From assembly GCA_963727445.1 (NCBI GenBank), contig CAVSGI010000010.1:352001-416000 (forward strand): a DNA stretch of 64,000 nucleotides. Reading direction: 5' to 3'. Positions within the stretch are counted from its first letter, which is position 1, and every line of letters begins with the position of its first letter. The DNA comes from an uncultured delta proteobacterium (GTDB taxonomy: Bacteria; Myxococcota_A; Polyangia; Polyangiales; B10-G4). The notes below the pieces were generated by a model. That model was given only the letters and a program-made list of their open reading frames with translations, was not told the DNA's origin and did no database searches. The translations under genes were made by a program, and so were the position numbers. This document shows positions 1-64,000 of the stretch, in pieces.

Positions 1-1095
1 CGACGCAGCGACGTACGCGGGCTCGAAGGACTCGACCCCGGCCCAGGGCGTGGTCGCCTGCGCCGCGACGTCACCTTCGGCCCCTCGCACGACCACGCCG
101 TCGACGAGCGGAGCGGTGAGGAGGAGGAGCGCGACCAGCCCGCCACCGACGAAGCCCCCCACGGTGGGGCGGGCGCGCGTCCACGCCCAGACCACCATCG
201 CCAGGAGCGGAGGTGCCGTGAGCGCGAACGCCCAGGTCGAGACGCTTCGAAAGACGGCCACGTCCCGCGCGCTGCTGGCCAGGACGGAGCCCACGCCGTG
301 ACCGACCGCGGCCAGGCCGTCCATGACCTGGACCATGGCGCCGGTGGCGCTGGCGCTCGTCGCGGCGACGAAGGCGAGGCTGAGCGCGGCGACCGAGGAG
401 ACCGCGAGCGCGGCGCTCCTGTGCCGTGGCGCGTCGCGTCCGACTGCCGCGCCCGCCAGGGCCACGCACGGCAAGGAGAGGGCGGCGACGCCGAGGGGAG
501 CGAGGGGACCCTGAAGGCCCCAGACGGTGAGGAGCCACACGGCGACGCCCAGCATTGGCAGCGCGGTGAGCGCGAGCGCGGCGGCGGCCGCTTTGCGGTT
601 CGGCGCGCGCTGTCCGGCGGCGGCGAGGGCGAAGCCCAGCGCGACGCCCGAGAGCGTGCCCGCCGAGAGCGAGGCGCCGATGAGGTGGGAGAGGCTGACC
701 AGGAGGACGCCTTGCGCGGTCACCGCGGTGCGCGTCGCCGGATCGGCGAAGCCTAGCGCGCTCTCGACCTGGTAGGTGGCGAGACGTGTGCCCGCGAGGC
801 CGACGAGCCAGGGAAGCGTGGCTACGCCGAGGGTGACGAACGCGGGAACGCGCTTGGTCAGACCGCCCAACAAAAGGAGCACCCCGCAGAGGACGGGCAC
901 CAGGGCGAATGGCAAGAGCAATGCGTAGGAGACCGGATCGAGCGCTCCGACCGCTTCCGTCGAACGCACGCCCAGGGCGACTCCGACACAACAGGTCGTG
1001 CCGAAGACCAGCGGCATCACGGCGGCCACGCCGGCGAGGGCCTTGCTCGGCTCGCGCGGCGTCGTCGTCGATGCTTCCTCCGGGCGAGCCGTCAT
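1..1095 (-). CDS. Multi-pass membrane protein, 3'-truncated by the window edge
   Basis: Not in the ORF track because it has no stop in the window. Manual translation from ATG 1095 (MTARPEEAS...LLLPFALVPVLCGVLLLLGG...LGFADPATRTAVTAQGV...) shows several hydrophobic helices, and the frame matches at base 1. A TACCCT -10-like hexamer lies 8 nt upstream. Confidence 0.6.
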   Translation of the reverse strand, partial: MTARPEEASTTTPREPSKALAGVAAVMPLVFGTTCCVGVALGVRSTEAVGALDPVSYALLLPFALVPVLCGVLLLLGGLTKRVPAFVTLGVATLPWLVGLAGTRLATYQVESALGFADPATRTAVTAQGVLLVSLSHLIGASLSAGTLSGVALGFALAAAGQRAPNRKAAAAALALTALPMLGVAVWLLTVWGLQGPLAPLGVAALSLPCVALAGAAVGRDAPRHRSAALAVSSVAALSLAFVAATSASATGAMVQVMDGLAAVGHGVGSVLASSARDVAVFRSVSTWAFALTAPPLLAMVVWAWTRARPTVGGFVGGGLVALLLLTAPLVDGVVVRGAEGDVAAQATTPWAGVESFEPAYVAAS

Positions 1096-1129
1096 CGCCG
1101 TCGAGGGTACACGCCGAGGGCAATCGCAG

Positions 1130-3349
1130 TCAGAGGCCGCTGGAAGGCTCAGGGATGGGCAAGCCGCTCGCGTCCAGATTTCGCTGGTTGTCTCGGTAGA
1201 GGACTTCGTCGTTGATGCGCGCCTGGTCGAAGCCCGCCGTCTGGATGTTGGCGCCGATGGGATTCGACGAGACGACGCCGCTGTGCAGGTCCATCGTGCC
1301 TCCGCCCGCGAGCTGGATGCCGGCCAGCGCATTGCCGTCGACGACAAAGTCGCGGGCATCGAGCTGGGCGTTCGAATAGGCGCCGAGGCCGACGCCGATG
1401 CCGGCGCCACTGCAGCTGGAGGTGGCGCAGGCGCGCTCCGCCGTGTCCCGCACCTCGACGTCGACGAGCTCGACGGTGGTGCCATCGCCGCGCGCCGCGA
1501 TGGTAATCTCCCGGTTGTCGGTGAAGAAGCCTCCCTGGACGTTCACGGTGGCGCCATTCTGGGCGACGAGCCCGACGCCGAATTGTCCGCTCGCGGCTTC
1601 GCTCTCGGTGCGCCTGACCACCACGCTCTCGAGGGTGAGCGACGTGCCGGCGCCGTCGGCGCCGATGCCGGTCTCGTGGTTGTCCTCGACGAGCACCGAG
1701 GTCGCGCGCGCGTGGCTGCCGTCGCCCAGATACATGCCGCGACCGAAGCGCCCGTCGCTCGTCTGGCCGCGTGTGCCGCGGATGATGAGGTCGGTGATCT
1801 CGGCGTCGGCCGTCGCTCCCACGATGACGAGGCCCGCCTGCTCGTTGTCCTCGAGCAGAACGCGCTCGAGCTGCGCAGAATCCTCGACGTGGATCCCCTG
1901 ACCGAGCGTTCCATCCAGCCTGCGGCCGATGGTGTCGCGAATCGTCACGTCCGACAGGACGAGGGGCGTGCCCGTCCGCGTGGAGACGCCCGCGGTCTGG
2001 TTTCCGGCGAAGAGCGAGAGCGTGACCTGGGCGCTCGCGGCGTCCTCGAGACCGAGGCCGAATCCGTCGATCACGTCTCCCTCGGCGCCGGTGGTGTCGG
2101 CTACCACCAGGTGCTCCCCCTCGACGCGGCTACCCGAACCCAACGCGAAGACGCCCGCCTCGGCCGTGTTGGCCACGAAGACGCGTTCGAGCATCGCCAT
2201 AGAACCCTCGCTCAGGCTCAGCCCGCGCCCGAGACGCCCGTCCGAGGTTCGCGTGATGTCGCGGATGATCGAGTCGCGCAGCACGAGAGCGGTTTGAGCG
2301 TTGGTCATCGTGATGCCGCCGCTGACGTTGCGCTCGATCACGCTGGCGTCGAGGGTGATGTGGCCGCCCTCCGACACGTCGACGCCCTGCCCGAAGCGCC
2401 CGTCGGCCTGGGGCATCGTTCCGAAAAGCGCCAGCTCGCTGATCGCGGCGGAGGAACCGGCGCCGAGCACCCACAGGCCCGTCGCCAGGTTGCCCTCGAG
2501 GGTCACCTGCGCGAGCTCGACTGTGGAGCCATCGAAGACGGCGAGACCCGCGCCGGACTCGCCCGTCGCGCGCGCGCGTGTCTCGCGAACGACGACCCGG
2601 TCTCCGCTCGCGTGGGCGCCGTTTCGCACGACGACCCCGAACTCCCGCGCCCCCTCGACGGCGACACCGTGGAGCTCGACCGCGCCGGACTGCACCACGA
2701 CTCCGGGTCGCTCGCCAGAGAGGTGGACGTTGCGCACGACCGCGCCTTCCCCGAGCACCGTCACCACGCCGCTCGACACCGAAGCGCTCGTCGCCTCGAT
2801 CCCCGAGTCGGAGGTGCAAGCGCCCACCAGAGAGACGCCCGCCCTCAGGGATACGGCCTCCGAAGCCATGCCCCTTGCCAACGCGATCGTGGTGCCGGAG
2901 CTGGCGCGCGCGACGGCATCGGCAATCGTCGCGAAGGGCGCATCGCGCGAGCCATCCCCACTCGGCGCTGCACCCGGCTGCACGTACAGAACGTTCGTGG
3001 CCGGCAAATCCTCGGCCCACGCGCCCGCGGGGCAGGGAGCGCCAATCGGTGCGCACGCCGCCGTCCCGACGAAGCGAGCCTCTCCCATCGCGCAACCGTG
3101 CACCGTCCCCGACGCCCACGGCTCGCAGACCGTCACGCCATGAGCCGAGCGCTCGGTCCATCCATCCGGGCACGGCGTGAGCACGGGTGGCGCGGGCGAA
3201 AGGACCGCCATCCCGGCGTCGCCGCCCGCGTCCATCATGGCCGCGTCGGGTTCGCCTCCGTCGTCGCCGGTGCAGCCGAACAGCGCGAGGCATCCCACGA
3301 TCGTGCATCGGGCGAGCGCGATGAAGAGCGACCGAGCGAAAGCGCGCAT
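1130..3349 (-). CDS. Lipoprotein with DUF1565-like cap and right-handed parallel beta-helix repeats
   Basis: Lipobox-like LALFGC and a DAG-rich linker. 'VLYVQPGAAPSGDGSRDAPFATIADAV' is the typical beta-helix N-cap, followed by repeated 'DGRFGQG/DGRLGRG..V..G...L....L..N' units. Start is uncertain (3349 or 3391). Confidence 0.75.
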   Translation of the reverse strand: MRAFARSLFIALARCTIVGCLALFGCTGDDGGEPDAAMMDAGGDAGMAVLSPAPPVLTPCPDGWTERSAHGVTVCEPWASGTVHGCAMGEARFVGTAACAPIGAPCPAGAWAEDLPATNVLYVQPGAAPSGDGSRDAPFATIADAVARASSGTTIALARGMASEAVSLRAGVSLVGACTSDSGIEATSASVSSGVVTVLGEGAVVRNVHLSGERPGVVVQSGAVELHGVAVEGAREFGVVVRNGAHASGDRVVVRETRARATGESGAGLAVFDGSTVELAQVTLEGNLATGLWVLGAGSSAAISELALFGTMPQADGRFGQGVDVSEGGHITLDASVIERNVSGGITMTNAQTALVLRDSIIRDITRTSDGRLGRGLSLSEGSMAMLERVFVANTAEAGVFALGSGSRVEGEHLVVADTTGAEGDVIDGFGLGLEDAASAQVTLSLFAGNQTAGVSTRTGTPLVLSDVTIRDTIGRRLDGTLGQGIHVEDSAQLERVLLEDNEQAGLVIVGATADAEITDLIIRGTRGQTSDGRFGRGMYLGDGSHARATSVLVEDNHETGIGADGAGTSLTLESVVVRRTESEAASGQFGVGLVAQNGATVNVQGGFFTDNREITIAARGDGTTVELVDVEVRDTAERACATSSCSGAGIGVGLGAYSNAQLDARDFVVDGNALAGIQLAGGGTMDLHSGVVSSNPIGANIQTAGFDQARINDEVLYRDNQRNLDASGLPIPEPSSGL

Positions 3350-3441
3350 GAGGGACCAGTGTGCCAAAAAGAAGAGGTGGCGACCCATCAAAGCGCTCGA
3401 CGCTCGTTGCTCGCGCGCGCGCCCAGCGGTAGAAGGGCCCG

Positions 3442-4911
3442 ATGGAGCGTCGCGAGCGACCCTATCTCTTTTATTCGGCGACGCGCGCGCTCTGCGGGAC
3501 CTGCCTTGCCACCGTCGACGCCAAGGAGCTGATCGAGGACGGCAAGGTCTGGCTCTGGAAGCGATGTCCGGAGCATGGCCAGGAGCGGGTGCTCATCAGC
3601 GACGACGTCGCGTACTTCAAGCTCTGCCGCGAGGTCTTCCTCAAGCCGCCCGAGCAGGTGGAGCGCTACAACACGCCCTTCGCCCGCGGTTGCCCGCACG
3701 ATTGCGGCATCTGCCCCGACCACGAGCAGCACGGCTGCGTCAGCCTCCTCGAGATCACCGACCACTGCAATCTGCGCTGCCCCACCTGCTATGCCTCGAG
3801 CGGACCGGAGCGCGACTCGGTCCGAACGATGGACGAGATCTGCGCGATGCTCGATCGCATCGTGGCGAACGAAGCGGAGCCCGACGTGGTGCAGGTCTCG
3901 GGCGGCGAGCCGACCACTCATCCTCGGCTCTTCGAGATCCTCGACGAGTGCCGGCGTCGGCCGATCAAGCACTTGATGCTCAACACGAACGGCCTGCGCA
4001 TCGCGCAGGAGCCGGGCTTCGCCGAGCGACTCGCGGCGTACCAGCCGGGATTCGAGGTGTACCTGCAGTTCGACGGAGTCTCCGACGAGGTGGCGCGCCC
4101 GCTCCGCGGTGCCGACGTCACCGAGCTCAAGAAGCGCGCCGTCGAACGGCTGAACGAGGTCGGGCTCTCCACCACGCTCGTCGCCACCATCCGGCGCGGC
4201 GTGAACGACGATCGCCTCGGTGAGCTCATCGCCTACGCCGCCGCGCAGCCCGCGGTGCGCGGGGTGACGCTGCAGCCCATCTACGACTCGGGGCGCAACG
4301 AGCACTTCGAGCCGGAAGGGCACCGCATCCCCTTGTCGGAGGTGCGGCGGCGTGTCGTCGAGCAGTTTCCGGCGCTCACCGCCGCGGACGTGATCCCGGT
4401 GCCCTGTCACCCCGACTGCCTGGCGATGGCCTACGCGATCCGTGGCGAGGGCGAGCGCTTTGCCGAGCTCACGCCGCTCACCCGGCACGTCCCCGCGGAG
4501 GTGCTCCTCTCGGCGGGCAAGAACACCATCGTCTACGAGGGCATGGCGAAGCAGATCTTCCGCACCTTCTCGACCGGCCATGGCCCCGAGGGTGCGACGC
4601 ACGCGCTTCGCGACCTCCTGTGCTGCCTGCCGCGGGTCGACGCGCTCCCGGAGCTCACCTACGACCGCGTCTTCCGCGTGCTGATCATGTCCTTTCTCGA
4701 CAAGCACACGCTGGACCTCCGCTCGGTCCGCAAGAGCTGCGTCCACGTCGCGTCTCGCGACGGCAGGCGCATGATCCCGATGGACACCTACAACATCTTC
4801 TATCGCGACGCGCCGGCGGAGAGCGAGCTGGTGGCGGCTTCGTCGCTCGGGCGCCGGTCGAGCCAGAAGAGCACGGCGAAGAGCGCGATGAACGCGAGCG
4901 ACGACCACTGA
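3442..4911 (+). CDS. Radical SAM protein of the Tes/GDGT-MAS (MJ0619)-like family, bacterial subtype
   Basis: N-terminal CGTC...KRCPEHG (rubredoxin-like), GCPHDCGICPDH (auxiliary cluster), TDHCNLRCPTC (CxxxCxxC), SGGEPT, NTNG, YLQFDG, and C-terminal KSCVH...IPMDTYN. Confidence 0.85.
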   Translation: MERRERPYLFYSATRALCGTCLATVDAKELIEDGKVWLWKRCPEHGQERVLISDDVAYFKLCREVFLKPPEQVERYNTPFARGCPHDCGICPDHEQHGCVSLLEITDHCNLRCPTCYASSGPERDSVRTMDEICAMLDRIVANEAEPDVVQVSGGEPTTHPRLFEILDECRRRPIKHLMLNTNGLRIAQEPGFAERLAAYQPGFEVYLQFDGVSDEVARPLRGADVTELKKRAVERLNEVGLSTTLVATIRRGVNDDRLGELIAYAAAQPAVRGVTLQPIYDSGRNEHFEPEGHRIPLSEVRRRVVEQFPALTAADVIPVPCHPDCLAMAYAIRGEGERFAELTPLTRHVPAEVLLSAGKNTIVYEGMAKQIFRTFSTGHGPEGATHALRDLLCCLPRVDALPELTYDRVFRVLIMSFLDKHTLDLRSVRKSCVHVASRDGRRMIPMDTYNIFYRDAPAESELVAASSLGRRSSQKSTAKSAMNASDDH

Positions 4912-5528
4912 TAGAAGGTGAGGCCGAGGGCGAGCGTCGGCTCCGGCCGCACCCACTCGGTGAAGAAGCGGTAGACGAAGTAGGCGAGGAAGTAGAGCTT
5001 GATCCGCTGGCGCTCGAAGAGGCCGCGCTGGCCGAGCGCGTAGAGCACCACAGCCGCGCTGGCGTGAAAGAGCGCCTCGTAGATCTGCGTGGGATGGCGG
5101 GCGACGCCGTCGCCGAAGTCGACCGCCCAGGGAAGGGTGCTGGCCGCGCCGTAGCAGCAGCCCGCCCAGAAGCACCCGAGGCGGCCGACGGCGATGCTGG
5201 CCGCCAGCGGCACCGCGAAGCTGTCGCCGGTCTTGGTTTTCACGCCCGCGGCGAGCTTCGCCACCTCGACCCCGAAGTAGCCCCCGACCAGGCCGAAGGT
5301 GATGGTGCGCCCATCACCGAGCCACACGGTGCCGTCGAGCAGCCCCGCGGGGTCGGCGACGAGCCAGGGGATCTTGGCGAAGGTCGTGCCGCCGATGATC
5401 GCACCGAGGACGAGGGCGAGGCGCGTGAGCCGGTTCAGCGGCAGGGGTGGCGACAACTTGCGGCGCACCACCGCTCCCACCAGGACCGCGCTGCTCATGA
5501 TGAGCAGATAGACGAAGTCGACATTCAA
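4800..5528 (-). CDS. Prolipoprotein diacylglyceryl transferase (Lgt) family paralog
   Basis: GRLGCFWAGCCYG, HPTQIYE and YRFFTEWVR motifs with several TM helices. The TTG start at 5528 overlaps the upstream stop (TTGA). Confidence 0.85.
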   Translation of the reverse strand: MNVDFVYLLIMSSAVLVGAVVRRKLSPPLPLNRLTRLALVLGAIIGGTTFAKIPWLVADPAGLLDGTVWLGDGRTITFGLVGGYFGVEVAKLAAGVKTKTGDSFAVPLAASIAVGRLGCFWAGCCYGAASTLPWAVDFGDGVARHPTQIYEALFHASAAVVLYALGQRGLFERQRIKLYFLAYFVYRFFTEWVRPEPTLALGLTFYQWSSLAFIALFAVLFWLDRRPSDEAATSSLSAGASR

Positions 5529-6085
5529 TACGCGCCCCCGAACGCCAGGACGCCGAAGCAGATGGCGATGAGGATGATGAAGGCAGCGACCGCCAAGAGG
5601 AAGACCAGACCGGTCACCACCACCACCGCGCCGAGGCCGATGGCCAGGGCCGTGGCGACCTCGCCCATCACGTCGCTGGCCATCGAGGAAGACTCTTCGG
5701 CCTGGTCCGCGCGCGCTGTGGCGTTCGCGGGCTGGGCACTCGGTGGGGCGCCGCTCGACTCGAAGGGCTTGCGGTCGCGCCAGAAGTCGAAGCGCTGCAC
5801 GTAGATGATGCGCGCCATCACCGCCACCACCGGCACCAGCATCAGCGCGTAGGGGACGAGGAGCCCCGGCCAAAGGAGCGCGAGCTCGAGCGCGACGCCG
5901 AGCATCACCATGAGCGCGAGGACGAAGCCGCCGATCCAGACGAAGCCCTCGAGCGGGGGCGCCGCGACAAGCTGACCCGTCGGCGCGGCCGCCGTTTCGG
6001 CGAGGGGGTAGCCGCAGAGCCAGCAGAACTTCGCGTCACCCTCGGCGCCGCTCCCGCAGCTCGGGCAGATACGGCCCGCCTTCAC
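5525..6085 (-). CDS. Zinc-ribbon membrane protein with a Cys-containing C-terminal hydrophobic segment
   Basis: GTG start overlapping the upstream stop. CPSCG...FCWLCG zinc ribbon, two central TM helices, and C-terminus ...AVAAFIILIAICFGVLAFGGAY. Confidence 0.7.
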   Translation of the reverse strand: MKAGRICPSCGSGAEGDAKFCWLCGYPLAETAAAPTGQLVAAPPLEGFVWIGGFVLALMVMLGVALELALLWPGLLVPYALMLVPVVAVMARIIYVQRFDFWRDRKPFESSGAPPSAQPANATARADQAEESSSMASDVMGEVATALAIGLGAVVVVTGLVFLLAVAAFIILIAICFGVLAFGGAY

Positions 6086-6705
6086 GAGGCCTCCTTCCGC
6101 GCGGCGTAGGCGTCGGCTGCCTCGCGAAGCGCCTTCATGAGCTGGCCGAGGGCGAGGCCGCTGAGCCCGAGGGCGAGGATGGTCATCACCTGTTGGTAGC
6201 GGGGGACGCGCATCTCGGGGCGGCGGAGCCAGGCATCGCCCACCAGCACCACGTAGCCGCCGATGGTGGCCAGGGTCGTGTAGCGGACCAGCGGGCGACT
6301 CAGGCGGAGGGGCGCGCCGGCGAGGATCACGAAGTAGGCGATGACCAGCGGGCTCTTCGGTCCGTCGGCGATCAAGAGGATCGACGTCAAGAGCACTACG
6401 TCGATGGTGGTGGTGACGTACTTCAGCGCCTCGGGGAAGCGCCGGCTGCGCATGGTGATGATCACGCCGAGCGCCGAGGCCATCCACGCCACCGCGAGCG
6501 CGGTGACCGCGGCGTGGAAGGTCTGGTCCACGCCCTCGACCCGCTCGAAGCTCAAGGAGCCGAGGTCCAGGCCGTGGTAGTTCAGGAGCTCGACCGCGTA
6601 GAAGCACGCGATGGCGAGGATCCGCATCAAGTTGGCCCGCTCTTCGCCGCGATACGACCACACACGACGAACGACGTGCCAAGCGCTCGGGAGTGCGTCG
6701 GACAT
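6082..6705 (-). CDS. Uncharacterised integral membrane protein (about 6 TM)
   Basis: Hydrophobic ORF (GEERANLMRILAIACFYAVELLNY...IDVVLLTSILLIADGPKSPLVIAYF). Its stop overlaps the next start (GTGA). Confidence 0.75.
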   Translation of the reverse strand: MSDALPSAWHVVRRVWSYRGEERANLMRILAIACFYAVELLNYHGLDLGSLSFERVEGVDQTFHAAVTALAVAWMASALGVIITMRSRRFPEALKYVTTTIDVVLLTSILLIADGPKSPLVIAYFVILAGAPLRLSRPLVRYTTLATIGGYVVLVGDAWLRRPEMRVPRYQQVMTILALGLSGLALGQLMKALREAADAYAARKEAS

Positions 6706-6756
6706 GGCCGGCACTGTCTCACGACGGCGTGAAAAATGGGTGGGGGAACTTCGCGA

Positions 6757-7731
6757 TCACTGCGCGGCCGTCGGGCGCGCGACGAGGGTGATCGCTCGCC
6801 GGTCCTCCTCGGCTCTGGAGAGCAAGCGGCTCAGGCGGTCGGCGACGGAGGTGCGGTGGGTCGGCAGGCTGAATGCGTCTCGGTCTTCGTGACATCGCGC
6901 GCAGGGCATCGTGGTGAGGGCTTGGGGGGCGCCGAGGTCGAGGAGGAAATCGTCCGCGCCGAGATCGGGAATGCGGCGAACCTCGGTCTCTTCGCGGAGC
7001 AGCAGCTCACCGCACGCGAGCGCGGCGCGATCGAGATGGAAGACGCGTGCTCTCGCCGGACCGTCTTCGTCGAGCTCGAGCAGCTCGATCTCGCCAGCGA
7101 CCCGCGAGAGGTACGCGGCGCCGGCATCGTCGAGGGCGACGAGCTGGCTCGCGAGGGCGCGCGCTTCGTGGTCACCCCGTACGAAGAGTCGAAAGACGCG
7201 TCTCAGCCCGAAGAGACGTTCGTGGGTGAGCACCACGTGCTCGGTGTCGAGCTCGCGCCAGCCGTCTCGCGAAGCGAGCACGTGCTCGACGATCGGCGGT
7301 GCGTCGACGCTGTCGAAGCGCGCGCCGGATGGGAGCGCGAAGCGGGTGATGAAGTCGTCGAGGGCGGCGAGCAGTGCCTGGCTCTCGGGTGACGAGATGC
7401 CCGTCGCGCGGAGGCGCGCCGCGGCCCCCCAGGCGTCTCCTTGTGTGACGACCGCCACTTCGGGGCGCACCTGACTCGCGTGGCGCGCCGGGACCCGGGA
7501 GAGCGCCGCGGTCAGCTCGCTGGCTCGGGCGAGCACGCCCTCGCTGTCGGCCGAGAGCAGCGCCGGCTCACCATTCGACGTCGTGACGGCGTACACGCGC
7601 GCGAGCGCCGCGCTCCCGTAGGATGGAGCGTCGCACGACGTCGTGGCTGGCTGGCGCACCTCTTCGTCACAACCGTCGCAGCTCCACAAGAAAAAGGGCA
7701 GCGCGAGGAGGAGCGCTCGAGGCCGATTCAC
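6757..7731 (-). CDS. Putative lipoprotein with a C-terminal CxxCH (possible monoheme c-type protein)
   Basis: GTG start overlapping the ACAD stop, signal 'RPRALLLALPFFLWSC', and CARCH near the C-terminus. Confidence 0.6.
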   Translation of the reverse strand: MNRPRALLLALPFFLWSCDGCDEEVRQPATTSCDAPSYGSAALARVYAVTTSNGEPALLSADSEGVLARASELTAALSRVPARHASQVRPEVAVVTQGDAWGAAARLRATGISSPESQALLAALDDFITRFALPSGARFDSVDAPPIVEHVLASRDGWRELDTEHVVLTHERLFGLRRVFRLFVRGDHEARALASQLVALDDAGAAYLSRVAGEIELLELDEDGPARARVFHLDRAALACGELLLREETEVRRIPDLGADDFLLDLGAPQALTTMPCARCHEDRDAFSLPTHRTSVADRLSRLLSRAEEDRRAITLVARPTAAQ

Positions 7732-9656
7732 TCGGCGGCGTGGGCCTGCCCGTCGCGCTCGCGCGCCGCGAGCTCTTCGAGGAGGCGGTCGCCGGTGGTG
7801 GTGATCTCGTCCGCCCAGTAGCGGCAGCGCGGCTCGGCGCGCTCGAGGTAGCGCTCCAGCACCTCGCGGCGGTGCGGGTGCTTCTGCGCCTGTTCGAGGA
7901 GGATCTCGCAGACCATTTCGTCGGCGAGGAGCTTGGTCAGGCGTTCGGCGTGGAGCATGGCGAAGGCGAAGTCGCGCTTCGGATCCCAGTTCTTGAGGAA
8001 CTTGTCCGGCCACTCGGTGATGGGTTGGTCGGAGACCGAGCGGAACTTGTCGCCGGCCGTCTTGCGCAGCAGGTATTGCTTCACGCCGTCGGACAGGACG
8101 TTGATCTTCGCCACGCGGCGCTCGAGGGGGTCGCGTGCGGAGACCGAGCGCCAGCGTGCCTGCGCCGCGCGTCGCACGAAGCGCTGCGGGCTGTTCATGA
8201 TACCGCCGAGCGTGTCCTTCATGGCCATCAGCGACTGGATCTGGCTGGTGCCTTCGTAGATGGGCATCACCATCGCGTCGCGGAGGAGCTTCTCGGCGGG
8301 ATACTCGTTCATGTAGCCGTTGCCGCCGTGGATCTGGACGCAGCGGCGTGCCATCTGCACCGCCTTCTCACTGGCCAGGTACTTGAGGAGCGGCGTCGCG
8401 CGCCGGGAGAGGCGCTGCCGGCGCTTCGCCTCTCGCTCCATCTCCTCGGCAGACATGCCCGATTGCGAACCTCCAAAGCGCGCGCCGAGGAGAAACTTTT
8501 GTGCGATCTCCTCGTGGTATGCCGCCCAGACAGCCATCGCACGGACGGCCTGGATGTCCGTCTTCATCTCTTCGAGGTAGTCGGCGATCATCTCGTGCCG
8601 GTCGATGGTCTTGCCCATCGAGGGGCGCTCCTCGGCGTATGCAATCGCCGCGCGATAGGCGGCCTCACAGATGCCGATGCACTCGAAGCCCACGCCGACC
8701 CGCGCGTTGTTCATCAGTGTGAGCATGTGCTTGAAGCCTTCGCCCCGCTTGCCGATGAGGTCGGCCGGCGCGCGATCGAAGAGGAGCGCCGCGGTGGTCG
8801 AGCCGTGGTGGCCGAGCTTCTCCTCGACCCGCGTGATCTGCACGATGCGCTCGCGGGTCCCGTCTGCGTTCTCCCGATAGGTGGGCACCAGGAACATGGA
8901 GAGCCCACCGAGGCCCGAGAAGGGATCGTCGAGATCGCCCTGAGGCTCGGTGCGCGCGATGACGAAGTGGTACTTCCCGTGACCCGCGGTGATGAAGATC
9001 TTCTCACCGCTCACGTACCAGTTGCCGTCCTCGTCCTGCTCGCCGACCGTGCGGAGCTGCGCCATGTCGCTTCCGGCATGCGGCTCGGTGATGTCCATGC
9101 AGCCCCAGGCCTTGCCGCTGCGGATCTCCTCGATGTAGTCGGCCCACCGCGTGCTGACGATCCGCGCGTTTTCGGCGTCGATCTCGCTCGTCCCCTCGCG
9201 GATCGAGAAGATCAGCATCGCCATGGCCATGCCGCCGTGGAAGCTGTGATGCGCGAGCACCGAGACGTCGGCGCGTCCCATCATCTCCGAGTTCATGAAG
9301 TAGAGCAGCAGCGGACAGTTCATCCCGCCGAGCTCGCGCGGGATGGTCATCCCGTGCAGCTCGAGGGCGGCGATCTTGCGGAAGATCGCTTCGAACTCGG
9401 CGGGCTGCTTCGGCTCGCCGTCCACCAGCTCGACGCCCTCGCGATCGATCTTGGCCGCGTGCGGCGCGATCTCGTTGGCGGTGAACTCGCCGACCATCTC
9501 CGCGATCTCGCGGTAGAACTCGACCGCCTCCTTCGGATCTTTGAACGCGTCCTTGGCGCGGTAATCGAACTCGGTGAGCCGCACCAGCGGCTCCCAGTCG
9601 ATGCCTTCGCGCATGTAGTACTGGAGGTCTTCGTTGTCTTTGAAGAAGTTCGCCAT
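7728..9656 (-). CDS. Acyl-CoA dehydrogenase (long, FadE/DmdC-like)
   Basis: MDITEPHAGSD, GEKIFITAG, EEKLGHHGS, MNNARVGVG, VQIHGGNGY and PIYEGTSQIQ motifs. Confidence 0.9.
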   Translation of the reverse strand: MANFFKDNEDLQYYMREGIDWEPLVRLTEFDYRAKDAFKDPKEAVEFYREIAEMVGEFTANEIAPHAAKIDREGVELVDGEPKQPAEFEAIFRKIAALELHGMTIPRELGGMNCPLLLYFMNSEMMGRADVSVLAHHSFHGGMAMAMLIFSIREGTSEIDAENARIVSTRWADYIEEIRSGKAWGCMDITEPHAGSDMAQLRTVGEQDEDGNWYVSGEKIFITAGHGKYHFVIARTEPQGDLDDPFSGLGGLSMFLVPTYRENADGTRERIVQITRVEEKLGHHGSTTAALLFDRAPADLIGKRGEGFKHMLTLMNNARVGVGFECIGICEAAYRAAIAYAEERPSMGKTIDRHEMIADYLEEMKTDIQAVRAMAVWAAYHEEIAQKFLLGARFGGSQSGMSAEEMEREAKRRQRLSRRATPLLKYLASEKAVQMARRCVQIHGGNGYMNEYPAEKLLRDAMVMPIYEGTSQIQSLMAMKDTLGGIMNSPQRFVRRAAQARWRSVSARDPLERRVAKINVLSDGVKQYLLRKTAGDKFRSVSDQPITEWPDKFLKNWDPKRDFAFAMLHAERLTKLLADEMVCEILLEQAQKHPHRREVLERYLERAEPRCRYWADEITTTGDRLLEELAARERDGQAHAAE

Positions 9657-9659
9657 GCA

Positions 9660-10247
9660 TCACCTCTCGTCGAGGAAGAGGCTCGTGCGCGCAATGCGGA
9701 GCAGCTCCTCGTCGAAACTCTCGTCGTCTCCGTTGCCGGCCAGCGCGCCGAGCACCGGGCGGGCGGCCATCCCCGTGAGCACCAGGGTGATCACGTGGAC
9801 CAGATACTTCGCGGGATCGACGTCGGGGCGCACCAACCCCTCCTTCTTTCCCTGCTCGATGTAGTCGGTCAGAAGTGCGATGAAGGGCTGGATCGCTTCC
9901 GTGAGCTGCGCCTTCATCGCGTCCGGGCGGTCCATCAGCTCGCGGATCACCAGCCTCGCCCGGTCCGGGTCGGTCTCGAAGAAGCGGATGAGCTCGCGAC
10001 CGAGCGCGTCGAAGCGACCGTGGCCGCTGGAGATGGTCGAGAGCACCCGTGGCAGCACCTCGCCCCAGTGCCGGGACAACTCGTCCAGCACGCTCTGGCG
10101 GAGCGCGTCCTTGCTCGGGAAGTGGTAGAGCAGGGACGGCTTCTTGATCCCGACCTCGTCGGCGATGGCCGACAGGCTGGTCCCGTCGAAGCCCCGCCGG
10201 GCGAAGAGACGGGTGGCGGTGCTGAGGATCTGGGTGCGAACGTCCAA
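9660..10247 (-). CDS. TetR/AcrR family transcriptional regulator
   Basis: [43 protein letters not shown]. The TTG start at 10247 is inferred. Confidence 0.9.
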
Positions 10248-10278
10248 AATGCCTCGTAAAAGCGGGCGAGAGGGCTCT

Positions 10279-10314
10279 CTACCGACCGGTCGATATCTGT
10301 CTACCGCACGGTAG
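10279..10314. promoter_or_regulatory. Two tandem palindromic sites, probable TetR operators
   Basis: CTACCGACCGGTCG (10279-10292) and CTACCGCACGGTAG (10301-10314) are 22 bp apart, in the divergent tetR/groEL spacer. Confidence 0.5.
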
Positions 10315-10437
10315 GCAGGGATGCAAGAGGGCGCGAGCCGCTGTGGGGCCGTGAGGAATGACAGACCGCCCAATTCCAAGGGCGCCGAGATGTGCTTATG
10401 GGTCTCGCCCCAACGCAAAAACGGAGAAAGACACGAC

Positions 10438-12105
<1,668 letters not shown>

Positions 12106-12148
12106 GAACGCAGGCGAAGCGTAGTTGACAGGAAGCGCAGGCCGCGCG

Positions 12149-12334
12149 TCACGTGATGTCCCCGAGGAGCGTCGCTCCCCACGCCAACACGTAGACCGCG
12201 GCCGCGATCCCTGCGCCGATCGACGGGAGGAGCAGCGAGCGTTTGCGTCGCCGGGCGAGGACCGCCGCCGCCCCCAGGGCGAGCGCGGTGGTGGATGCCG
12301 CGACCATGGCGAGGTAGAGGGCGAGGGCGGTCAT
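12149..12334 (-). CDS. Small 2-TM membrane protein
   Basis: MTALALYLAMVAA...VYVLAWGATLLGDIT, with an ATGA overlap with the upstream stop. Confidence 0.5.
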   Translation of the reverse strand: MTALALYLAMVAASTTALALGAAAVLARRRKRSLLLPSIGAGIAAAVYVLAWGATLLGDIT

Positions 12335-13266
12335 GATTCGTCCTCGCATCGGAGGTCGTCCGGGGGAGGTCCGTGGCGCAGGTCGAAGGAGACCGCCGAA
12401 GTGAACGCGTCGAAGACCTCGACCCCGATGCCCGCGAGAGACGCGAGGGACACGGACTTCTCGGTCCACATGCAAAGCCGCACACCCTCTCCGTCAGCGT
12501 CGGGCACGTGTCCCGCGAGCGTGGCGTCGACATCCATCGAGTGCGCCCGGCCCGAGAAGCTCACGATGGCGGGACGGTCGGGATCGACGACCAGATGCAC
12601 CGCGTGGTAGCGGCCGTTCGGGACGAGCGTCATCTCGGAGGCGAGGCGGCCTCGCAGATCGATGAACCGCGCCTGGAACTTGCCTCGTTCGCGAACCCAG
12701 AGACGACCCCGTCCACCCGTCACGTGGAAGTGCAAGGGGGCGTGGCTGACGGCGACGGTCACATCGACGGTCCCCCACTCGATGCCGCGCACGTCCAACA
12801 CACGGCGGCTAGTCGGCGGCTCTTCGGCCGACGAAGCGCTGTCCAATGCCACTTCGATGGTGGGCTTGCCCTCGCCGTGGTTCACCACGACGACCCGCGT
12901 CTCCTCGGCGTACAGGTGGTCGACGTGAAGACCGCGATCGACGAGGGAGCCCCACAGATCGAGATGCGCCCGAACGTTTCGCAGTTGCAAGACCTCCTCG
13001 CCGTCCGGATGCCATGCGCGGATGCTGTTCATCCGAAGCGACGGCAACGACGTGGAGGTGATGCCGCGAACCTCCAGGCGCCCCACGACCTGCCCGGAAG
13101 CGAATCGGGACACCGCTGTCGCGAGGGCCGTGCGTCCGACGGGTGTGGCCAGATGTAGATACGCGCTCAGAAGCGTCACCAGGCCGACACCCAGGACCCA
13201 CGCTGCGATCGCCAACCCGCGCCGCAGGATTCGGCGTGTAAGGGGCTTGTCGGACTTCGAGCTCAT
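12331..13266 (-). CDS. Hypothetical protein with N-terminal anchor, resembling the AsmA/TamB N-terminal region
   Basis: TM segment followed by 'LATPVGR..LA..VS......V.GRLEV.GI' and beta-rich sequence. Confidence 0.5.
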   Translation of the reverse strand: MSSKSDKPLTRRILRRGLAIAAWVLGVGLVTLLSAYLHLATPVGRTALATAVSRFASGQVVGRLEVRGITSTSLPSLRMNSIRAWHPDGEEVLQLRNVRAHLDLWGSLVDRGLHVDHLYAEETRVVVVNHGEGKPTIEVALDSASSAEEPPTSRRVLDVRGIEWGTVDVTVAVSHAPLHFHVTGGRGRLWVRERGKFQARFIDLRGRLASEMTLVPNGRYHAVHLVVDPDRPAIVSFSGRAHSMDVDATLAGHVPDADGEGVRLCMWTEKSVSLASLAGIGVEVFDAFTSAVSFDLRHGPPPDDLRCEDES

Positions 13267-13300
13267 ACAGATGCGCCGTGCCGGCGATGACCGAGGTCCG

Positions 13301-13993
13301 TCAGATCACCGCGTCGATCACGTTCACGTCGACGATCGGTTGAACGACCGTGCGGATGTGGACGGAAGCGGGAAGGTTCTCGAAGGTGGGAACGGTGAGG
13401 GTCAATCCGAGGCGCGCATGCGCCTCCGTCTGGTTCTCCACCGCCGCCTTCAGGCGGTTCAGCGTGGTCATCGGCATGTCCTTCTCCAACGTCCCAGCCC
13501 GCGCCGCAGGGAGATCCGCAGCGGTGAAGATGACCTCTCCGTCGCTCGACAGCTCGAAGTCGGACACGGTTTCGGGGACGCGGATGGGGTTGCCCATCGC
13601 ATCGGAGAGCACGAATTCGGTGGCGTGGATGCGCGCGCTTCGAACCCCGTCGACTTCGAACCCATCGAGCTGATTGCTGACCTCTCGTGTTTGCTGCTCG
13701 TCGAAGATGACGACGTCCACGTCGGGAAGCGCGATCCGACATCCACTTCCCACACTCATCAGGGTGATCGTGTAGGTGTCGCCACTCGGATCCGGGACGG
13801 TGTACATCCCAGTCGGGCAGATGGTCCTGTCGATGCTGCCCAGTTCGTAGGTCGCGTCGAGCTCCACCGGATCGATGTCTCCCTCGCCGAGGGTGATGGT
13901 CACCAGATCCTGTACGGTGTTGCAGCCCGCGAGGAGCGAGAGTGAGAGAAAGAGGGGCGCGATCGCGCGCAAGTCGATTCTCGAACGTTGCAT
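13301..13993 (-). CDS. Hypothetical lipoprotein
   Basis: Lipobox LLAGC, 230 aa, protein-like composition. Confidence 0.65.
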   Translation of the reverse strand: MQRSRIDLRAIAPLFLSLSLLAGCNTVQDLVTITLGEGDIDPVELDATYELGSIDRTICPTGMYTVPDPSGDTYTITLMSVGSGCRIALPDVDVVIFDEQQTREVSNQLDGFEVDGVRSARIHATEFVLSDAMGNPIRVPETVSDFELSSDGEVIFTAADLPAARAGTLEKDMPMTTLNRLKAAVENQTEAHARLGLTLTVPTFENLPASVHIRTVVQPIVDVNVIDAVI

Positions 13994-14067
13994 GTAAGAC
14001 CGGTAGTCGCCGATCTCGTGGCGGCAAAGCGACGAGCTCGCGTGCAGGCGGCGCGGTCGTGCGGCGT

Positions 14068-15024
14068 TCAGCCTGCTGAAGCGCCTTCCTGCTCCGCGAC
14101 GACCTCGATTCCACCCGTGTCGAGCTCCGGCCCCGTCCTACGCCACGCTTCGAAGTAGACCTCGAGACGATCGACATACGCGTCCTTTCGCTCGGCGAAG
14201 AGCCGTCGCGCGAGGCGAATGGAGCGCCGTTCGAGCTCCGAGCGAACGCCGTCGGCCAATGTCGTCAGTGCCTCGATCTCCGAGCTGGAGATGGGAGCAT
14301 CCCGCACGACCGTGGCGAGGTCGGCGAGATCGTGTGCGTCTCCGAGCGCATCGCTCAAGTCGTGAAGGTTCGACCGTCGATGCTCGAGGATCGAGCTGGC
14401 CGTCGGGCGGAGCAGGTGCACGTGATACCGGGCGTACTTCACCCGTTTTCTCAGCTGGTGAAACGACTCCAACGTGGGCGCCTGCCCAACCTCCTCGACG
14501 CGTCTTCGCGCCCGCTCATGGGTCTTCGCGACGCCCGAGGCGATCGGTTCGAAGGCGTCGTCCACGCGCACCTCTCCCACGTCCAGCAGCCCGTCCTTGA
14601 TGAGCGCGGTCGCGCGTAGCATCGGAGCGTGGTCCTCCACCAGTTCCTGGGTCCTGCGAGAAGCCTCGTCGGAGAGCCACTCACGTACTTCGCCCAGCCC
14701 GTGGGGCGGAGTCAGGTCGCGGTGCGCACGCTGCAGCCTTTCGAAGGTCGCGAGTCGCGCATGCGCATCACGGTGTTCCGAGAGCTGTCGGGAGGCGTCG
14801 CGGAAGCGGGAGTTGGCGCGGGTGTAGACGTCACCGATCGCGGGGCGGACGAACCGTACGAGCGCTCGCAGCTTCTTGCATCGCTTCCTCACGTCGTGAA
14901 TCGCGTCCTCGATCCGTGACGGGTCGCGAACGCGCGCAGAGGCCACGGCTCGAGCAGTCTGCTCGCCCGCGATCCGGCGAATCGCCGATGTCAGGTCTTC
15001 GCCCCTTCCGAGCCGGTAGCTCAC
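14068..15024 (-). CDS. CHAD domain protein (polyphosphate-binding family)
   Basis: IHDVRKRCKKLRA, FHQLRKRVKYARY and LSDALGDAHD motifs. Confidence 0.85.
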   Translation of the reverse strand: MSYRLGRGEDLTSAIRRIAGEQTARAVASARVRDPSRIEDAIHDVRKRCKKLRALVRFVRPAIGDVYTRANSRFRDASRQLSEHRDAHARLATFERLQRAHRDLTPPHGLGEVREWLSDEASRRTQELVEDHAPMLRATALIKDGLLDVGEVRVDDAFEPIASGVAKTHERARRRVEEVGQAPTLESFHQLRKRVKYARYHVHLLRPTASSILEHRRSNLHDLSDALGDAHDLADLATVVRDAPISSSEIEALTTLADGVRSELERRSIRLARRLFAERKDAYVDRLEVYFEAWRRTGPELDTGGIEVVAEQEGASAG

Positions 15025-15127
15025 GCGCCCCGGACGCGCTGCGCAAAGCCCTCGATGTATTCGGCGCGCTTCATCTTCATCTACGTCGTAGGACCGTTGG
15101 CTATCGGCGCAAGACGCGCCGGAACGC

Positions 15128-16415
15128 TCAGCGGCGTTCCCTCCGCGCCCCCAACCGTCCGACGCGCGGCACCAGAAAAAACGCGACCGCCGTAAACCCG
15201 GCGCTCACCGCCACCAACAGCGCGTAGGCCCCCTCCGCGCCGATTTCAGCAAGCCACGCGCTGTAGAACCAGCCACCGGCGGCTTCGGCGAGCCCAGTCG
15301 AGAGGTTCGACACGGACATGAGGATGGCGAAGACGGTGCCGGCGAGCGCGGGCGGGCAGTAGCGTGCGGCCATGTCGAACTGCACCAGCGACGCGAGCAT
15401 CGAGGTGAAGCCGAAGAACGCCGCCACCGCGTAAGCCGACGTCGGACCGCGGAGCGCCAGGAAGCAGAGCGTGGAGAGGATGGCGAGCCCCACGCAGGCC
15501 CAGACGAGTCGGACGAAGGCGACGCGCCGACAGAATCGCACCGTAGGTCGCGCTCGCCAGCACCGCCGCGACCGCCTGAACGGAAACCGTCTCCCCGTAG
15601 AGCGACTCGTCCAGGTGGAGGGCTTCGGTCATGTGGACGTAGGTGACGGAGGCGCCGAAGGGATTGAAACCCACGAAGAAGAGAAAGAGGGCGACGAGCA
15701 GGACCGCGGGATGCCGCGCCGTGGCGCCGAGCGAACGCGCGGCGCCTTTCAACGACGCCTCGCCCCGCGGCGCCGGCGGCTCGCGCACCAGGGTCAGCGC
15801 GACCACGAGCGCACCGCCCGCCGTGAGGGCGCAGATCGCGAAGCCCAATCTCTGCAGGCCGTGCTGCGACAGGTAGCCGCCGAGCCAGCCGGTGAGGATC
15901 GTGGCGGTGTACATCGCGCCCCATTGCATCGACTGCAGTGTCCCAGTGAGGCCTCGTGGCTGGCCTTCTTCCACCATCAGTGCATCGACCACCACGTCGG
16001 TGAAGGCGACGCCCACGGTGGGAACGAAGAGGAGCCCGAGAAGCAAGCCCACCGCACCATCGGGTACGTCGATCAGCCACAGGACGAAGAGCGCGGTGGC
16101 GGTGGCCAGGGTCCAGAGCACCAGCCATCCCTTTCGCCGCGAACCGAACACCGGGACGAAGTCGGTCGCGAGCCCGTAGAGGGGCTTGATCATCCACGGA
16201 ACGGAGAGCAGCGCGGCGAAGGCGCCGATGGCGGCGGCATCGTGCCCCCAGGAACGCAACAGGGAGCGCACCGGCTGCGCGATCAGCCCCTCGGTGGGCT
16301 CCGCCACCCCTTGCACGAAGTAGAGCGCACCGAAGACGAAGAGCAGTCGCCGCCGCTCCGGCGCGCGGTTGCCGTCGTCGGGAAGCATGCTCTCGTCTGG
16401 CGGCGGCATCTCCAT
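15128..16415 (-). CDS. MFS transporter, BT1/folate-biopterin-like (frameshift near 15536)
   Basis: LYFVQG, PWMIKPLYGLATD..P.FGSRRK and DVVVDALMV motifs. The C-terminal half continues in another frame (AARYCPPALAGTVFAILMSVSN). Confidence 0.75.
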
Positions 16416-16473
16416 GGAACATTTTTGATCAGCGCACCGGCGCGAGGCGACTCAGAGCTGCAAGGAGCCGAAC

Positions 16474-16725
16474 TTGATCTCGAAACGAACGCTTTGTGCC
16501 CTGTCGTTCCTCGTGTCCCTCGGTTGCGGAGGCGGAGCGGACGTGGGCCAGCCCTGCGACACCGTGGGCAGTCCCGATGAATGTGTCGCCAATGCGGTCT
16601 GCACCGACGAGCCGGGCGGAAACGTCTGCGCAGAGGTGTGCATGGAGGACACCGACTGCCCAGCCAGTTACTTCTGTGATTCCGTCCCCGGCAGCGCCCA
16701 GGATACCTGTCAGATCCGGCGTTGA
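16474..16725 (+). CDS. Small Cys-rich lipoprotein
   Basis: AAGGAG RBS, TTG start, lipobox SLGC and eight further Cys. Confidence 0.65.
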   Translation: MISKRTLCALSFLVSLGCGGGADVGQPCDTVGSPDECVANAVCTDEPGGNVCAEVCMEDTDCPASYFCDSVPGSAQDTCQIRR

Positions 16726-16780
16726 TCACGCCCTGCGCGAGGCGGCCGAGCAAACGAGCGAGGGCCCCTCGAGACTCGGT

Positions 16781-19700
16781 TCAGTCGTCGAGGAGCTTCG
16801 GGTCCACGATGATCGACGGCAGGTCGCCGTCCTGCGACGGCTTCGGCTTGGGCTTCGGCGGCGGGAGGGGGATCTCGGCGGTCTCTGCTTCGGCGATGGT
16901 CGGCGGTGAGGCGATGCGCCGATTCGTGGTCACCTCAGGCACCTCTTCGTTGGCGAGAGCGGCGGCGGGGATCGGCGGTGGCGCGGGCGGGCCGCTGGCC
17001 TTTCGCGGCGGTGGCAGCGCCACCTCGGAGGTGACCTCCTCCTCTTCCTCGGGCGGTGCCGGGCGCTCGGAGGTGACGGCCTCGTCGTCCACTGCCTCCG
17101 GGGGACCCGAGACCGCGGTCTTCACGTCGCCTTCGTAGGGAGGCGGCGGAGGAGGACCGGAGACGGCGGTCTCGTCCTCCGGCTCCACCGGCGGCAGGGC
17201 CTCGAGACCCGAGGGCGGGCCCGAGACGGCGGTGGTGGGCTCCGGCTCCCTTTCGGGAGGTGGGGGTGGAGGGACGCGGCTCGACTGGGCGAGCCGGGCG
17301 ATCGCCTCGCGCGCCTCGGGATCGTCCGGCGCCAGCTCGATCACGCGCTTCCAGGTGTCCGCGGCCTCCCACGGGTTGTTCGCTTCCTCTTCCCAGAGCC
17401 TCGCGAGCTGCCGCAGGTGCGAGACGCGCTCCTGATCGTCGTCGAGGCGCGCGATGCGCCGCTCGAGAAGACCGGTGAGCTCTTGCACTCGGCCGGACTC
17501 GATCAGACAGAAACGCAGGCGCCGCATCACGCCTTCGTCGTCCGGGTTCATCGAGATGGAGCGCATGTAGGAGTCGATGGCGTCGCTCTTTCGGCCGAGC
17601 CGCTGCTCGTAGATCTGCGCCTGTCGCGCCACGAGCGCCGCCGCCTCGCGCCGGTCCGTCGACTCCGCGACCATCTTCGACAGGTGCTGATCGAGATGAT
17701 CGAGGAGGTCGCGCTCGACGGCGCTCTCTTCGATCGCGTCGAGAACGCCCTTCTCGGTCGGCGCGAGCGCCAGCGCCGTCTTGAGCACGCCGAAGGCGAC
17801 CTCCTGGAGGCCCAGCTTGGCCTTCATGCGTCTGGCCGCGCGAACCAGCGCCTTGGCGCGCGCCGCGTTGGGCGCGGCCGGGTCGTTGCCGCGGGATTCG
17901 TAGACGCGGACCAGTTGCTCCGTGCCCTCGCGACCCAGGCGCTCCGCCGCAGCCTCGATCCGATCGAGGAGCGTGTCTTCGTCTCCCGCTTCGTTCACCG
18001 CTTCGCGCAACATCTGTTGGACGATGCGGGACTTGCCCGCGCGATACGCGACCCGTGCACCGCGGCAGAGAAGCCCGACGGCTTCCTCGCCCCCGATGAG
18101 ATGCCCGCGGTCGACATAGGCCAGCAGCACGTCGTCCATCCGGCCCGAGCGCGGCGCGAGTGTCTCGAGCTCGTCGAGCAGCACCTCGTTGGTCGGCATG
18201 AGCGCGCTCACTCGGAGCAGCCGATCCACCGCCTCGTCGGACCGCCCGCGCGCGGTGAGGTAGTTCGAGTGGCGGAGCGCCAGCGCCACCGAGTCCGCTT
18301 CGGTCGGCGCCTTCTCGATCAGCTGCTCGTAGAGCGCATCGAGCTTTGCCGAAGCGCCTGCGGACTCGGCGAAGCGCTCCGCGCGATCCAGGAGCTCTTC
18401 GCCCGCGCCCACGAGCTCGAGCGCGCGGGTGGTGGCGGTGAGCGCTTCCTGGAATCGGCCGGCTTTGGCGAAGCGGTCCGCCGCCCCGACCACCAGGCGC
18501 AAGCGCTGAGCCGGCGCCTCGGCGCGCCCCGCGACCTCGATCAAGAACCAGGCGCGTGCGTTTTCGCTCTCCGCCTCGTCTGTATTGCTCTCGGTCGGGT
18601 GGGCCGCCTCGGTCGCTGCTTCGGCGACGATGTCGATCCACCTCTGACGGTCTTTGCGCGCGAGGCGGATGAGGTCGTCGAGGCGCGCGAGGAGACCACC
18701 CCAGTCCTCGCGTTCGGCGAGAGCCGGCAGCAGCGCGACGCGCGGGTCGATCTCGTCGGGGGCCATCTCCTCCCATCGAGAGAGCGCCCGAACCATGCCC
18801 GTCGTCTCTTTGAGAGGGCCCTCGTAGAGCTTGGCGAGGAGGCGGAGCACGTACCGCTTGCGCTTTCCTTCGGTCAGCGGCACCTGCGCCTCGAGCGCGC
18901 GCGCCTGCATCCGTTGGTCTCCCGTCTCTTTCGCCAGATTCTCCAGGTGCTCGAGGAGCGCCACGTTCTTCTGACCGAAGGACTTCGCGGCGTGGGCGAG
19001 GACCTTCATCGCGAGCTGCGGCCGGCCCAGATCGGTCGCGAGGATCTCGGCACGTTCGAGCGCGTGCCCACTCCTGACGTCCGGATCGGTGGTGACCGCC
19101 GCGAGGCGCGCGAGGATCACGTCGAGCCGCGCCGCGTCCCCTTCTTCGCGGGCGTCGTCACGGAGCTTCTCGAGCTCGGCGGCGTCGTTGGTGTCGCCCA
19201 CGAGCTGCGTCCACATCCGCAGCGCCTCGTCCGGATCCTGGAGCTGGTCGGCGGAGAGCCTCGCCATGCGCTCCTGGTGGACGCGGCGGCTCTCGGCGTC
19301 GAGGGCCGAGGAGAGCAGCAGCCCGAGCACGATCTTCTCTTCGCCGAAGCGCTGGGCGCGTCTCAGGGCTGCCGCGGCTTCGGCTGCGAGCTCGCGGTCG
19401 TCCTGCGCGAGCTCGAGAGCGGCCGTGAGCGCGTCGGCCGCTCGGTCCACGTTCGACAGGTGCTCCTCGGCGAGCTCCGCGATGCGCCGGTGGAGGCGGA
19501 CCGCCTCTTTGCCGCTCACCAGCTTCACCCACAGCTCGAGGAGCTCGAGCGCCGCGGCGTAGCGCTCCTGAACGATGGCCAGCTCTACCGAGCGTTCGAG
19601 CGCCTCGGTGTCCTCGGGGTGCGCTTCGCGAACGAGGGCCCAGGCCTCGGCCGCACGGGCGGTCTGACCCCACTCGTCGAAGAGGCGCGCGAGAATGCGA

Positions 19701-21475
19701 TAGACATCGGCGCGCAGCTCGGGGGACGCGGACTGCGCGTAGGCCTCGGCGCGTTCGAGGGCCGTCGACTCCGCGCCCGCGGTCTCCAGGGTCGCGCTCA
19801 GGTCTCGATGGACGCCGGTGACGCGGTCTCCTTCGACGATGCCGAGGAGAGAGAGGAGCGCTTCGGTGGCCTTGGTCTGATCACCTCGGAGGCCCCGATG
19901 CATCGTGGCGAGCTTTTCGAGGATCGGAACCCGCTGCTGCGGCGACAGCCCACCCACGTCTTCTTCGAGGAGCGCGGCGAGCTCGTCCCACTCTCCTGCG
20001 AGCTCGGCGAGGCGCACGCGATGGCTGCGCGCGTTCGCGGAGTCGGGCCCGGAGGTGAGGCCCTCGGCCTCGCGGAAGCACAAGAGGGCTGCGGGCACGT
20101 CCCCCAGCTCTTCCAGGAGCAGGCCGAGGGTGGGCAGATACTGCTTTCGACGACTGGGCGACCGCGAACAGACGTCCGCATAGACCTCGGCGAGCCCCGC
20201 ACGGTCGCCTTTGTCCGTCCGCACCCTCACCACCAGCTCGAGCGCCTGCTCGTGGTCCGGGTTCTCGGCCAGGAGCGCGAGGGCGTGCTCCGCGGCCCCT
20301 TCCGGGTCGCCAGGGGCGAGGATCGAAAAGAGCTTCTGATGGAGCTCGAGCTCGTCCGACTCCTCGATGACCTCGAAGCTGGCCTTCGCCCACCGTCGCG
20401 CCTCCACGCGTCGCTCCGCCGCATCGTGGAGCTCCACCGCGCGCAGGATCGCTTCGAGGTCGCCGCGCCGGGCGAGCTCTTCGAACCAGCTCAGCGCATC
20501 CTCGGGGCGACCGGCGGCGGAGAGCTCGCGCGCCAGACGCCAACGGACCTCGTCCGCCTTGGGCCCGTCGGGGAAGGCCTGGACGTGCTTCTCCCATCGG
20601 ATGAGCAGCTGGTCCGGCTCGTCGACGGCGAGCTCCTCGTAGAGCTCGAGCGCCGGGGAGTGCTCCGGGGAGACGTCCAGTGCCTCGCGCACGCACATGA
20701 TCTGGTCGTCGGGGTCCACCGCGTTGACCAGATCGACGAGGATGTCGGCGGCGGTGTAGCGATCCCGCGACCGCCGGTCCGGGTCGTCGGTCGTCTCCGC
20801 CCGCATCAGGAGCGTGTCCACCAGCTCGCGGCGGGTCTCGACGTCCGAGGGGAGGGTGCGGACCGCCCGCTCGAAGAGCTGCACGGCGAGGTCCATGTCC
20901 GCGAGGTGGTCGCGGACGATGCGCGCGCGGATACGGAAGAGCTCGGAGCGCCGGGTGCGATCCGGCTCCACGGCGATCTCGCTCTCCAGAATGTTGGACG
21001 CGTCTTGCCAGCGCTCGGTCTTGACCGCGACCCGGCGCGCCGCCTGGGCCACACCGATCTGCGAGGGGTCGAGCTCGAAGGCCCGCGCGTAGTGCTCGAA
21101 CGCTCCGTCGAGCCTCCCCGTTCGTTCCAGGGTGTGGGCGAGGCGCGCGTGCGTCGCGGCCATCTCTCGCGCGTCTCCTCTGGTCGCCGCCAGCACCTCG
21201 AGGCGCCGCGCCTGCTCGGTCGCGAGGCCGAGGTCGTCACCCAGCTTGGCCAGCGTCTCCTCGAGGAGCGCGGAGGCTCGTGCGTGGTCCGGAGCCTTGT
21301 CGATGGCCCCGCGCAGGTACGTCACGGCCTTGCGAGCTTTGTCGACCTCCAGGGCCCGCGCCCCGGCCTCGGCGAGGAGGTCGGCGGCCTGCCGCGGATC
21401 CGCACTGTTCTTCGCCTGTTTGGCGAGAACGCGAATACTCGGACGCTCGTCGTCGTTGCCGCCGAAGATGCCCAC
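16781..21475 (-). CDS. Giant TPR/alpha-solenoid protein (myxobacterial AgmK-like) with a Pro-rich C-terminal tail
   Basis: 1564 aa of helical TPR-like repeats (e.g. AADTWKRVIELAPDDPEAREAIARL) and a Pro/Glu-rich tail. Confidence 0.75.
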   Translation of the reverse strand: MGIFGGNDDERPSIRVLAKQAKNSADPRQAADLLAEAGARALEVDKARKAVTYLRGAIDKAPDHARASALLEETLAKLGDDLGLATEQARRLEVLAATRGDAREMAATHARLAHTLERTGRLDGAFEHYARAFELDPSQIGVAQAARRVAVKTERWQDASNILESEIAVEPDRTRRSELFRIRARIVRDHLADMDLAVQLFERAVRTLPSDVETRRELVDTLLMRAETTDDPDRRSRDRYTAADILVDLVNAVDPDDQIMCVREALDVSPEHSPALELYEELAVDEPDQLLIRWEKHVQAFPDGPKADEVRWRLARELSAAGRPEDALSWFEELARRGDLEAILRAVELHDAAERRVEARRWAKASFEVIEESDELELHQKLFSILAPGDPEGAAEHALALLAENPDHEQALELVVRVRTDKGDRAGLAEVYADVCSRSPSRRKQYLPTLGLLLEELGDVPAALLCFREAEGLTSGPDSANARSHRVRLAELAGEWDELAALLEEDVGGLSPQQRVPILEKLATMHRGLRGDQTKATEALLSLLGIVEGDRVTGVHRDLSATLETAGAESTALERAEAYAQSASPELRADVYRILARLFDEWGQTARAAEAWALVREAHPEDTEALERSVELAIVQERYAAALELLELWVKLVSGKEAVRLHRRIAELAEEHLSNVDRAADALTAALELAQDDRELAAEAAAALRRAQRFGEEKIVLGLLLSSALDAESRRVHQERMARLSADQLQDPDEALRMWTQLVGDTNDAAELEKLRDDAREEGDAARLDVILARLAAVTTDPDVRSGHALERAEILATDLGRPQLAMKVLAHAAKSFGQKNVALLEHLENLAKETGDQRMQARALEAQVPLTEGKRKRYVLRLLAKLYEGPLKETTGMVRALSRWEEMAPDEIDPRVALLPALAEREDWGGLLARLDDLIRLARKDRQRWIDIVAEAATEAAHPTESNTDEAESENARAWFLIEVAGRAEAPAQRLRLVVGAADRFAKAGRFQEALTATTRALELVGAGEELLDRAERFAESAGASAKLDALYEQLIEKAPTEADSVALALRHSNYLTARGRSDEAVDRLLRVSALMPTNEVLLDELETLAPRSGRMDDVLLAYVDRGHLIGGEEAVGLLCRGARVAYRAGKSRIVQQMLREAVNEAGDEDTLLDRIEAAAERLGREGTEQLVRVYESRGNDPAAPNAARAKALVRAARRMKAKLGLQEVAFGVLKTALALAPTEKGVLDAIEESAVERDLLDHLDQHLSKMVAESTDRREAAALVARQAQIYEQRLGRKSDAIDSYMRSISMNPDDEGVMRRLRFCLIESGRVQELTGLLERRIARLDDDQERVSHLRQLARLWEEEANNPWEAADTWKRVIELAPDDPEAREAIARLAQSSRVPPPPPPEREPEPTTAVSGPPSGLEALPPVEPEDETAVSGPPPPPPYEGDVKTAVSGPPEAVDDEAVTSERPAPPEEEEEVTSEVALPPPRKASGPPAPPPIPAAALANEEVPEVTTNRRIASPPTIAEAETAEIPLPPPKPKPKPSQDGDLPSIIVDPKLLDD

Positions 21476-21620
21476 GTCAGGCTGGGATGTTCGCCAGAAA
21501 ACGCGCCGACCGAAAGCCCAGTCATGTAGTCTTCGCCGAGAAGGTGAAGCCGACGACAGTCGACTCGACCCGCAGCCGAATTACCCGAGCCCTGGCCAAT
21601 CCCGCTCGAGTTCCTCGGGA

Positions 21621-23726
21621 ATGAGTGTCTCACGCGCACAACCCGGTGCCCGCCGCAGCTTCGAGCGAGAGGCGGGGACGCGACGAAAGTCGACCCGCGG
21701 CGCCATCGGACGAGCCTTTGGAGCCTTCTCCTTCGCCTATGCGGCTGCCCTCGTCTGGGCCCTGATCGACACCTTCTCCGGCGTGAGGCCCCAGCGCTTC
21801 GCGCTCGATTGCCTCGGGATCGCGACCGCTGCCTGGCTCGTCCCCGCTGGGGTCCTGGCCGTCTTCGCGCTGATCGTGCGCGCAGTCGTGGTGCGCGTCC
21901 GGCCGCTCCACGCGCTGCTCTTCCCCAGCCCGGGGCTGCTCCCCGGACGCCTGTCGGCGCTCCTTCTGGCCTCGACGGCGGTGTGGGCGATCGATCAGGC
22001 GGTCGGTCTGGTCGGACAGCGCTCGCTCACCACCCAGCGCTTCATGGCGGCGATCGCGGCCTTCGCCGTGGTGACCACCTTCGCGCTGATCCACCCGCGG
22101 CTCACGCGCGGGCTCGCGTGGCTCCTCGAGCGGTTGCCGCGAGCCTTCCGCCACCCGAGCGTCTTCCTGGTGACGCTCAGCGTGATGGTGGTGCTCTGGT
22201 TCCTCGTCGCCTGGTGGCTCGAGCCCGACTACGTGCGCGAGATCGGGTGGCAGATGCCCGCGTCGAATCTCGGGACCTTCGTGCTCGCGCTCCTCGGAGC
22301 TGCGGCCGGAAGGCGGACGGTCTACGTCGCCTCTCTCGTCGCCGGGCTCATGGTGGGTGTGGTCGTCTGGCATTTCGCCACCCCGCCGCCCGCGCTCGCG
22401 GTGCAAGCGGTGGAGAACCGCGGTCGGGTGACGCCGCGACTTGTGGCGCTCTGGACCATCTCGACCGATGACGGATTTTCGACTCCGGACGAGGTGCAGG
22501 CGTGCCGCCCCGCACAGGAAGTCGTCCCGCCGGAGGACATCGGAACGGTCGAGGATGGAGCGCCGGACATCGTGTTCATCACCGTCGACGGGTGGCGCTG
22601 GGATCACAGCAGCTTCGCTGCCGACAATGTGGGAGACCTGACCCCGCGCCTCTCGGTCCATGCGCGACGCGCGGCGATCTTCGAGCGCGCCTACTCACCC
22701 GCGTCGAGCACGCGTCAATCCTTCCGTTCGCTCTTCACCGGGCTCTACCCCGGCAGAGTCGGCGCGCCCGAGACCCCGGGCCTGCCGTGGGCGATGTCGC
22801 TGCCGGAGGAGCAGCCGACCATCGCGGCTTATCTGTCGGCAGCCGGCTACGAGACGATCGCCTTCATCTCCGAGAAGAAGGCCTTCCCCGAGCGCTACAA
22901 CGGCCTGTGGGGCTTCGACGAGATCGACGACCAGTACAGCGCCTACCAACTCCGCCATCGCTACACGGCCAGCTTCAAGATCAGCCACATCATCGGACGA
23001 CTCGCGCGACCCCCGAGCCTCACCGAGCCGCCGCGCTTCCTCTGGACACATCTGATCGAGCCCCACTATCCCTTCGTCTACGGCCCGGAGCTTCCCACCA
23101 CCGAGCGGCCGCCCTACCACGAGCGGCACAACCACTCGGTGCGCTATGTGGACCAGCAGCTCGACCGACTCCTCGAGTTCCTGAACGGGCGGGAGCGCAA
23201 GGACGACACCTGGGTGATCCTCACCGCCGACCACGGCGAGGCCTTCGGCGAGCATGGGTTTCGCCGGCACGGCGCCACGGTGTACGAGGAGGAGATCCAC
23301 GTGCCGCTGATCATCTGGGGGCCGGGCGTGCGGCCGGGCCGGCGCAGCGGCCCGGTCTCCACCATCGACCTCGTTCCCACCATCCTCGAGATGGCCGGGC
23401 TTCGTGTGCCGGAGTCGGTCTGCGGGACGAGTTTGATGCCGACGCTGATGGAGGGCGGCGAGCCCGAGCCGCATCCGATCTACGCCGCGGCCCTCCCGGA
23501 CGACACCACGGACTTCTTCGAGGTGGCCTGGATCGACGGCGACCGGAAGCTGATCCTCCACGCCGCGACCGGCGAGCTGGCGCTCTACGACCTCGGCGCC
23601 GACGCTGACGAGACCAAGAATCTCCTGGACGAAGAGCCGGATGCCGGGGACGCGATGGTCGAGTCCCTTCGGCAATTCTACGTCGACCACGGGATGGACC
23701 CGGCGGACTACCATCTGTCCGACTGA
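21621..23726 (+). CDS. Membrane-anchored sulfatase-like (alkaline phosphatase superfamily) hydrolase or transferase
   Basis: N-terminal TM bundle, then PDIVFITVDGWRWDH, HLIEPHYP, TADHGEAFGEHG, HVPLIIWGP and STIDLVPTIL. Confidence 0.8.
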   Translation: MSVSRAQPGARRSFEREAGTRRKSTRGAIGRAFGAFSFAYAAALVWALIDTFSGVRPQRFALDCLGIATAAWLVPAGVLAVFALIVRAVVVRVRPLHALLFPSPGLLPGRLSALLLASTAVWAIDQAVGLVGQRSLTTQRFMAAIAAFAVVTTFALIHPRLTRGLAWLLERLPRAFRHPSVFLVTLSVMVVLWFLVAWWLEPDYVREIGWQMPASNLGTFVLALLGAAAGRRTVYVASLVAGLMVGVVVWHFATPPPALAVQAVENRGRVTPRLVALWTISTDDGFSTPDEVQACRPAQEVVPPEDIGTVEDGAPDIVFITVDGWRWDHSSFAADNVGDLTPRLSVHARRAAIFERAYSPASSTRQSFRSLFTGLYPGRVGAPETPGLPWAMSLPEEQPTIAAYLSAAGYETIAFISEKKAFPERYNGLWGFDEIDDQYSAYQLRHRYTASFKISHIIGRLARPPSLTEPPRFLWTHLIEPHYPFVYGPELPTTERPPYHERHNHSVRYVDQQLDRLLEFLNGRERKDDTWVILTADHGEAFGEHGFRRHGATVYEEEIHVPLIIWGPGVRPGRRSGPVSTIDLVPTILEMAGLRVPESVCGTSLMPTLMEGGEPEPHPIYAAALPDDTTDFFEVAWIDGDRKLILHAATGELALYDLGADADETKNLLDEEPDAGDAMVESLRQFYVDHGMDPADYHLSD

Positions 23727-23762
23727 CGGCGCCGCCGATCCGGCCTACGATCGAAGCCGGAC

Positions 23763-24990
23763 GTGAACGCCGTCTACATCGCCGCATCGATCCCCCTCTT
23801 CTTCGTCCTCATCGCCGTCGAGGCATGGGCGAGCCGGCGTCAGGGTGAGGCGCGCTACGACTTCGCCGATTCGATCGCCGACCTCTCCTGCGGGATCAGC
23901 CAGCAGGTCTTGTCGGTCTTCTTCAAGGTGGGGGTGGTCGGCGGCTACGTCGTCGTCTACGAAGCGGCGCGCTTCACCACGCTCCCCGAGGGCGCATGGT
24001 GGACGTGGGCGCTCGGCCTCGTCGCCATCGACTTCGCCTACTACTGGGCCCACCGCGCGAGTCACCGGATCAACTTCCTCTGGGCGACCCACGTCGTCCA
24101 TCACCAGAGCGAGGAGTACAACCTCGCGGTCGCGCTCCGGCAGTCGGCCCTGCAGGGCCTCGCCTCGGTGCCCTTCTATCTGCCGCTGGCGCTGCGCGGG
24201 CGTCCCGCCGGTGGTCTTCGTCGCGGCCAAGACGATCGACACCCTCTACCAGTTCTGGATCCACACCCGCGCGATCGATCGGCTCGGGCCGCTCGAGTGG
24301 GTCATGAACACGCCCTCGCATCACCGCGTGCACCACGGCATCGATCGGCCGTACATCGACAAGAACTACGCGGGCATCTTCATCGTCTGGGACCGGCTCT
24401 TCGGCACCTTCGAGCCCGAGCGCGAGGAGCCCGCCTACGGCGCCGTGAAGCCCCTCCGGAGCTGGGATTGGCTCCGGGCCAACACCGCGGAGTGGGTGCA
24501 CATCGCGCGCATGTCGCGAAAGACACGCCGGCTCCGGGACAAGCTGCGGGTCTGGGTCGCGCCGCCCGAGTGGCGTCCGGCCAATCTCGGCGGTCCCGTG
24601 GAGATCCCCGACACACGCCGCGCGAGCCAGACCAAGTTCCACACCGAAGTCGACCGTGCCCTGAGACACCACGTGATGGCGAGCTTCGTTCCCGTCGCGG
24701 CGATGACGGTGCTGATCATCCTCTCTCCCAATCTCGCGCTGCCGCAGGCGGCGCTCGCCGTCCTGTGGGTGCTCCTCACGCTCTCTTCCTGGGCCGCGCT
24801 CTTCGAGGGAAGGGCGTGGGCGCGCTGGCTCGAGATCCCACGACTCGGGGGTCTGTTGGCGCTCATCGCTTGGGTCACCGCCGCGAGCTCGCACTTCGCG
24901 GTCGCGATCGGCGTCGCCTCGCTCTTCGTGCTCCTGACCTTCCCGCTCAGCCTCCGAGCCATTCGGCCGAGGGCGCCGGTGGTGGCGTGA
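23763..24990 (+). CDS. Sterol desaturase/fatty acid hydroxylase family, alkylglycerol monooxygenase (AGMO)-like (frameshift near 24195)
   Basis: His boxes HRASH, HVVHHQSEEYN, QFWIH and NTPSHHRVHHG plus DKNYAG..WDRLFGTF, split across two frames. Confidence 0.8.
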
Positions 24991-24993
24991 GGC

Positions 24994-25617
24994 TCAGAAG
25001 GAGATCTGCGCGCCCAACAGGACGTCGTAGCGTGTCAAGACCAGGCCGTTGACGAAGAAGTCGAGGCTCACCGGGCGCAGCCAGAAGCCGAGGCCTCCGT
25101 CGCCGACCAGGACCTTCACGTCGCCTGCGATTTGAATGTCGAAGTAGCCGCGTGTCTCGGTGCCGATGACCGACGAGGGGATGACGTAGAGGCCGAGTCC
25201 CGAGGCTGCGCTGGGGGCGAGCAGGATGGTGAGGTCGCCCCACTCCACGACCAGGAAATCGATGCCGATGCGCGCGCAGAACTGCAGGATGCTGTACTGG
25301 ATGAAGGACTCGCCCAGGGTGATCGCGCCGAAGACGCCCGGGTGATCGCCGAAGGGTAGGAAGTGGTAGCCGACCTCTTGGGTCAGCTTGAACTTCGTGT
25401 TCGATCCCGAGTTCAGGCCGAAGCTGAAGCCCAGACCAGCGGCGGCGTAGAACCGCCGCTCGTCATGACGGCTCGAGGCGCGCGTCTGCGGTGGAGGCGC
25501 ATCGTCGGCGTCGGCTGTGTGCGCCTGGTCCTCAGCGCTCTGCGCCTCGGCCGTCGTGGCGCAGCACAGGATCAGGCACGCGGCGACAAGCCATCCCAGG
25601 GTTCGGTTCGTTTGCAT
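24994..25617 (-). CDS. Putative small outer-membrane beta-barrel protein
   Basis: Signal peptide (AEA|Q), alternating amphipathic strands and a C-terminal Phe (LLGAQISF). Confidence 0.55.
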   Translation of the reverse strand: MQTNRTLGWLVAACLILCCATTAEAQSAEDQAHTADADDAPPPQTRASSRHDERRFYAAAGLGFSFGLNSGSNTKFKLTQEVGYHFLPFGDHPGVFGAITLGESFIQYSILQFCARIGIDFLVVEWGDLTILLAPSAASGLGLYVIPSSVIGTETRGYFDIQIAGDVKVLVGDGGLGFWLRPVSLDFFVNGLVLTRYDVLLGAQISF

Positions 25618-25620
25618 GCG

Positions 25621-26226
25621 TCAGTCGCATTCGTTGTCTTGGTTGCACGTCCGGCCGGCGCCGCAGTCCTGGTTGGACAGGCACGCGTTGCAGCGCCCGT
25701 TGATGCAGTACGGCCGGCCGCTGCCGCAATCGGTCGAGTTTCCACATTCGCGGCATCGCCCGTTGCGGCAGTAGGGCTGGTCGCCCGAACAGTCGGCGTC
25801 GCTGCCGCACTGGACGCAGATCCCGCCAGAGCACACCTGGTCACCGTCACAGGTCGCGGCCGTCTCACAGCGCGGCCGACAGTTGCCGCGGGGGTCGCAG
25901 GCTTCGTCCGCGGCGCAGTCCCCGTCGCCCTGGCACTCGTGGCACCGCCCGAGGCTCGCATCGCAGAACGGCTCGTCGCCCGGGCAGTCGGCGTTCTCGA
26001 GGCATCGACCGCAGAGCCCGTTGTTTCCACAGATGTCGTCGCAGCTCGCGTTGCTCACGCACTCGACGCAGAAGCCGTCGGGGGCGCAGATGGGAGTGTC
26101 CCCGGCGCAGTCGCCGGCCCCGCCGCATGTCTGCCCGTGCCCACGGGCGGGAGGGCTGTCCCCCCCTCCACAGGCGGCGAGGAGAAGAGGGGCGAGGAGG
26201 ACGGAGAAGCGAAGAGATCGGGCCAT
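25621..26226 (-). CDS. Cys-rich repeat lipoprotein
   Basis: Lipobox LLAAC and repeats of 'C.EC..D.DC....P.C..G.C'. Confidence 0.8.
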   Translation of the reverse strand: MARSLRFSVLLAPLLLAACGGGDSPPARGHGQTCGGAGDCAGDTPICAPDGFCVECVSNASCDDICGNNGLCGRCLENADCPGDEPFCDASLGRCHECQGDGDCAADEACDPRGNCRPRCETAATCDGDQVCSGGICVQCGSDADCSGDQPYCRNGRCRECGNSTDCGSGRPYCINGRCNACLSNQDCGAGRTCNQDNECD

Positions 26227-26258
26227 GCGCCTTGAGTCACCTCAGCCTGACGGATTGA

Positions 26259-27125
26259 TCAACCGAATGTCGAGGCCCGAGCGGACTCGCGGGCCAGAAG
26301 GAGCCGTTTTCGCTCGGCTCCCCAGCGATAGGCGCTCGTCTCGCCCACGGCCCGGATCACCCGGTGGCAGGGGACGAGCACCGCAATCCGGTTCTTGCCG
26401 AGAGCCGAGCCCACGGCCCGCGCCGCTCCCTTCGCTCCCACGGCTTCCGCCACCCGTCCGTAGCTGGCCACCTCTCCCGGACAAAGGGCGAGGACCGCTT
26501 CCCAGACCTTGAGCTGGAACGGGGTGCCGCGGAGCCACAGGGAGAGCGGCGCGCTGCCCGGGGCGTCCGTGCGGAACGCGCGGGCGACCACCGCTGCCGC
26601 GGAGGCGTCGTCGGCGACGAAGCGCGCGCGGGGGAGCTCGCCCTCGACGACCTTCAGCGGCGTGTCGACGCGAGGGCTCTCGACGAAGCTCATCGAGAAG
26701 ACACCCCGCCGCGTGGTGGCGACGAAGGTGTGGCCAAAGGGGCTGGGCGCGACGCCGTAGCGCACCTCGAGCCCGTCGCCCGCATCCTTGTACTGTCCCG
26801 GTGTCAGCGCCTCGGTCGTGACCATCAAATCGTGGAGCCGGCTCTGGCTGGTGAGCCCGGTGGTGGCGCTCGCATCGAGAGTGCTCGCGCCACGACGCAG
26901 GAGCGACTTGGCGTGCTCCTTCGTCAGGAACGCGAGGAAGCGCTTCGGCGGCACACCCGCCCAGCGCGTGAAGAGCCGACTGAGATGCGCCGGGCTGGTG
27001 TCCATCGCGCGCGCCAGCTCGGCGATCTGGGGGCGCTCCTCCTTCTGCGCGTCGAGCCATCTCAGCGCCTGGGCGACGCGGCGGTAGTCGAGCATCTCCT
27101 TGGGCGTCTCGAAGCGTGGGGTCAT
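26259..27125 (-). CDS. AraC-HTH plus methylated-DNA--protein-cysteine methyltransferase (Ada-like, no N-terminal Zn domain)
   Basis: HLSRLFTRWAGVPPKRF, GTPFQLKVW, ARAVGSA and the active-site PCHRV. Confidence 0.9.
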   Translation of the reverse strand: MTPRFETPKEMLDYRRVAQALRWLDAQKEERPQIAELARAMDTSPAHLSRLFTRWAGVPPKRFLAFLTKEHAKSLLRRGASTLDASATTGLTSQSRLHDLMVTTEALTPGQYKDAGDGLEVRYGVAPSPFGHTFVATTRRGVFSMSFVESPRVDTPLKVVEGELPRARFVADDASAAAVVARAFRTDAPGSAPLSLWLRGTPFQLKVWEAVLALCPGEVASYGRVAEAVGAKGAARAVGSALGKNRIAVLVPCHRVIRAVGETSAYRWGAERKRLLLARESARASTFG

Positions 27126-27233
27126 GAGGCTCGATTGTCGGGGTTTTGGCGGGTCATGCGATCCGATTTTTGTCCGGATCGCCGGTCCCGTTGGCGGTGT
27201 TTACTTCTGGACGGATGAGCCTATCTTCTCGCC

Positions 27234-27941
27234 GTGCCCACGGCTGTCCTCGATGCCCAGGGGATCACGAAGGTCTACCGCATGGGCGAGGTCGACGTTC
27301 ACGCGCTTCGCGGCGTGGACCTCTCGCTCCTGGAAGGTGAGTTTCTCGTGCTCGTCGGCGCGAGCGGGTCGGGCAAGTCGACGCTGCTCAACATCCTCGG
27401 CGGCCTCGATGTACCCACCGAGGGAAGGGTCTTCTACAGGGACTGGGAGCTCACCGATGCGGACGACGCCGAGCTCACGCGCTACCGCCGCGACAACGTC
27501 GGCTTCGTCTTTCAGTTCTACAACCTGATCCCGAGCCTGACCGCGCGCGAGAACGTCGAGCTGGTGACCGAGATCGCGCCCGACCCGATGGACGCGGCCG
27601 ACGCGCTCGCGTTGGTCGGTCTGGGCGACCGCGTCGACCACTTTCCGGCGCAGCTCTCGGGCGGTGAGCAGCAGCGCGTCGCGATCGCGCGCGCGGTCGC
27701 CAAGCAGCCTGCCGTGCTCATGTGCGACGAGCCCACTGGCGCCCTCGACTACAAGACCGGCATCAAGGTCCTCGAGGTGATCGAGCGGGTGAACCGCGAG
27801 CTCGGGACCACCACCGCCGTCATCACTCACAACGTTCCCATCGCCGCGATGGCCGACCGCGTGGTCACCCTCGCCGACGGACGCGTGGACTCGATCCAGG
27901 AGAACTCCGAGAAGGTCGCCGTTCAGGACATCCGATGGTGA
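27234..27941 (+). CDS. ABC transporter ATP-binding protein (LolD/MacB type)
   Basis: [31 protein letters not shown] and H-loop. Confidence 0.95.
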
Positions 27942-30301
27942 GCCCTCTCGACAAGAAGCTCGTGAGGGATCTGAGCCGGATGGGTGGGCAGGTGCTCACC
28001 ATCTCGCTGGTGGTGGCGGCCGGTATCGCGGGCTACGTGGCGATGCGGGGGACCTACGCCTCGCTGATCTACTCGCGAGACGCCTACTACGAGCGCTATC
28101 GCTTCGCGGACGTCTTCGATCATCTCAAGCGTGCGCCCGACTCGGTGGCCGCCCAGATCCTGCAGATCGAGGGAGTGGCTTCGGTCTACACCCGCGTCGT
28201 CGAGCCGGCGACGGTTCCGGTGGACACGCTGCCCGAGCCGGCGTCGGGCTACCTGGTCTCGGTTCCGACCGACGGCCATCCGCTCCTCAACGACGTGTAC
28301 CTGCGGGCGGGACGCTACCTCGAGCCCGACCGCAGCGACGAGGTGCTCGTTCTGGAGTCCTTCGCGACGGCACACGACATACGCCCGGGTGACCGCATAC
28401 CGGTCGTGGTCAACGGCATCCTTCGGCGGCCGGTCGTGGTGGGCATCGCCATGACGCCCGAGTACGTGTTTCCGATGCCGGTCGGTGGCCTGAGCGCAGA
28501 CCCGGAGCGTTTCGCCGTCCTCTGGATGAACGAGGACGCGCTCTCCGCCGCCTTCGAGATGACCGGGGCCTTCGACGACGTGAGCTTGAGGCTTCAGCCG
28601 GGGGCATCCGAACGGGGGGTGATCACCGATCTCGACCGCGTCCTCGAGCCCTATGGAGGCCTCGGCGCCGTCGGTCGCGATCACCAGCAATCCAACATGA
28701 TCCTCAATGGCGAGCTGTCCCAGCTCGAGAGCTTCGCCACCGTGATCCCGATGATCTTTCTGGGGGTCGCCGCGTTCCTGCTGAACGTGGTCCTGTCGCG
28801 TCTGGTCAATCTCCAGCGCGTCCAGATCGCCGCCCTCAAGGCGGTCGGATATCCCGATCGCGACATCGGCATCCACTACGTGAAGCTGGTCCTGGTGATC
28901 GTGGCGATCGGGTCGATGATCGGAATCGCCACGGGCTCGTGGCTGGGCCGGGCGTTCACCAATCTGTACACCGAGTACTTTCGCTTTCCGGTGTTGGTCT
29001 ACCGGCTCAACGCGCAGGTCGTGATGGTGAGCGTGACCATCAGCCTGGTGGCGGGGCTCATCGGCGCGCTCGCGGCCGCGCGACGGGTGGCGCGCATGCC
29101 CCCCGCCGAGGCGATGCGCCCGCCGGCGCCGCCGAGCTTCAAGCCGACCTGGCTCGAGCGCCTGGGCTTCCACAAGCTGCTCTCGCCGAACGCACGAATG
29201 ATCGTGCGCGAGCTGGAGCGGCGGCCGATTCGCCTGATCCTCTCCAGCGTGGGCGTGGCCATGGCTGTGGCGATCCTGGTCGTCGGTCGCTTCAACGTCG
29301 ACGCGCTGGACTTTCTCATGCAGGTGCAGTTCCACGAAGCCTGGGCGGAGGACCTGAGCGTCACCTTTCGTAGCGCGGTGAGCGACCGCGCGATCCGCGA
29401 CCTGGCGCACATCCCCGGGGTCACACACGTCGAGGGCATGCGCACCGCGCCCGTGCGATTCAGAAATGGTCCGAGGTTTCGGGACGCAGCGATCGTCGGC
29501 TATCAGCACGGCGGCGAGCTGCGGCGACCCCTCGACGGGATGGGCCACGAGAAGGCGCTCCCCGATCAGGGCATCGTCCTGAGCCGCAAGCTCGCCGAGA
29601 TCCTGGAGGTGAGACCCGGGCAGACGGTGAGCGTCGAGGTGCGCGAAGGCGATCGCCAGGTCAAGGACGTGCTGGTCACCGACCTCATCGACGATTCCTT
29701 CGGCCTGATGGGCTACATGCGGCTGTCGACTCTGCAGCACTTTCTCGGCGAAGAGGATGTGGTCAATCAGGGGCTGATGCGCATCGACTCGCGCGACCTG
29801 GCAGAGATCCAACGACGGCTCAAGGAGCTGCCGGCGGTCCAAAGCGTGCTGCGCAAGCAGAACATCATCGATCTCTTCAACAAGCAGAGCGCCGAGATGA
29901 TGGTGGCGATGACGCTGATCATGACCCTCTTCGCGATGGTGGTCGCGGTGGGTGTGGTCTACAACAACGCACGCGTGGCGCTCTCGGTGCGGGCGCGCGA
30001 CCTGGGCAGTCTGCGGGTGCTCGGATTCTCCCGAACGGAGATCAGCGCGATCCTGCTGGGCGAGCTGGCGGTACAGCTGATCCTCGCGGTGCCGATCGGT
30101 CTGGGCATCGGAACCCTGATGGCCCACGGCGTCATGGCCGGCGTCGATCCGGAGCAGTATCGTATGCCGGTCATCATCAGCGCGCGCACCTACGCCTTCG
30201 CGGCGGTGGTGGCGCTGGCGTCTGGTGTGGCGAGCGCGCTGTTGGTTCGTCGGAAGCTGGACAAGCTCGACCTGATCGCTGTCTTGAAGACGAGAGAGTA
30301 G
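27935..30301 (+). CDS. ABC transporter permease (FtsX/MacB-like, duplicated)
   Basis: [13 protein letters not shown] start, two periplasmic domains plus TM bundles, [10 protein letters not shown] and [11 protein letters not shown]. Confidence 0.9.
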
Positions 30302-30310
30302 GGAGGCCCC

Positions 30311-31567
30311 GTGAACGAGCCGCGGAAGAAGAACGAAAAACGAGGAAAAGTCGCGCTCAAGTGGGCCAAGCGTGTGCTGGGCATCCTCTTCGTCCTCGGG
30401 GTGATCGTGACCCTCGTCACCGCTTGGATGCCGAAGCCCGTTCCGGTCGACGGGACCCAGGCCGAGACCGGACGGCTCCTGGTCACCGTGAACGAGTCCG
30501 GGCGGACGCGCGTCAAGGATCGCTACGTGGTGAGCGCGCCCTTGGCGGGCAACGTGGCGCGGATCGGTCTGCATCCCGGTGATCACGTGGAGGAGGGTCA
30601 GGAGCTCGCGCAGATCTACTCTCTCGAGCCACCGCTGATGGACGCGCGCAGCCGCGAGCAGGCGACCGCGCGCGTGTCGGCGGCCCGCGCGGCGGCGCGG
30701 CAGGCGCGCGCGACCCAGGAGCGCATCTCCACCTCCGCGACCTTCGCAGCGCGCGAAGCGGAGCGGCAGCGCGGCCTGGCGGAGCGTGGCTCGGTGGCGC
30801 CGATAGCGGCGGAGCGCGCCGAGCTCGAGAGCAAGACGGCACAGGAGGAGCTGAGCTCGGCGGCCTTCGCCGTTCGGGTCGCGGACTACGAGCTCCGGGT
30901 GGCAGAGGCCGCGCTCAACCGGCAGGGCGGCCCCACCGGAAGGGCACCGGCCGCGACGGAGGAGGGCGACGAGCAGGTGATGGTGCACGCGCCCGTCGCC
31001 GGCAAGGTCCTACGGGTGATCCAGGAGAGCGAGGGTGTGGTGCAGGCCGGCACGCCACTCCTCGAGATCGGAGACGCGTCGGCGCTCGAGATCGTCGTCG
31101 ACGTGCTCACCAGTGATGCGGTTCACATCGAGCCCGGCGCCCGAGTGCTGATCGAGCGCTGGGGCGGACCCGAGACGCTGCACGGACACGTGCGCGTCGT
31201 GGAGCCCTCGGCCTTCACGCGGATGAGCGCGCTGGGCGTCGAGGAGCAGCGCGTGAACGTCATCATCGATCTCGACGAGGACTACGAGATCTGGCAATCG
31301 CTCGGCGACGGCTATCGCGTCGAGGCGCGGATCATCGTCTGGGAGGCGCCCGACGTGCTCCGCGTGCCCGCGAGCGCGGTGTTTCGTCACGGCGAGGGCT
31401 GGGCGCTCTACACGATCGAAGCGGGCGCAGCCAAGCTCACGCCGGTGGAGGTCGGGCACAAGAACGGTCTCGAGACCGAGATCACCTCGGGCATCGAGGC
31501 CGGCACGGAGATCATCCTGCACCCGAGCGATCAGATCACCGACGGGGTCGAGGTCGAGCTCCGCTGA
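30311..31567 (+). CDS. Efflux membrane-fusion protein (HlyD/MacA family)
   Basis: N-terminal TM, VSAPLAG, a coiled coil, APVAGKVL and SALGVEEQRV. Confidence 0.9.
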   Translation: MNEPRKKNEKRGKVALKWAKRVLGILFVLGVIVTLVTAWMPKPVPVDGTQAETGRLLVTVNESGRTRVKDRYVVSAPLAGNVARIGLHPGDHVEEGQELAQIYSLEPPLMDARSREQATARVSAARAAARQARATQERISTSATFAAREAERQRGLAERGSVAPIAAERAELESKTAQEELSSAAFAVRVADYELRVAEAALNRQGGPTGRAPAATEEGDEQVMVHAPVAGKVLRVIQESEGVVQAGTPLLEIGDASALEIVVDVLTSDAVHIEPGARVLIERWGGPETLHGHVRVVEPSAFTRMSALGVEEQRVNVIIDLDEDYEIWQSLGDGYRVEARIIVWEAPDVLRVPASAVFRHGEGWALYTIEAGAAKLTPVEVGHKNGLETEITSGIEAGTEIILHPSDQITDGVEVELR

Positions 31568-31638
31568 AGGTCGGTCGGTTGTCTGGTCGCTGATGAAGAG
31601 TCCCCAGGCCGCGAGGTCCGAAGCGGCGCACATGCGAC

Positions 31639-32001
31639 TCAACCCGGGCAGAGCTCGATGTCGACCGTGATCTCGGTCGTCATGCAGGCGCTGACGTCGG
31701 CCTCGGTGGGGCCGTCGGTGATACAGCCGTCCGGCGTCTGGGCCGACACCTGCCAGGGTGCGTTGGTCTCCACCGGGCTGTCGGCGCATCCGTCGGTGCC
31801 GACGCGGGCCTCGTAGGGGACATCGCCCGGGTTCTGGATCATCGTCACGGTGGCGTCGGTCGCTGGGTTGCCGCTCGTGTCCCGAACGCACACCCGGAGA
31901 GTAGCGCGTCCATCACAAGCGTCCGCGCCGCTCGCGCCGTCGTCACCGCACGCCGCGGCGAAGAGCAGGATCCATCCGATCGGCGACAGGCGCATGGTCA
32001 T
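31639..32001 (-). CDS. Small lipoprotein with a carboxypeptidase-regulatory-like (transthyretin-fold) domain
   Basis: Lipobox FAAAC and VRDTSGNPATDATV. Confidence 0.55.
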   Translation of the reverse strand: MTMRLSPIGWILLFAAACGDDGASGADACDGRATLRVCVRDTSGNPATDATVTMIQNPGDVPYEARVGTDGCADSPVETNAPWQVSAQTPDGCITDGPTEADVSACMTTEITVDIELCPG

Positions 32002-32040
32002 CGCGAGCAAAGACTACCATCGGGTTCGAAGGGAATCAGT

Positions 32041-32856
32041 TCAGGGGCTGCAGGGCGGAAACTGACCGGCGCCCGGGGCGTCGGCGTCGTCCAGAAGCGG
32101 GATCCCCTCGTCCACGAGGGTGTCGCCGTAGACGTCGGTGATGCGGAAGGTGAAGGGACCTTCGCCCATCCCCGAGCTCTCGACGAAGTAGTTGTAGTCC
32201 ACCCGCGCCACTTCCTGGAAAGACCCGTCGGCGGCGAGGTACTCGAAGCGCGCGATCGCGTGGCGATGATTTCGGATCTGCACCGCCGTCCACCACGGAT
32301 TGCTGCCGTCCTTGAAGTGATAGACGACGGGCCCGCTGACGTCGCAGGGGACGTAGTGCCAGGTGATGGGGACGCGCCCCGCCGAGAGATCGGCGATGTG
32401 AGAGAAGGCGTCTGGGCTCAGATCGATGTCGCCCTGCGGGCATTCGGGGCAGCGATCGACGATGCGCACCGTGACCACACCGCTCGGCCCGGTGATCTCT
32501 GCGCAGCTCCCGCACACGGCGGAGCCGGCGTAATCCGTGTCGTTCATCGCCGCGACCATCAGGTCATCGGGCGTCGCCGGGAAGCTACAGTTCCCCGACC
32601 CGTCCGCGAAGTCGTAGAAGGTCCCGTCGCCCGAATGCGTCTCGGGCGCGGCGCATGCGGTCGTCGTCCCACCGTCCGTCGGCAGCACTCCGCCATCGGG
32701 CGCGGCGCCATCGCTCGGCCCACCGTCCGTCGCCGCGCCGTCGCTGCGTCCGATGCCGGTGTCTCCACCACCCACGCCCCCGTCGTCGCCGCAAGCCTGG
32801 AGGCCCACGACCAGGACCGTCGCCAGCATCGCGAGTGTGGCAGGGTGTCGAAGCAC
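32041..32856 (-). CDS. Bacterial expansin (EXLX1-like) lipoprotein
   Basis: GDGTFY, GNCSF, CGSCAEITGP, IVDRCPEC..GDIDLSPDAF, GRVPITW, KDGSNPWWTAVQIRNH and DYNYF motifs, with lipobox LQAC. Confidence 0.9.
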   Translation of the reverse strand: MLRHPATLAMLATVLVVGLQACGDDGGVGGGDTGIGRSDGAATDGGPSDGAAPDGGVLPTDGGTTTACAAPETHSGDGTFYDFADGSGNCSFPATPDDLMVAAMNDTDYAGSAVCGSCAEITGPSGVVTVRIVDRCPECPQGDIDLSPDAFSHIADLSAGRVPITWHYVPCDVSGPVVYHFKDGSNPWWTAVQIRNHRHAIARFEYLAADGSFQEVARVDYNYFVESSGMGEGPFTFRITDVYGDTLVDEGIPLLDDADAPGAGQFPPCSP

Positions 32857-32881
32857 GATGTCTCGATGATAACCGAAGCAA

Positions 32882-34004
32882 TCAGGGCTCGCTCACGCCC
32901 GCGCGCGTCTGCCCGACCCAGCGAAGCCAGTGATCGGCGAGCACCAGCGCCACCATCGCCTCCGCCATCGGGACGAAGCGCGGGAGCAGGCAGGGGTCGT
33001 GTCGGCCTTTGGTGGAGATGGTCGTCTCCTCGCCGCTCTGGTTCACGGTCTTCTGCGGCTTGGGGAGGCTGCTCGTCGGCTTAACCGCCGCGCGCAGCAC
33101 GATGGGCATGCCGCTCGAGATCCCGCCGAGCATGCCGCCGTGCCGGTTCGATTCGGTCACCACCCGGCCATCCTTCATCACGAAGGCGTCGTTGTTCTCG
33201 CTCCCCCGGAGCGTCGCGCAGCCAAAGCCCACGCCGTACTCCACGCCGAGCACGGCGGGCAGGCTGAAGAGCGCCTTGGCGAGGTCCGCCTTGAGCTTGT
33301 CGAAGACCGGCTCGCCGAGACCGGCCGGCACGCCCGACGCGCAGAATCTCCGCTACGCCGCCGATCGAGTCCTGCTCTTTGCGTACCTTCTCGATGAGCG
33401 CGACCATCTCGTCAGCGGCGGCGGGGTCCGGGCAACGCACCACGTTGGGCTCACCGTCCGGGAGCGACTCGACGGCGTCGAGGGTCACGGCGGCCGGCTC
33501 GGGCACCTCGGCGACCACGTCTCCCACCTGCACCACGTAGCCCACCACCCGGCCGCCGAAGGCTTGGGCGATGAGCTTCTTCGCCACCGCGCCCGCGGCC
33601 ACCCGCGCGACGGTCTCACGCGCGCTGGCGCGCCCGCCCCCGCGGTAGTCGCGGAAGCCGTACTTGTCGTCGAAGCTGCGGTCGGCGTGCCCGGGGCGGT
33701 ACTTGTCGGCGATGTCGGAGTAGTCGCGGGAGCGCTGGTCGACGTTGCGCACGAGGATCGCGATGGAGGTGCCCGTGGTGCGCCCTTCGAAGACGCCGCT
33801 CAAGATCTCGGGCGCATCGGGCTCTTTGCGCTGACTCACGATCTTGGACTGCCCTGGCCGTCGCCGCGCCAGATCCCCGGCGAGATCCCCGACGCTCAGG
33901 GGGATGCCTGGGGGGCAGCCATCGATGATGACTACGTTTCCGGGGCCATGAGACTCGCCGGCGGTGGTCACCACGAAGGCCTTCCCGAAGCTGGATCCCG
34001 GCAT
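32882..34004 (-). CDS. aroC: Chorismate synthase (frameshift near 33342)
   Basis: [32 protein letters not shown] and DSIGG in one frame. [23 protein letters not shown] and GRHDPC in the second frame. Confidence 0.92.
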
Positions 34005-34084
34005 CGGGAGCATCCTCGCCCGACAGCCTCGTCTTGCGCAACTCGCCGGGTCCCCTCAGGATCCGTCTCCTTCGGGAGGACTCG

Positions 34085-35270
34085 ATGACTCGCTTCTTCA
34101 CTTTTCTGGGCGCGACCGCGCTCGCGTCCGTCGTTCTCGTCGGGTGCGGCGACGACTCGACGCCCGTCCCCTGCAGCGTTCCCTCGTCCGAGGCCTGCAC
34201 CTGTGACGACGGCGCGACCGGCGTCCGCATGTGCTTGCCGACCATGAGCTGGGGCGCGTGCGACTGCTCAGGCATCCCCGTGGACTCGGCGACGCCCGAC
34301 GCGTCGATGGACGCGGCTCCGGACGCCGTGGCCGACGCGGCGGCCGACTCGATGGTGCGCCTCGATGCAGGCGTGACCTGGCCCGCGACCCCCGACGACT
34401 ACACGCCCGGCGAGGTCTCGCGCATCGACTCCCTGACGATCCCGCCGCAACCGTCGAGCGGCGCGCCGGATTGCTGTCGCGACTTCGGGGCCATCTCCAA
34501 GGACAACGTCACCTCCGGCACCGACGAGATCGACAACGCCTTCTCCGCGCTCGCCGACGCCACCGTCGGCCTGGGTCTGGACCTGCAGGCGCTGCTCGAC
34601 AGCCGGCTCGCGTCCGGAGACCTCAACATCCTGCTCGATCACCAGGGCTTCGACGGCGACCCAGAATCCGGCCTTCATCCTCGCCGCGCTCGATGGCGTC
34701 CCCGACGGCTCCGGCGGCTACCTCATCAATCGGGCGACCTTCGTCCCCAGCACCGGGGAGCCGCGCTCCCTCTTCGAGCCGGCGGCCGTCTCCGGGGGCG
34801 CGCTCACCGCAGGACCCGGCGAGCTCACGCTCCAGCTGCCCTTCGCGGGCGTCAGCCTCGCCTACACCTTCAAGGACGTACGCATCGAGAGCACGGTCAC
34901 CGTCTCCGCCGGCGTGACCTACACCGCGGGCGAGATCAGCGGCTACCTCCCCGTCGACGACTACTTCGGTGGCATCAACGACTTCGTCGCGAGCTCGTGC
35001 AGCTGCCTCGGGCTCAGCGGACCGCTCTACGCCCGCTCGGGAACGATGTGGACCAATCAGTGCCAGGACCAGGCGGTGGTGGACGCCGCCTGTCCCTCCG
35101 ACCCGGCGTGCGCCGAGGTGGGCGCCGGGACCGACTGCACGGCGTCGCCGCTCCTCATCACCTCGCTCGCCGATCTCGACACCGATGCCAGCATGCCCGG
35201 CTACGACTCGCTGTCCCTGGGCCTGCGCTTCACCGCCGCTCCGGTGACGGTCAGCGGCGTCACGCCCTGA
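34085..35270 (+). CDS. Hypothetical Cys-containing lipoprotein (frameshift near 34665)
   Basis: Lipobox LVGC and a 'DEIDNAFSAL' motif. It continues in another frame (NPAFILAALDG...) into the 34914-35270 ORF, ending YDSLSLGLRFTAAPVTVSG. Confidence 0.65.
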
Positions 35271-35271
35271 G

Positions 35272-35967
35272 TCAGAGTCGGCGCGGCTGGAGCTCGATCT
35301 CGGCGCGGAAAGCCGGGACGCCCGGCCCGTCGTCGCTCACCGTCACGCGGAGTCCGCGCCGGTCGAAACGCACCGTGGGATCACCGTCGGTGTGGGTGTA
35401 GCCGTCGTCGATCGCCGCCATCGGCTGTCCGTCCTCCACGTCGCATTCGACGTAGCCAGCGCCCTGGTCCGGGTCGGGATAGAGCACCAGGCCGTCGCAC
35501 ATCACCCGGATCATGCAGCTGAAGCGATAGGCCTGGATGGGGAGCACCCGGATGTCGCAGGTCGTGCCGGGCTCGAGGGCGGCGATCCCCTCCACGTGTG
35601 CGAGCTCGCCGACCTCGTACGTGGGGTTGAAGTGCATGGGGACGCCGCCGTCGCTCGGACCGAGCCAGCGCTCCATCGCCTCGACCTGGGGATCGGGCGC
35701 GTCCGGATCGCGGTAGGCCGCGGAGAGCCCCGGGTCGGTGTTGGGGTCGTAGATCTGGCTCCGCTCGTGGCGCGAGGCCCAGCGGTGGCGGCGGTGGTCG
35801 GTCCAATAGGGATCCTCGTGCGCGGTCGCGACCTCTGGTCGTCCGGCGTCGATGTCGGAGAGATCGATGACGAGGTAGAGCGCGAGCACACATGCACCCA
35901 CGATGAAGCCAACGAAGAGCCACACGGTGGGCCGGATCTGCTCTCGCTCACTCCCGCGGCTCCTCAT
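35272..35967 (-). CDS. Hypothetical single-TM protein
   Basis: ATG at 35967, TM segment VWLFVGFIVGACVLALYLVI, then a globular domain with Cys pairs. Confidence 0.6.
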   Translation of the reverse strand: MRSRGSEREQIRPTVWLFVGFIVGACVLALYLVIDLSDIDAGRPEVATAHEDPYWTDHRRHRWASRHERSQIYDPNTDPGLSAAYRDPDAPDPQVEAMERWLGPSDGGVPMHFNPTYEVGELAHVEGIAALEPGTTCDIRVLPIQAYRFSCMIRVMCDGLVLYPDPDQGAGYVECDVEDGQPMAAIDDGYTHTDGDPTVRFDRRGLRVTVSDDGPGVPAFRAEIELQPRRL

Positions 35968-36068
35968 CGCCCTTCCATCTCCATCGAACGCTCGCGATCC
36001 CCCCGATGTTCCTTCGGCATGGATGTGGGACGCGGGAGAAGGGCAAAAGTTCCCTCTCCAGACGTTCG

Positions 36069-38684
36069 TCAGGCGATGAAAGCGCGCAAGGCCTCGATGG
36101 CGGCGGCGATGTCGACCCCGACGTCGAGGAGCCCGGCCATGGGATCGCCGACCTTCGCCACACGCTCGGGGACGGTGAAGATGTCGAAGGCCCGGGGGTC
36201 GAGGGCGAAGCTCACCTCGTCCCAGCTGAGCGGCGTCGAGACGGTCGCGCCTGGCCGGGCCCGTACGCTGTAGGGCGCCACGATGGTCCGCGACGGACCG
36301 ATCTGACCCACGTCGACGTAGACCTTCCCCGCCCGCGTCTCCTTGTTGCGATTCATGGTCGCGATGTCGCGGTGGCGTGACAGCAGGATGCGGCCCAGCA
36401 CCTCGCCCAGCATCTTGGCGGTGGGCCAGGCCACGCCCTCGCCGACGGGAACGAAGACGTGGAGCCCGCTCTGCCCCGAGGTCTTCGGGAAGCTCGGCAG
36501 CCCGATCTCCTCGAGGATCTCGTGCAGGGTGCGGGCGAGGGTGATGGCGTCGCGGAGCGGCCGTTCCTCGAGATCGAAATCGATGGTGACGAAGTCCGCC
36601 AGATCGAGCCGCCCTTTGCGTCCACCGAGGATGTGCACCGGGATGCAGCCGAGGTTCGCGATGTAGAGGAGGGTGTCGAGGTCGTCCACCAGGAAGCAGG
36701 TGACGTCCTTGTCCTCCTCTTCGCTCTTGATCGGCAGGGAGCGAACCCAGCTCGGCGCGCGCCACGGTACCCGCCACTGATAGAAGTTCTTGCCCCGGAT
36801 CCCGTCGGGGTAGCGCACCAGCATCACGGGCCGATCCGAAAGGTACGGCAGGATCGTCGGAGCCATCGCCTCGTAGTAATCGCAGAGGTCCCCCTTGGTG
36901 TATCCCTCCTCGGGCCAGAAGACCTTGTTCTGGTTCGTCAGCTGAACGCGGTGGCGGCCGGCGAGACGGGTGTCCGGCTTGTCCTGCTTGCGCGGGGTGT
37001 CCTCGATCGCCTCGGCCAGATCATCGGCGAGGCGCGGCGCGGCGGTGCAATCGTCCATCGGCACGTCCTCACGCACGCCGCGAAAGACCGGGAAGCGCAA
37101 CACTCCGTCCTCGCTCCACCCGAGATAGCGGACGTTGACCACGATCTCGGGTTTGACGTGAACGCGGCCCGCCTTCTTCGGCCCGTAGGTGCCCGCCGCC
37201 TGAGGCTTCTTCCGCTTCAGCTTTTCGAGGCGCGGCAGGAGCGTGGCGATGGTGGCCTCATCGAGGCCGCTCCCGGCTTTGCCGCGCACCGTCAGTACTC
37301 CGTGCTCGTCGAAGGTCGCGAGGTCGAGGGCGCCGAGGTCCTTCCGCCCGCCTTCCCCCTTCGTGTAGCCGACCACCACGAAGTCCGCTTCGCGTTCGGT
37401 CTTGATCTTCACCCAATCGGGGTAGCGGGTCGGCCCCTCCATGTACTTGGAGGCGCCGCGCTTGGCGACGACGCCCTCGAGGCCCTGCTCGAGGCAGAAG
37501 TCGTAGAGCGCGCGACCCGAGTCCTCGATGTGGTCGAGGACCCGGACCCATCCGCCGCCGCGCACGATCTCGCCGAGGAGCTCTTTTCGTGCCGTGAGCG
37601 GGAGCCGCGTGAGGTCGTAATCGCCGGCCTGAAGGACGTCGAAGACCAGGTAACGCACCGGGACGGCGTCCACCACGAAGGAGACGTCCCCGCGCCTGCG
37701 GGCGTGGATCCGCTGGCCGAGGCGCTGGAAGTTCGGCTTGCCCTTCTCGTCGAAGGCGACGACCTCGCCGTCGAGGAGCACGCGCTCGATGGGCAGGGCG
37801 CGAATGGCTCTGACGATCTCCGGGTAGCTCGAGGTCGCCGGGCGTCCCGTGCGGTAGCTGAGCCGCACCGAGTCGCCGCGCTTGTCGGCGAGGATCCGAA
37901 CCCCGTCGATCTTGAGCTCGTAGAGCCAGCCCTTCGCGTCGAGGTCCGGCTCTTCGAGACTGCAGAGCATGGGCGAGACGCGGCGGCCTTCCTTGCCCTT
38001 GCTCTTCTTCGCGCCCAGCTCCTCCGCTGCGGCCTCGACGGCCTCGCCCACGTCGAGGCTCTCGGCACGCTCGTCCACAGTCAGGCCCGACAGGACGCTC
38101 CACCGCGCATCGGCGACGACGTCCGAGCCCGGCTTGGAGAAGCCGTCCTCCTTCTTGAGGAGCAACCACTCGAAGGGCTTTCCGTCCTTGCGCGGCGGCT
38201 TGGGACCCTGCCCGCGCGGATTGGTCCGCACGAGCGCGAAGCGGCCACCGAGCTTGAAGCCGTCGAGGATGAAGTCGAGCTTGCCGTTGTCAATCTGCTC
38301 TTCGGCCGCGGCCTCTGGGTAGATGACCCGCCCCTGATCCCACACGATCATCGCACCCGCGCCGTAGTTGCCCTTGGGGATCACGTCCTCGAAGTCGAGG
38401 TAGCCCATCGGGTGGTTCTCGGTCTGAATCGCTAGACGCTTCTGTTTGGGGTCGAGGCTCGGGCCTTTGGGAACGGCGAAGCTGGTGAGCACGCCCCCGA
38501 CTTCGAGGCGCAGGTCGAAGTGGAGGTTCCGCGCGGCGTGGCAATGCACCACGAACGCACCGCGGCGCGTCGCCCCAGTGCTGTGCAAGGGTTCAGCTCC
38601 GAAGGGCTCGTTCGTCGCCCCGGGATCGCGTTTGTCCCGATAGGTATCGAGCGAGCGCTTCGTTTCTCCCCGTCTCTTGGCCAA
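36069..38684 (-). CDS. ligD: DNA ligase D (phosphoesterase-ligase-polymerase)
   Basis: HAARNLHFDLRLE and AVPKGPSLDP (PE domain), ELKIDGVR, EGVVAK and WVKIK (ligase), RYPDG, KTSGQSGLH and VAPYSVRAR (polymerase). Confidence 0.95.
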   Translation of the reverse strand: MAKRRGETKRSLDTYRDKRDPGATNEPFGAEPLHSTGATRRGAFVVHCHAARNLHFDLRLEVGGVLTSFAVPKGPSLDPKQKRLAIQTENHPMGYLDFEDVIPKGNYGAGAMIVWDQGRVIYPEAAAEEQIDNGKLDFILDGFKLGGRFALVRTNPRGQGPKPPRKDGKPFEWLLLKKEDGFSKPGSDVVADARWSVLSGLTVDERAESLDVGEAVEAAAEELGAKKSKGKEGRRVSPMLCSLEEPDLDAKGWLYELKIDGVRILADKRGDSVRLSYRTGRPATSSYPEIVRAIRALPIERVLLDGEVVAFDEKGKPNFQRLGQRIHARRRGDVSFVVDAVPVRYLVFDVLQAGDYDLTRLPLTARKELLGEIVRGGGWVRVLDHIEDSGRALYDFCLEQGLEGVVAKRGASKYMEGPTRYPDWVKIKTEREADFVVVGYTKGEGGRKDLGALDLATFDEHGVLTVRGKAGSGLDEATIATLLPRLEKLKRKKPQAAGTYGPKKAGRVHVKPEIVVNVRYLGWSEDGVLRFPVFRGVREDVPMDDCTAAPRLADDLAEAIEDTPRKQDKPDTRLAGRHRVQLTNQNKVFWPEEGYTKGDLCDYYEAMAPTILPYLSDRPVMLVRYPDGIRGKNFYQWRVPWRAPSWVRSLPIKSEEEDKDVTCFLVDDLDTLLYIANLGCIPVHILGGRKGRLDLADFVTIDFDLEERPLRDAITLARTLHEILEEIGLPSFPKTSGQSGLHVFVPVGEGVAWPTAKMLGEVLGRILLSRHRDIATMNRNKETRAGKVYVDVGQIGPSRTIVAPYSVRARPGATVSTPLSWDEVSFALDPRAFDIFTVPERVAKVGDPMAGLLDVGVDIAAAIEALRAFIA

Positions 38685-38713
38685 CGCGCGCTTCCCTGAT
38701 CTAGAATTTCCCC

Positions 38714-39608
38714 ATGGCCCCTCGCGCGATCTCCTCCGTGACCATCTCCTTCGGCCTCGTTTCGATCCCGGTCAAGGTCTACACCGCGGCATCTTCTCAG
38801 AGCGTCCGCTTCAACATGTTGCACGAAAAGTGCGGGGGGCGGATCAAGCAGCAGCTCTACTGCCCCGTCGACGACGAGGTGATCCAGCGCTCGGACACGG
38901 TGAAGGGCTACGAGTACGCCAAAGGCCAGTACGTCCAGTTCAGCCCGGACGAGCTCAAGACGCTTGAGGCCGAGAAGTCCTCGACCCTCGACATCGTCGA
39001 GTTCGTGCCGGAGGACTCGGTGGACATGGTTCAGGTCGAGAAGAGCTACTACCTCGGCCCGGACAAGGGCGGGCAGAAGGCCTACAAGCTCATCAGCGGC
39101 GCCATGGAGCGCACTGGCAAGCTCGCTGTCGGCCGCTGGATGACGCGGGGCAAGTCCCAGCTCGTGCTGCTCCGGCCCTACAAGGAGGGCCTGCTGCTGC
39201 ATCAGGTCTACTACGCCGACGAGGTCCGGGCCTTCGACGACATCGACGTCGGCGACGAGGTGTCGTTCAAGCCAGGCGAGCCGGAGCTCGCCGATCAGCT
39301 CATCGAGCAGCTCGCCGCCGACACCTTCGAGCCGGAGAAGTACAAGGACGAGTACCGCGAGCGCGTCCTCGCCGCGGTCGAGGCCAAGGTCGCCGGTCAG
39401 GAGATCACCGCTGCGCCCGAGCAGCCGGTCGCGCAGAATCGTCGACCTCTTCGACGCGCTCAAGGCCAGCCTCGGGCCGGCAAAGGCGGGCGCGAAGAAG
39501 GGCACGACGAAGGTCGCCGCCTCGAAAAAGAGCAAGTCGACCAAGAAGGGCCCAAAGAAGGCCACGCCGAAGAAGTCTGCTTCGAAGAAGAAGAAGGCCG
39601 CCGGCTGA
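38714..39608 (+). CDS. ku: Ku protein (NHEJ) with a Lys/Ala-rich tail (frameshift near 39438)
   Basis: ISFGLVSIPVKVY, VKGYEY and YYLGP motifs. After the shift: IVDLFDALKASL plus a basic tail to TGA 39608. Confidence 0.92.
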
Positions 39609-39973
39609 TGCACCTTTCGATTTGTTCGTCCTGCAACCGACACGTCCGAAGCACCGAATCCGATTGCCCGTTCTGTGGCGAAGCGGTCGCCGCGAGCGCT
39701 GCGCCGACGCGGATCCCGCGCCACCTCGGCCGGGCGGCGCGCGTCGCGTGGGCGGCGGCGTTGGTCGGGGTGGGCGCGGCATGTAACGCGAGCGACGAGG
39801 CGCCACCCCCGCCGCCGCCGCCACCCGAGACTCACGAAGCGCCTCCCCCGCCGCCTCCTCCGCCTCCCCCCGACGAGGACCTCATGGTCCCGGCCTACGG
39901 CGGACCGCCCCCGGAGCAGCTCGAGCCACCGCCGCCGCCGCCGCCCTCCGACGAGGCGCCGCCAAGCGAATAG
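39608..39973 (+). CDS. Small Pro-rich lipoprotein-like protein with N-terminal CxxC/CPFC and a PAYG motif
   Basis: ATG overlaps the Ku stop. MHLSICSSCNRH...CPFCG, hydrophobic segment ending GAAC, poly-Pro and MVPAYGGPP. Confidence 0.65.
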   Translation: MHLSICSSCNRHVRSTESDCPFCGEAVAASAAPTRIPRHLGRAARVAWAAALVGVGAACNASDEAPPPPPPPPETHEAPPPPPPPPPPDEDLMVPAYGGPPPEQLEPPPPPPPSDEAPPSE

Positions 39974-39999
39974 GGAGCGGGTAGGGCGCAGAGGGCGCC

Positions 40000-41691
40000 T
40001 CACGCGAGCGAGCCGTGCACCAGCGCGCCGCCCACCCAGGTGGCGCGCACCCGCGCTCTCGCGAGGCTGTCCTCGTCGAGGCGCCGATCGATGACTACGG
40101 CGTCGGCGCGCTTGCCTTCTTCGAGCGTGCCGGCGCGGTCGCCGACGCCCGCGACCTCCGCCGCCACCCGCGTGTAGGCGGCGAGCGCCTCGAGAAGGGT
40201 CATGCGCTGCTCTGGCTCGAAGGCGTCGCCGTGCGCCGTTCGCCGCGAGACCGCCGCGCGGATCCCGTCGAGAGGATCGAATCCGTGCACCGGGTAGTCG
40301 GAGCTCGCCGCCATGGTCACTCCCGCGTCCAGGAGCCAGCGATGGGCGAGGTTGGCGATGCCCGGGATGGAGGCGGCGCTCGCATAGGTCGGGAGCGTCA
40401 CGAGGTTCGGCTGCGTGACCACCGCAGCGCCGATGCCGGCGAGGCGGCGCACCAGCGCCTCGTCGACGAAGGTGGCGTGCTCGATGCGGGCCCGGGCGAC
40501 GTCGTGGAGGCGCGCCCCCTGCTTTTCGTAGGCGCCACAGGCGATGGCGACGGCGTCGTTGCCGATGGCGTGGGTCGCCACGGCGTGACCCCGGTCGATG
40601 ATGCCCGCCACCACCCGCGCGGCGTCTTCGGCTCGGTAGATGGCGATGCCAGAGCGGATCTGCGCGCCCAGGCGGGGGGCCACGGAGAAGGTGGCGCGCA
40701 CCGGATCGAGGGAGCGCTGCCGATAGGCCAGAGACCAGGTGTTGATCATCGCGCCGAAGGTCTGCCACCAGCCCAGGCACAGCGAACAGCCGGGCGCGCC
40801 GTCGAAGACGAGCTTGATCGGACCGAAGCTCAAACGGCCCTCCTCCTCGCCGGCCGGCGGGAGCTCGAGCGCGTCCCACGGCTCCTCGAGCCACCCCGTG
40901 ACCGACACGGGCATGAGGGTGAAGCCGCCGACGAGGATCCCGCGCTGGTTCGCTTCGCGATAGAGGGCGACCAGATCCGTCGGGACCGTGGCGTCGGCGA
41001 TGTGGGTGATGCCGGCGGCGAGGAGCGCGCGTTGGTGCGCTTCGAGCTGTCGGAAGAAGCGCTCGGCGTCGCGCGCGATCAGCGCCGCGCGCGCCAGCGA
41101 CTCCACCCGGCTCATTCCACGCTCGATCAAGAGCCCGCTCGGCACCCCGCCCAGACCGCGCTCGATGTACCCCCCGTCCGGGTCCGGCGTGTGGTGGTCG
41201 ATGCCAGCGAGCGCAAGGGCGCGGCTGTTGGCCACGCCGCGATGGCAGCTGTAGTGCATGGCGAAGAGCGGGTGGTTCGGCAGCGCCTGGTCGAGCTCGT
41301 CCCGCGTCGGAGGACGTCGCTCGGCCAGCCGCATCTCGTCCCACTCGGTCGCCATGACCCACTCACCGGCGTCGATGCCCGCGGCGCTCTCGGCGAGGGT
41401 CCTCTGGAGCGAAGCGATGTCCGTCACCTCGGGCGGCGTGAGGCGGGTGAGCCCACCCCAGAGCGCGGCGAGGGAGGCGTGGTGGTGTGGGTCGACGAAG
41501 CCCGGCAGTATCGTCGCGTCTACGACCGTGGTCAGGAGCTCCTCGTCGCGTTCCGCGCTCGCCGCTTCGAGCGCGGCCCGCGCGCCCACGCCGGCCACGC
41601 GTCCATCACGAAAGAGCACGGCCTCCGCCCGCGTGTCGGCTGGGTCCATCACGCGAACGTCACCGACCAGCAGGTGGGGCTCGTCGCTCAC
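40000..41691 (-). CDS. Amidohydrolase family 3 (YtcJ-like)
   Basis: PGFVDPHHH, KLVFDG, HAIGNDAV, RIEHA, SSDYP and GTLEEGKRAD. Confidence 0.9.
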   Translation of the reverse strand: MSDEPHLLVGDVRVMDPADTRAEAVLFRDGRVAGVGARAALEAASAERDEELLTTVVDATILPGFVDPHHHASLAALWGGLTRLTPPEVTDIASLQRTLAESAAGIDAGEWVMATEWDEMRLAERRPPTRDELDQALPNHPLFAMHYSCHRGVANSRALALAGIDHHTPDPDGGYIERGLGGVPSGLLIERGMSRVESLARAALIARDAERFFRQLEAHQRALLAAGITHIADATVPTDLVALYREANQRGILVGGFTLMPVSVTGWLEEPWDALELPPAGEEEGRLSFGPIKLVFDGAPGCSLCLGWWQTFGAMINTWSLAYRQRSLDPVRATFSVAPRLGAQIRSGIAIYRAEDAARVVAGIIDRGHAVATHAIGNDAVAIACGAYEKQGARLHDVARARIEHATFVDEALVRRLAGIGAAVVTQPNLVTLPTYASAASIPGIANLAHRWLLDAGVTMAASSDYPVHGFDPLDGIRAAVSRRTAHGDAFEPEQRMTLLEALAAYTRVAAEVAGVGDRAGTLEEGKRADAVVIDRRLDEDSLARARVRATWVGGALVHGSLA

Positions 41692-41699
41692 GAGTTAGT

Positions 41700-42588
41700 C
41701 TAAGGTGTGAAATCGGCGGAGGTGCGCGGCATGATCCGGCGATTGTCGTAGCGATAGGATGTGACGCCGGTGATCCCGAGATTCGCCGATGTGCGAGAGC
41801 CAGTCGGCGGACTCGTAGACGTAGTCGGCGACCAGGACGCTGTTTGACGTCGAGGAGACCTGCCAGACGTCGGTGTCGGTACACGCCGGGTTGTCCGCGG
41901 TGCAGTCGTAGAACGAAAGATAGGTGGAGGCGTCGGTGATGTGCACCAGCACGCCCTCGTAGGCTTCGGAGGCCGCCATGGCGACGGTCACGTTCGTCGG
42001 GACGATCGGCGTCCCTGCGCCGAGGCGGGTGATGGTGGCCGACTCGATCTCGGTGTCGCCGTAGTACTCCATGTAGGTGCCCGTGACATCGACGCGATCG
42101 CCGACGGAGACGGTGGGGGCGGTGCCCTCGTACACCTTCACCCCGGAATAGGTGGGGCCGAGACTCGGGTCCTGCACCCAGGCGCCGCCGCTGTAGAGCG
42201 CGGTGACGATGACGCCGCTGAAAGTGACGGTGGTGCCTTCCGCGACGCGGCCACGCTGCACGTCCTCGATGGTGACGGCGGGGGTGCCGGTGTCCATCGG
42301 CACGACCGTGGTGTCGGGCACGGAGCTGTCGACCGGGGGCGTGCCAGTGTCCATCGGCACCACGGTGGTGTCGGGCGCGGAGCTGTCGACCGGGGGTGTG
42401 CTGGTGTCCATCACGCTGCCGTCCGTGGGGGGCGCATCGGCGGTTGCGTCCGGGATTGCGGAGTCGACGGTCACCGAGGTGTCGTTGGGAAGCTCGGCAT
42501 CCCCGGCGACGCGACGACGGCCCCCGCCGCCGTTGCACGCCCCGAGGAGGGGCACCACCAGAATGAAAGCGAGGAGGAGACGCACCAT
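41700..42588 (-). CDS. Lipoprotein with tandem OB-fold-like domains (probable frameshift near 41780)
   Basis: Lipobox LLGAC, Asp/Thr/Pro linker, 'VSVGDRVDVTG...EYYGDTEI' and 'EAYEGVLV'. An alternative frame supplies the expected end GITGVTSYRYDNRRIMPRTSADFTP*. Confidence 0.7.
42282..42411 (-). repeat. About 57-bp tandem repeat encoding the linker MDT(S/G)TPPVDSS(A/V)PDTTVVP
   Basis: Two near-identical copies plus a partial third. Confidence 0.75.
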
Positions 42589-42632
42589 GCCGCCGATTCT
42601 ACGTCGGCCATCGCCTCGGCTTCCCCTGAATT

Positions 42633-43796
42633 TCACCCGTCGAGGACCTCGCGCGCGATCACCATCCGCTGCACTTCGCTCGTTCCCTCGTAGATCCGGG
42701 TGACCCGAGCGTCGCGGTAGTACCGCTCGACGGGATATTCGCGCGAGTATCCATATCCGCCGTGGAGCTGCACCGCATGGTCCACCACGCGGCCGCAGGT
42801 CTCCGAGGCGAAGAGCTTCGCCATCGAGCTCTCCATGCGCGCCCGATGGCCCTCGTCCAGGCGCCGCGCGGCACGGATCATCAGAAGCCAGGCCGCATCG
42901 AGCTCGGTTCGACAGTTCGCGAGGACGAAGCGCGTGTTCTGGAAGTCGGACAGCCGCTGGCCGAAGGCGCGTCGCTCCTGCACGTAGGCGACCGCTTCTC
43001 CCATCGCGGCCTCGGCGATCCCGATCGACTGCGCCGCGATCCCGATCCGTCCCGCCGCGAGGGCCGACAGAGCGATCGCATAGCCCTCACCCTCGCCGCC
43101 GATGCGCTGGTCCTCGCGCACGCGGCACCCATCGAAGTGGAGCGCGACCGTCCCCGAGGAGCGAAGACCCATCTTGTCTTCTTCGGCGCCCACGTGGAGC
43201 CCCGGGGTTCCCTTCTCGACGATGAACGCGCTGATGCCGCGCGATCCCGCGTCGGGATCCGTCTTGGCGAAGACCAGGTGGATCCCGGCGTGGGCGCCGC
43301 TGGTGATCCACATCTTCTGACCGTTGAGCACGTAGGAGTCGCCCTCCTTCGTCGCCGTGGTGCGGATGCCGCCCGCGTCGGAGCCGGCCCCGGGCTCCGT
43401 CAACGCGAAGCTCGCGGGGCCGAGCTTGCCGCGGGCGTAGGGCCGGAGCCATCGATCCCGCTGCCCGTCGGAGCCGTGGTCGGCGAGGATCTTCGTCGAC
43501 AGATTGCTCGAGGCCAGGATGACCGCCGTGGAAGCGCACGCCTCGGCGATGGCCTCCATGGCGAGCACGTAGCCCACGTTGTCGGTGCCCGAGCCCTCGT
43601 CCTGCTCGGACACCTTCATCGCGAGGAGCCCCATCTCCGCCAGCTCGCCGAAGAGGTCGTGGGGGTAGGCCGCCTTTCGATCTCGTTCCGCCGCGCCGGG
43701 AGCCAGGCGGTTTCGGGCGAAGGTCCGTGCAGCGTCGCGGATGAGGAGCTGCTCCTCGGTGGGATGGAAGGAGAGTCGTTCGAAGACGTCGGCCAT
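42633..43796 (-). CDS. Acyl-CoA dehydrogenase (short/branched-chain type)
   Basis: FALTEPGAGSDA, NGQKMWITSG, EDKMGLR, GRIGIAAQ, QLHGGYGY and IYEGTSEVQR. Confidence 0.95.
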   Translation of the reverse strand: MADVFERLSFHPTEEQLLIRDAARTFARNRLAPGAAERDRKAAYPHDLFGELAEMGLLAMKVSEQDEGSGTDNVGYVLAMEAIAEACASTAVILASSNLSTKILADHGSDGQRDRWLRPYARGKLGPASFALTEPGAGSDAGGIRTTATKEGDSYVLNGQKMWITSGAHAGIHLVFAKTDPDAGSRGISAFIVEKGTPGLHVGAEEDKMGLRSSGTVALHFDGCRVREDQRIGGEGEGYAIALSALAAGRIGIAAQSIGIAEAAMGEAVAYVQERRAFGQRLSDFQNTRFVLANCRTELDAAWLLMIRAARRLDEGHRARMESSMAKLFASETCGRVVDHAVQLHGGYGYSREYPVERYYRDARVTRIYEGTSEVQRMVIAREVLDG

Positions 43797-43914
43797 GCGT
43801 CATGTTCGCGGTGCGACGCCGGCAGCGCGAGTCCATCGGGTGAGCACCCTCACCTGGGGCCGAAAGAGCTCAGGAAGCGGTAGGCCTCGCGACGGGGGAG
43901 GCCCATTTTCGCAA

Positions 43915-44601
43915 TCAACCACCCGCGCTACAGGCGCCCTCCCCGGTCACCGCGCTGTAATCGCCCTCGTCCCCACAGCGGAGCTCGCACGTGGCGCCGT
44001 CGGCGCACGACAGGGTGCAGTCGGCCTCGCAGGTGACGCGGCAGGTCGCGCCCATGCGGCAGCTCACGCCGGCTTCATCGGTGAGGGTCAGCTCGCAGTC
44101 GGCGGCTTCACAGCGGACGTTGGCGTCAGAGCCGACGGTGCCGACGCAACGGCTGCCCGACGCGCAGCCGATCTGCGCGTCGGTGCCCGAGACCGCGAGG
44201 TTGCACTCTGCGCCCGTCTCGCAGATCACGTCGGCGCCGTCGCCACTGGCCATCACATCGCACGTCGACATGGAAGCGCAGTCGATACCGCTATCTCTGC
44301 CCATCGAGTGCACGCTGCAGTCCGAGCCCATCGTGCAATCGACGTCGCAGATCTCCATGCCGCAGTCCACGGCGCACGAGGTCGCATCCGAGCACGAGAG
44401 CTGGCACGGCGCCCCCGGAGTCGTCATGTCGGGACAGTCCAGCCTGCAGGTCCCGATCGCACGGCAGGTGCACGAAGCGCCCGTGCATGGGCATGCAGGT
44501 CCCGGGCACGTCGAGACCAGTCCGGGGGCGTCGTCGGTGCCACACCCCAGGAGCAACGACAACCCGAGGGCGGTGATGCAGCTCCAAGCGACGCGCGTCA
44601 T
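43915..44601 (-). CDS. Cys-rich lipoprotein
   Basis: GGAG RBS, lipobox LLGC and regular 'C....C.V.C' repeats. Confidence 0.75.
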
Positions 44602-44671
44602 TGTCTCCAGATGAGTCACGGTCGGGGCCGCCGTTGATCAACGCAGCGGCGCCCGCGCTCGGGGGCTGGGC

Positions 44672-45760
44672 TCAGTCGGGGCTGCAGAAGCCCGCGCTAC
44701 AGGCCAGATCGCCTCGGCAGACGTTGCCACAGCGCCCGCAGTTGAAGTCGCTGGTCGAAAGGTCGCGGCACGAGGTTCCGCACCGGACTTCCGCGCCTGG
44801 GCAGTCCTGGCAGGTGCCGCCATTGCATTCCTGTCGCGGGCCGCACGTCGTGCCGCATGTGCCACAGTTCGCCGGGTCGGTGTCGGTGTCGACGCACGCG
44901 CCGCTGCATTCGGTGAGTCCAACCATGCAAGCGGACTCACACGATCCCGCGTTGCAGACCATGCTGGCGCTACAGACCGTTCCGCAGTCGCCGCAGTTCA
45001 TCGGGTCGGTGTTCGTGTTCACGCACATCATGGAGCAAGCATCGGTTCCGCCGAAGCATCGGAGCTCGCAGGTCCTGCCGTTGCAGATCTCACCGGCCGG
45101 GCAGACGGCGCCGCAGGCGCCACAGTTCGTCGGGTCGCTCATCAGGTTCGTGCAGCGACCTGCGCAGAGGTCCGACGTATCGCCCATGCACGCCGTGCAC
45201 GATCCATCGACGCACCCTTCGCCCATGGCGCAAGTGACGCCGCAACCGCCACAGTTGGCCGGATCGAAAGCGGTGTCGACACAGGTGCCGCTGCAGTCCG
45301 TGAGCGGGCCGCCGCACGTTCCTGCGCACGTCCCCGACGAGCACACCTCGCCCGATGCGCAAGCGGTGCCGCAGGTGCCGCAGTTCATGACGTCTGCCAG
45401 AGGATTCACGCAGGAGCCGCCGCAGCTGATTGTCGGCGGGCTGCAGCCCATGGTGCCGCCATCGCCAGTGCCGCCATCGCCCACGGCACCGTCACCGGTG
45501 GCGCCATCACCAGCGCCGCCATCGCCCACGGCGCCGTCTCCGGTGGCGCCATCACCGGCGGCGCCATCACCGATGGCGCCATCACCGGTAGCACCGTCGC
45601 CCACGGCACCATCACCAGCCGCGTCGCCGCCGCCGTCCATGCCGATGCTGCTGTCGGAGCCTCCTCCATCGCCGCTCGCGTCGCCCGGGGGCTCGTCTCC
45701 ACCGCCGCATCCACCGAGGATCAAGAGCGCACCGACGACGGCCGCGAGGAGCTCACGCAT
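44672..45760 (-). CDS. MXAN_6577-like Cys-rich lipoprotein with a GDGA(T/V) linker
   Basis: GGAGGT RBS, lipobox LGGC and repeats of 'C.D...DP.NCG.CG..C..GE.C..G.C'. Confidence 0.85.
45460..45625 (-). repeat. 15-bp degenerate tandem repeat encoding GDGA(T/V/I/A) pentapeptides
   Basis: About 11 copies visible in both DNA and protein. Confidence 0.75.
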
Positions 45761-45824
45761 CATTACCTCCTGAGAGAACGAGACAGGAGTGAGTCGCGGT
45801 AGCTCCCGTCGTCGATCAAAGAAT

Positions 45825-46421
45825 TCAGAAATTGGAAGCGCAGGCCGCGCCATCGACGCAGATGGGATCGGTCGTGGTGGGATAGGTGCAGCACGTGCGG
45901 GTTCCGCAGAGGCTGCAGGGACAGGTCGTACAGGGCGCCGGGCGGAAAGGCACGCAGGTCCCGGCCGCGCACACGGTGCCTGCTCCGCAGCGCCGCTCGC
46001 ACTCCCCGCAGTGCAGCGGGTGTGAGCTCAGGTCCACGCATCCGCTGTCGCACATGCTGGTTCCCGCGGGACAGCTGGCCACACAGGCGCCTCCACTGCA
46101 GAGGGTGGGGCACGAGGTGCCGATCGCCCCGCAGTTTTCCCCATCCGATGCGGGGTCGATGCAGCCCTCGTCCCCACGCACGAGTCCCTGCCGGCACACG
46201 CAGACGCCGTCGACGCAGTACTCGTCGTCCTGACAGTGCACGGCGGCCGCGCCACAGCGCTCCGGATCGCGATCCGTGACGCTCACCGGCGTCGAGTCTG
46301 CGCCCGCATCGTTCGACGCATCGCTCGTGGTCGCCGCGTCCTGAGCGAAGAGAACGAGCTGTTGATCACCGCATCCTGCGGCCAACGACAAGAAGAGGAA
46401 GAAGGCGGAGGTGAGCCTCAC
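45825..46421 (-). CDS. MXAN_6577-like Cys-rich lipoprotein
   Basis: GTG start overlapping the FecR stop, lipobox LAAGC and 'CVDLSSHPLHCGEC'. Confidence 0.75.
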   Translation of the reverse strand: MRLTSAFFLFLSLAAGCGDQQLVLFAQDAATTSDASNDAGADSTPVSVTDRDPERCGAAAVHCQDDEYCVDGVCVCRQGLVRGDEGCIDPASDGENCGAIGTSCPTLCSGGACVASCPAGTSMCDSGCVDLSSHPLHCGECERRCGAGTVCAAGTCVPFRPAPCTTCPCSLCGTRTCCTYPTTTDPICVDGAACASNF

Positions 46422-47557
46422 TCCGCGCCGGTTTCCGATTCTCGCGCCACGGCGCGTGCCTGGGGAGAGCTCGGGTGTCGGCTCTGCAGCGTGTCGATGG
46501 CGCGAGCGCGCGCGGCGGCCTCGCCCAGACGACCGTGGGCGTCCGCCTCGAGGAAGAGCGCCTCGGCGTCGAGCCTTCCTTCGGCAAACCGACGTGCGCG
46601 CTCGGACAGGGCGCGGAGGGCACCGCGTCCATCGCCCGCGCGAAGTTCGAGGCGCGCGAGGCGTATCCAGGCAGCTTCGGCCACCGCCCCGTGTCCCCGT
46701 CCCACCTGACGGAAGATGCGGCGCGCGGCCTCGTGCTGCCCTTCGCGCCACAGTGATTCGGCCTCGCCGAGGAGCGCCCCCGGCGCCGGTGCGGGAGGCG
46801 GCACGTCGGCGCGGGCGGCAGCTGCGCTGGTGTCGTGATGCGCGGGGGCTGCGGGGCGCCAGTTGGTTTCGAGTCCGTCTCCCCTGCCGACTCCGTCTCC
46901 GTCTTCGACTCGGTCTGCGACCCCGTCTCCGTCTCCGCGTCCATCTCCGGCCGCGGCCATCGCCAACTCGCGGCCCAGGGACCAACGCTCGCCATCCCGC
47001 AGGTGGATCTCCCGGTTCTCCGGGGCGGTGACCACCACGTGGCCCTCTTCCACTTCCACCGAAACCTCGCCGTCGTGTCGAGTGACGGAGAAGCGGGTGC
47101 CCCAGACCTCGACCGCCACCGGACCGGCGGCGACGCGGAGTAGGCCGCCGCCGAGGTCGTCGGCCCGCACGTCCACCCGACCCTCGTCGAGATGGAGGAT
47201 CGTGGTGCAGGGGTCGGGCGCCTCCAGGCTGACCGTGCCCTCCACGGTCACCGCGCCGCGTGCGCCCAGATCCAGTCGCGAGCCCATTCGGTTCGCCTCG
47301 GCAGGCGTCCACGACATGCACGCATTCGCGGTGGGCTCTGGCGGCGGCGGCGCGAGGGCGAAGGCCACTGCGGCGGCAGCGGCGAGCGCGGAGACGCCGA
47401 CGCCGATCATCACCCGACGTCGCTGTCGCGCGGCGTGGACGAAGTCCGGCCCATCCCGTCGCATCGACTCCACCACGCGGCGTCGCGCGGCGTCCGAGAG
47501 CTCGGGCGTCGCTTCATCGGCGAGCTTGCCGAGGCGATCGCGAAGGTCGTCCCTCAT
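46418..47557 (-). CDS. FecR-domain anti-sigma factor with a C-terminal TPR-like region
   Basis: TM segment, LDEGRV, 'VEVWGTRFSV' and 'VEVEEGHV', then a helical C-terminus. Confidence 0.85.
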   Translation of the reverse strand: MRDDLRDRLGKLADEATPELSDAARRRVVESMRRDGPDFVHAARQRRRVMIGVGVSALAAAAAVAFALAPPPPEPTANACMSWTPAEANRMGSRLDLGARGAVTVEGTVSLEAPDPCTTILHLDEGRVDVRADDLGGGLLRVAAGPVAVEVWGTRFSVTRHDGEVSVEVEEGHVVVTAPENREIHLRDGERWSLGRELAMAAAGDGRGDGDGVADRVEDGDGVGRGDGLETNWRPAAPAHHDTSAAAARADVPPPAPAPGALLGEAESLWREGQHEAARRIFRQVGRGHGAVAEAAWIRLARLELRAGDGRGALRALSERARRFAEGRLDAEALFLEADAHGRLGEAAARARAIDTLQSRHPSSPQARAVARESETGAE

Positions 47558-48162
47558 GGCTCGCCCTCCACCAGCTCGCGCAGGACGGGATCGCGTCGCG
47601 CCGCGGCGACGAGCTCCCGCCGGGCGTGCCAGATGCGCGAGCGCACCGTGTGTTCCTTGGTGCCCGTGAGCTCGGCTATCTCCGCGGGTGTCATCCCTTC
47701 GAAGACGTAGAGCGTGAGCGCGATGCGCTTCTTGGGCTTGATCCCGTCGAGGGCGCGGTGGACGCGACGCATCCGATCACGGACGAGGGTTTCCCGCTCC
47801 GGGTCGATGTGCTCTTCGGCGACCACGTCGAGGGGCATGGGCGCCCGCCGCCGCGTCCACGCCGAAGGCCTGAGCGCCCTGCGCGCGACGCGCACCGTGA
47901 TGCCGCCCACGAAGGTCGAGAGCTTGCTCTCGCTGCGGAAGGAGGGGAGCGCCCGACAGAGCTCCACGAAGACGTTCTGCACCAGGTCCTCGAGGTCCTC
48001 GCGGGGACCGAGGATACGGGCGAGAAGGCGCTCGACCCGGGGAAGCTCCTCCTGGGCGATGAGACCCAGCGCCTCCCCGTCTCCGGCTTTCGCCCGCGCC
48101 ACGAGATCGGCTTCGGAATCACGAATGGCCACGGTCGCCGGCGCTGGGAGGAGAGCCACCAC
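47554..48162 (-). CDS. ECF RNA polymerase sigma factor
   Basis: EDLVQNVF, FRSESKLSTFV and EIAELTGTKEHTVRSRIWHAR. Start is uncertain. Confidence 0.9.
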   Translation of the reverse strand: MVALLPAPATVAIRDSEADLVARAKAGDGEALGLIAQEELPRVERLLARILGPREDLEDLVQNVFVELCRALPSFRSESKLSTFVGGITVRVARRALRPSAWTRRRAPMPLDVVAEEHIDPERETLVRDRMRRVHRALDGIKPKKRIALTLYVFEGMTPAEIAELTGTKEHTVRSRIWHARRELVAAARRDPVLRELVEGEP

Positions 48163-48221
48163 ATTCGTGGGTCGCGAAGGCGCGCCGGATTGATTAATCC
48201 CGTCCTCCTCGGTCCGCCGAC

Positions 48222-49322
48222 TCAATCGATCACCCAACAAATCCCGAGTTGGGCGACCAGCCTCAACGATCCTTCGGTGGCGACCACTTCCTCGAAGGCT
48301 ATCACCTTCACCGGCGAGAGCAGCCCATCGAGGCCGAGGCTCAGATGTAAGGAGAGACCCGACACCAGCGGTTGCCGGGCTTCGATCGCGAAGCCGAGGA
48401 AGGCCGTGCCGGTGCTCTCGCTGCGGGTTTGCTGGGTGGCGAGGGTGATGGTGCGCCCGTCCGCGGTGACCACCGATCCCCCCGCGCGCAAGTGAAAGAG
48501 CAGACGCGTCGCGAGGGCGCCAACGTCGACACCGACGCTCACACGGCCCCCCAGGTCGTAGCGCCGGTAGGTGGCCGCGACGTCCTCCGTTCGCCCTCCG
48601 TAGCCGCCGAAGCCCGATGCGATCAAGCCGCCGCCGACCAAGAGCGACCCGACCCGGAAGAGCATGTCTGTGAAGAGCCCGGGTTGGACCAGCCAGACGC
48701 CCGCCTGGGCAGGTGAGCCCCAGAGCTCGGCGTGCGCGCCGAGGGTGAGCATCCAGGAGCGCTTCGCGCTCTGTCCGGCGCCCGCTTCGTCCTCTGTGGC
48801 GCGCTCCCCGTCTTCGGCGGACGCCTCCTCGGTCGGTGCGCTTTCGTCCCCCTCGCTCGGAGTCGTGCCGTTGGGGGTCTCGCCCGCGACCGACGCCGTC
48901 GCGACCAGGCCGAGCACCTCCGGATCACCGCCGCTCTTGGCCACCTCGAGGAGCTCGGCGGCCACCAGCGCCATCGCATAGGCATCTTCGGCGTCCACCG
49001 CGAAGCGGCGTTCGAATCGCGCACCGTCAGAGCGCCGGAGCACCTGCACCAGGTCCAGATCGGTGGCGATGGAGATGACGTAGCCGAGCGCGTCATCGCT
49101 CTCCGCGGCGCGTAGGCGCTGCGCGTCGAATCCGTCGACACGGTGCTCGTCGGGCAGAGGCACCAGTCCGACGAATGCCTCGGACACCGCGCTCCCGGCG
49201 GTCCCCGACGTGAAGAGCGCGACCGCCTCGCTCTCGTCCGCAGCATCCTGTGCGCCTGCCGGCGCCGGGCCGAGGACGGAGAACAAGACACAAGAGAAGA
49301 AAAGCCGGGCGAGGGCACGCAT
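48222..49322 (-). CDS. Secreted hypothetical protein with a C-terminal beta-barrel-like region
   Basis: Signal peptide (AGA|Q), acidic linker and amphipathic strands to the C-terminus. Confidence 0.6.
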   Translation of the reverse strand: MRALARLFFSCVLFSVLGPAPAGAQDAADESEAVALFTSGTAGSAVSEAFVGLVPLPDEHRVDGFDAQRLRAAESDDALGYVISIATDLDLVQVLRRSDGARFERRFAVDAEDAYAMALVAAELLEVAKSGGDPEVLGLVATASVAGETPNGTTPSEGDESAPTEEASAEDGERATEDEAGAGQSAKRSWMLTLGAHAELWGSPAQAGVWLVQPGLFTDMLFRVGSLLVGGGLIASGFGGYGGRTEDVAATYRRYDLGGRVSVGVDVGALATRLLFHLRAGGSVVTADGRTITLATQQTRSESTGTAFLGFAIEARQPLVSGLSLHLSLGLDGLLSPVKVIAFEEVVATEGSLRLVAQLGICWVID

Positions 49323-49361
49323 GCCTGGTCAGAGCATAACGGGTAAGCTCGCGGAGCGCCG

Positions 49362-51881
49362 ATGCCAACTTTTCCATTGCGAGAGCTTCTGCCTCCCAGC
49401 GACGCGGTCAGTCCCGACGCGTTGCTCGAAGGGTTCATGGACTACGCGGCCGGGATGGGGCTCGAGCTCTATCCCGCGCAGGAAGAGGCCATCCTCGAGA
49501 TCTTCTCGGGCAACAACGTCATTCTTGCGACCCCCACCGGCAGCGGGAAATCCCTGGTCGCCCTCGCCGCGCACTACCGGTCGCTCGCGCGTGGAGAGGT
49601 CTCTTTCTACACCGCGCCGATCAAGGCGCTGGTCAGCGAGAAGTTCTTCGACCTGTGCCGCGCATTCGGACCGGACGACGTGGGGATGCTGACGGGGGAC
49701 GCTTCGGTCAACGCCGACGCGCCCATCATCTGCTGCACCGCCGAGATCCTCGCGCATCAGGCGCTCCGCGAAGGGCCGCGCGCCGACATCTCCCAGGTCG
49801 TGATGGACGAGTTCCACTATTACGCCGACCGGGACCGCGGGGTGGCGTGGCAGGTGCCGCTCCTCACGCTTCCCCAGGCGAGCTTCCTCTTGATGAGCGC
49901 GACCCTGGGCGACACCAGCTTCTTCGAGGAGGAGCTGACGCTGCGCACCAGTCGCGTCACTTCGCTGGTCACCAGCGCCGATCGGCCGGTGCCCCTCGAC
50001 TACGAGTACCGCGAGACGCCGCTCCACGAGACGATCTCGGACCTCCTCGAAGAGGGCCGCTCCCCCGTCTACATCGTCCACTTCACTCAGCGGAGCGCCG
50101 CCGAGCAGGCGCAGAACCTGATGAGCATCGACTTCCTGAGCAAAGAGGAGAAGCAGACGATCAAAGACGAGCTCGCCGGCTTCCGCTTCGACAGCCCGGA
50201 AGGCAAGGAGCTGCGGCGCTTCGTTCATCACGGCGTGGGTCTTCACCACGCGGGCCTTCTGCCCAAATACCGGCGCATGGTGGAGCGCCTCGCGCAGAAG
50301 GGACTGCTCCGGCTCATCTGCGGCACCGACACCCTCGGCGTCGGCGTCAACGTCCCCATCCGCACCGTCCTCCTGACGCGCCTCTACAAGTACGACGGCG
50401 AGAAGACCCGCGTCCTGTCGGTTCGCGACTTCCAGCAGATCGCCGGCAGGGCCGGCCGGCGCGGCTTCGATACCCGCGGCAGCGTGGTCGCCCAGGCGCC
50501 GGAGCACGTGGTCGAAAACCGCTCTCTCGAGCGAAAGGCTGCCGGGGACCCCAAGAAGCTCCGCAAGCTCAAGCGAAAGAAGCCGCCCGATCGCGGCTAC
50601 GCGCATTATGACGAAGCCACCTTCCGTCGTCTGGTGGAGGGCGAGCCCGAACGCCTCAACTCGAGCTTCGCCGTCAGCCACGCGATGCTCCTTCACATGC
50701 TCGAGCGTCCCGGCAACGGGTGCGCGGCGATCAAGGATCTCATTCGCGGCAGTCACGAGTCGGTCCGGGAAAAGCGCGCCCACGGGCGGACGGCCATCGC
50801 GATGTTTCGTTCGCTGGTGGCGGCCGAGGTGGTGGAGGTCCGAGAGGAGCCCGACGACAGCGGTCGTTACGTCCAGATCCACGCCGATCTCCAGGAGGAC
50901 TTCTCCCTCAATCACGCGCTCTCGCTCTACCTGGTGGAGGCGCTCGAGGTCCTGGATCCAAAGGAGCCCGACTATGCCCTCGACGTGCTCAGCTTCGTCG
51001 AGGCGACCCTCGAGTCGCCGCGGGTGCTGCTCCTGAGGCAGCTCGACAAGCTCAAGACCGAGGCGCTGAACGAGATGAAGGCGCGCGGCGTCGAGTACGA
51101 GGAGCGCATCGCCGCGCTCGACGAGGTCGAAAACCCGAAGCCGAAGAAGGAGGTGCTCTGGGAGACCTTCGACGCCTATCGCAAGCACCATCCGTGGATC
51201 GGCGACAACGTCCGGCCCAAGAGCATCGCGCGCGACATGTACGAGATGGCGGCTTCCTTCTCGGAGTACGTCAAGGAGTACGGTCTGGCGCGCTCCGAGG
51301 GCGTGCTCCTGCGTTACCTGAGCGACGCCTACAAGGCGCTCGTCCAGAACGTGCCCGAAGCGAAGAAGACCGATGAGGTCTACGACATGGAGGATTGGCT
51401 CGGCGCGGTGGTTCGCCAGGTCGACTCGAGCCTCCTGGACGAGTGGGAACGTTTGAAGCATCCCGAGGAGCTGGCGGCCCCCGAACGACCCGAGGACGAG
51501 GCGGAGCAGGACATCACCGCGGGCCCTTCGTTTCAGGTGCTCCTGCGCAACGAAGCCTTCCGCTTCGTCCGCCACCTCGCGCTCGGTCAGTACGAGCGGG
51601 CGGCCGAGATGCTCGAACAGCCCGAGTCCGATCGCTGGGACCCGGCGCGCATCGAAGAAGCGATGGCGCCCTTCTTCGCGGAGCACGACGCCATCCGACT
51701 CGACCAAGAGGCGCGCGCAAAGCAGAACGTGCTCATCGAGCCGGCTTCCGATGGATGGACGATCGAGCAGGTCGTCCTCGATCCCGAGGAGCATCGCGAC
51801 TTCCGCGCGTGCTTCACCGTTCTTCGCGAACGCTCTCGCGAGGAGCAGCGTCCGGTGCTCAGGCTCGATCGCCTCGGCTGA
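49362..51881 (+). CDS. Ski2-like DEAD/DEAH helicase with a DUF3516-type C-terminus
   Basis: TPTGSGKS, PIKALVSEK, DEFH, MSAT, TDTLGVGVN, QIAGRAGRRG, and C-terminal RSEGVLLRYLSDAYK and VDSSLLDEWE. Confidence 0.92.
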   Translation: MPTFPLRELLPPSDAVSPDALLEGFMDYAAGMGLELYPAQEEAILEIFSGNNVILATPTGSGKSLVALAAHYRSLARGEVSFYTAPIKALVSEKFFDLCRAFGPDDVGMLTGDASVNADAPIICCTAEILAHQALREGPRADISQVVMDEFHYYADRDRGVAWQVPLLTLPQASFLLMSATLGDTSFFEEELTLRTSRVTSLVTSADRPVPLDYEYRETPLHETISDLLEEGRSPVYIVHFTQRSAAEQAQNLMSIDFLSKEEKQTIKDELAGFRFDSPEGKELRRFVHHGVGLHHAGLLPKYRRMVERLAQKGLLRLICGTDTLGVGVNVPIRTVLLTRLYKYDGEKTRVLSVRDFQQIAGRAGRRGFDTRGSVVAQAPEHVVENRSLERKAAGDPKKLRKLKRKKPPDRGYAHYDEATFRRLVEGEPERLNSSFAVSHAMLLHMLERPGNGCAAIKDLIRGSHESVREKRAHGRTAIAMFRSLVAAEVVEVREEPDDSGRYVQIHADLQEDFSLNHALSLYLVEALEVLDPKEPDYALDVLSFVEATLESPRVLLLRQLDKLKTEALNEMKARGVEYEERIAALDEVENPKPKKEVLWETFDAYRKHHPWIGDNVRPKSIARDMYEMAASFSEYVKEYGLARSEGVLLRYLSDAYKALVQNVPEAKKTDEVYDMEDWLGAVVRQVDSSLLDEWERLKHPEELAAPERPEDEAEQDITAGPSFQVLLRNEAFRFVRHLALGQYERAAEMLEQPESDRWDPARIEEAMAPFFAEHDAIRLDQEARAKQNVLIEPASDGWTIEQVVLDPEEHRDFRACFTVLRERSREEQRPVLRLDRLG

Positions 51882-52604
51882 TCACTCAGCCTGTCGCGAG
51901 CGGACCAGGTCGACGAAGGGCGCCATCCCCTCGGGGATGGCGAAGGCGATGCAGGGAATGCCGCCCGCTTCGAGGGTCCCGATGAGGTCGCGACCGAAGG
52001 CGAGTCGCGATCCCCACACCGCGATCAGCGTGTCGTTGCCGACCCGGTTCAAGAGCGCCGCGAGGCGCGTGGGCTCGACCGGAGGTGGGTCGCCCGCGTC
52101 GATGAGGATGATGTCGATCTCGCGCTCGAGCTGAGCTCTGAGGGCGAGCACCGAGGTCGCGGGCTCCGTTTGCACCAGGCTGCCGCCGAGGGCGACCTCG
52201 ATCGTCGAGGCGAACCCCGGGCGAGTCGAGACCACCAACACCTGCACCGGCCGAGTGATGGGACGCAGGGCGCGGGTGGTGTCGGCGTTCAGGGCGAAGT
52301 CGGTCACGCCCGAGACGGGTGGGGGCAGCACGCTCGGCTTGGAGTCGTCGTCCGTGTGGTCGACGACCGCCAGCGCCATCTCCACGCGGAGCATGGTGTC
52401 TCCCACGTCCTCGGCGCGCAGGTAGCGGTCGAGCACCTCGCGGAGCGGGCCGCGAACGAAGCGGGTCAGCTCCTCGCGATTCTGAGGGATTTGCGGGCCC
52501 CAGCGGGTCAGCGCGTCGAAGAGGATCGCCCGCGCCATCACCGGGGAGAGCTCCTCGGAGAGGCGCTGCCGAACCCGTCGTATGTTCGCGACCGCGGACC
52601 CCAT
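51882..52604 (-). CDS. Hypothetical protein
   Basis: About 240 aa, protein-like ORF with GC3 bias, divergent from the NAD operon. Confidence 0.6.
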   Translation of the reverse strand: MGSAVANIRRVRQRLSEELSPVMARAILFDALTRWGPQIPQNREELTRFVRGPLREVLDRYLRAEDVGDTMLRVEMALAVVDHTDDDSKPSVLPPPVSGVTDFALNADTTRALRPITRPVQVLVVSTRPGFASTIEVALGGSLVQTEPATSVLALRAQLEREIDIILIDAGDPPPVEPTRLAALLNRVGNDTLIAVWGSRLAFGRDLIGTLEAGGIPCIAFAIPEGMAPFVDLVRSRQAE

Positions 52605-52664
52605 CGTGGGCCGATGGTGGGGCCCCCTGGGGGCGGCGTAAAGGCGGATTATCGAGCGCACCCC

Positions 52665-52699
52665 TTGACCGCGAAGGATCTGAGTGTATATTCTACACT
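52665..52699 (+). promoter_or_regulatory. Sigma70-like promoter overlapped by an NrtR operator
   Basis: TTGACC (52665) and TATATT (52687). The palindrome AGTGTA-TATTC-TACACT (52683-52699) contains the NrtR core GT-N7-AC, and nrtR lies in the downstream operon. Confidence 0.8.
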
Positions 52700-52711
52700 A
52701 TGAAACGGTGC

Positions 52712-54133
52712 ATGGGATCGGGGGCGCGGGAGGGGGAGGCGGTCTCGGGTCTCGCGACCGACCTCTATCAGCTGACGATGGCTGCGGGCTATCAGCACCA
52801 TCGCATGGCGGGTACGCGCGCTACCTTTCACCTCTTCTTTCGAAGGGCCCCCTTCGGCGGCGCCTTCGCGGTGGCCGCCGGGCTGGCCGACGCGCTCGAA
52901 TCCCTGACGCGCCTCCGCTTCGCGGCCGAGGATCTCGACTACCTCTCGCGCCTCGAGAGCCAGAGCGGAGCGCCGCTCTTTTCGGAGGGTTTCATCGACC
53001 GCCTGAGAATGTTTCGCGTCGCCCTCGACATCGACGCCGTGCCGGAGGGAACGGTCGTCTTCCCGTCGGAGCCTCTGCTTCGGGTGAGCGGCGACCTCCT
53101 CACCTGCCAGCTCGTCGAAACGCTCCTCTTGTCGATCGTGGGCTATCAGACCCTCGTGGCCACCAAAGCGGCGCGCATCAAGATCGCGGCAGCGGAGGCG
53201 CCGGTGCTCGAGCTCGGCTTTCGGCGCGCGCATGGTCCGGGTGCGGCCCTCGCCGCCTCTCGCGCGGCCTTCGTCGGCGGCGTCGATGCCACCTCGAACG
53301 TGCTCGCCGGTCGGCGCTACGACATCCCCGTGCGCGGCACGCATGCCCACTCGTGGGTGATGGCTTTCGGCGACGAGCGGCGCGCCTTCGACGCCTACGC
53401 CGAGGCGATGCCGGACGACTCGGTCTTCCTCGTCGACACCTACGAGACTCAGACCGGGATCGGGCACGCCATCGCGGCCGCGCACGCCATGCGGGCACGC
53501 GGCCGGGCGCTTCGCGCCATTCGCCTCGACTCCGGTGATCTCGCGGAGCTCTCGAAGCGCGCCCGGGCGCGCCTCGATGCCGCGGGGCTCGAGGGGGTGA
53601 AGATCATCGCCTCGAACGATCTCGACGAGCATCGCATCAGCGCGCTGCGCGCGGCGAGCGCGCCCATCGACGTCTACGGCGTCGGCACGCGCCTCGTCAC
53701 CGGCGGTGCGCAGCCCTCTCTCGGCGCGGTGTACAAGCTCGGCGCCATCGAGGAGGGCGGGGTGTGGTCACCGCGAATGAAGATCTCGAGTGACCGCGAA
53801 AAGCGCTCCCTGCCTGGGCGGGTCGCCATCAGGCGTCATTTCCGACACGGCCGCCCCACCCACGACGTCCTCTACGACGTCGATCAGGTACCGCGAGTGG
53901 CTGCTGGCGAGAGCATCGACCTCCTGGTGCCGGTGATGCGCGGGGGCGCCCCGACGGGGCGTTCGCCCAGCCTCGCCGCGCTGCGCGAGCGCGCTCTCGG
54001 GGGCGTGGCACGCCTCCCCGCGGAAGTCGCGCGATTGGCCTCTCCCCTGCGATACTCCGTCAACGATGACGAGGGACTCGCGTCCCTCCGGGCCCGGCTG
54101 GGCGATGATGCTCACCAGGCCAAGGCCAGCTGA
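52712..54133 (+). CDS. pncB: Nicotinate phosphoribosyltransferase
   Basis: TDLYQLTM, FFRRAPF, GTHAHSWV, LVDTY, IRLDSGDL, SNDLDE and GVGTRL. Start is 52700 or 52712. Confidence 0.93.
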   Translation: MGSGAREGEAVSGLATDLYQLTMAAGYQHHRMAGTRATFHLFFRRAPFGGAFAVAAGLADALESLTRLRFAAEDLDYLSRLESQSGAPLFSEGFIDRLRMFRVALDIDAVPEGTVVFPSEPLLRVSGDLLTCQLVETLLLSIVGYQTLVATKAARIKIAAAEAPVLELGFRRAHGPGAALAASRAAFVGGVDATSNVLAGRRYDIPVRGTHAHSWVMAFGDERRAFDAYAEAMPDDSVFLVDTYETQTGIGHAIAAAHAMRARGRALRAIRLDSGDLAELSKRARARLDAAGLEGVKIIASNDLDEHRISALRAASAPIDVYGVGTRLVTGGAQPSLGAVYKLGAIEEGGVWSPRMKISSDREKRSLPGRVAIRRHFRHGRPTHDVLYDVDQVPRVAAGESIDLLVPVMRGGAPTGRSPSLAALRERALGGVARLPAEVARLASPLRYSVNDDEGLASLRARLGDDAHQAKAS

Positions 54134-54136
54134 ACC

Positions 54137-56143
54137 ATGCGTCATGTACACGTAGGCGTCGCCGCTCTGAACCAGACCCCGCTCGATTGGCGGCAAAACG
54201 TCGACAACGTGCTGGCGGCGATCGAAGAGGCGAAGAAGGCGGACGTGAGCGTCCTGTGCCTGCCGGAGCTCTGCCTCACCGGCTACGGCTGCGAGGACAT
54301 GTTCCACTCTCTCGACGTAGCCGCGCGCGCCGCACGCGTGCTCTTCGACGAGGTGGCGCCGGCGACGCGGGGCATGGTCGTGTCGGTGGGTTTGCCCATT
54401 CATCACCTGGGCGCCGTCTACAACGCGGCCGCGGTGTGCGTGGACGGCCACGTGGTCGGCATGGTGGCCAAGCAGAACCTCGCCGGTGACGGCATCCACT
54501 ACGAGCCGCGTTGGTTCAAGCCCTGGCCCGCCGCGCAGCGCACGGTGGTGGAGCTCGCGGGCCGCGAGGTTCCCGTCGGCGACTACATCTTCGACGTGGG
54601 CGGCATCCGCCTGGGGTTCGAGATCTGCGAGGACGCGTGGGTCGCCAACCGCCCCGGCGGCCGCCTCGCGCACCGCGGCGTGGACATCGTGCTCAACCCG
54701 AGCGCCAGCCACTTTGCTTTCGGCAAGCAGGAGGTGAGGCGACGCTTCGTCCTCGAGGGCTCGCGCGCCTTCGGTGTCGCCTATCTCTACGCGAACCTCC
54801 TCGGCAACGAGGCGGGGCGCGCGCTCTACGACGGGGGCACGATGATCGCCTCCGAGGGCACGATGCTCATCGAGGGGCCTCGTTTCACCTTCGCGCTCTT
54901 CTCGATGAGTCACGCCGTGGTCGACGTCGACGCGCTTCGGATGAAGCGCGCGCGGCTCAGCAGCTTCATCCCGGGCGTCGCCACCGAAGGCGCGATCGAG
55001 GTGCGCTTCGCGCTGCCCCAGGCCGAAACGAGTGAGCCCGGCCACGACCGGCCGGCGTGGGACGTGGGCGAGCGGGTGGACGAAGAGGAGTTCACCCGCG
55101 CCATCGCCCTCGGTCTCTTCGACTACTTGCGCAAGGCGCGCTCCCGCGGCTACGTGGTGAGCCTCTCGGGGGGCGCCGACTCGGCGGCCTGCGCGATCCT
55201 GGTCGCCCAAATGGTCGAGCTCTCGGCGAGCGAGCTGGGGATCGCGCGCGTGTGCGAGCGCCTCGGGCACGTGCCGGGGCTCTCGGACGCGCCGGACGCC
55301 CGAACGCTCGTGTCGCGGCTCCTCACCACGGCCTACCAGGCCACCGCGAACAGCGGCGAGGTCACCCGCGAGGCCGCGCGCGCCGTCGCCGAGGCCATCG
55401 GCGCCACGCATCACGAGCTCGACGTCGACGGATTGGTGCGCGGCTACGTCTCCATGGTCGAGGAAGCGCTCGGGCGGAAGCTCGACTGGGAGCACGACGA
55501 CATCGCGCTCCAGAACATCCAGGCCCGGGTGCGCAGCCCCGGCATCTGGCTCATCGCCAACGTCGAGTCGAAGATCCTCCTCAGCACCTCGAACCGCTCC
55601 GAAGCGGCGGTCGGCTACGCGACCATGGACGGAGACACCTCCGGGGGTCTGTCGCCCATCGCTGGCATCGACAAGGCGTTCCTTCGCACCTGGCTCGAGT
55701 GGATGGAGACGGCGGGCCCGACCGGCGGCGCGCCGCTCCCCCCGCTCTCGCACGTCAACGCGCAGCAGCCGACCGCCGAGCTCCGCCCCGCCGCGGCCGG
55801 GCAGACCGACGAAGGCGATCTCATGCCCTATCCACTCCTCGACGCCATCGAGGACGAAGCGATCGGCGGAAAGAAGTCGCCGACCGAGGTCTACGAGACG
55901 GTTCGCGTGCGCTTCCCGGCGGCCGATCCCGAGCAGCTGCGCCTGTGGGTACGTCGCTTCTTCACGCTCTGGTGCCGCAATCAGTGGAAGCGCGAGCGTT
56001 ACGCGCCGTCCTTCCACGTCGACGACAAGAACCTCGACCCCAAGACCTGGTGCCGCTTCCCGATCCTCTCCGGCGGCTTCGCGCTCGAGCTCGCCGAGCT
56101 CGACGCCTTCGTCGCGGGCCAGATCGGCGGAGGTGGCGACTGA
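54137..56143 (+). CDS. nadE: Glutamine-dependent NAD+ synthetase
   Basis: Nitrilase domain ([14 protein letters not shown]) plus [22 protein letters not shown] and PTAEL. Confidence 0.95.
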
Positions 56144-56835
56144 TGGCGCACACCTACGAGTACCCGCGCCCCGCGGTCACCGTGGACTGCGTCGTCTTCG
56201 GGCTCGACGACGCGGGGCTGCGCGTCCTGTTGATCGAACGTGGCGGCCCTCCCTTCGAAGGGGACTGGGCGCTCCCGGGCGGCTTCGTGCGCATGGACGA
56301 AGACCTCGAAGAGGCCGCGCGCCGCGAGCTCGCCGAGGAGACGGGCCTCGAGGAGGTCTTCCTCGAGCAGCTCTACACCTTCGGCGCCGTCGATCGCGAT
56401 CCCCGAGGCCGCGTGGTGTCGGTGGCGTATTACGCGCTCACCAACATCCGTGATCATCGGGTCCGCGCCGCGACCGACGCCCGCGATGCGGCGTGGTTCG
56501 AGGTGGGCAAGCTCCCGGGCCTGGCCTTCGATCACGACGGCATCATCACCGCCGCCATCGAGCGCCTGCGGGGCAAGATCGCCTACCGCCCCATCGGCTT
56601 CGAGCTGCTGCCGAAGAAGTTCACCCTCACGCAGCTCCAGCACCTGTACGAGACGATCCTCCAGCGGGAGCTCGACAAGCGAAACTTCCGCAAGAAGGTG
56701 CTCTCCCTCGGTCTTCTGGTGGCGCTCGACGAGCTCGAGAAGGACGTCCCGCGCCGCCGCGCCCGCTTGTATCGCTTCGACAAGAAGAAGTACCGCCAGC
56801 TCGAACGCGAAGGCTTCGAGCTACAGATCGCCTGA
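56143..56835 (+). CDS. nrtR: NrtR transcriptional regulator (Nudix + wHTH)
   Basis: WALPGGF..E....[35 protein letters not shown] and LDKRNFRK. Confidence 0.9.
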
Positions 56836-56929
56836 GCCGCTCCGCTTCCGCGTGAGCGCGAGTCAGGCAAACGGCTGGGGCTCGAGTCGCCCCGAGAGGC
56901 CGCCCCTCGCCCGCGAAAGGAGTCATCTC

Positions 56930-57559
56930 GTGGCAAGAGCGTTGATCCTCGTCGACATCCAGAACGACTTCATGCCCGGAGGGCCCCTCGGGGTCGCCGG
57001 AGGCGACGAGGTCGTCCCCATCGCCAACCGCCTGATGCGCCACTTCGCATGGGTGGTCGCGACACGCGACTTCCACCCCGCGGACCACCAGAGCTTCGCG
57101 TCGATGCATCCGGGGCGCAGCGTGGGCGAGCGCATCGTGCTCCACGGTCAGGGGCAGGTGCTGTGGCCGGACCACTGCGTTCAGACGACCCCTGGCTCGG
57201 AGCTCGTCGCGACGCTCGACCGGGACGGCATCGACGCCGTCTTCGTGAAGGGCGGCGACCCGGAGGTGGACAGCTACAGCGGCTTCTTCGATGGTGCGCG
57301 ACGGCACGACACCGGGCTCGACGCCTGGCTTCGCGCCCGGGACGTGCGCGAGCTCTTCCTGGCGGGCGTCGCCACCGATTACTGCGTCGCCGCGACGGCC
57401 CTCGATGCGGTGAGCCTCGGCTATCACACCAGGGTGGTCGTGGATGCATGCCGCGGCGTGGAGCTCGCCTCGGGAGACGTGGCGCGCACCCTCCGGCGCC
57501 TCGAGGCGCAGGGTGTGAGGATCGTCTCGTCCGAGGCGTTGATCGCCGCCGGCGATTGA
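56930..57559 (+). CDS. pncA: Nicotinamidase/pyrazinamidase
   Basis: VDIQNDF, WPDHCVQ, DSYSGF and GVATDYCV, with an AAGGAG RBS before the GTG. Confidence 0.93.
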   Translation: MARALILVDIQNDFMPGGPLGVAGGDEVVPIANRLMRHFAWVVATRDFHPADHQSFASMHPGRSVGERIVLHGQGQVLWPDHCVQTTPGSELVATLDRDGIDAVFVKGGDPEVDSYSGFFDGARRHDTGLDAWLRARDVRELFLAGVATDYCVAATALDAVSLGYHTRVVVDACRGVELASGDVARTLRRLEAQGVRIVSSEALIAAGD

Positions 57560-57591
57560 CCTCGAAAGGCATCCACCCGAGAGTCCTCGCC

Positions 57592-57957
57592 ATGGCGGAG
57601 GACAAAGCGACGGTGACGCCGGAAGAGCTCCGGGCCCCACGAGGCGCTCGGGTCGTGGAGATCGTGTGGGCCGATGGGGCGACCACCCCGATCCACCATC
57701 GGACCCTTCGCGGCTTCTGCCCCTGCGCCCATTGTCAGGGCCATCAGGGGCCCATCGAATGGGTGGAGGGGATGGCCAGCCTGCCGGACGCCGCCCTCGA
57801 GCTCGTGGAGATCGCCGAGGTCGGTCAGTACGCCGTCCAGCTCGGCTGGGGCGACGGTCACAGCACCGGGATCTACAGCTTTTCGTACCTGAGGGAGCTG
57901 GCCGGGCTCGAGGCGTTGCCCGAGGCGGAGAGGAAAGCGCGGAAGCTGAGCCGCTGA
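57592..57957 (+). CDS. DUF971 / GBBH-like N-terminal domain protein
   Basis: LRGFCPCAHCQG, VGQYAV and WGDGHSTGIYSFSYLR. Confidence 0.85.
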   Translation: MAEDKATVTPEELRAPRGARVVEIVWADGATTPIHHRTLRGFCPCAHCQGHQGPIEWVEGMASLPDAALELVEIAEVGQYAVQLGWGDGHSTGIYSFSYLRELAGLEALPEAERKARKLSR

Positions 57958-58112
57958 GGCCACGGGATCACGCTCCTTTTGGGCCGTGAGGGTCCTGGGG
58001 GCCGCTCCCGAGAAACCCTTGCGTTTTCGGCGCCTTCGTGGCAAAAACCGCCGTCCGAAAATTCGCCCGGGGGGCGGATGATCGAGTCTCCTCGAAGGGG
58101 GGGTTAGCCAAG

Positions 58113-59075
58113 ATGAGCGCCAAGCGGAAGACGCCCGCGAAGAAGGCCACCAAGAAGGCCGCCAAGAAGAAGGCGCCCGCCCGAAAGGCGGCGAAGAAGC
58201 CCGCCAAGAAGGCGGCCAAGAAGAAGGCGCCGGCCAAGAAGGCGAAGAAGGCGGCCAAGAAGAAGGCACCTGCCAAGAAGGCGGCGAAGAAAGCCACCAA
58301 GAAGAAGGCGCCTGCCAAGAAGGCGAAGAAGGCCGTGAAGAAGAAGGCGCCTGCCAAGAAGAAGGCGGCGCCCGCGAAGAAGAAGAAGGCGTCCGCCAAG
58401 AAGAAGGCGGCGAAGAAGGCCACCAAGAAGAAGGCGCCTGCCAAGAAGAAGGCGCCTGCCAAGAAGGCGGTTGCCAAGAAGGCGGTTGCCAAGAAGGCGC
58501 CTGCCAAGAAGGCGGTTGCCAAGAAGGCCACGCCCAAGAAGGCGAGCAAGGGTGCCTTCGGCAAGAAGGTGGCGAAGGCGATCACGCCTTTCGAGACCAA
58601 GCCGCCCGCGCCCGAGCCGCCGCCGCCGCCCGCGCCGCCGCCCCGAAAGTACAAGCCGGTGAAGGCCGAGGTCGATGGGGTGACGATTCGCTCCCATCCC
58701 TTCTCGGAGCTCACCGCCCCGCAGCTCAAGCGCCTCTACGGGATGCTCCTCGACAAGCGCCGTCAGATCCAGGCTTCGCGCCAGCAGCGCCTCGACGAGG
58801 CGATCACCAACACCGAGTCGCTCGCAGACGACATCGACATTGCCCAGCGGCACACCGAGCAGGCTTCGCTGATGCGCTTCGCCGACAAGGAGCGCAAGCT
58901 CCTCGACGAGATCAACCACGCCCTCGAGAAGCTCCTCGACACGGGTGAGTACGGCGTCTGCGAAGGCACCGAAGAGCCGATCTCGATCAAGCGTCTCGAA
59001 GTGCGCCCCTGGACTCGCTACTCGGTCGCCTACAAGGAGCAGATTGAGCGCGAGCGCAAGCAGCATCGGCGGTAG
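58113..59075 (+). CDS. dksA: DksA/TraR family regulator with a long histone H1-like Lys/Ala N-terminus
   Basis: About 150 aa of KKAPAKKA repeats, coiled-coil tip DDIDIA (DxxDxA), [11 protein letters not shown] and [20 protein letters not shown]. Confidence 0.8.
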
Positions 59076-59106
59076 GGGCGTCGCGTCGGGTTACCATCCG
59101 CTCACG

Positions 59107-59817
59107 TTGCACGCGCCTCCGAAATCGCTGTGCTGCATCCAGCTGCTCGCCTGGCTCTGCGCTTGCGGCTCCGTCGAGGAGCCAAGCACCGAGCCCATGC
59201 GCCCGACCCATCCGGCTGCGACGCCCGAGCCCGAGCCCGAGGCTCCGGCGAGCGAAGAGCCGGAGGTCGAGGCCAACGTCTACACGCCCGACCCCGAAGG
59301 CTTCGGGGACGATTGTGCGGATGACGCGTCCTGTGCGTGGAACGACCCCTGCGTGCCCACCCGCTGCGTCTCCGCCGTGAACGCGACCACCGATGTCGCT
59401 TGCGCCGAGTCGCGACCACCTCCAGGGAGCTGTCGCTGCCTCGGAGGCCACTGCACGCTCAAGCCGCAGGGCGAGGTGCCCCCTCCAGTTGAAGCGTGCT
59501 CGAGCAGCGCGCGTTGCGGACTCGATCAAGGGGCGGGCCGTTGCGTGGTGGGGAGCGGACGCCGTGCCAATGAGAGCACGCTGATCGAGGGACCGATGTG
59601 CAGGTGCGACGACGCCACGCGTCGCTGTTTCTTCGAGTGGCTCGACCCCGTCCCGTGCCGCCGCGATCGCGACTGCTGGTTCGACTACGACCCGCGCCTG
59701 CACCCGATCCGGCGTCCCCGAAGGGTCAGGAAGCCGTTTCGCCCTTGCGTGGACGGCGAGCATCCTCCGGTATGCCGGCTCGGCGTGTGCGCGTTCGGCC
59801 CTCCATACAGCTGCTGA
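59107..59817 (+). CDS. Cys-rich lipoprotein
   Basis: Lipobox-like WLCAC, Pro/Glu linker and many Cys. The TTG start is inferred. Confidence 0.55.
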   Translation: MHAPPKSLCCIQLLAWLCACGSVEEPSTEPMRPTHPAATPEPEPEAPASEEPEVEANVYTPDPEGFGDDCADDASCAWNDPCVPTRCVSAVNATTDVACAESRPPPGSCRCLGGHCTLKPQGEVPPPVEACSSSARCGLDQGAGRCVVGSGRRANESTLIEGPMCRCDDATRRCFFEWLDPVPCRRDRDCWFDYDPRLHPIRRPRRVRKPFRPCVDGEHPPVCRLGVCAFGPPYSC

Positions 59818-59862
59818 TGGCCGTGGGCACGCCAAGCTCAGGTCGGGGAGCACGCGAAGGCC

Positions 59863-60330
59863 ATGGTCGGCCTGCCTCCACTTTCAGACGCGACCGTGGA
59901 ATCCCTCGAGTCACTGGAGATCGATTCGGCGAAGCTCACCGGCTGGGATGGCGTCTATGCACTCCAACGGCTGCGCAGTCTGGAGATCGGACCCAAGGTC
60001 AAGACCCTCCCTGACGGGATCGCAGGCCTCGCTTCACTCGAGCGGCTGATCGTTCGCAGCAAGCTGAAGACGCTCCCCGCCGATCTCGCGCGGCTGCCGG
60101 CGCTCACGCACCTTCGGATCGTGGACGCCGCCATGACCGCATTGCCCGAGGAGCTCGGTGCTCTCCCCCTCCAGGAGCTGGAGCTCAACAACACCAAGAA
60201 GGTCAAGGCGCTGCCGGAGTCGCTCGGGACCTGCGCCACCCTTCGGACGCTGAGGACCGTCGCCGTTCCGCTGAAGGCCCTGCCGGACGGCGTCTGGACG
60301 CTCCCCGACCTCTTCGGGCCGGGCCTGAAG
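59863..60330 (+). pseudogene. Leucine-rich-repeat fragment
   Basis: About five 'LP..L..L..L..L.I' units. Sequence degenerates after TLPDL and the ORF runs into the next gene. Confidence 0.55.
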
Positions 60331-60436
60331 CGCCTCTACCGCGGCCGCTTACGATGCGCTCTCGGACGAAGACCGGGAAGCCTTCGGAGCCCGTTTGAGC
60401 CCCGACTGGACGTGAGCTCGACTATAGTCCGCGGCC

Positions 60437-60979
60437 ATGAGCCTGCCCCGTATCACCTCTCGAGGGGTGCCGGAGATGCGCTCACTCCCCACGGAGCGAG
60501 GGCAGTGGCTGGCGCTCGCGCTGCTCCTTCCGTCACTCGTGGGGTGTAGCGGGGGACAGGCTGCAGAGACGGATCCGTCCGGCGCCCCCGGCGACTCGAC
60601 GTCCGGCGAGATGCGCCGCAGCACGGCCGATGAGGACGACGCGGTGGCTCGAACCGCCAGTGCCACCGAGCCGTCCGCGCCGGGGGAGCAGGGGTGCCAC
60701 GCGGCCGACGAGTGCACGTTGACGCTCTGGTTCTGCAGTCCTTGCGACCCCTGTCCGAATACGCGGTCGCGCGCCGTCCTCGTCTCCTCTGCCGCGACCG
60801 CGCGCGACGAGTGCGAGTGGACCGACTACACCGGGCCACAGCCCGAGTGCGAGCCATGCCCGGCACCCGACCCGGATTTTCGCGATTGGACGGCGGTCGC
60901 ATGCGTGGACGGCCGCTGCGTCGCGCACACGCTGGGCCCGAGCGATGCGGAGACGCTCGAAGAGGTGCGTTCTCCCTGA
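60437..60979 (+). CDS. Cys-rich lipoprotein
   Basis: Lipobox LVGC, C-terminal 'CHAADEC...C..C..C' and 'VACVDGRC'. Confidence 0.65.
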   Translation: MSLPRITSRGVPEMRSLPTERGQWLALALLLPSLVGCSGGQAAETDPSGAPGDSTSGEMRRSTADEDDAVARTASATEPSAPGEQGCHAADECTLTLWFCSPCDPCPNTRSRAVLVSSAATARDECEWTDYTGPQPECEPCPAPDPDFRDWTAVACVDGRCVAHTLGPSDAETLEEVRSP

Positions 60980-61116
60980 AGGTTGGGAGATCTCGATCAC
61001 GCACAGCTTCGAGCTGCAGCGAGCAGAACTGGTGGAGCGGGAGCAACGGTCAGTGGACCGGCATCGGCGTCAGGCGCCTTGACCGAACGTCGTTCACGCG
61101 GGATCCAGAGCCACGA

Positions 61117-62358
<1,242 letters not shown>

Positions 62359-62627
62359 CCCTCGAGGGGATACCCTCCTGCTGCGCCTCGGCGTGGGCGG
62401 CGCTCTCGTACTCAGTCGGGAAGCGCGTCGGTCTCGCGTCTCAGCAAGGCGGTGAAGAAATCCTTCTCGCTGCAGGGCTTCGATACCACGAGAAGGAGAT
62501 GGCCCTGGCCACACCAGGAGCCGGTCGTGGCCAGGTGTGACACCGCTCGAGGTGGCTGTCTTCCCAGTGATTCTGGGGGCCGGGGACTGGCAAGGGGGTT
62601 GCTACGCGGCGTGGCAGGAGGCCAGTC

Positions 62628-63440
62628 ATGCGTTTTGTCTCGTTCGGGCTCGCGGGAGCCCTCGTCGCCCTCGGCGGTTGTTCCGCCGCCGTTCCGTCCT
62701 CGGGGATCACCAAGGAGGAGGCACGCGCCCAGGGGGGCAAGGCGGACGATGGTGAGGACTTCTGCGAGCTCTTCGGCTGGTACGGCGACGGCGAGTGCGA
62801 TGACTTCTGCCCGGCGCACGACCCCGACTGCTCTCCCGCGTGCCCCGCGACGGGCGTGCTGTGCACGACCGACTGCCCTGAGTCGGGCCGCCTGCCGGGC
62901 GGAGCGCCCTGCACCTTCGGCGACTTCGACACGGAGACGTGCGAATGCAATTCGATCCCGTGCGGCGGCTGGATCGGCGCATGCCCGAGCGCCGACCTCG
63001 AGTGCGTCGACGATCCGAGCGACTCATGCGACCCGGCGGCGGGTGGCCGCGACTGCAGCGGCATCTGCCAGCCTGCCCCGGAGACGCCCGAGTGCCCGCC
63101 CACCGGCGTCCTGTGCACGCCCGACTGCACCGACGGCCGCACTCCGGGCGGCGCACCCTGCCAGCGGGGCACCTTCGACGAGACCACCTGCGCCTGCACG
63201 CCTGTCGAGGAGCCGCCCCCGCCCATGGAGTGCCCGCCCACCGGCGTCCTGTGCACGCCCGACTGCACCGACGGCCGCACCCCGGGCGGCGCACCCTGCC
63301 AGCGGGGCACCTTCGACGAGACCACCTGCGAGTGCACCCCCGTTCCCGACGACTGCCGCACGACCGGCTGCGAAGACGGAAGCAGTTGCTCGTTCTGCTG
63401 GGGACACTACGCCTGCGTTCCAGAAGGCGCGCTCTGCTGA
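62628..63440 (+). CDS. Cys-rich lipoprotein with a GKAD motif and internal repeats
   Basis: AGGAGG RBS, lipobox LGGC, GGKADD, WYGDGECDDFC..DPDC and three CP.TGVLCT modules. Confidence 0.8.
   Translation: MRFVSFGLAGALVALGGCSAAVPSSGITKEEARAQGGKADDGEDFCELFGWYGDGECDDFCPAHDPDCSPACPATGVLCTTDCPESGRLPGGAPCTFGDFDTETCECNSIPCGGWIGACPSADLECVDDPSDSCDPAAGGRDCSGICQPAPETPECPPTGVLCTPDCTDGRTPGGAPCQRGTFDETTCACTPVEEPPPPMECPPTGVLCTPDCTDGRTPGGAPCQRGTFDETTCECTPVPDDCRTTGCEDGSSCSFCWGHYACVPEGALC
63090..63330 (+). repeat. Near-identical 103-bp direct repeat (period 138 bp)
   Basis: 63090-63192 and 63228-63330 differ at about one base. Confidence 0.85.
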
Positions 63441-63719
63441 ATCGGGGGGGGTCGCGACCGGGGAGATCGGGGAGGAGATCGTGACCGGGTCGGCGGCGAG
63501 CCTTGGGGCGCTGGATGACCGTTCCGGGCGCTCGAGCGATGGAAAGGTTGGTTGCGGTGCGCTCATGGGCTCCAAGCACGGCAGCTCCAAGCACAACAGA
63601 GACCGAATCGGACGCTGTCAGCGGTGTTCTCTCTGTCGCAGGTCCTCGGCGAATACACCGATGCGTGTCCGCGCCTCGCGCAGACACACATCGGTGCCCG
63701 ACGGGCGCCGCGATGATCG

Positions 63720-64000
63720 CTACGAAGGTGGGGGTCGGCGCTTGGGCCGAGGTGCGACGCGCACGCCGTGGTGCACGCGCATCCACCACGTGCCGTGAGG
63801 GAAAACGACGCGGCGGTCGCCCGCCGTCCAGCGCGCGAGCTTGGCGTCGTAGGTGGCCTCGAAGTCGCGCGCTTCCTCGATCGCGGCGAGAGCGGCGTTC
63901 AGGTCGCCCCCAGCCTTGAAACGCGGGTTGAGCTTTCCGAAGAGCTCCCAGCTCTTGGCCCTGGCGGTGCGCGGGACGCGCACACAGCGGCGAGCGCCCT
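63720..64000 (-). mobile_element. C-terminus of a probable IS200/RAYT-like (Y1 HUH) transposase, 5'-truncated by the window edge
   Basis: Frame is open to the window end. '..LNPRF...F...Y......W..G.R.V.FP.GTWWMR' resembles, from recall, C-termini of myxobacterial RAYT-like proteins. The catalytic HUH region is outside the window. Confidence 0.45.

Follow-up and report, generated by a model that had tools for sequence, protein, structure and literature searches.

A radical SAM (rSAM) protein, an Lgt paralog, and a small one-cysteine membrane protein constitute a widespread bacterial module, one version of which lies at positions 3442..6705 of the window (the whole 64,000-nucleotide stretch that was analyzed). 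On balance, we favor the view that the module performs a post-translational modification shared by many phyla, in which phospholipid tails would be radically welded and the resulting macrocyclic or membrane-spanning lipid put on a cysteine of dedicated, signal-peptide-less membrane proteins by a private, His-less Lgt. The specific scheme for a conserved three-part module, plausible but short of probable, is that the rSAM joins phospholipid tails and the Lgt paralog then transfers the tail-joined diacylglyceryl group to C176 of the small protein P0003. From the observed genes, linkage, fusions, folds, conserved residues, and cysteine, we infer both reactions, the donor, the order of steps, and the product.

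All four open reading frames of the region are present, as are the motifs claimed for them in the first reading. The features are as follows:

3442..4911, plus strand: P0001, Tes/GDGT-MAS-like rSAM protein, 489 aa, belonging to the Lgt-linked clade and not to Tes proper
4800..5528, minus strand: P0002, Lgt paralog, 242 aa, TTG start, seven predicted helices
4800..4911, 112 bases: tail-to-tail overlap of the rSAM and Lgt genes, encoding the low-confidence tails of both proteins
5525..6085, minus strand: P0003, zinc-ribbon membrane protein, 186 aa, GTG start, likely lipid acceptor
5558..5560, minus strand: codon of C176, the predicted modified cysteine of P0003 (from sequence and alignment)
6082..6705, minus strand: P0004, stand-alone PilS-like 6-TM membrane protein, 207 aa, accessory of one subtype

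The three minus-strand genes are coupled by 4-base overlaps (GTGA and TTGA), as the original prediction had stated. It had also described the rSAM gene as abutting the Lgt gene; the two do adjoin, but the description omitted that they lie on opposite strands and converge with an overlap. Because the rSAM gene is opposite in strand and convergent with the Lgt gene, the four genes do not form a single operon in the window, and the idea of a single co-transcribed unit was dropped. The identical convergent overlap occurs in a same-genus genome (G006, locus L106), which rules out assembly error as the source of this layout; in another genome (G001), the rSAM gene and the three-gene operon are on separate contigs. 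GC3 of the four genes is 0.91-0.94 (0.94 for groEL), as in real genes. A search of region 3000-8300 gave no promoter-like site and no excess of terminators, and the high-GC host makes this search uninformative. PADLOC assigned the rSAM a generic rSAM-core match to viperin (39 bits), and its defence models gave no match for P0002, P0003, or P0004.

Tetraether lipid synthase (Tes/GDGT-MAS; Methanocaldococcus jannaschii MJ0619, PDB 7TOL/7TOM) carries a Cx2C-x20-Cx2H rubredoxin motif, a Cx3Cx2Cx2H cluster motif, and a SAM cluster (PMC9433317), and P0001 has the ligands of all three. The predicted motifs (C18xxC21..C42PEH45, C84xxxC88xxC91xxH94, and C109xxxC113xxC116) are seen in its translation, and the rubredoxin Cx2C-x20-Cx2H, the N-terminal Cx3Cx2C+H cluster, and the SAM cluster ligands are kept in 44/44 clade sequences. 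P0001 contains domains PF04055 and PF23545. Its predicted model (pLDDT 83.6) has a folded core to approximately residue 457, with residues 458-489 below pLDDT 50, and shares the four-domain fold of Tes: 7TOM was matched at VIA Z 43.7 (rmsd 3.0 over 421 residues; next structure, Z 19.4), and Foldseek recovered the Tes fold including the C-terminal cluster domain (E 3e-36, TM 0.77). The protein is therefore Tes-like in motifs and whole fold, but it is not Tes proper. It scored 239.3 bits against the Tes model NF045702 (cut-off 450) and 309.9 bits over residues 13-453 against the model for the TrsS radical SAM (seleno)protein, NF045646 (cut-off 490), which was the best-scoring NCBIfam model; with both scores under cut-off, membership in either family was rejected. 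No TGA read-through is needed in P0001. In a tree with Tes-proper sequences, all of them bacterial, the Lgt-linked rSAMs branch as a separate clade (FastTree support 1.0 when L159 is left out), and the C-terminal half in the P0001 clade is approximately 38 residues shorter than that of bacterial Tes-proper.

The third-cluster site of P0001 also differs from that of Tes. In the subtype found in the window (44 sequences), the position of Tes Cys470 is D/E in 44/44, that of Met439 is M in 28/44 (kept in the window as M416), and that of Tyr459 is I/M/V and never Y, while C99, C394, and C395 are new invariant cysteines. The three cysteines ligating the C-terminal cluster of 7TOL were assigned by alignment. 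With Cys470 replaced, Met439 variable, and Tyr459 gone, this site is remodelled, and the radical-storing cluster of Tes may here be altered or absent. Tes variants M439A and Y459L are both active (PMC9433317). In sister Lgt-linked subtypes, the three cysteine motifs known from the C-terminal half of Tes are still present.

Lgt-family identity of P0002 was confirmed as resemblance, by 82 bits against PF01790 and by the Lgt fold. The predicted model (pLDDT 91.7) shares the seven-helix fold of Escherichia coli Lgt (PDB 5AZB/5AZC), matching 5AZC at Z 14.2 (rmsd 4.2 over 226; next Z 6.9). A phmmer search with P0002 found no solved Lgt, and the profile search alone matched. Its score against TIGR00544 was 39 bits (cut-off 118.9), and the other three Lgt copies in the genome (99, 64, and 78 bits) likewise fall under that cut-off. 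The presence of these three genes also shows that P0002 is an extra copy and not the sole, canonical Lgt, a possibility that had been raised against the prediction. Arg143, Arg239, Tyr235, and Glu202 of E. coli Lgt bind and activate phosphatidylglycerol (PG; PMC4728403, PMC8689077), and their equivalents are kept in P0002 as R116, R187, Y183, and E151, and across paralogs in 78/78, 76/78, 77/78, and 74/78 sequences, respectively. The His196 equivalent is kept as well. P0002 differs from E. coli Lgt in beginning at TM1, in its shorter outer head, in the clade-specific, invariant E88, and at the position of Asn146, which is Cys in the paralogs (C119 in P0002). It also lacks His103 of the HGGL motif, the proposed base of the E. 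coli enzyme, where even H103Y is inactive (PMC4728403, PMC8689077); this position is T77 in P0002, V/L/T/I in 78/78 paralogs, and His in 0/78. However, the loss of His103 weighs less against catalysis because none of the other three Lgt genes in the genome has it (Y, F, Y at this position); they share the Cys at the Asn146 position too.

Recurrent linkage of the rSAM and Lgt genes was found in other genomes. An Lgt paralog adjoins 72/80 of the closest rSAM loci, a count that, like those below, includes related genomes and not independent samples. In Acidobacteriota, the paralog is alongside 7/7 clade members, compared with 0/28 Tes-proper, 0/21 mid-clade (together 0/49 with an Lgt neighbour), and 1/12 other Tes-like loci. 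Sampling 121 genomes of the order gave 21 with a paralog-type Lgt match, every one of which also has a Tes-like rSAM (within 5 kb in 14 of the 21), and 89 with neither gene. These controls exclude chance adjacency. Four Lgt-rSAM fusion proteins were also identified, with the rSAM joined at the Lgt C-terminus; three are 53-56% identical to the window Lgt. Subtypes of rSAM and of Lgt are mixed and matched across loci.

The original prediction had proposed a dedicated protein substrate, and a cysteine-bearing membrane protein does accompany the rSAM/Lgt pair. Small membrane proteins in which a cysteine ends a TM helix (helix-cysteine proteins) occur at 67/86 clade loci versus 6/49 control loci, and at least two are found at 22/86. 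The helix-cysteine rule is met by 102/167 small membrane ORFs, compared with 6/35 in controls and 115/505 in the genome background; some of the 102 are probably ordinary lipoproteins or false ORFs. By this rule the ORF is missing at 19/86 loci, among which the window is counted only through an ORF-start artefact. These proteins are almost entirely hydrophobic in sequence and have no sequence in common besides the cysteine. K/R are enriched 16-25 residues before it, a second cysteine lies 3-4 residues away in 11/102, and unlike the substrates of standard Lgt, just 6/102 have a strict signal-peptide lipobox.

In the window, this part is carried by P0003. It ends in a long hydrophobic stretch. 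Three or four hydrophobic segments precede C176, which lies 10 residues before the C-terminus and satisfies the helix-cysteine rule. Residues C7, C10, C21, W22, C24, A167, and C176 are invariant in 10/10 aligned counterparts (21-32% identity). A tblastn search with P0003 matched 0/80 rSAM loci and missed true counterparts that were then found by motif search, and an Atlas search gave hits all at or below 0.82. The classical prolipoprotein test found no N-terminal signal peptide ending in [LVI][ASTVI][GAS]C. Judged from its sequence, C176 is likely the modified cysteine and lipid acceptor, with a sidedness less clear than in most acceptors because the preceding uncharged stretch is 33 residues long. 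P0004 has six hydrophobic segments, agreeing with the predicted approximately 6-TM topology, and weakly matches PF25323 (17 bits, E 0.005; gathering score 27 bits); its Atlas hits scored 0.97-0.99, with PF25323 on 15-48% of members. The earlier view that the zinc-ribbon and 6-TM proteins are integral to the module does not hold, as the two are found at only 6/80 rSAM loci. The core third part is a helix plus a cysteine, whatever carries it, and the zinc ribbon is the window's version.

In the mechanism we propose, the rSAM would likely act on the cytoplasmic side, joining the tails of a presumably phosphatidylglycerol-like donor by a carbon-carbon bond, and the Lgt paralog would then likely move the tail-joined diacylglyceryl group onto C176 of the small membrane protein dedicated to it. 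In this scheme, the PilS-like 6-TM protein and the zinc ribbon would serve for sensing or as scaffolds in particular subtypes. The rSAM is placed first on topological grounds. It depends on SAM, Fe-S clusters, and reductant, and the fusions attach it to the C-terminal end of Lgt, the end that is cytoplasmic in the E. coli enzyme; the active site of Lgt and the acceptor cysteine, by contrast, are on the outward side. The need for a private Lgt would follow from the unusual donor and from acceptors that have neither a standard lipobox nor a signal peptide. A ring within a single lipid is slightly favored over a two-lipid dimer, because the approximately 38 residues missing from the C-terminal half in this clade possibly form the second lipid pocket of Tes.

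The original prediction had the opposite order. In such a scheme, the Lgt paralog would first place ordinary diacylglyceryl on the cysteine, and its chains would be cross-linked or cyclised by the rSAM while protein-bound; a link to an inner-leaflet lipid is one possibility, and the outcome would be a membrane-spanning anchor. The same linkage, fusion, and cysteine evidence would serve this order, and the shorter C-terminal half of the rSAM could leave space for a protein-bound substrate. However, Tes holds its lipids whole, keeping the tails inside and the head groups at its surface (PMC9433317), and an anchor with its head on the outer face would present tails that a cytoplasmic enzyme could hardly reach, so membrane topology seems to fit the reverse order better and we consider lipidation first unlikely. 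Our estimate is just as low for a free membrane-spanning or macrocyclic bacterial lipid, with the Lgt paralog swapping or moving head groups and the small proteins serving as scaffolds or regulators rather than substrates. The Tes fold and its lipid chemistry offer a precedent, bacterial Tes homologs have been proposed for brGDGT synthesis (PMC8941075), and the loss of His103 would also fit; but unrelated small proteins, often in tandem, that share a conserved cysteine at one helix's distance from a positive anchor have the look of Lgt acceptors, Acidobacteriota have a separate, Lgt-less Tes-proper clade, and Tes homologs occur in only 3/14 iso-diabolic-acid producers (PMC13159169).

Absence of His103 would also suit a non-catalytic, lipid-presenting Lgt paralog beside an rSAM that joins a lipid tail directly to the cysteine of the small protein by a carbon-sulfur bond. 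Tes itself passes through a carbon-sulfur intermediate (PMC9433317), and the remodelled third-cluster site with new invariant C99, C394, and C395 and the second cysteine in 11/102 acceptors point the same way. Retention of the PG-activating arginines and the predicted location of the cysteine at the outer helix end, away from the cytoplasmic rSAM, make this reading quite unlikely. We give least credence to an rSAM that acts on small-protein side chains or a soluble metabolite while the Lgt paralog independently adds an ordinary anchor. In DAG-RiPPs, as the available text describes them, enzymatic modification and lipidation occur on one and the same peptide (PMC13056109), loci with several acceptor copies recall precursor arrays, and the subtypes are mixed and matched; yet the acceptors are almost wholly hydrophobic with the cysteine as sole common feature, and among solved structures a lipid enzyme is the closest by a wide margin (Z 43.7 versus 19.4).

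Mss, the bacterial membrane-spanning-lipid synthase, is a radical SAM enzyme joining fatty-acyl tails, as proposed for P0001; it is remotely related to Tes, and the available part of its description mentions no Lgt or protein acceptor (PMC13159169). DAG-RiPPs (PMC13056109) and archaeal AliA/AliB (PMC12462473) are non-standard uses or versions of cysteine lipidation. As far as the accessible portions of these reports go, the former use the host Lgt, an N-terminal signal peptide, and an MNIO enzyme, the latter are weakly Lgt-like and act on lipobox proteins, and neither involves a Tes-like rSAM. No description of a tail-joined lipid on a protein cysteine was found in the literature searched.

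The role of bacterial Tes homologs is an open question (PMC8941075, PMC9433317). Acidobacteriota Tes homologs split into at least three groups, one tied to protein lipidation; therefore, presence of a Tes homolog should not be read as brGDGT production without a clade check. The module is directly testable because it is small, exists as single-chain fusions, and is present in cultured bacteria such as Ideonella azotifigens (L036) and Chondrinema litorale (L181). If the proposal is true, it would for the first time assign a function to a large bacterial branch of the tetraether-synthase family and add an enzyme for sp3-sp3 coupling of fatty-acyl chains in hosts that include aerobes. It would also mean that a pool of tail-joined lipids is bound to protein and escapes solvent extraction, and it would add a new kind of protein anchor and a signal-peptide-independent route of lipidation.

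All four ORFs, both 4-base overlaps, and the three cysteine motifs of the original prediction are present in the window. Its gene set stands, but strands had been left unstated: the radical SAM (rSAM) gene is on the + strand, whereas the other three genes are on the - strand.

3442-4911, + strand: rSAM gene
5528-4800, - strand: Lgt-family gene
6085-5525, - strand: zinc-ribbon protein gene
6705-6082, - strand: 6-TM protein gene
7728-9656, 10321-12105, 16781-21475, 36069-38684, and 49362-56143: ordinary neighbors (acyl-CoA dehydrogenase, GroEL (by eye), large TPR protein, LigD, DUF3516 helicase, NAPRTase, NAD synthase)

The rSAM and Lgt genes meet tail to tail and overlap by 112 bases, and the identical overlap occurs in a same-genus genome. 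An ORF at 1130-3391 (- strand) encodes a 753-aa protein of beta-helix repeats whose N-terminus resembles that of a lipoprotein; it is divergent from the rSAM ORF, with a gap of 50 bases as called. Upstream of the 6-TM gene, an ORF at 6757-8013 (- strand) contains a lipoprotein-like segment and, close to its end, a CxxCH motif; it had no match to Pfam or NCBIfam, and its real start is probably downstream of the listed one.

Linkage of rSAM and Lgt, which had been proposed for checking, recurs in other genomes. Relatives of the rSAM are encoded in at least 588 stretches, and an Lgt match was found within the fetched DNA at 72 of the best 80. Six of the eight other loci run into a contig end; L014 and L016 have complete flanks and no Lgt match in the fetched DNA, and in the L014 genome the 6-TM/zinc-ribbon/Lgt operon sits on a different contig. 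The closest named relatives among the matches listed are titled Sandaracinaceae (78% identity). Titles in the best 80 include Myxococcota, Planctomycetota, Pseudomonadota, Acidobacteriota, Gemmatimonadota-type, Elusimicrobiota, Omnitrophota, Opitutales, and one archaeal label, and Bacteroidota plasmid records extend the range. A contig titled Halobacteriales archaeon (L082) carries a complete module, with only one Lgt match in its genome; this could be transfer or mis-binning.

As a control, 151 Acidobacteriota genomes were searched with the Tes model, and part of the tiered matches were fetched (leaving out one locus of an unpublished genome). Lgt adjoined none of 28 over-cut-off Tes loci (flanks of 1.5 kb only), none of 21 mid-tier Tes-like loci (3 kb), seven of seven loci with a clade-profile score over 800 bits, and one of 12 other Tes-like loci. 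In the window's order, 21 of 121 genomes have a paralog-type Lgt match, the weakest of which may be housekeeping copies, and all 21 have a Tes-like rSAM: both lie within 5 kb on one contig in 14, are split by a contig break in one, and are on different contigs in six. Eleven genomes have more distant rSAMs only (best 219-348 bits), and 89 have neither gene. Among longer proteins, scoring of 8000 candidates yielded four Lgt-rSAM fusions, each with the Lgt part first.

The rSAM model (pLDDT 83.6) matches GDGT-MAS along its full length (TM 0.77; Z 43.7 vs. 19.4 for the next entry). Its scores are below the cut-offs of both Tes and TrsS. In a FastTree tree whose Tes-proper sequences are all bacterial, Lgt-linked rSAMs form one separate clade (support 1.0; L159 outside). 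Ligands of the rubredoxin, N-terminal cluster, and SAM cluster are invariant in 44/44 clade sequences. The C-terminal site of the window's subtype departs from that of Tes, with D/E at the Cys470 position, I/M/V at Tyr459, and M (28), V (14), or L (2) at Met439, and the subtype has new invariant cysteines (C99, C394, C395). Sister Lgt-linked subtypes retain the three Tes-type cysteine motifs, which argues for a third cluster in the ancestor of the clade. In the clade, the span 278-451 measures 172 residues, compared to 210.5 in its Tes-proper counterpart, and the segments it lacks resemble amphipathic helices. The second lipid pocket of Tes is formed of amphipathic helices (Lloyd et al., PMC9433317), and these may be the ones missing. 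In another Lgt-linked subtype (L187, L188, and proteins P0005-P0007), a variable cysteine-rich stretch replaces the N-terminal cluster motif.

Other Tes-like groups were observed. A very common Acidobacteriota mid-tier clade (L136-L156; 300-346 bits on NF045702) no longer has the ligands of the N-terminal 4Fe-4S cluster (columns C84/C88/C91/H94) and retains Met439, Tyr459, and the C-terminal cysteines; it has no nearby Lgt and is a candidate for iso-diabolic acid or brGDGT synthesis. Divergent Tes-like rSAMs occur as tandem pairs or triplets without Lgt at L170, L172, and in several of the 121 genomes. A Mycolicibacterium plasmid (L182, 3471-5054) encodes a Tes-like rSAM (37% identity) beside a methyltransferase, CcdA, and a second rSAM, with no Lgt.

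The Lgt paralog model (pLDDT 91.7, seven long helices) has E. coli Lgt as its sole structural match (Z 14.2, rmsd 4.2; next entry 6.9). By alignment to 5AZB, 78 paralogs retain Arg143 (78), Arg239 (76), Tyr235 (77), Glu202 (74), and His196 (69); His103 is replaced by V/L/T/I, Asn146 is Cys in 77, and a paralog-specific E88 is found in 75. The expectation of a canonical lgt elsewhere holds in part. Three other Lgt-family genes score higher (Pfam 138, 130, and 109 bits vs. 82; TIGR00544 99, 64, and 78 vs. 39), but none of the genome's Lgt-family genes reaches the TIGR00544 cut-off, and we infer their housekeeping role. All three (C27, C12, and C6; L001-L003) have Tyr or Phe at His103, the proposed catalytic residue of E. 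coli Lgt (PMC8689077). Thus, loss of His103 alone does not mean a dead enzyme, and protein lipidation in this lineage seems to proceed in the absence of that histidine.

Flanks of the rSAM loci encode unrelated small membrane proteins whose common feature is a hydrophobic helix ending in Cys, often in tandem (five at L022). By a fixed rule, such ORFs occur at 67/86 clade loci vs. 6/49 control loci; L022 and L091 were excluded because the rSAM ORF runs off the contig, and the window counts as negative, since ORF calling started at an upstream TTG. The zinc-ribbon protein satisfies the rule at C176. Per ORF, the counts are 102/167 in the clade, 6/35 in controls, and 115/505 across 3 Mb of the window's genome; some of these matches are probably ordinary lipoproteins or spurious ORFs. 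Among the 102, Lys/Arg peaks 16-25 residues ahead of the Cys, 54 have the Cys within 22 residues of the C-terminus, and six match a strict lipobox. At three Vicinamibacteria-titled loci (L059, L062, L093), a larger protein that has a soluble domain and a signal-like segment at its N-terminus ends in the helix and Cys, so the motif may serve to mark the C-terminus for lipidation. At four myxobacterial loci (L029, L034, L035, L037), rSAM and Lgt lie with further membrane genes, among them fatty-acid-hydroxylase-like ones (His-box, by eye). None of these loci yielded a helix-cysteine ORF, and the product is possibly different.

Proposed co-occurrence of the zinc-ribbon and 6-TM genes was partly borne out. 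The 6-TM gene is present at 6 of the best 80 rSAM loci; tblastn with the zinc-ribbon protein had no match in these loci, but motif search recovered counterparts, and invariant positions across ten aligned sequences are confined to the zinc ribbon, A167, and C176. The 6-TM gene, a cysteine-tailed protein, and Lgt recur in further genomes, and at L183-L186 the rSAM is within the same operon. Resemblance of the 6-TM protein to a stand-alone PilS-type sensor domain is a lead only. The window's Lgt clusters (support 0.993) with three of the fusions and with the copies linked to zinc-ribbon proteins, and its rSAM clusters with enzymes paired mostly with another Lgt subtype. By these groupings the window's module is a mosaic, which suggests that partners can be swapped and are connected through a common small-molecule intermediate more than through a set interface.

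In E. coli Lgt, the active site is in the outer half and the C-terminus is cytoplasmic (PMC4728403 and PMC8689077). The fusions place the rSAM at the Lgt C-terminus, and the putative acceptor Cys, one helix from a positive patch, is likely outside. With this topology, the simplest order has the rSAM acting first: it would join the tails of a free phospholipid, and the tail-joined diacylglyceryl would then be passed to the acceptor Cys. We tentatively favor this order. Cross-linking after transfer to the Cys is unlikely, and so, to the same degree, is a free lipid as the product. A direct sulfur bond between lipid tail and Cys is slightly more doubtful, and non-lipid rSAM chemistry is the least probable of these.

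The Tes-like rSAM/Lgt pairing is undescribed in the literature searched, which mostly lacks subscription papers, and Supplementary Fig. 5 of PMC9433317 may be relevant to whether it is new. This applies to the available portions of PMC8941075, PMC9433317, PMC13159169, PMC8689077, PMC4728403, PMC12462473, PMC12042123, PMC13056109, and bioRxiv 2022.04.07.487437, 2026.02.09.704826, and 2026.09.04.749484; in those of a 2026 review (PMC13459092), the terms "Lgt" and "lipoprotein" are absent. Speculatively, the variable tandem copies may hint at a role of the putatively modified proteins in envelope stress or conflict. The module is real, conserved, and undescribed in the sources searched, and it is open to direct testing.
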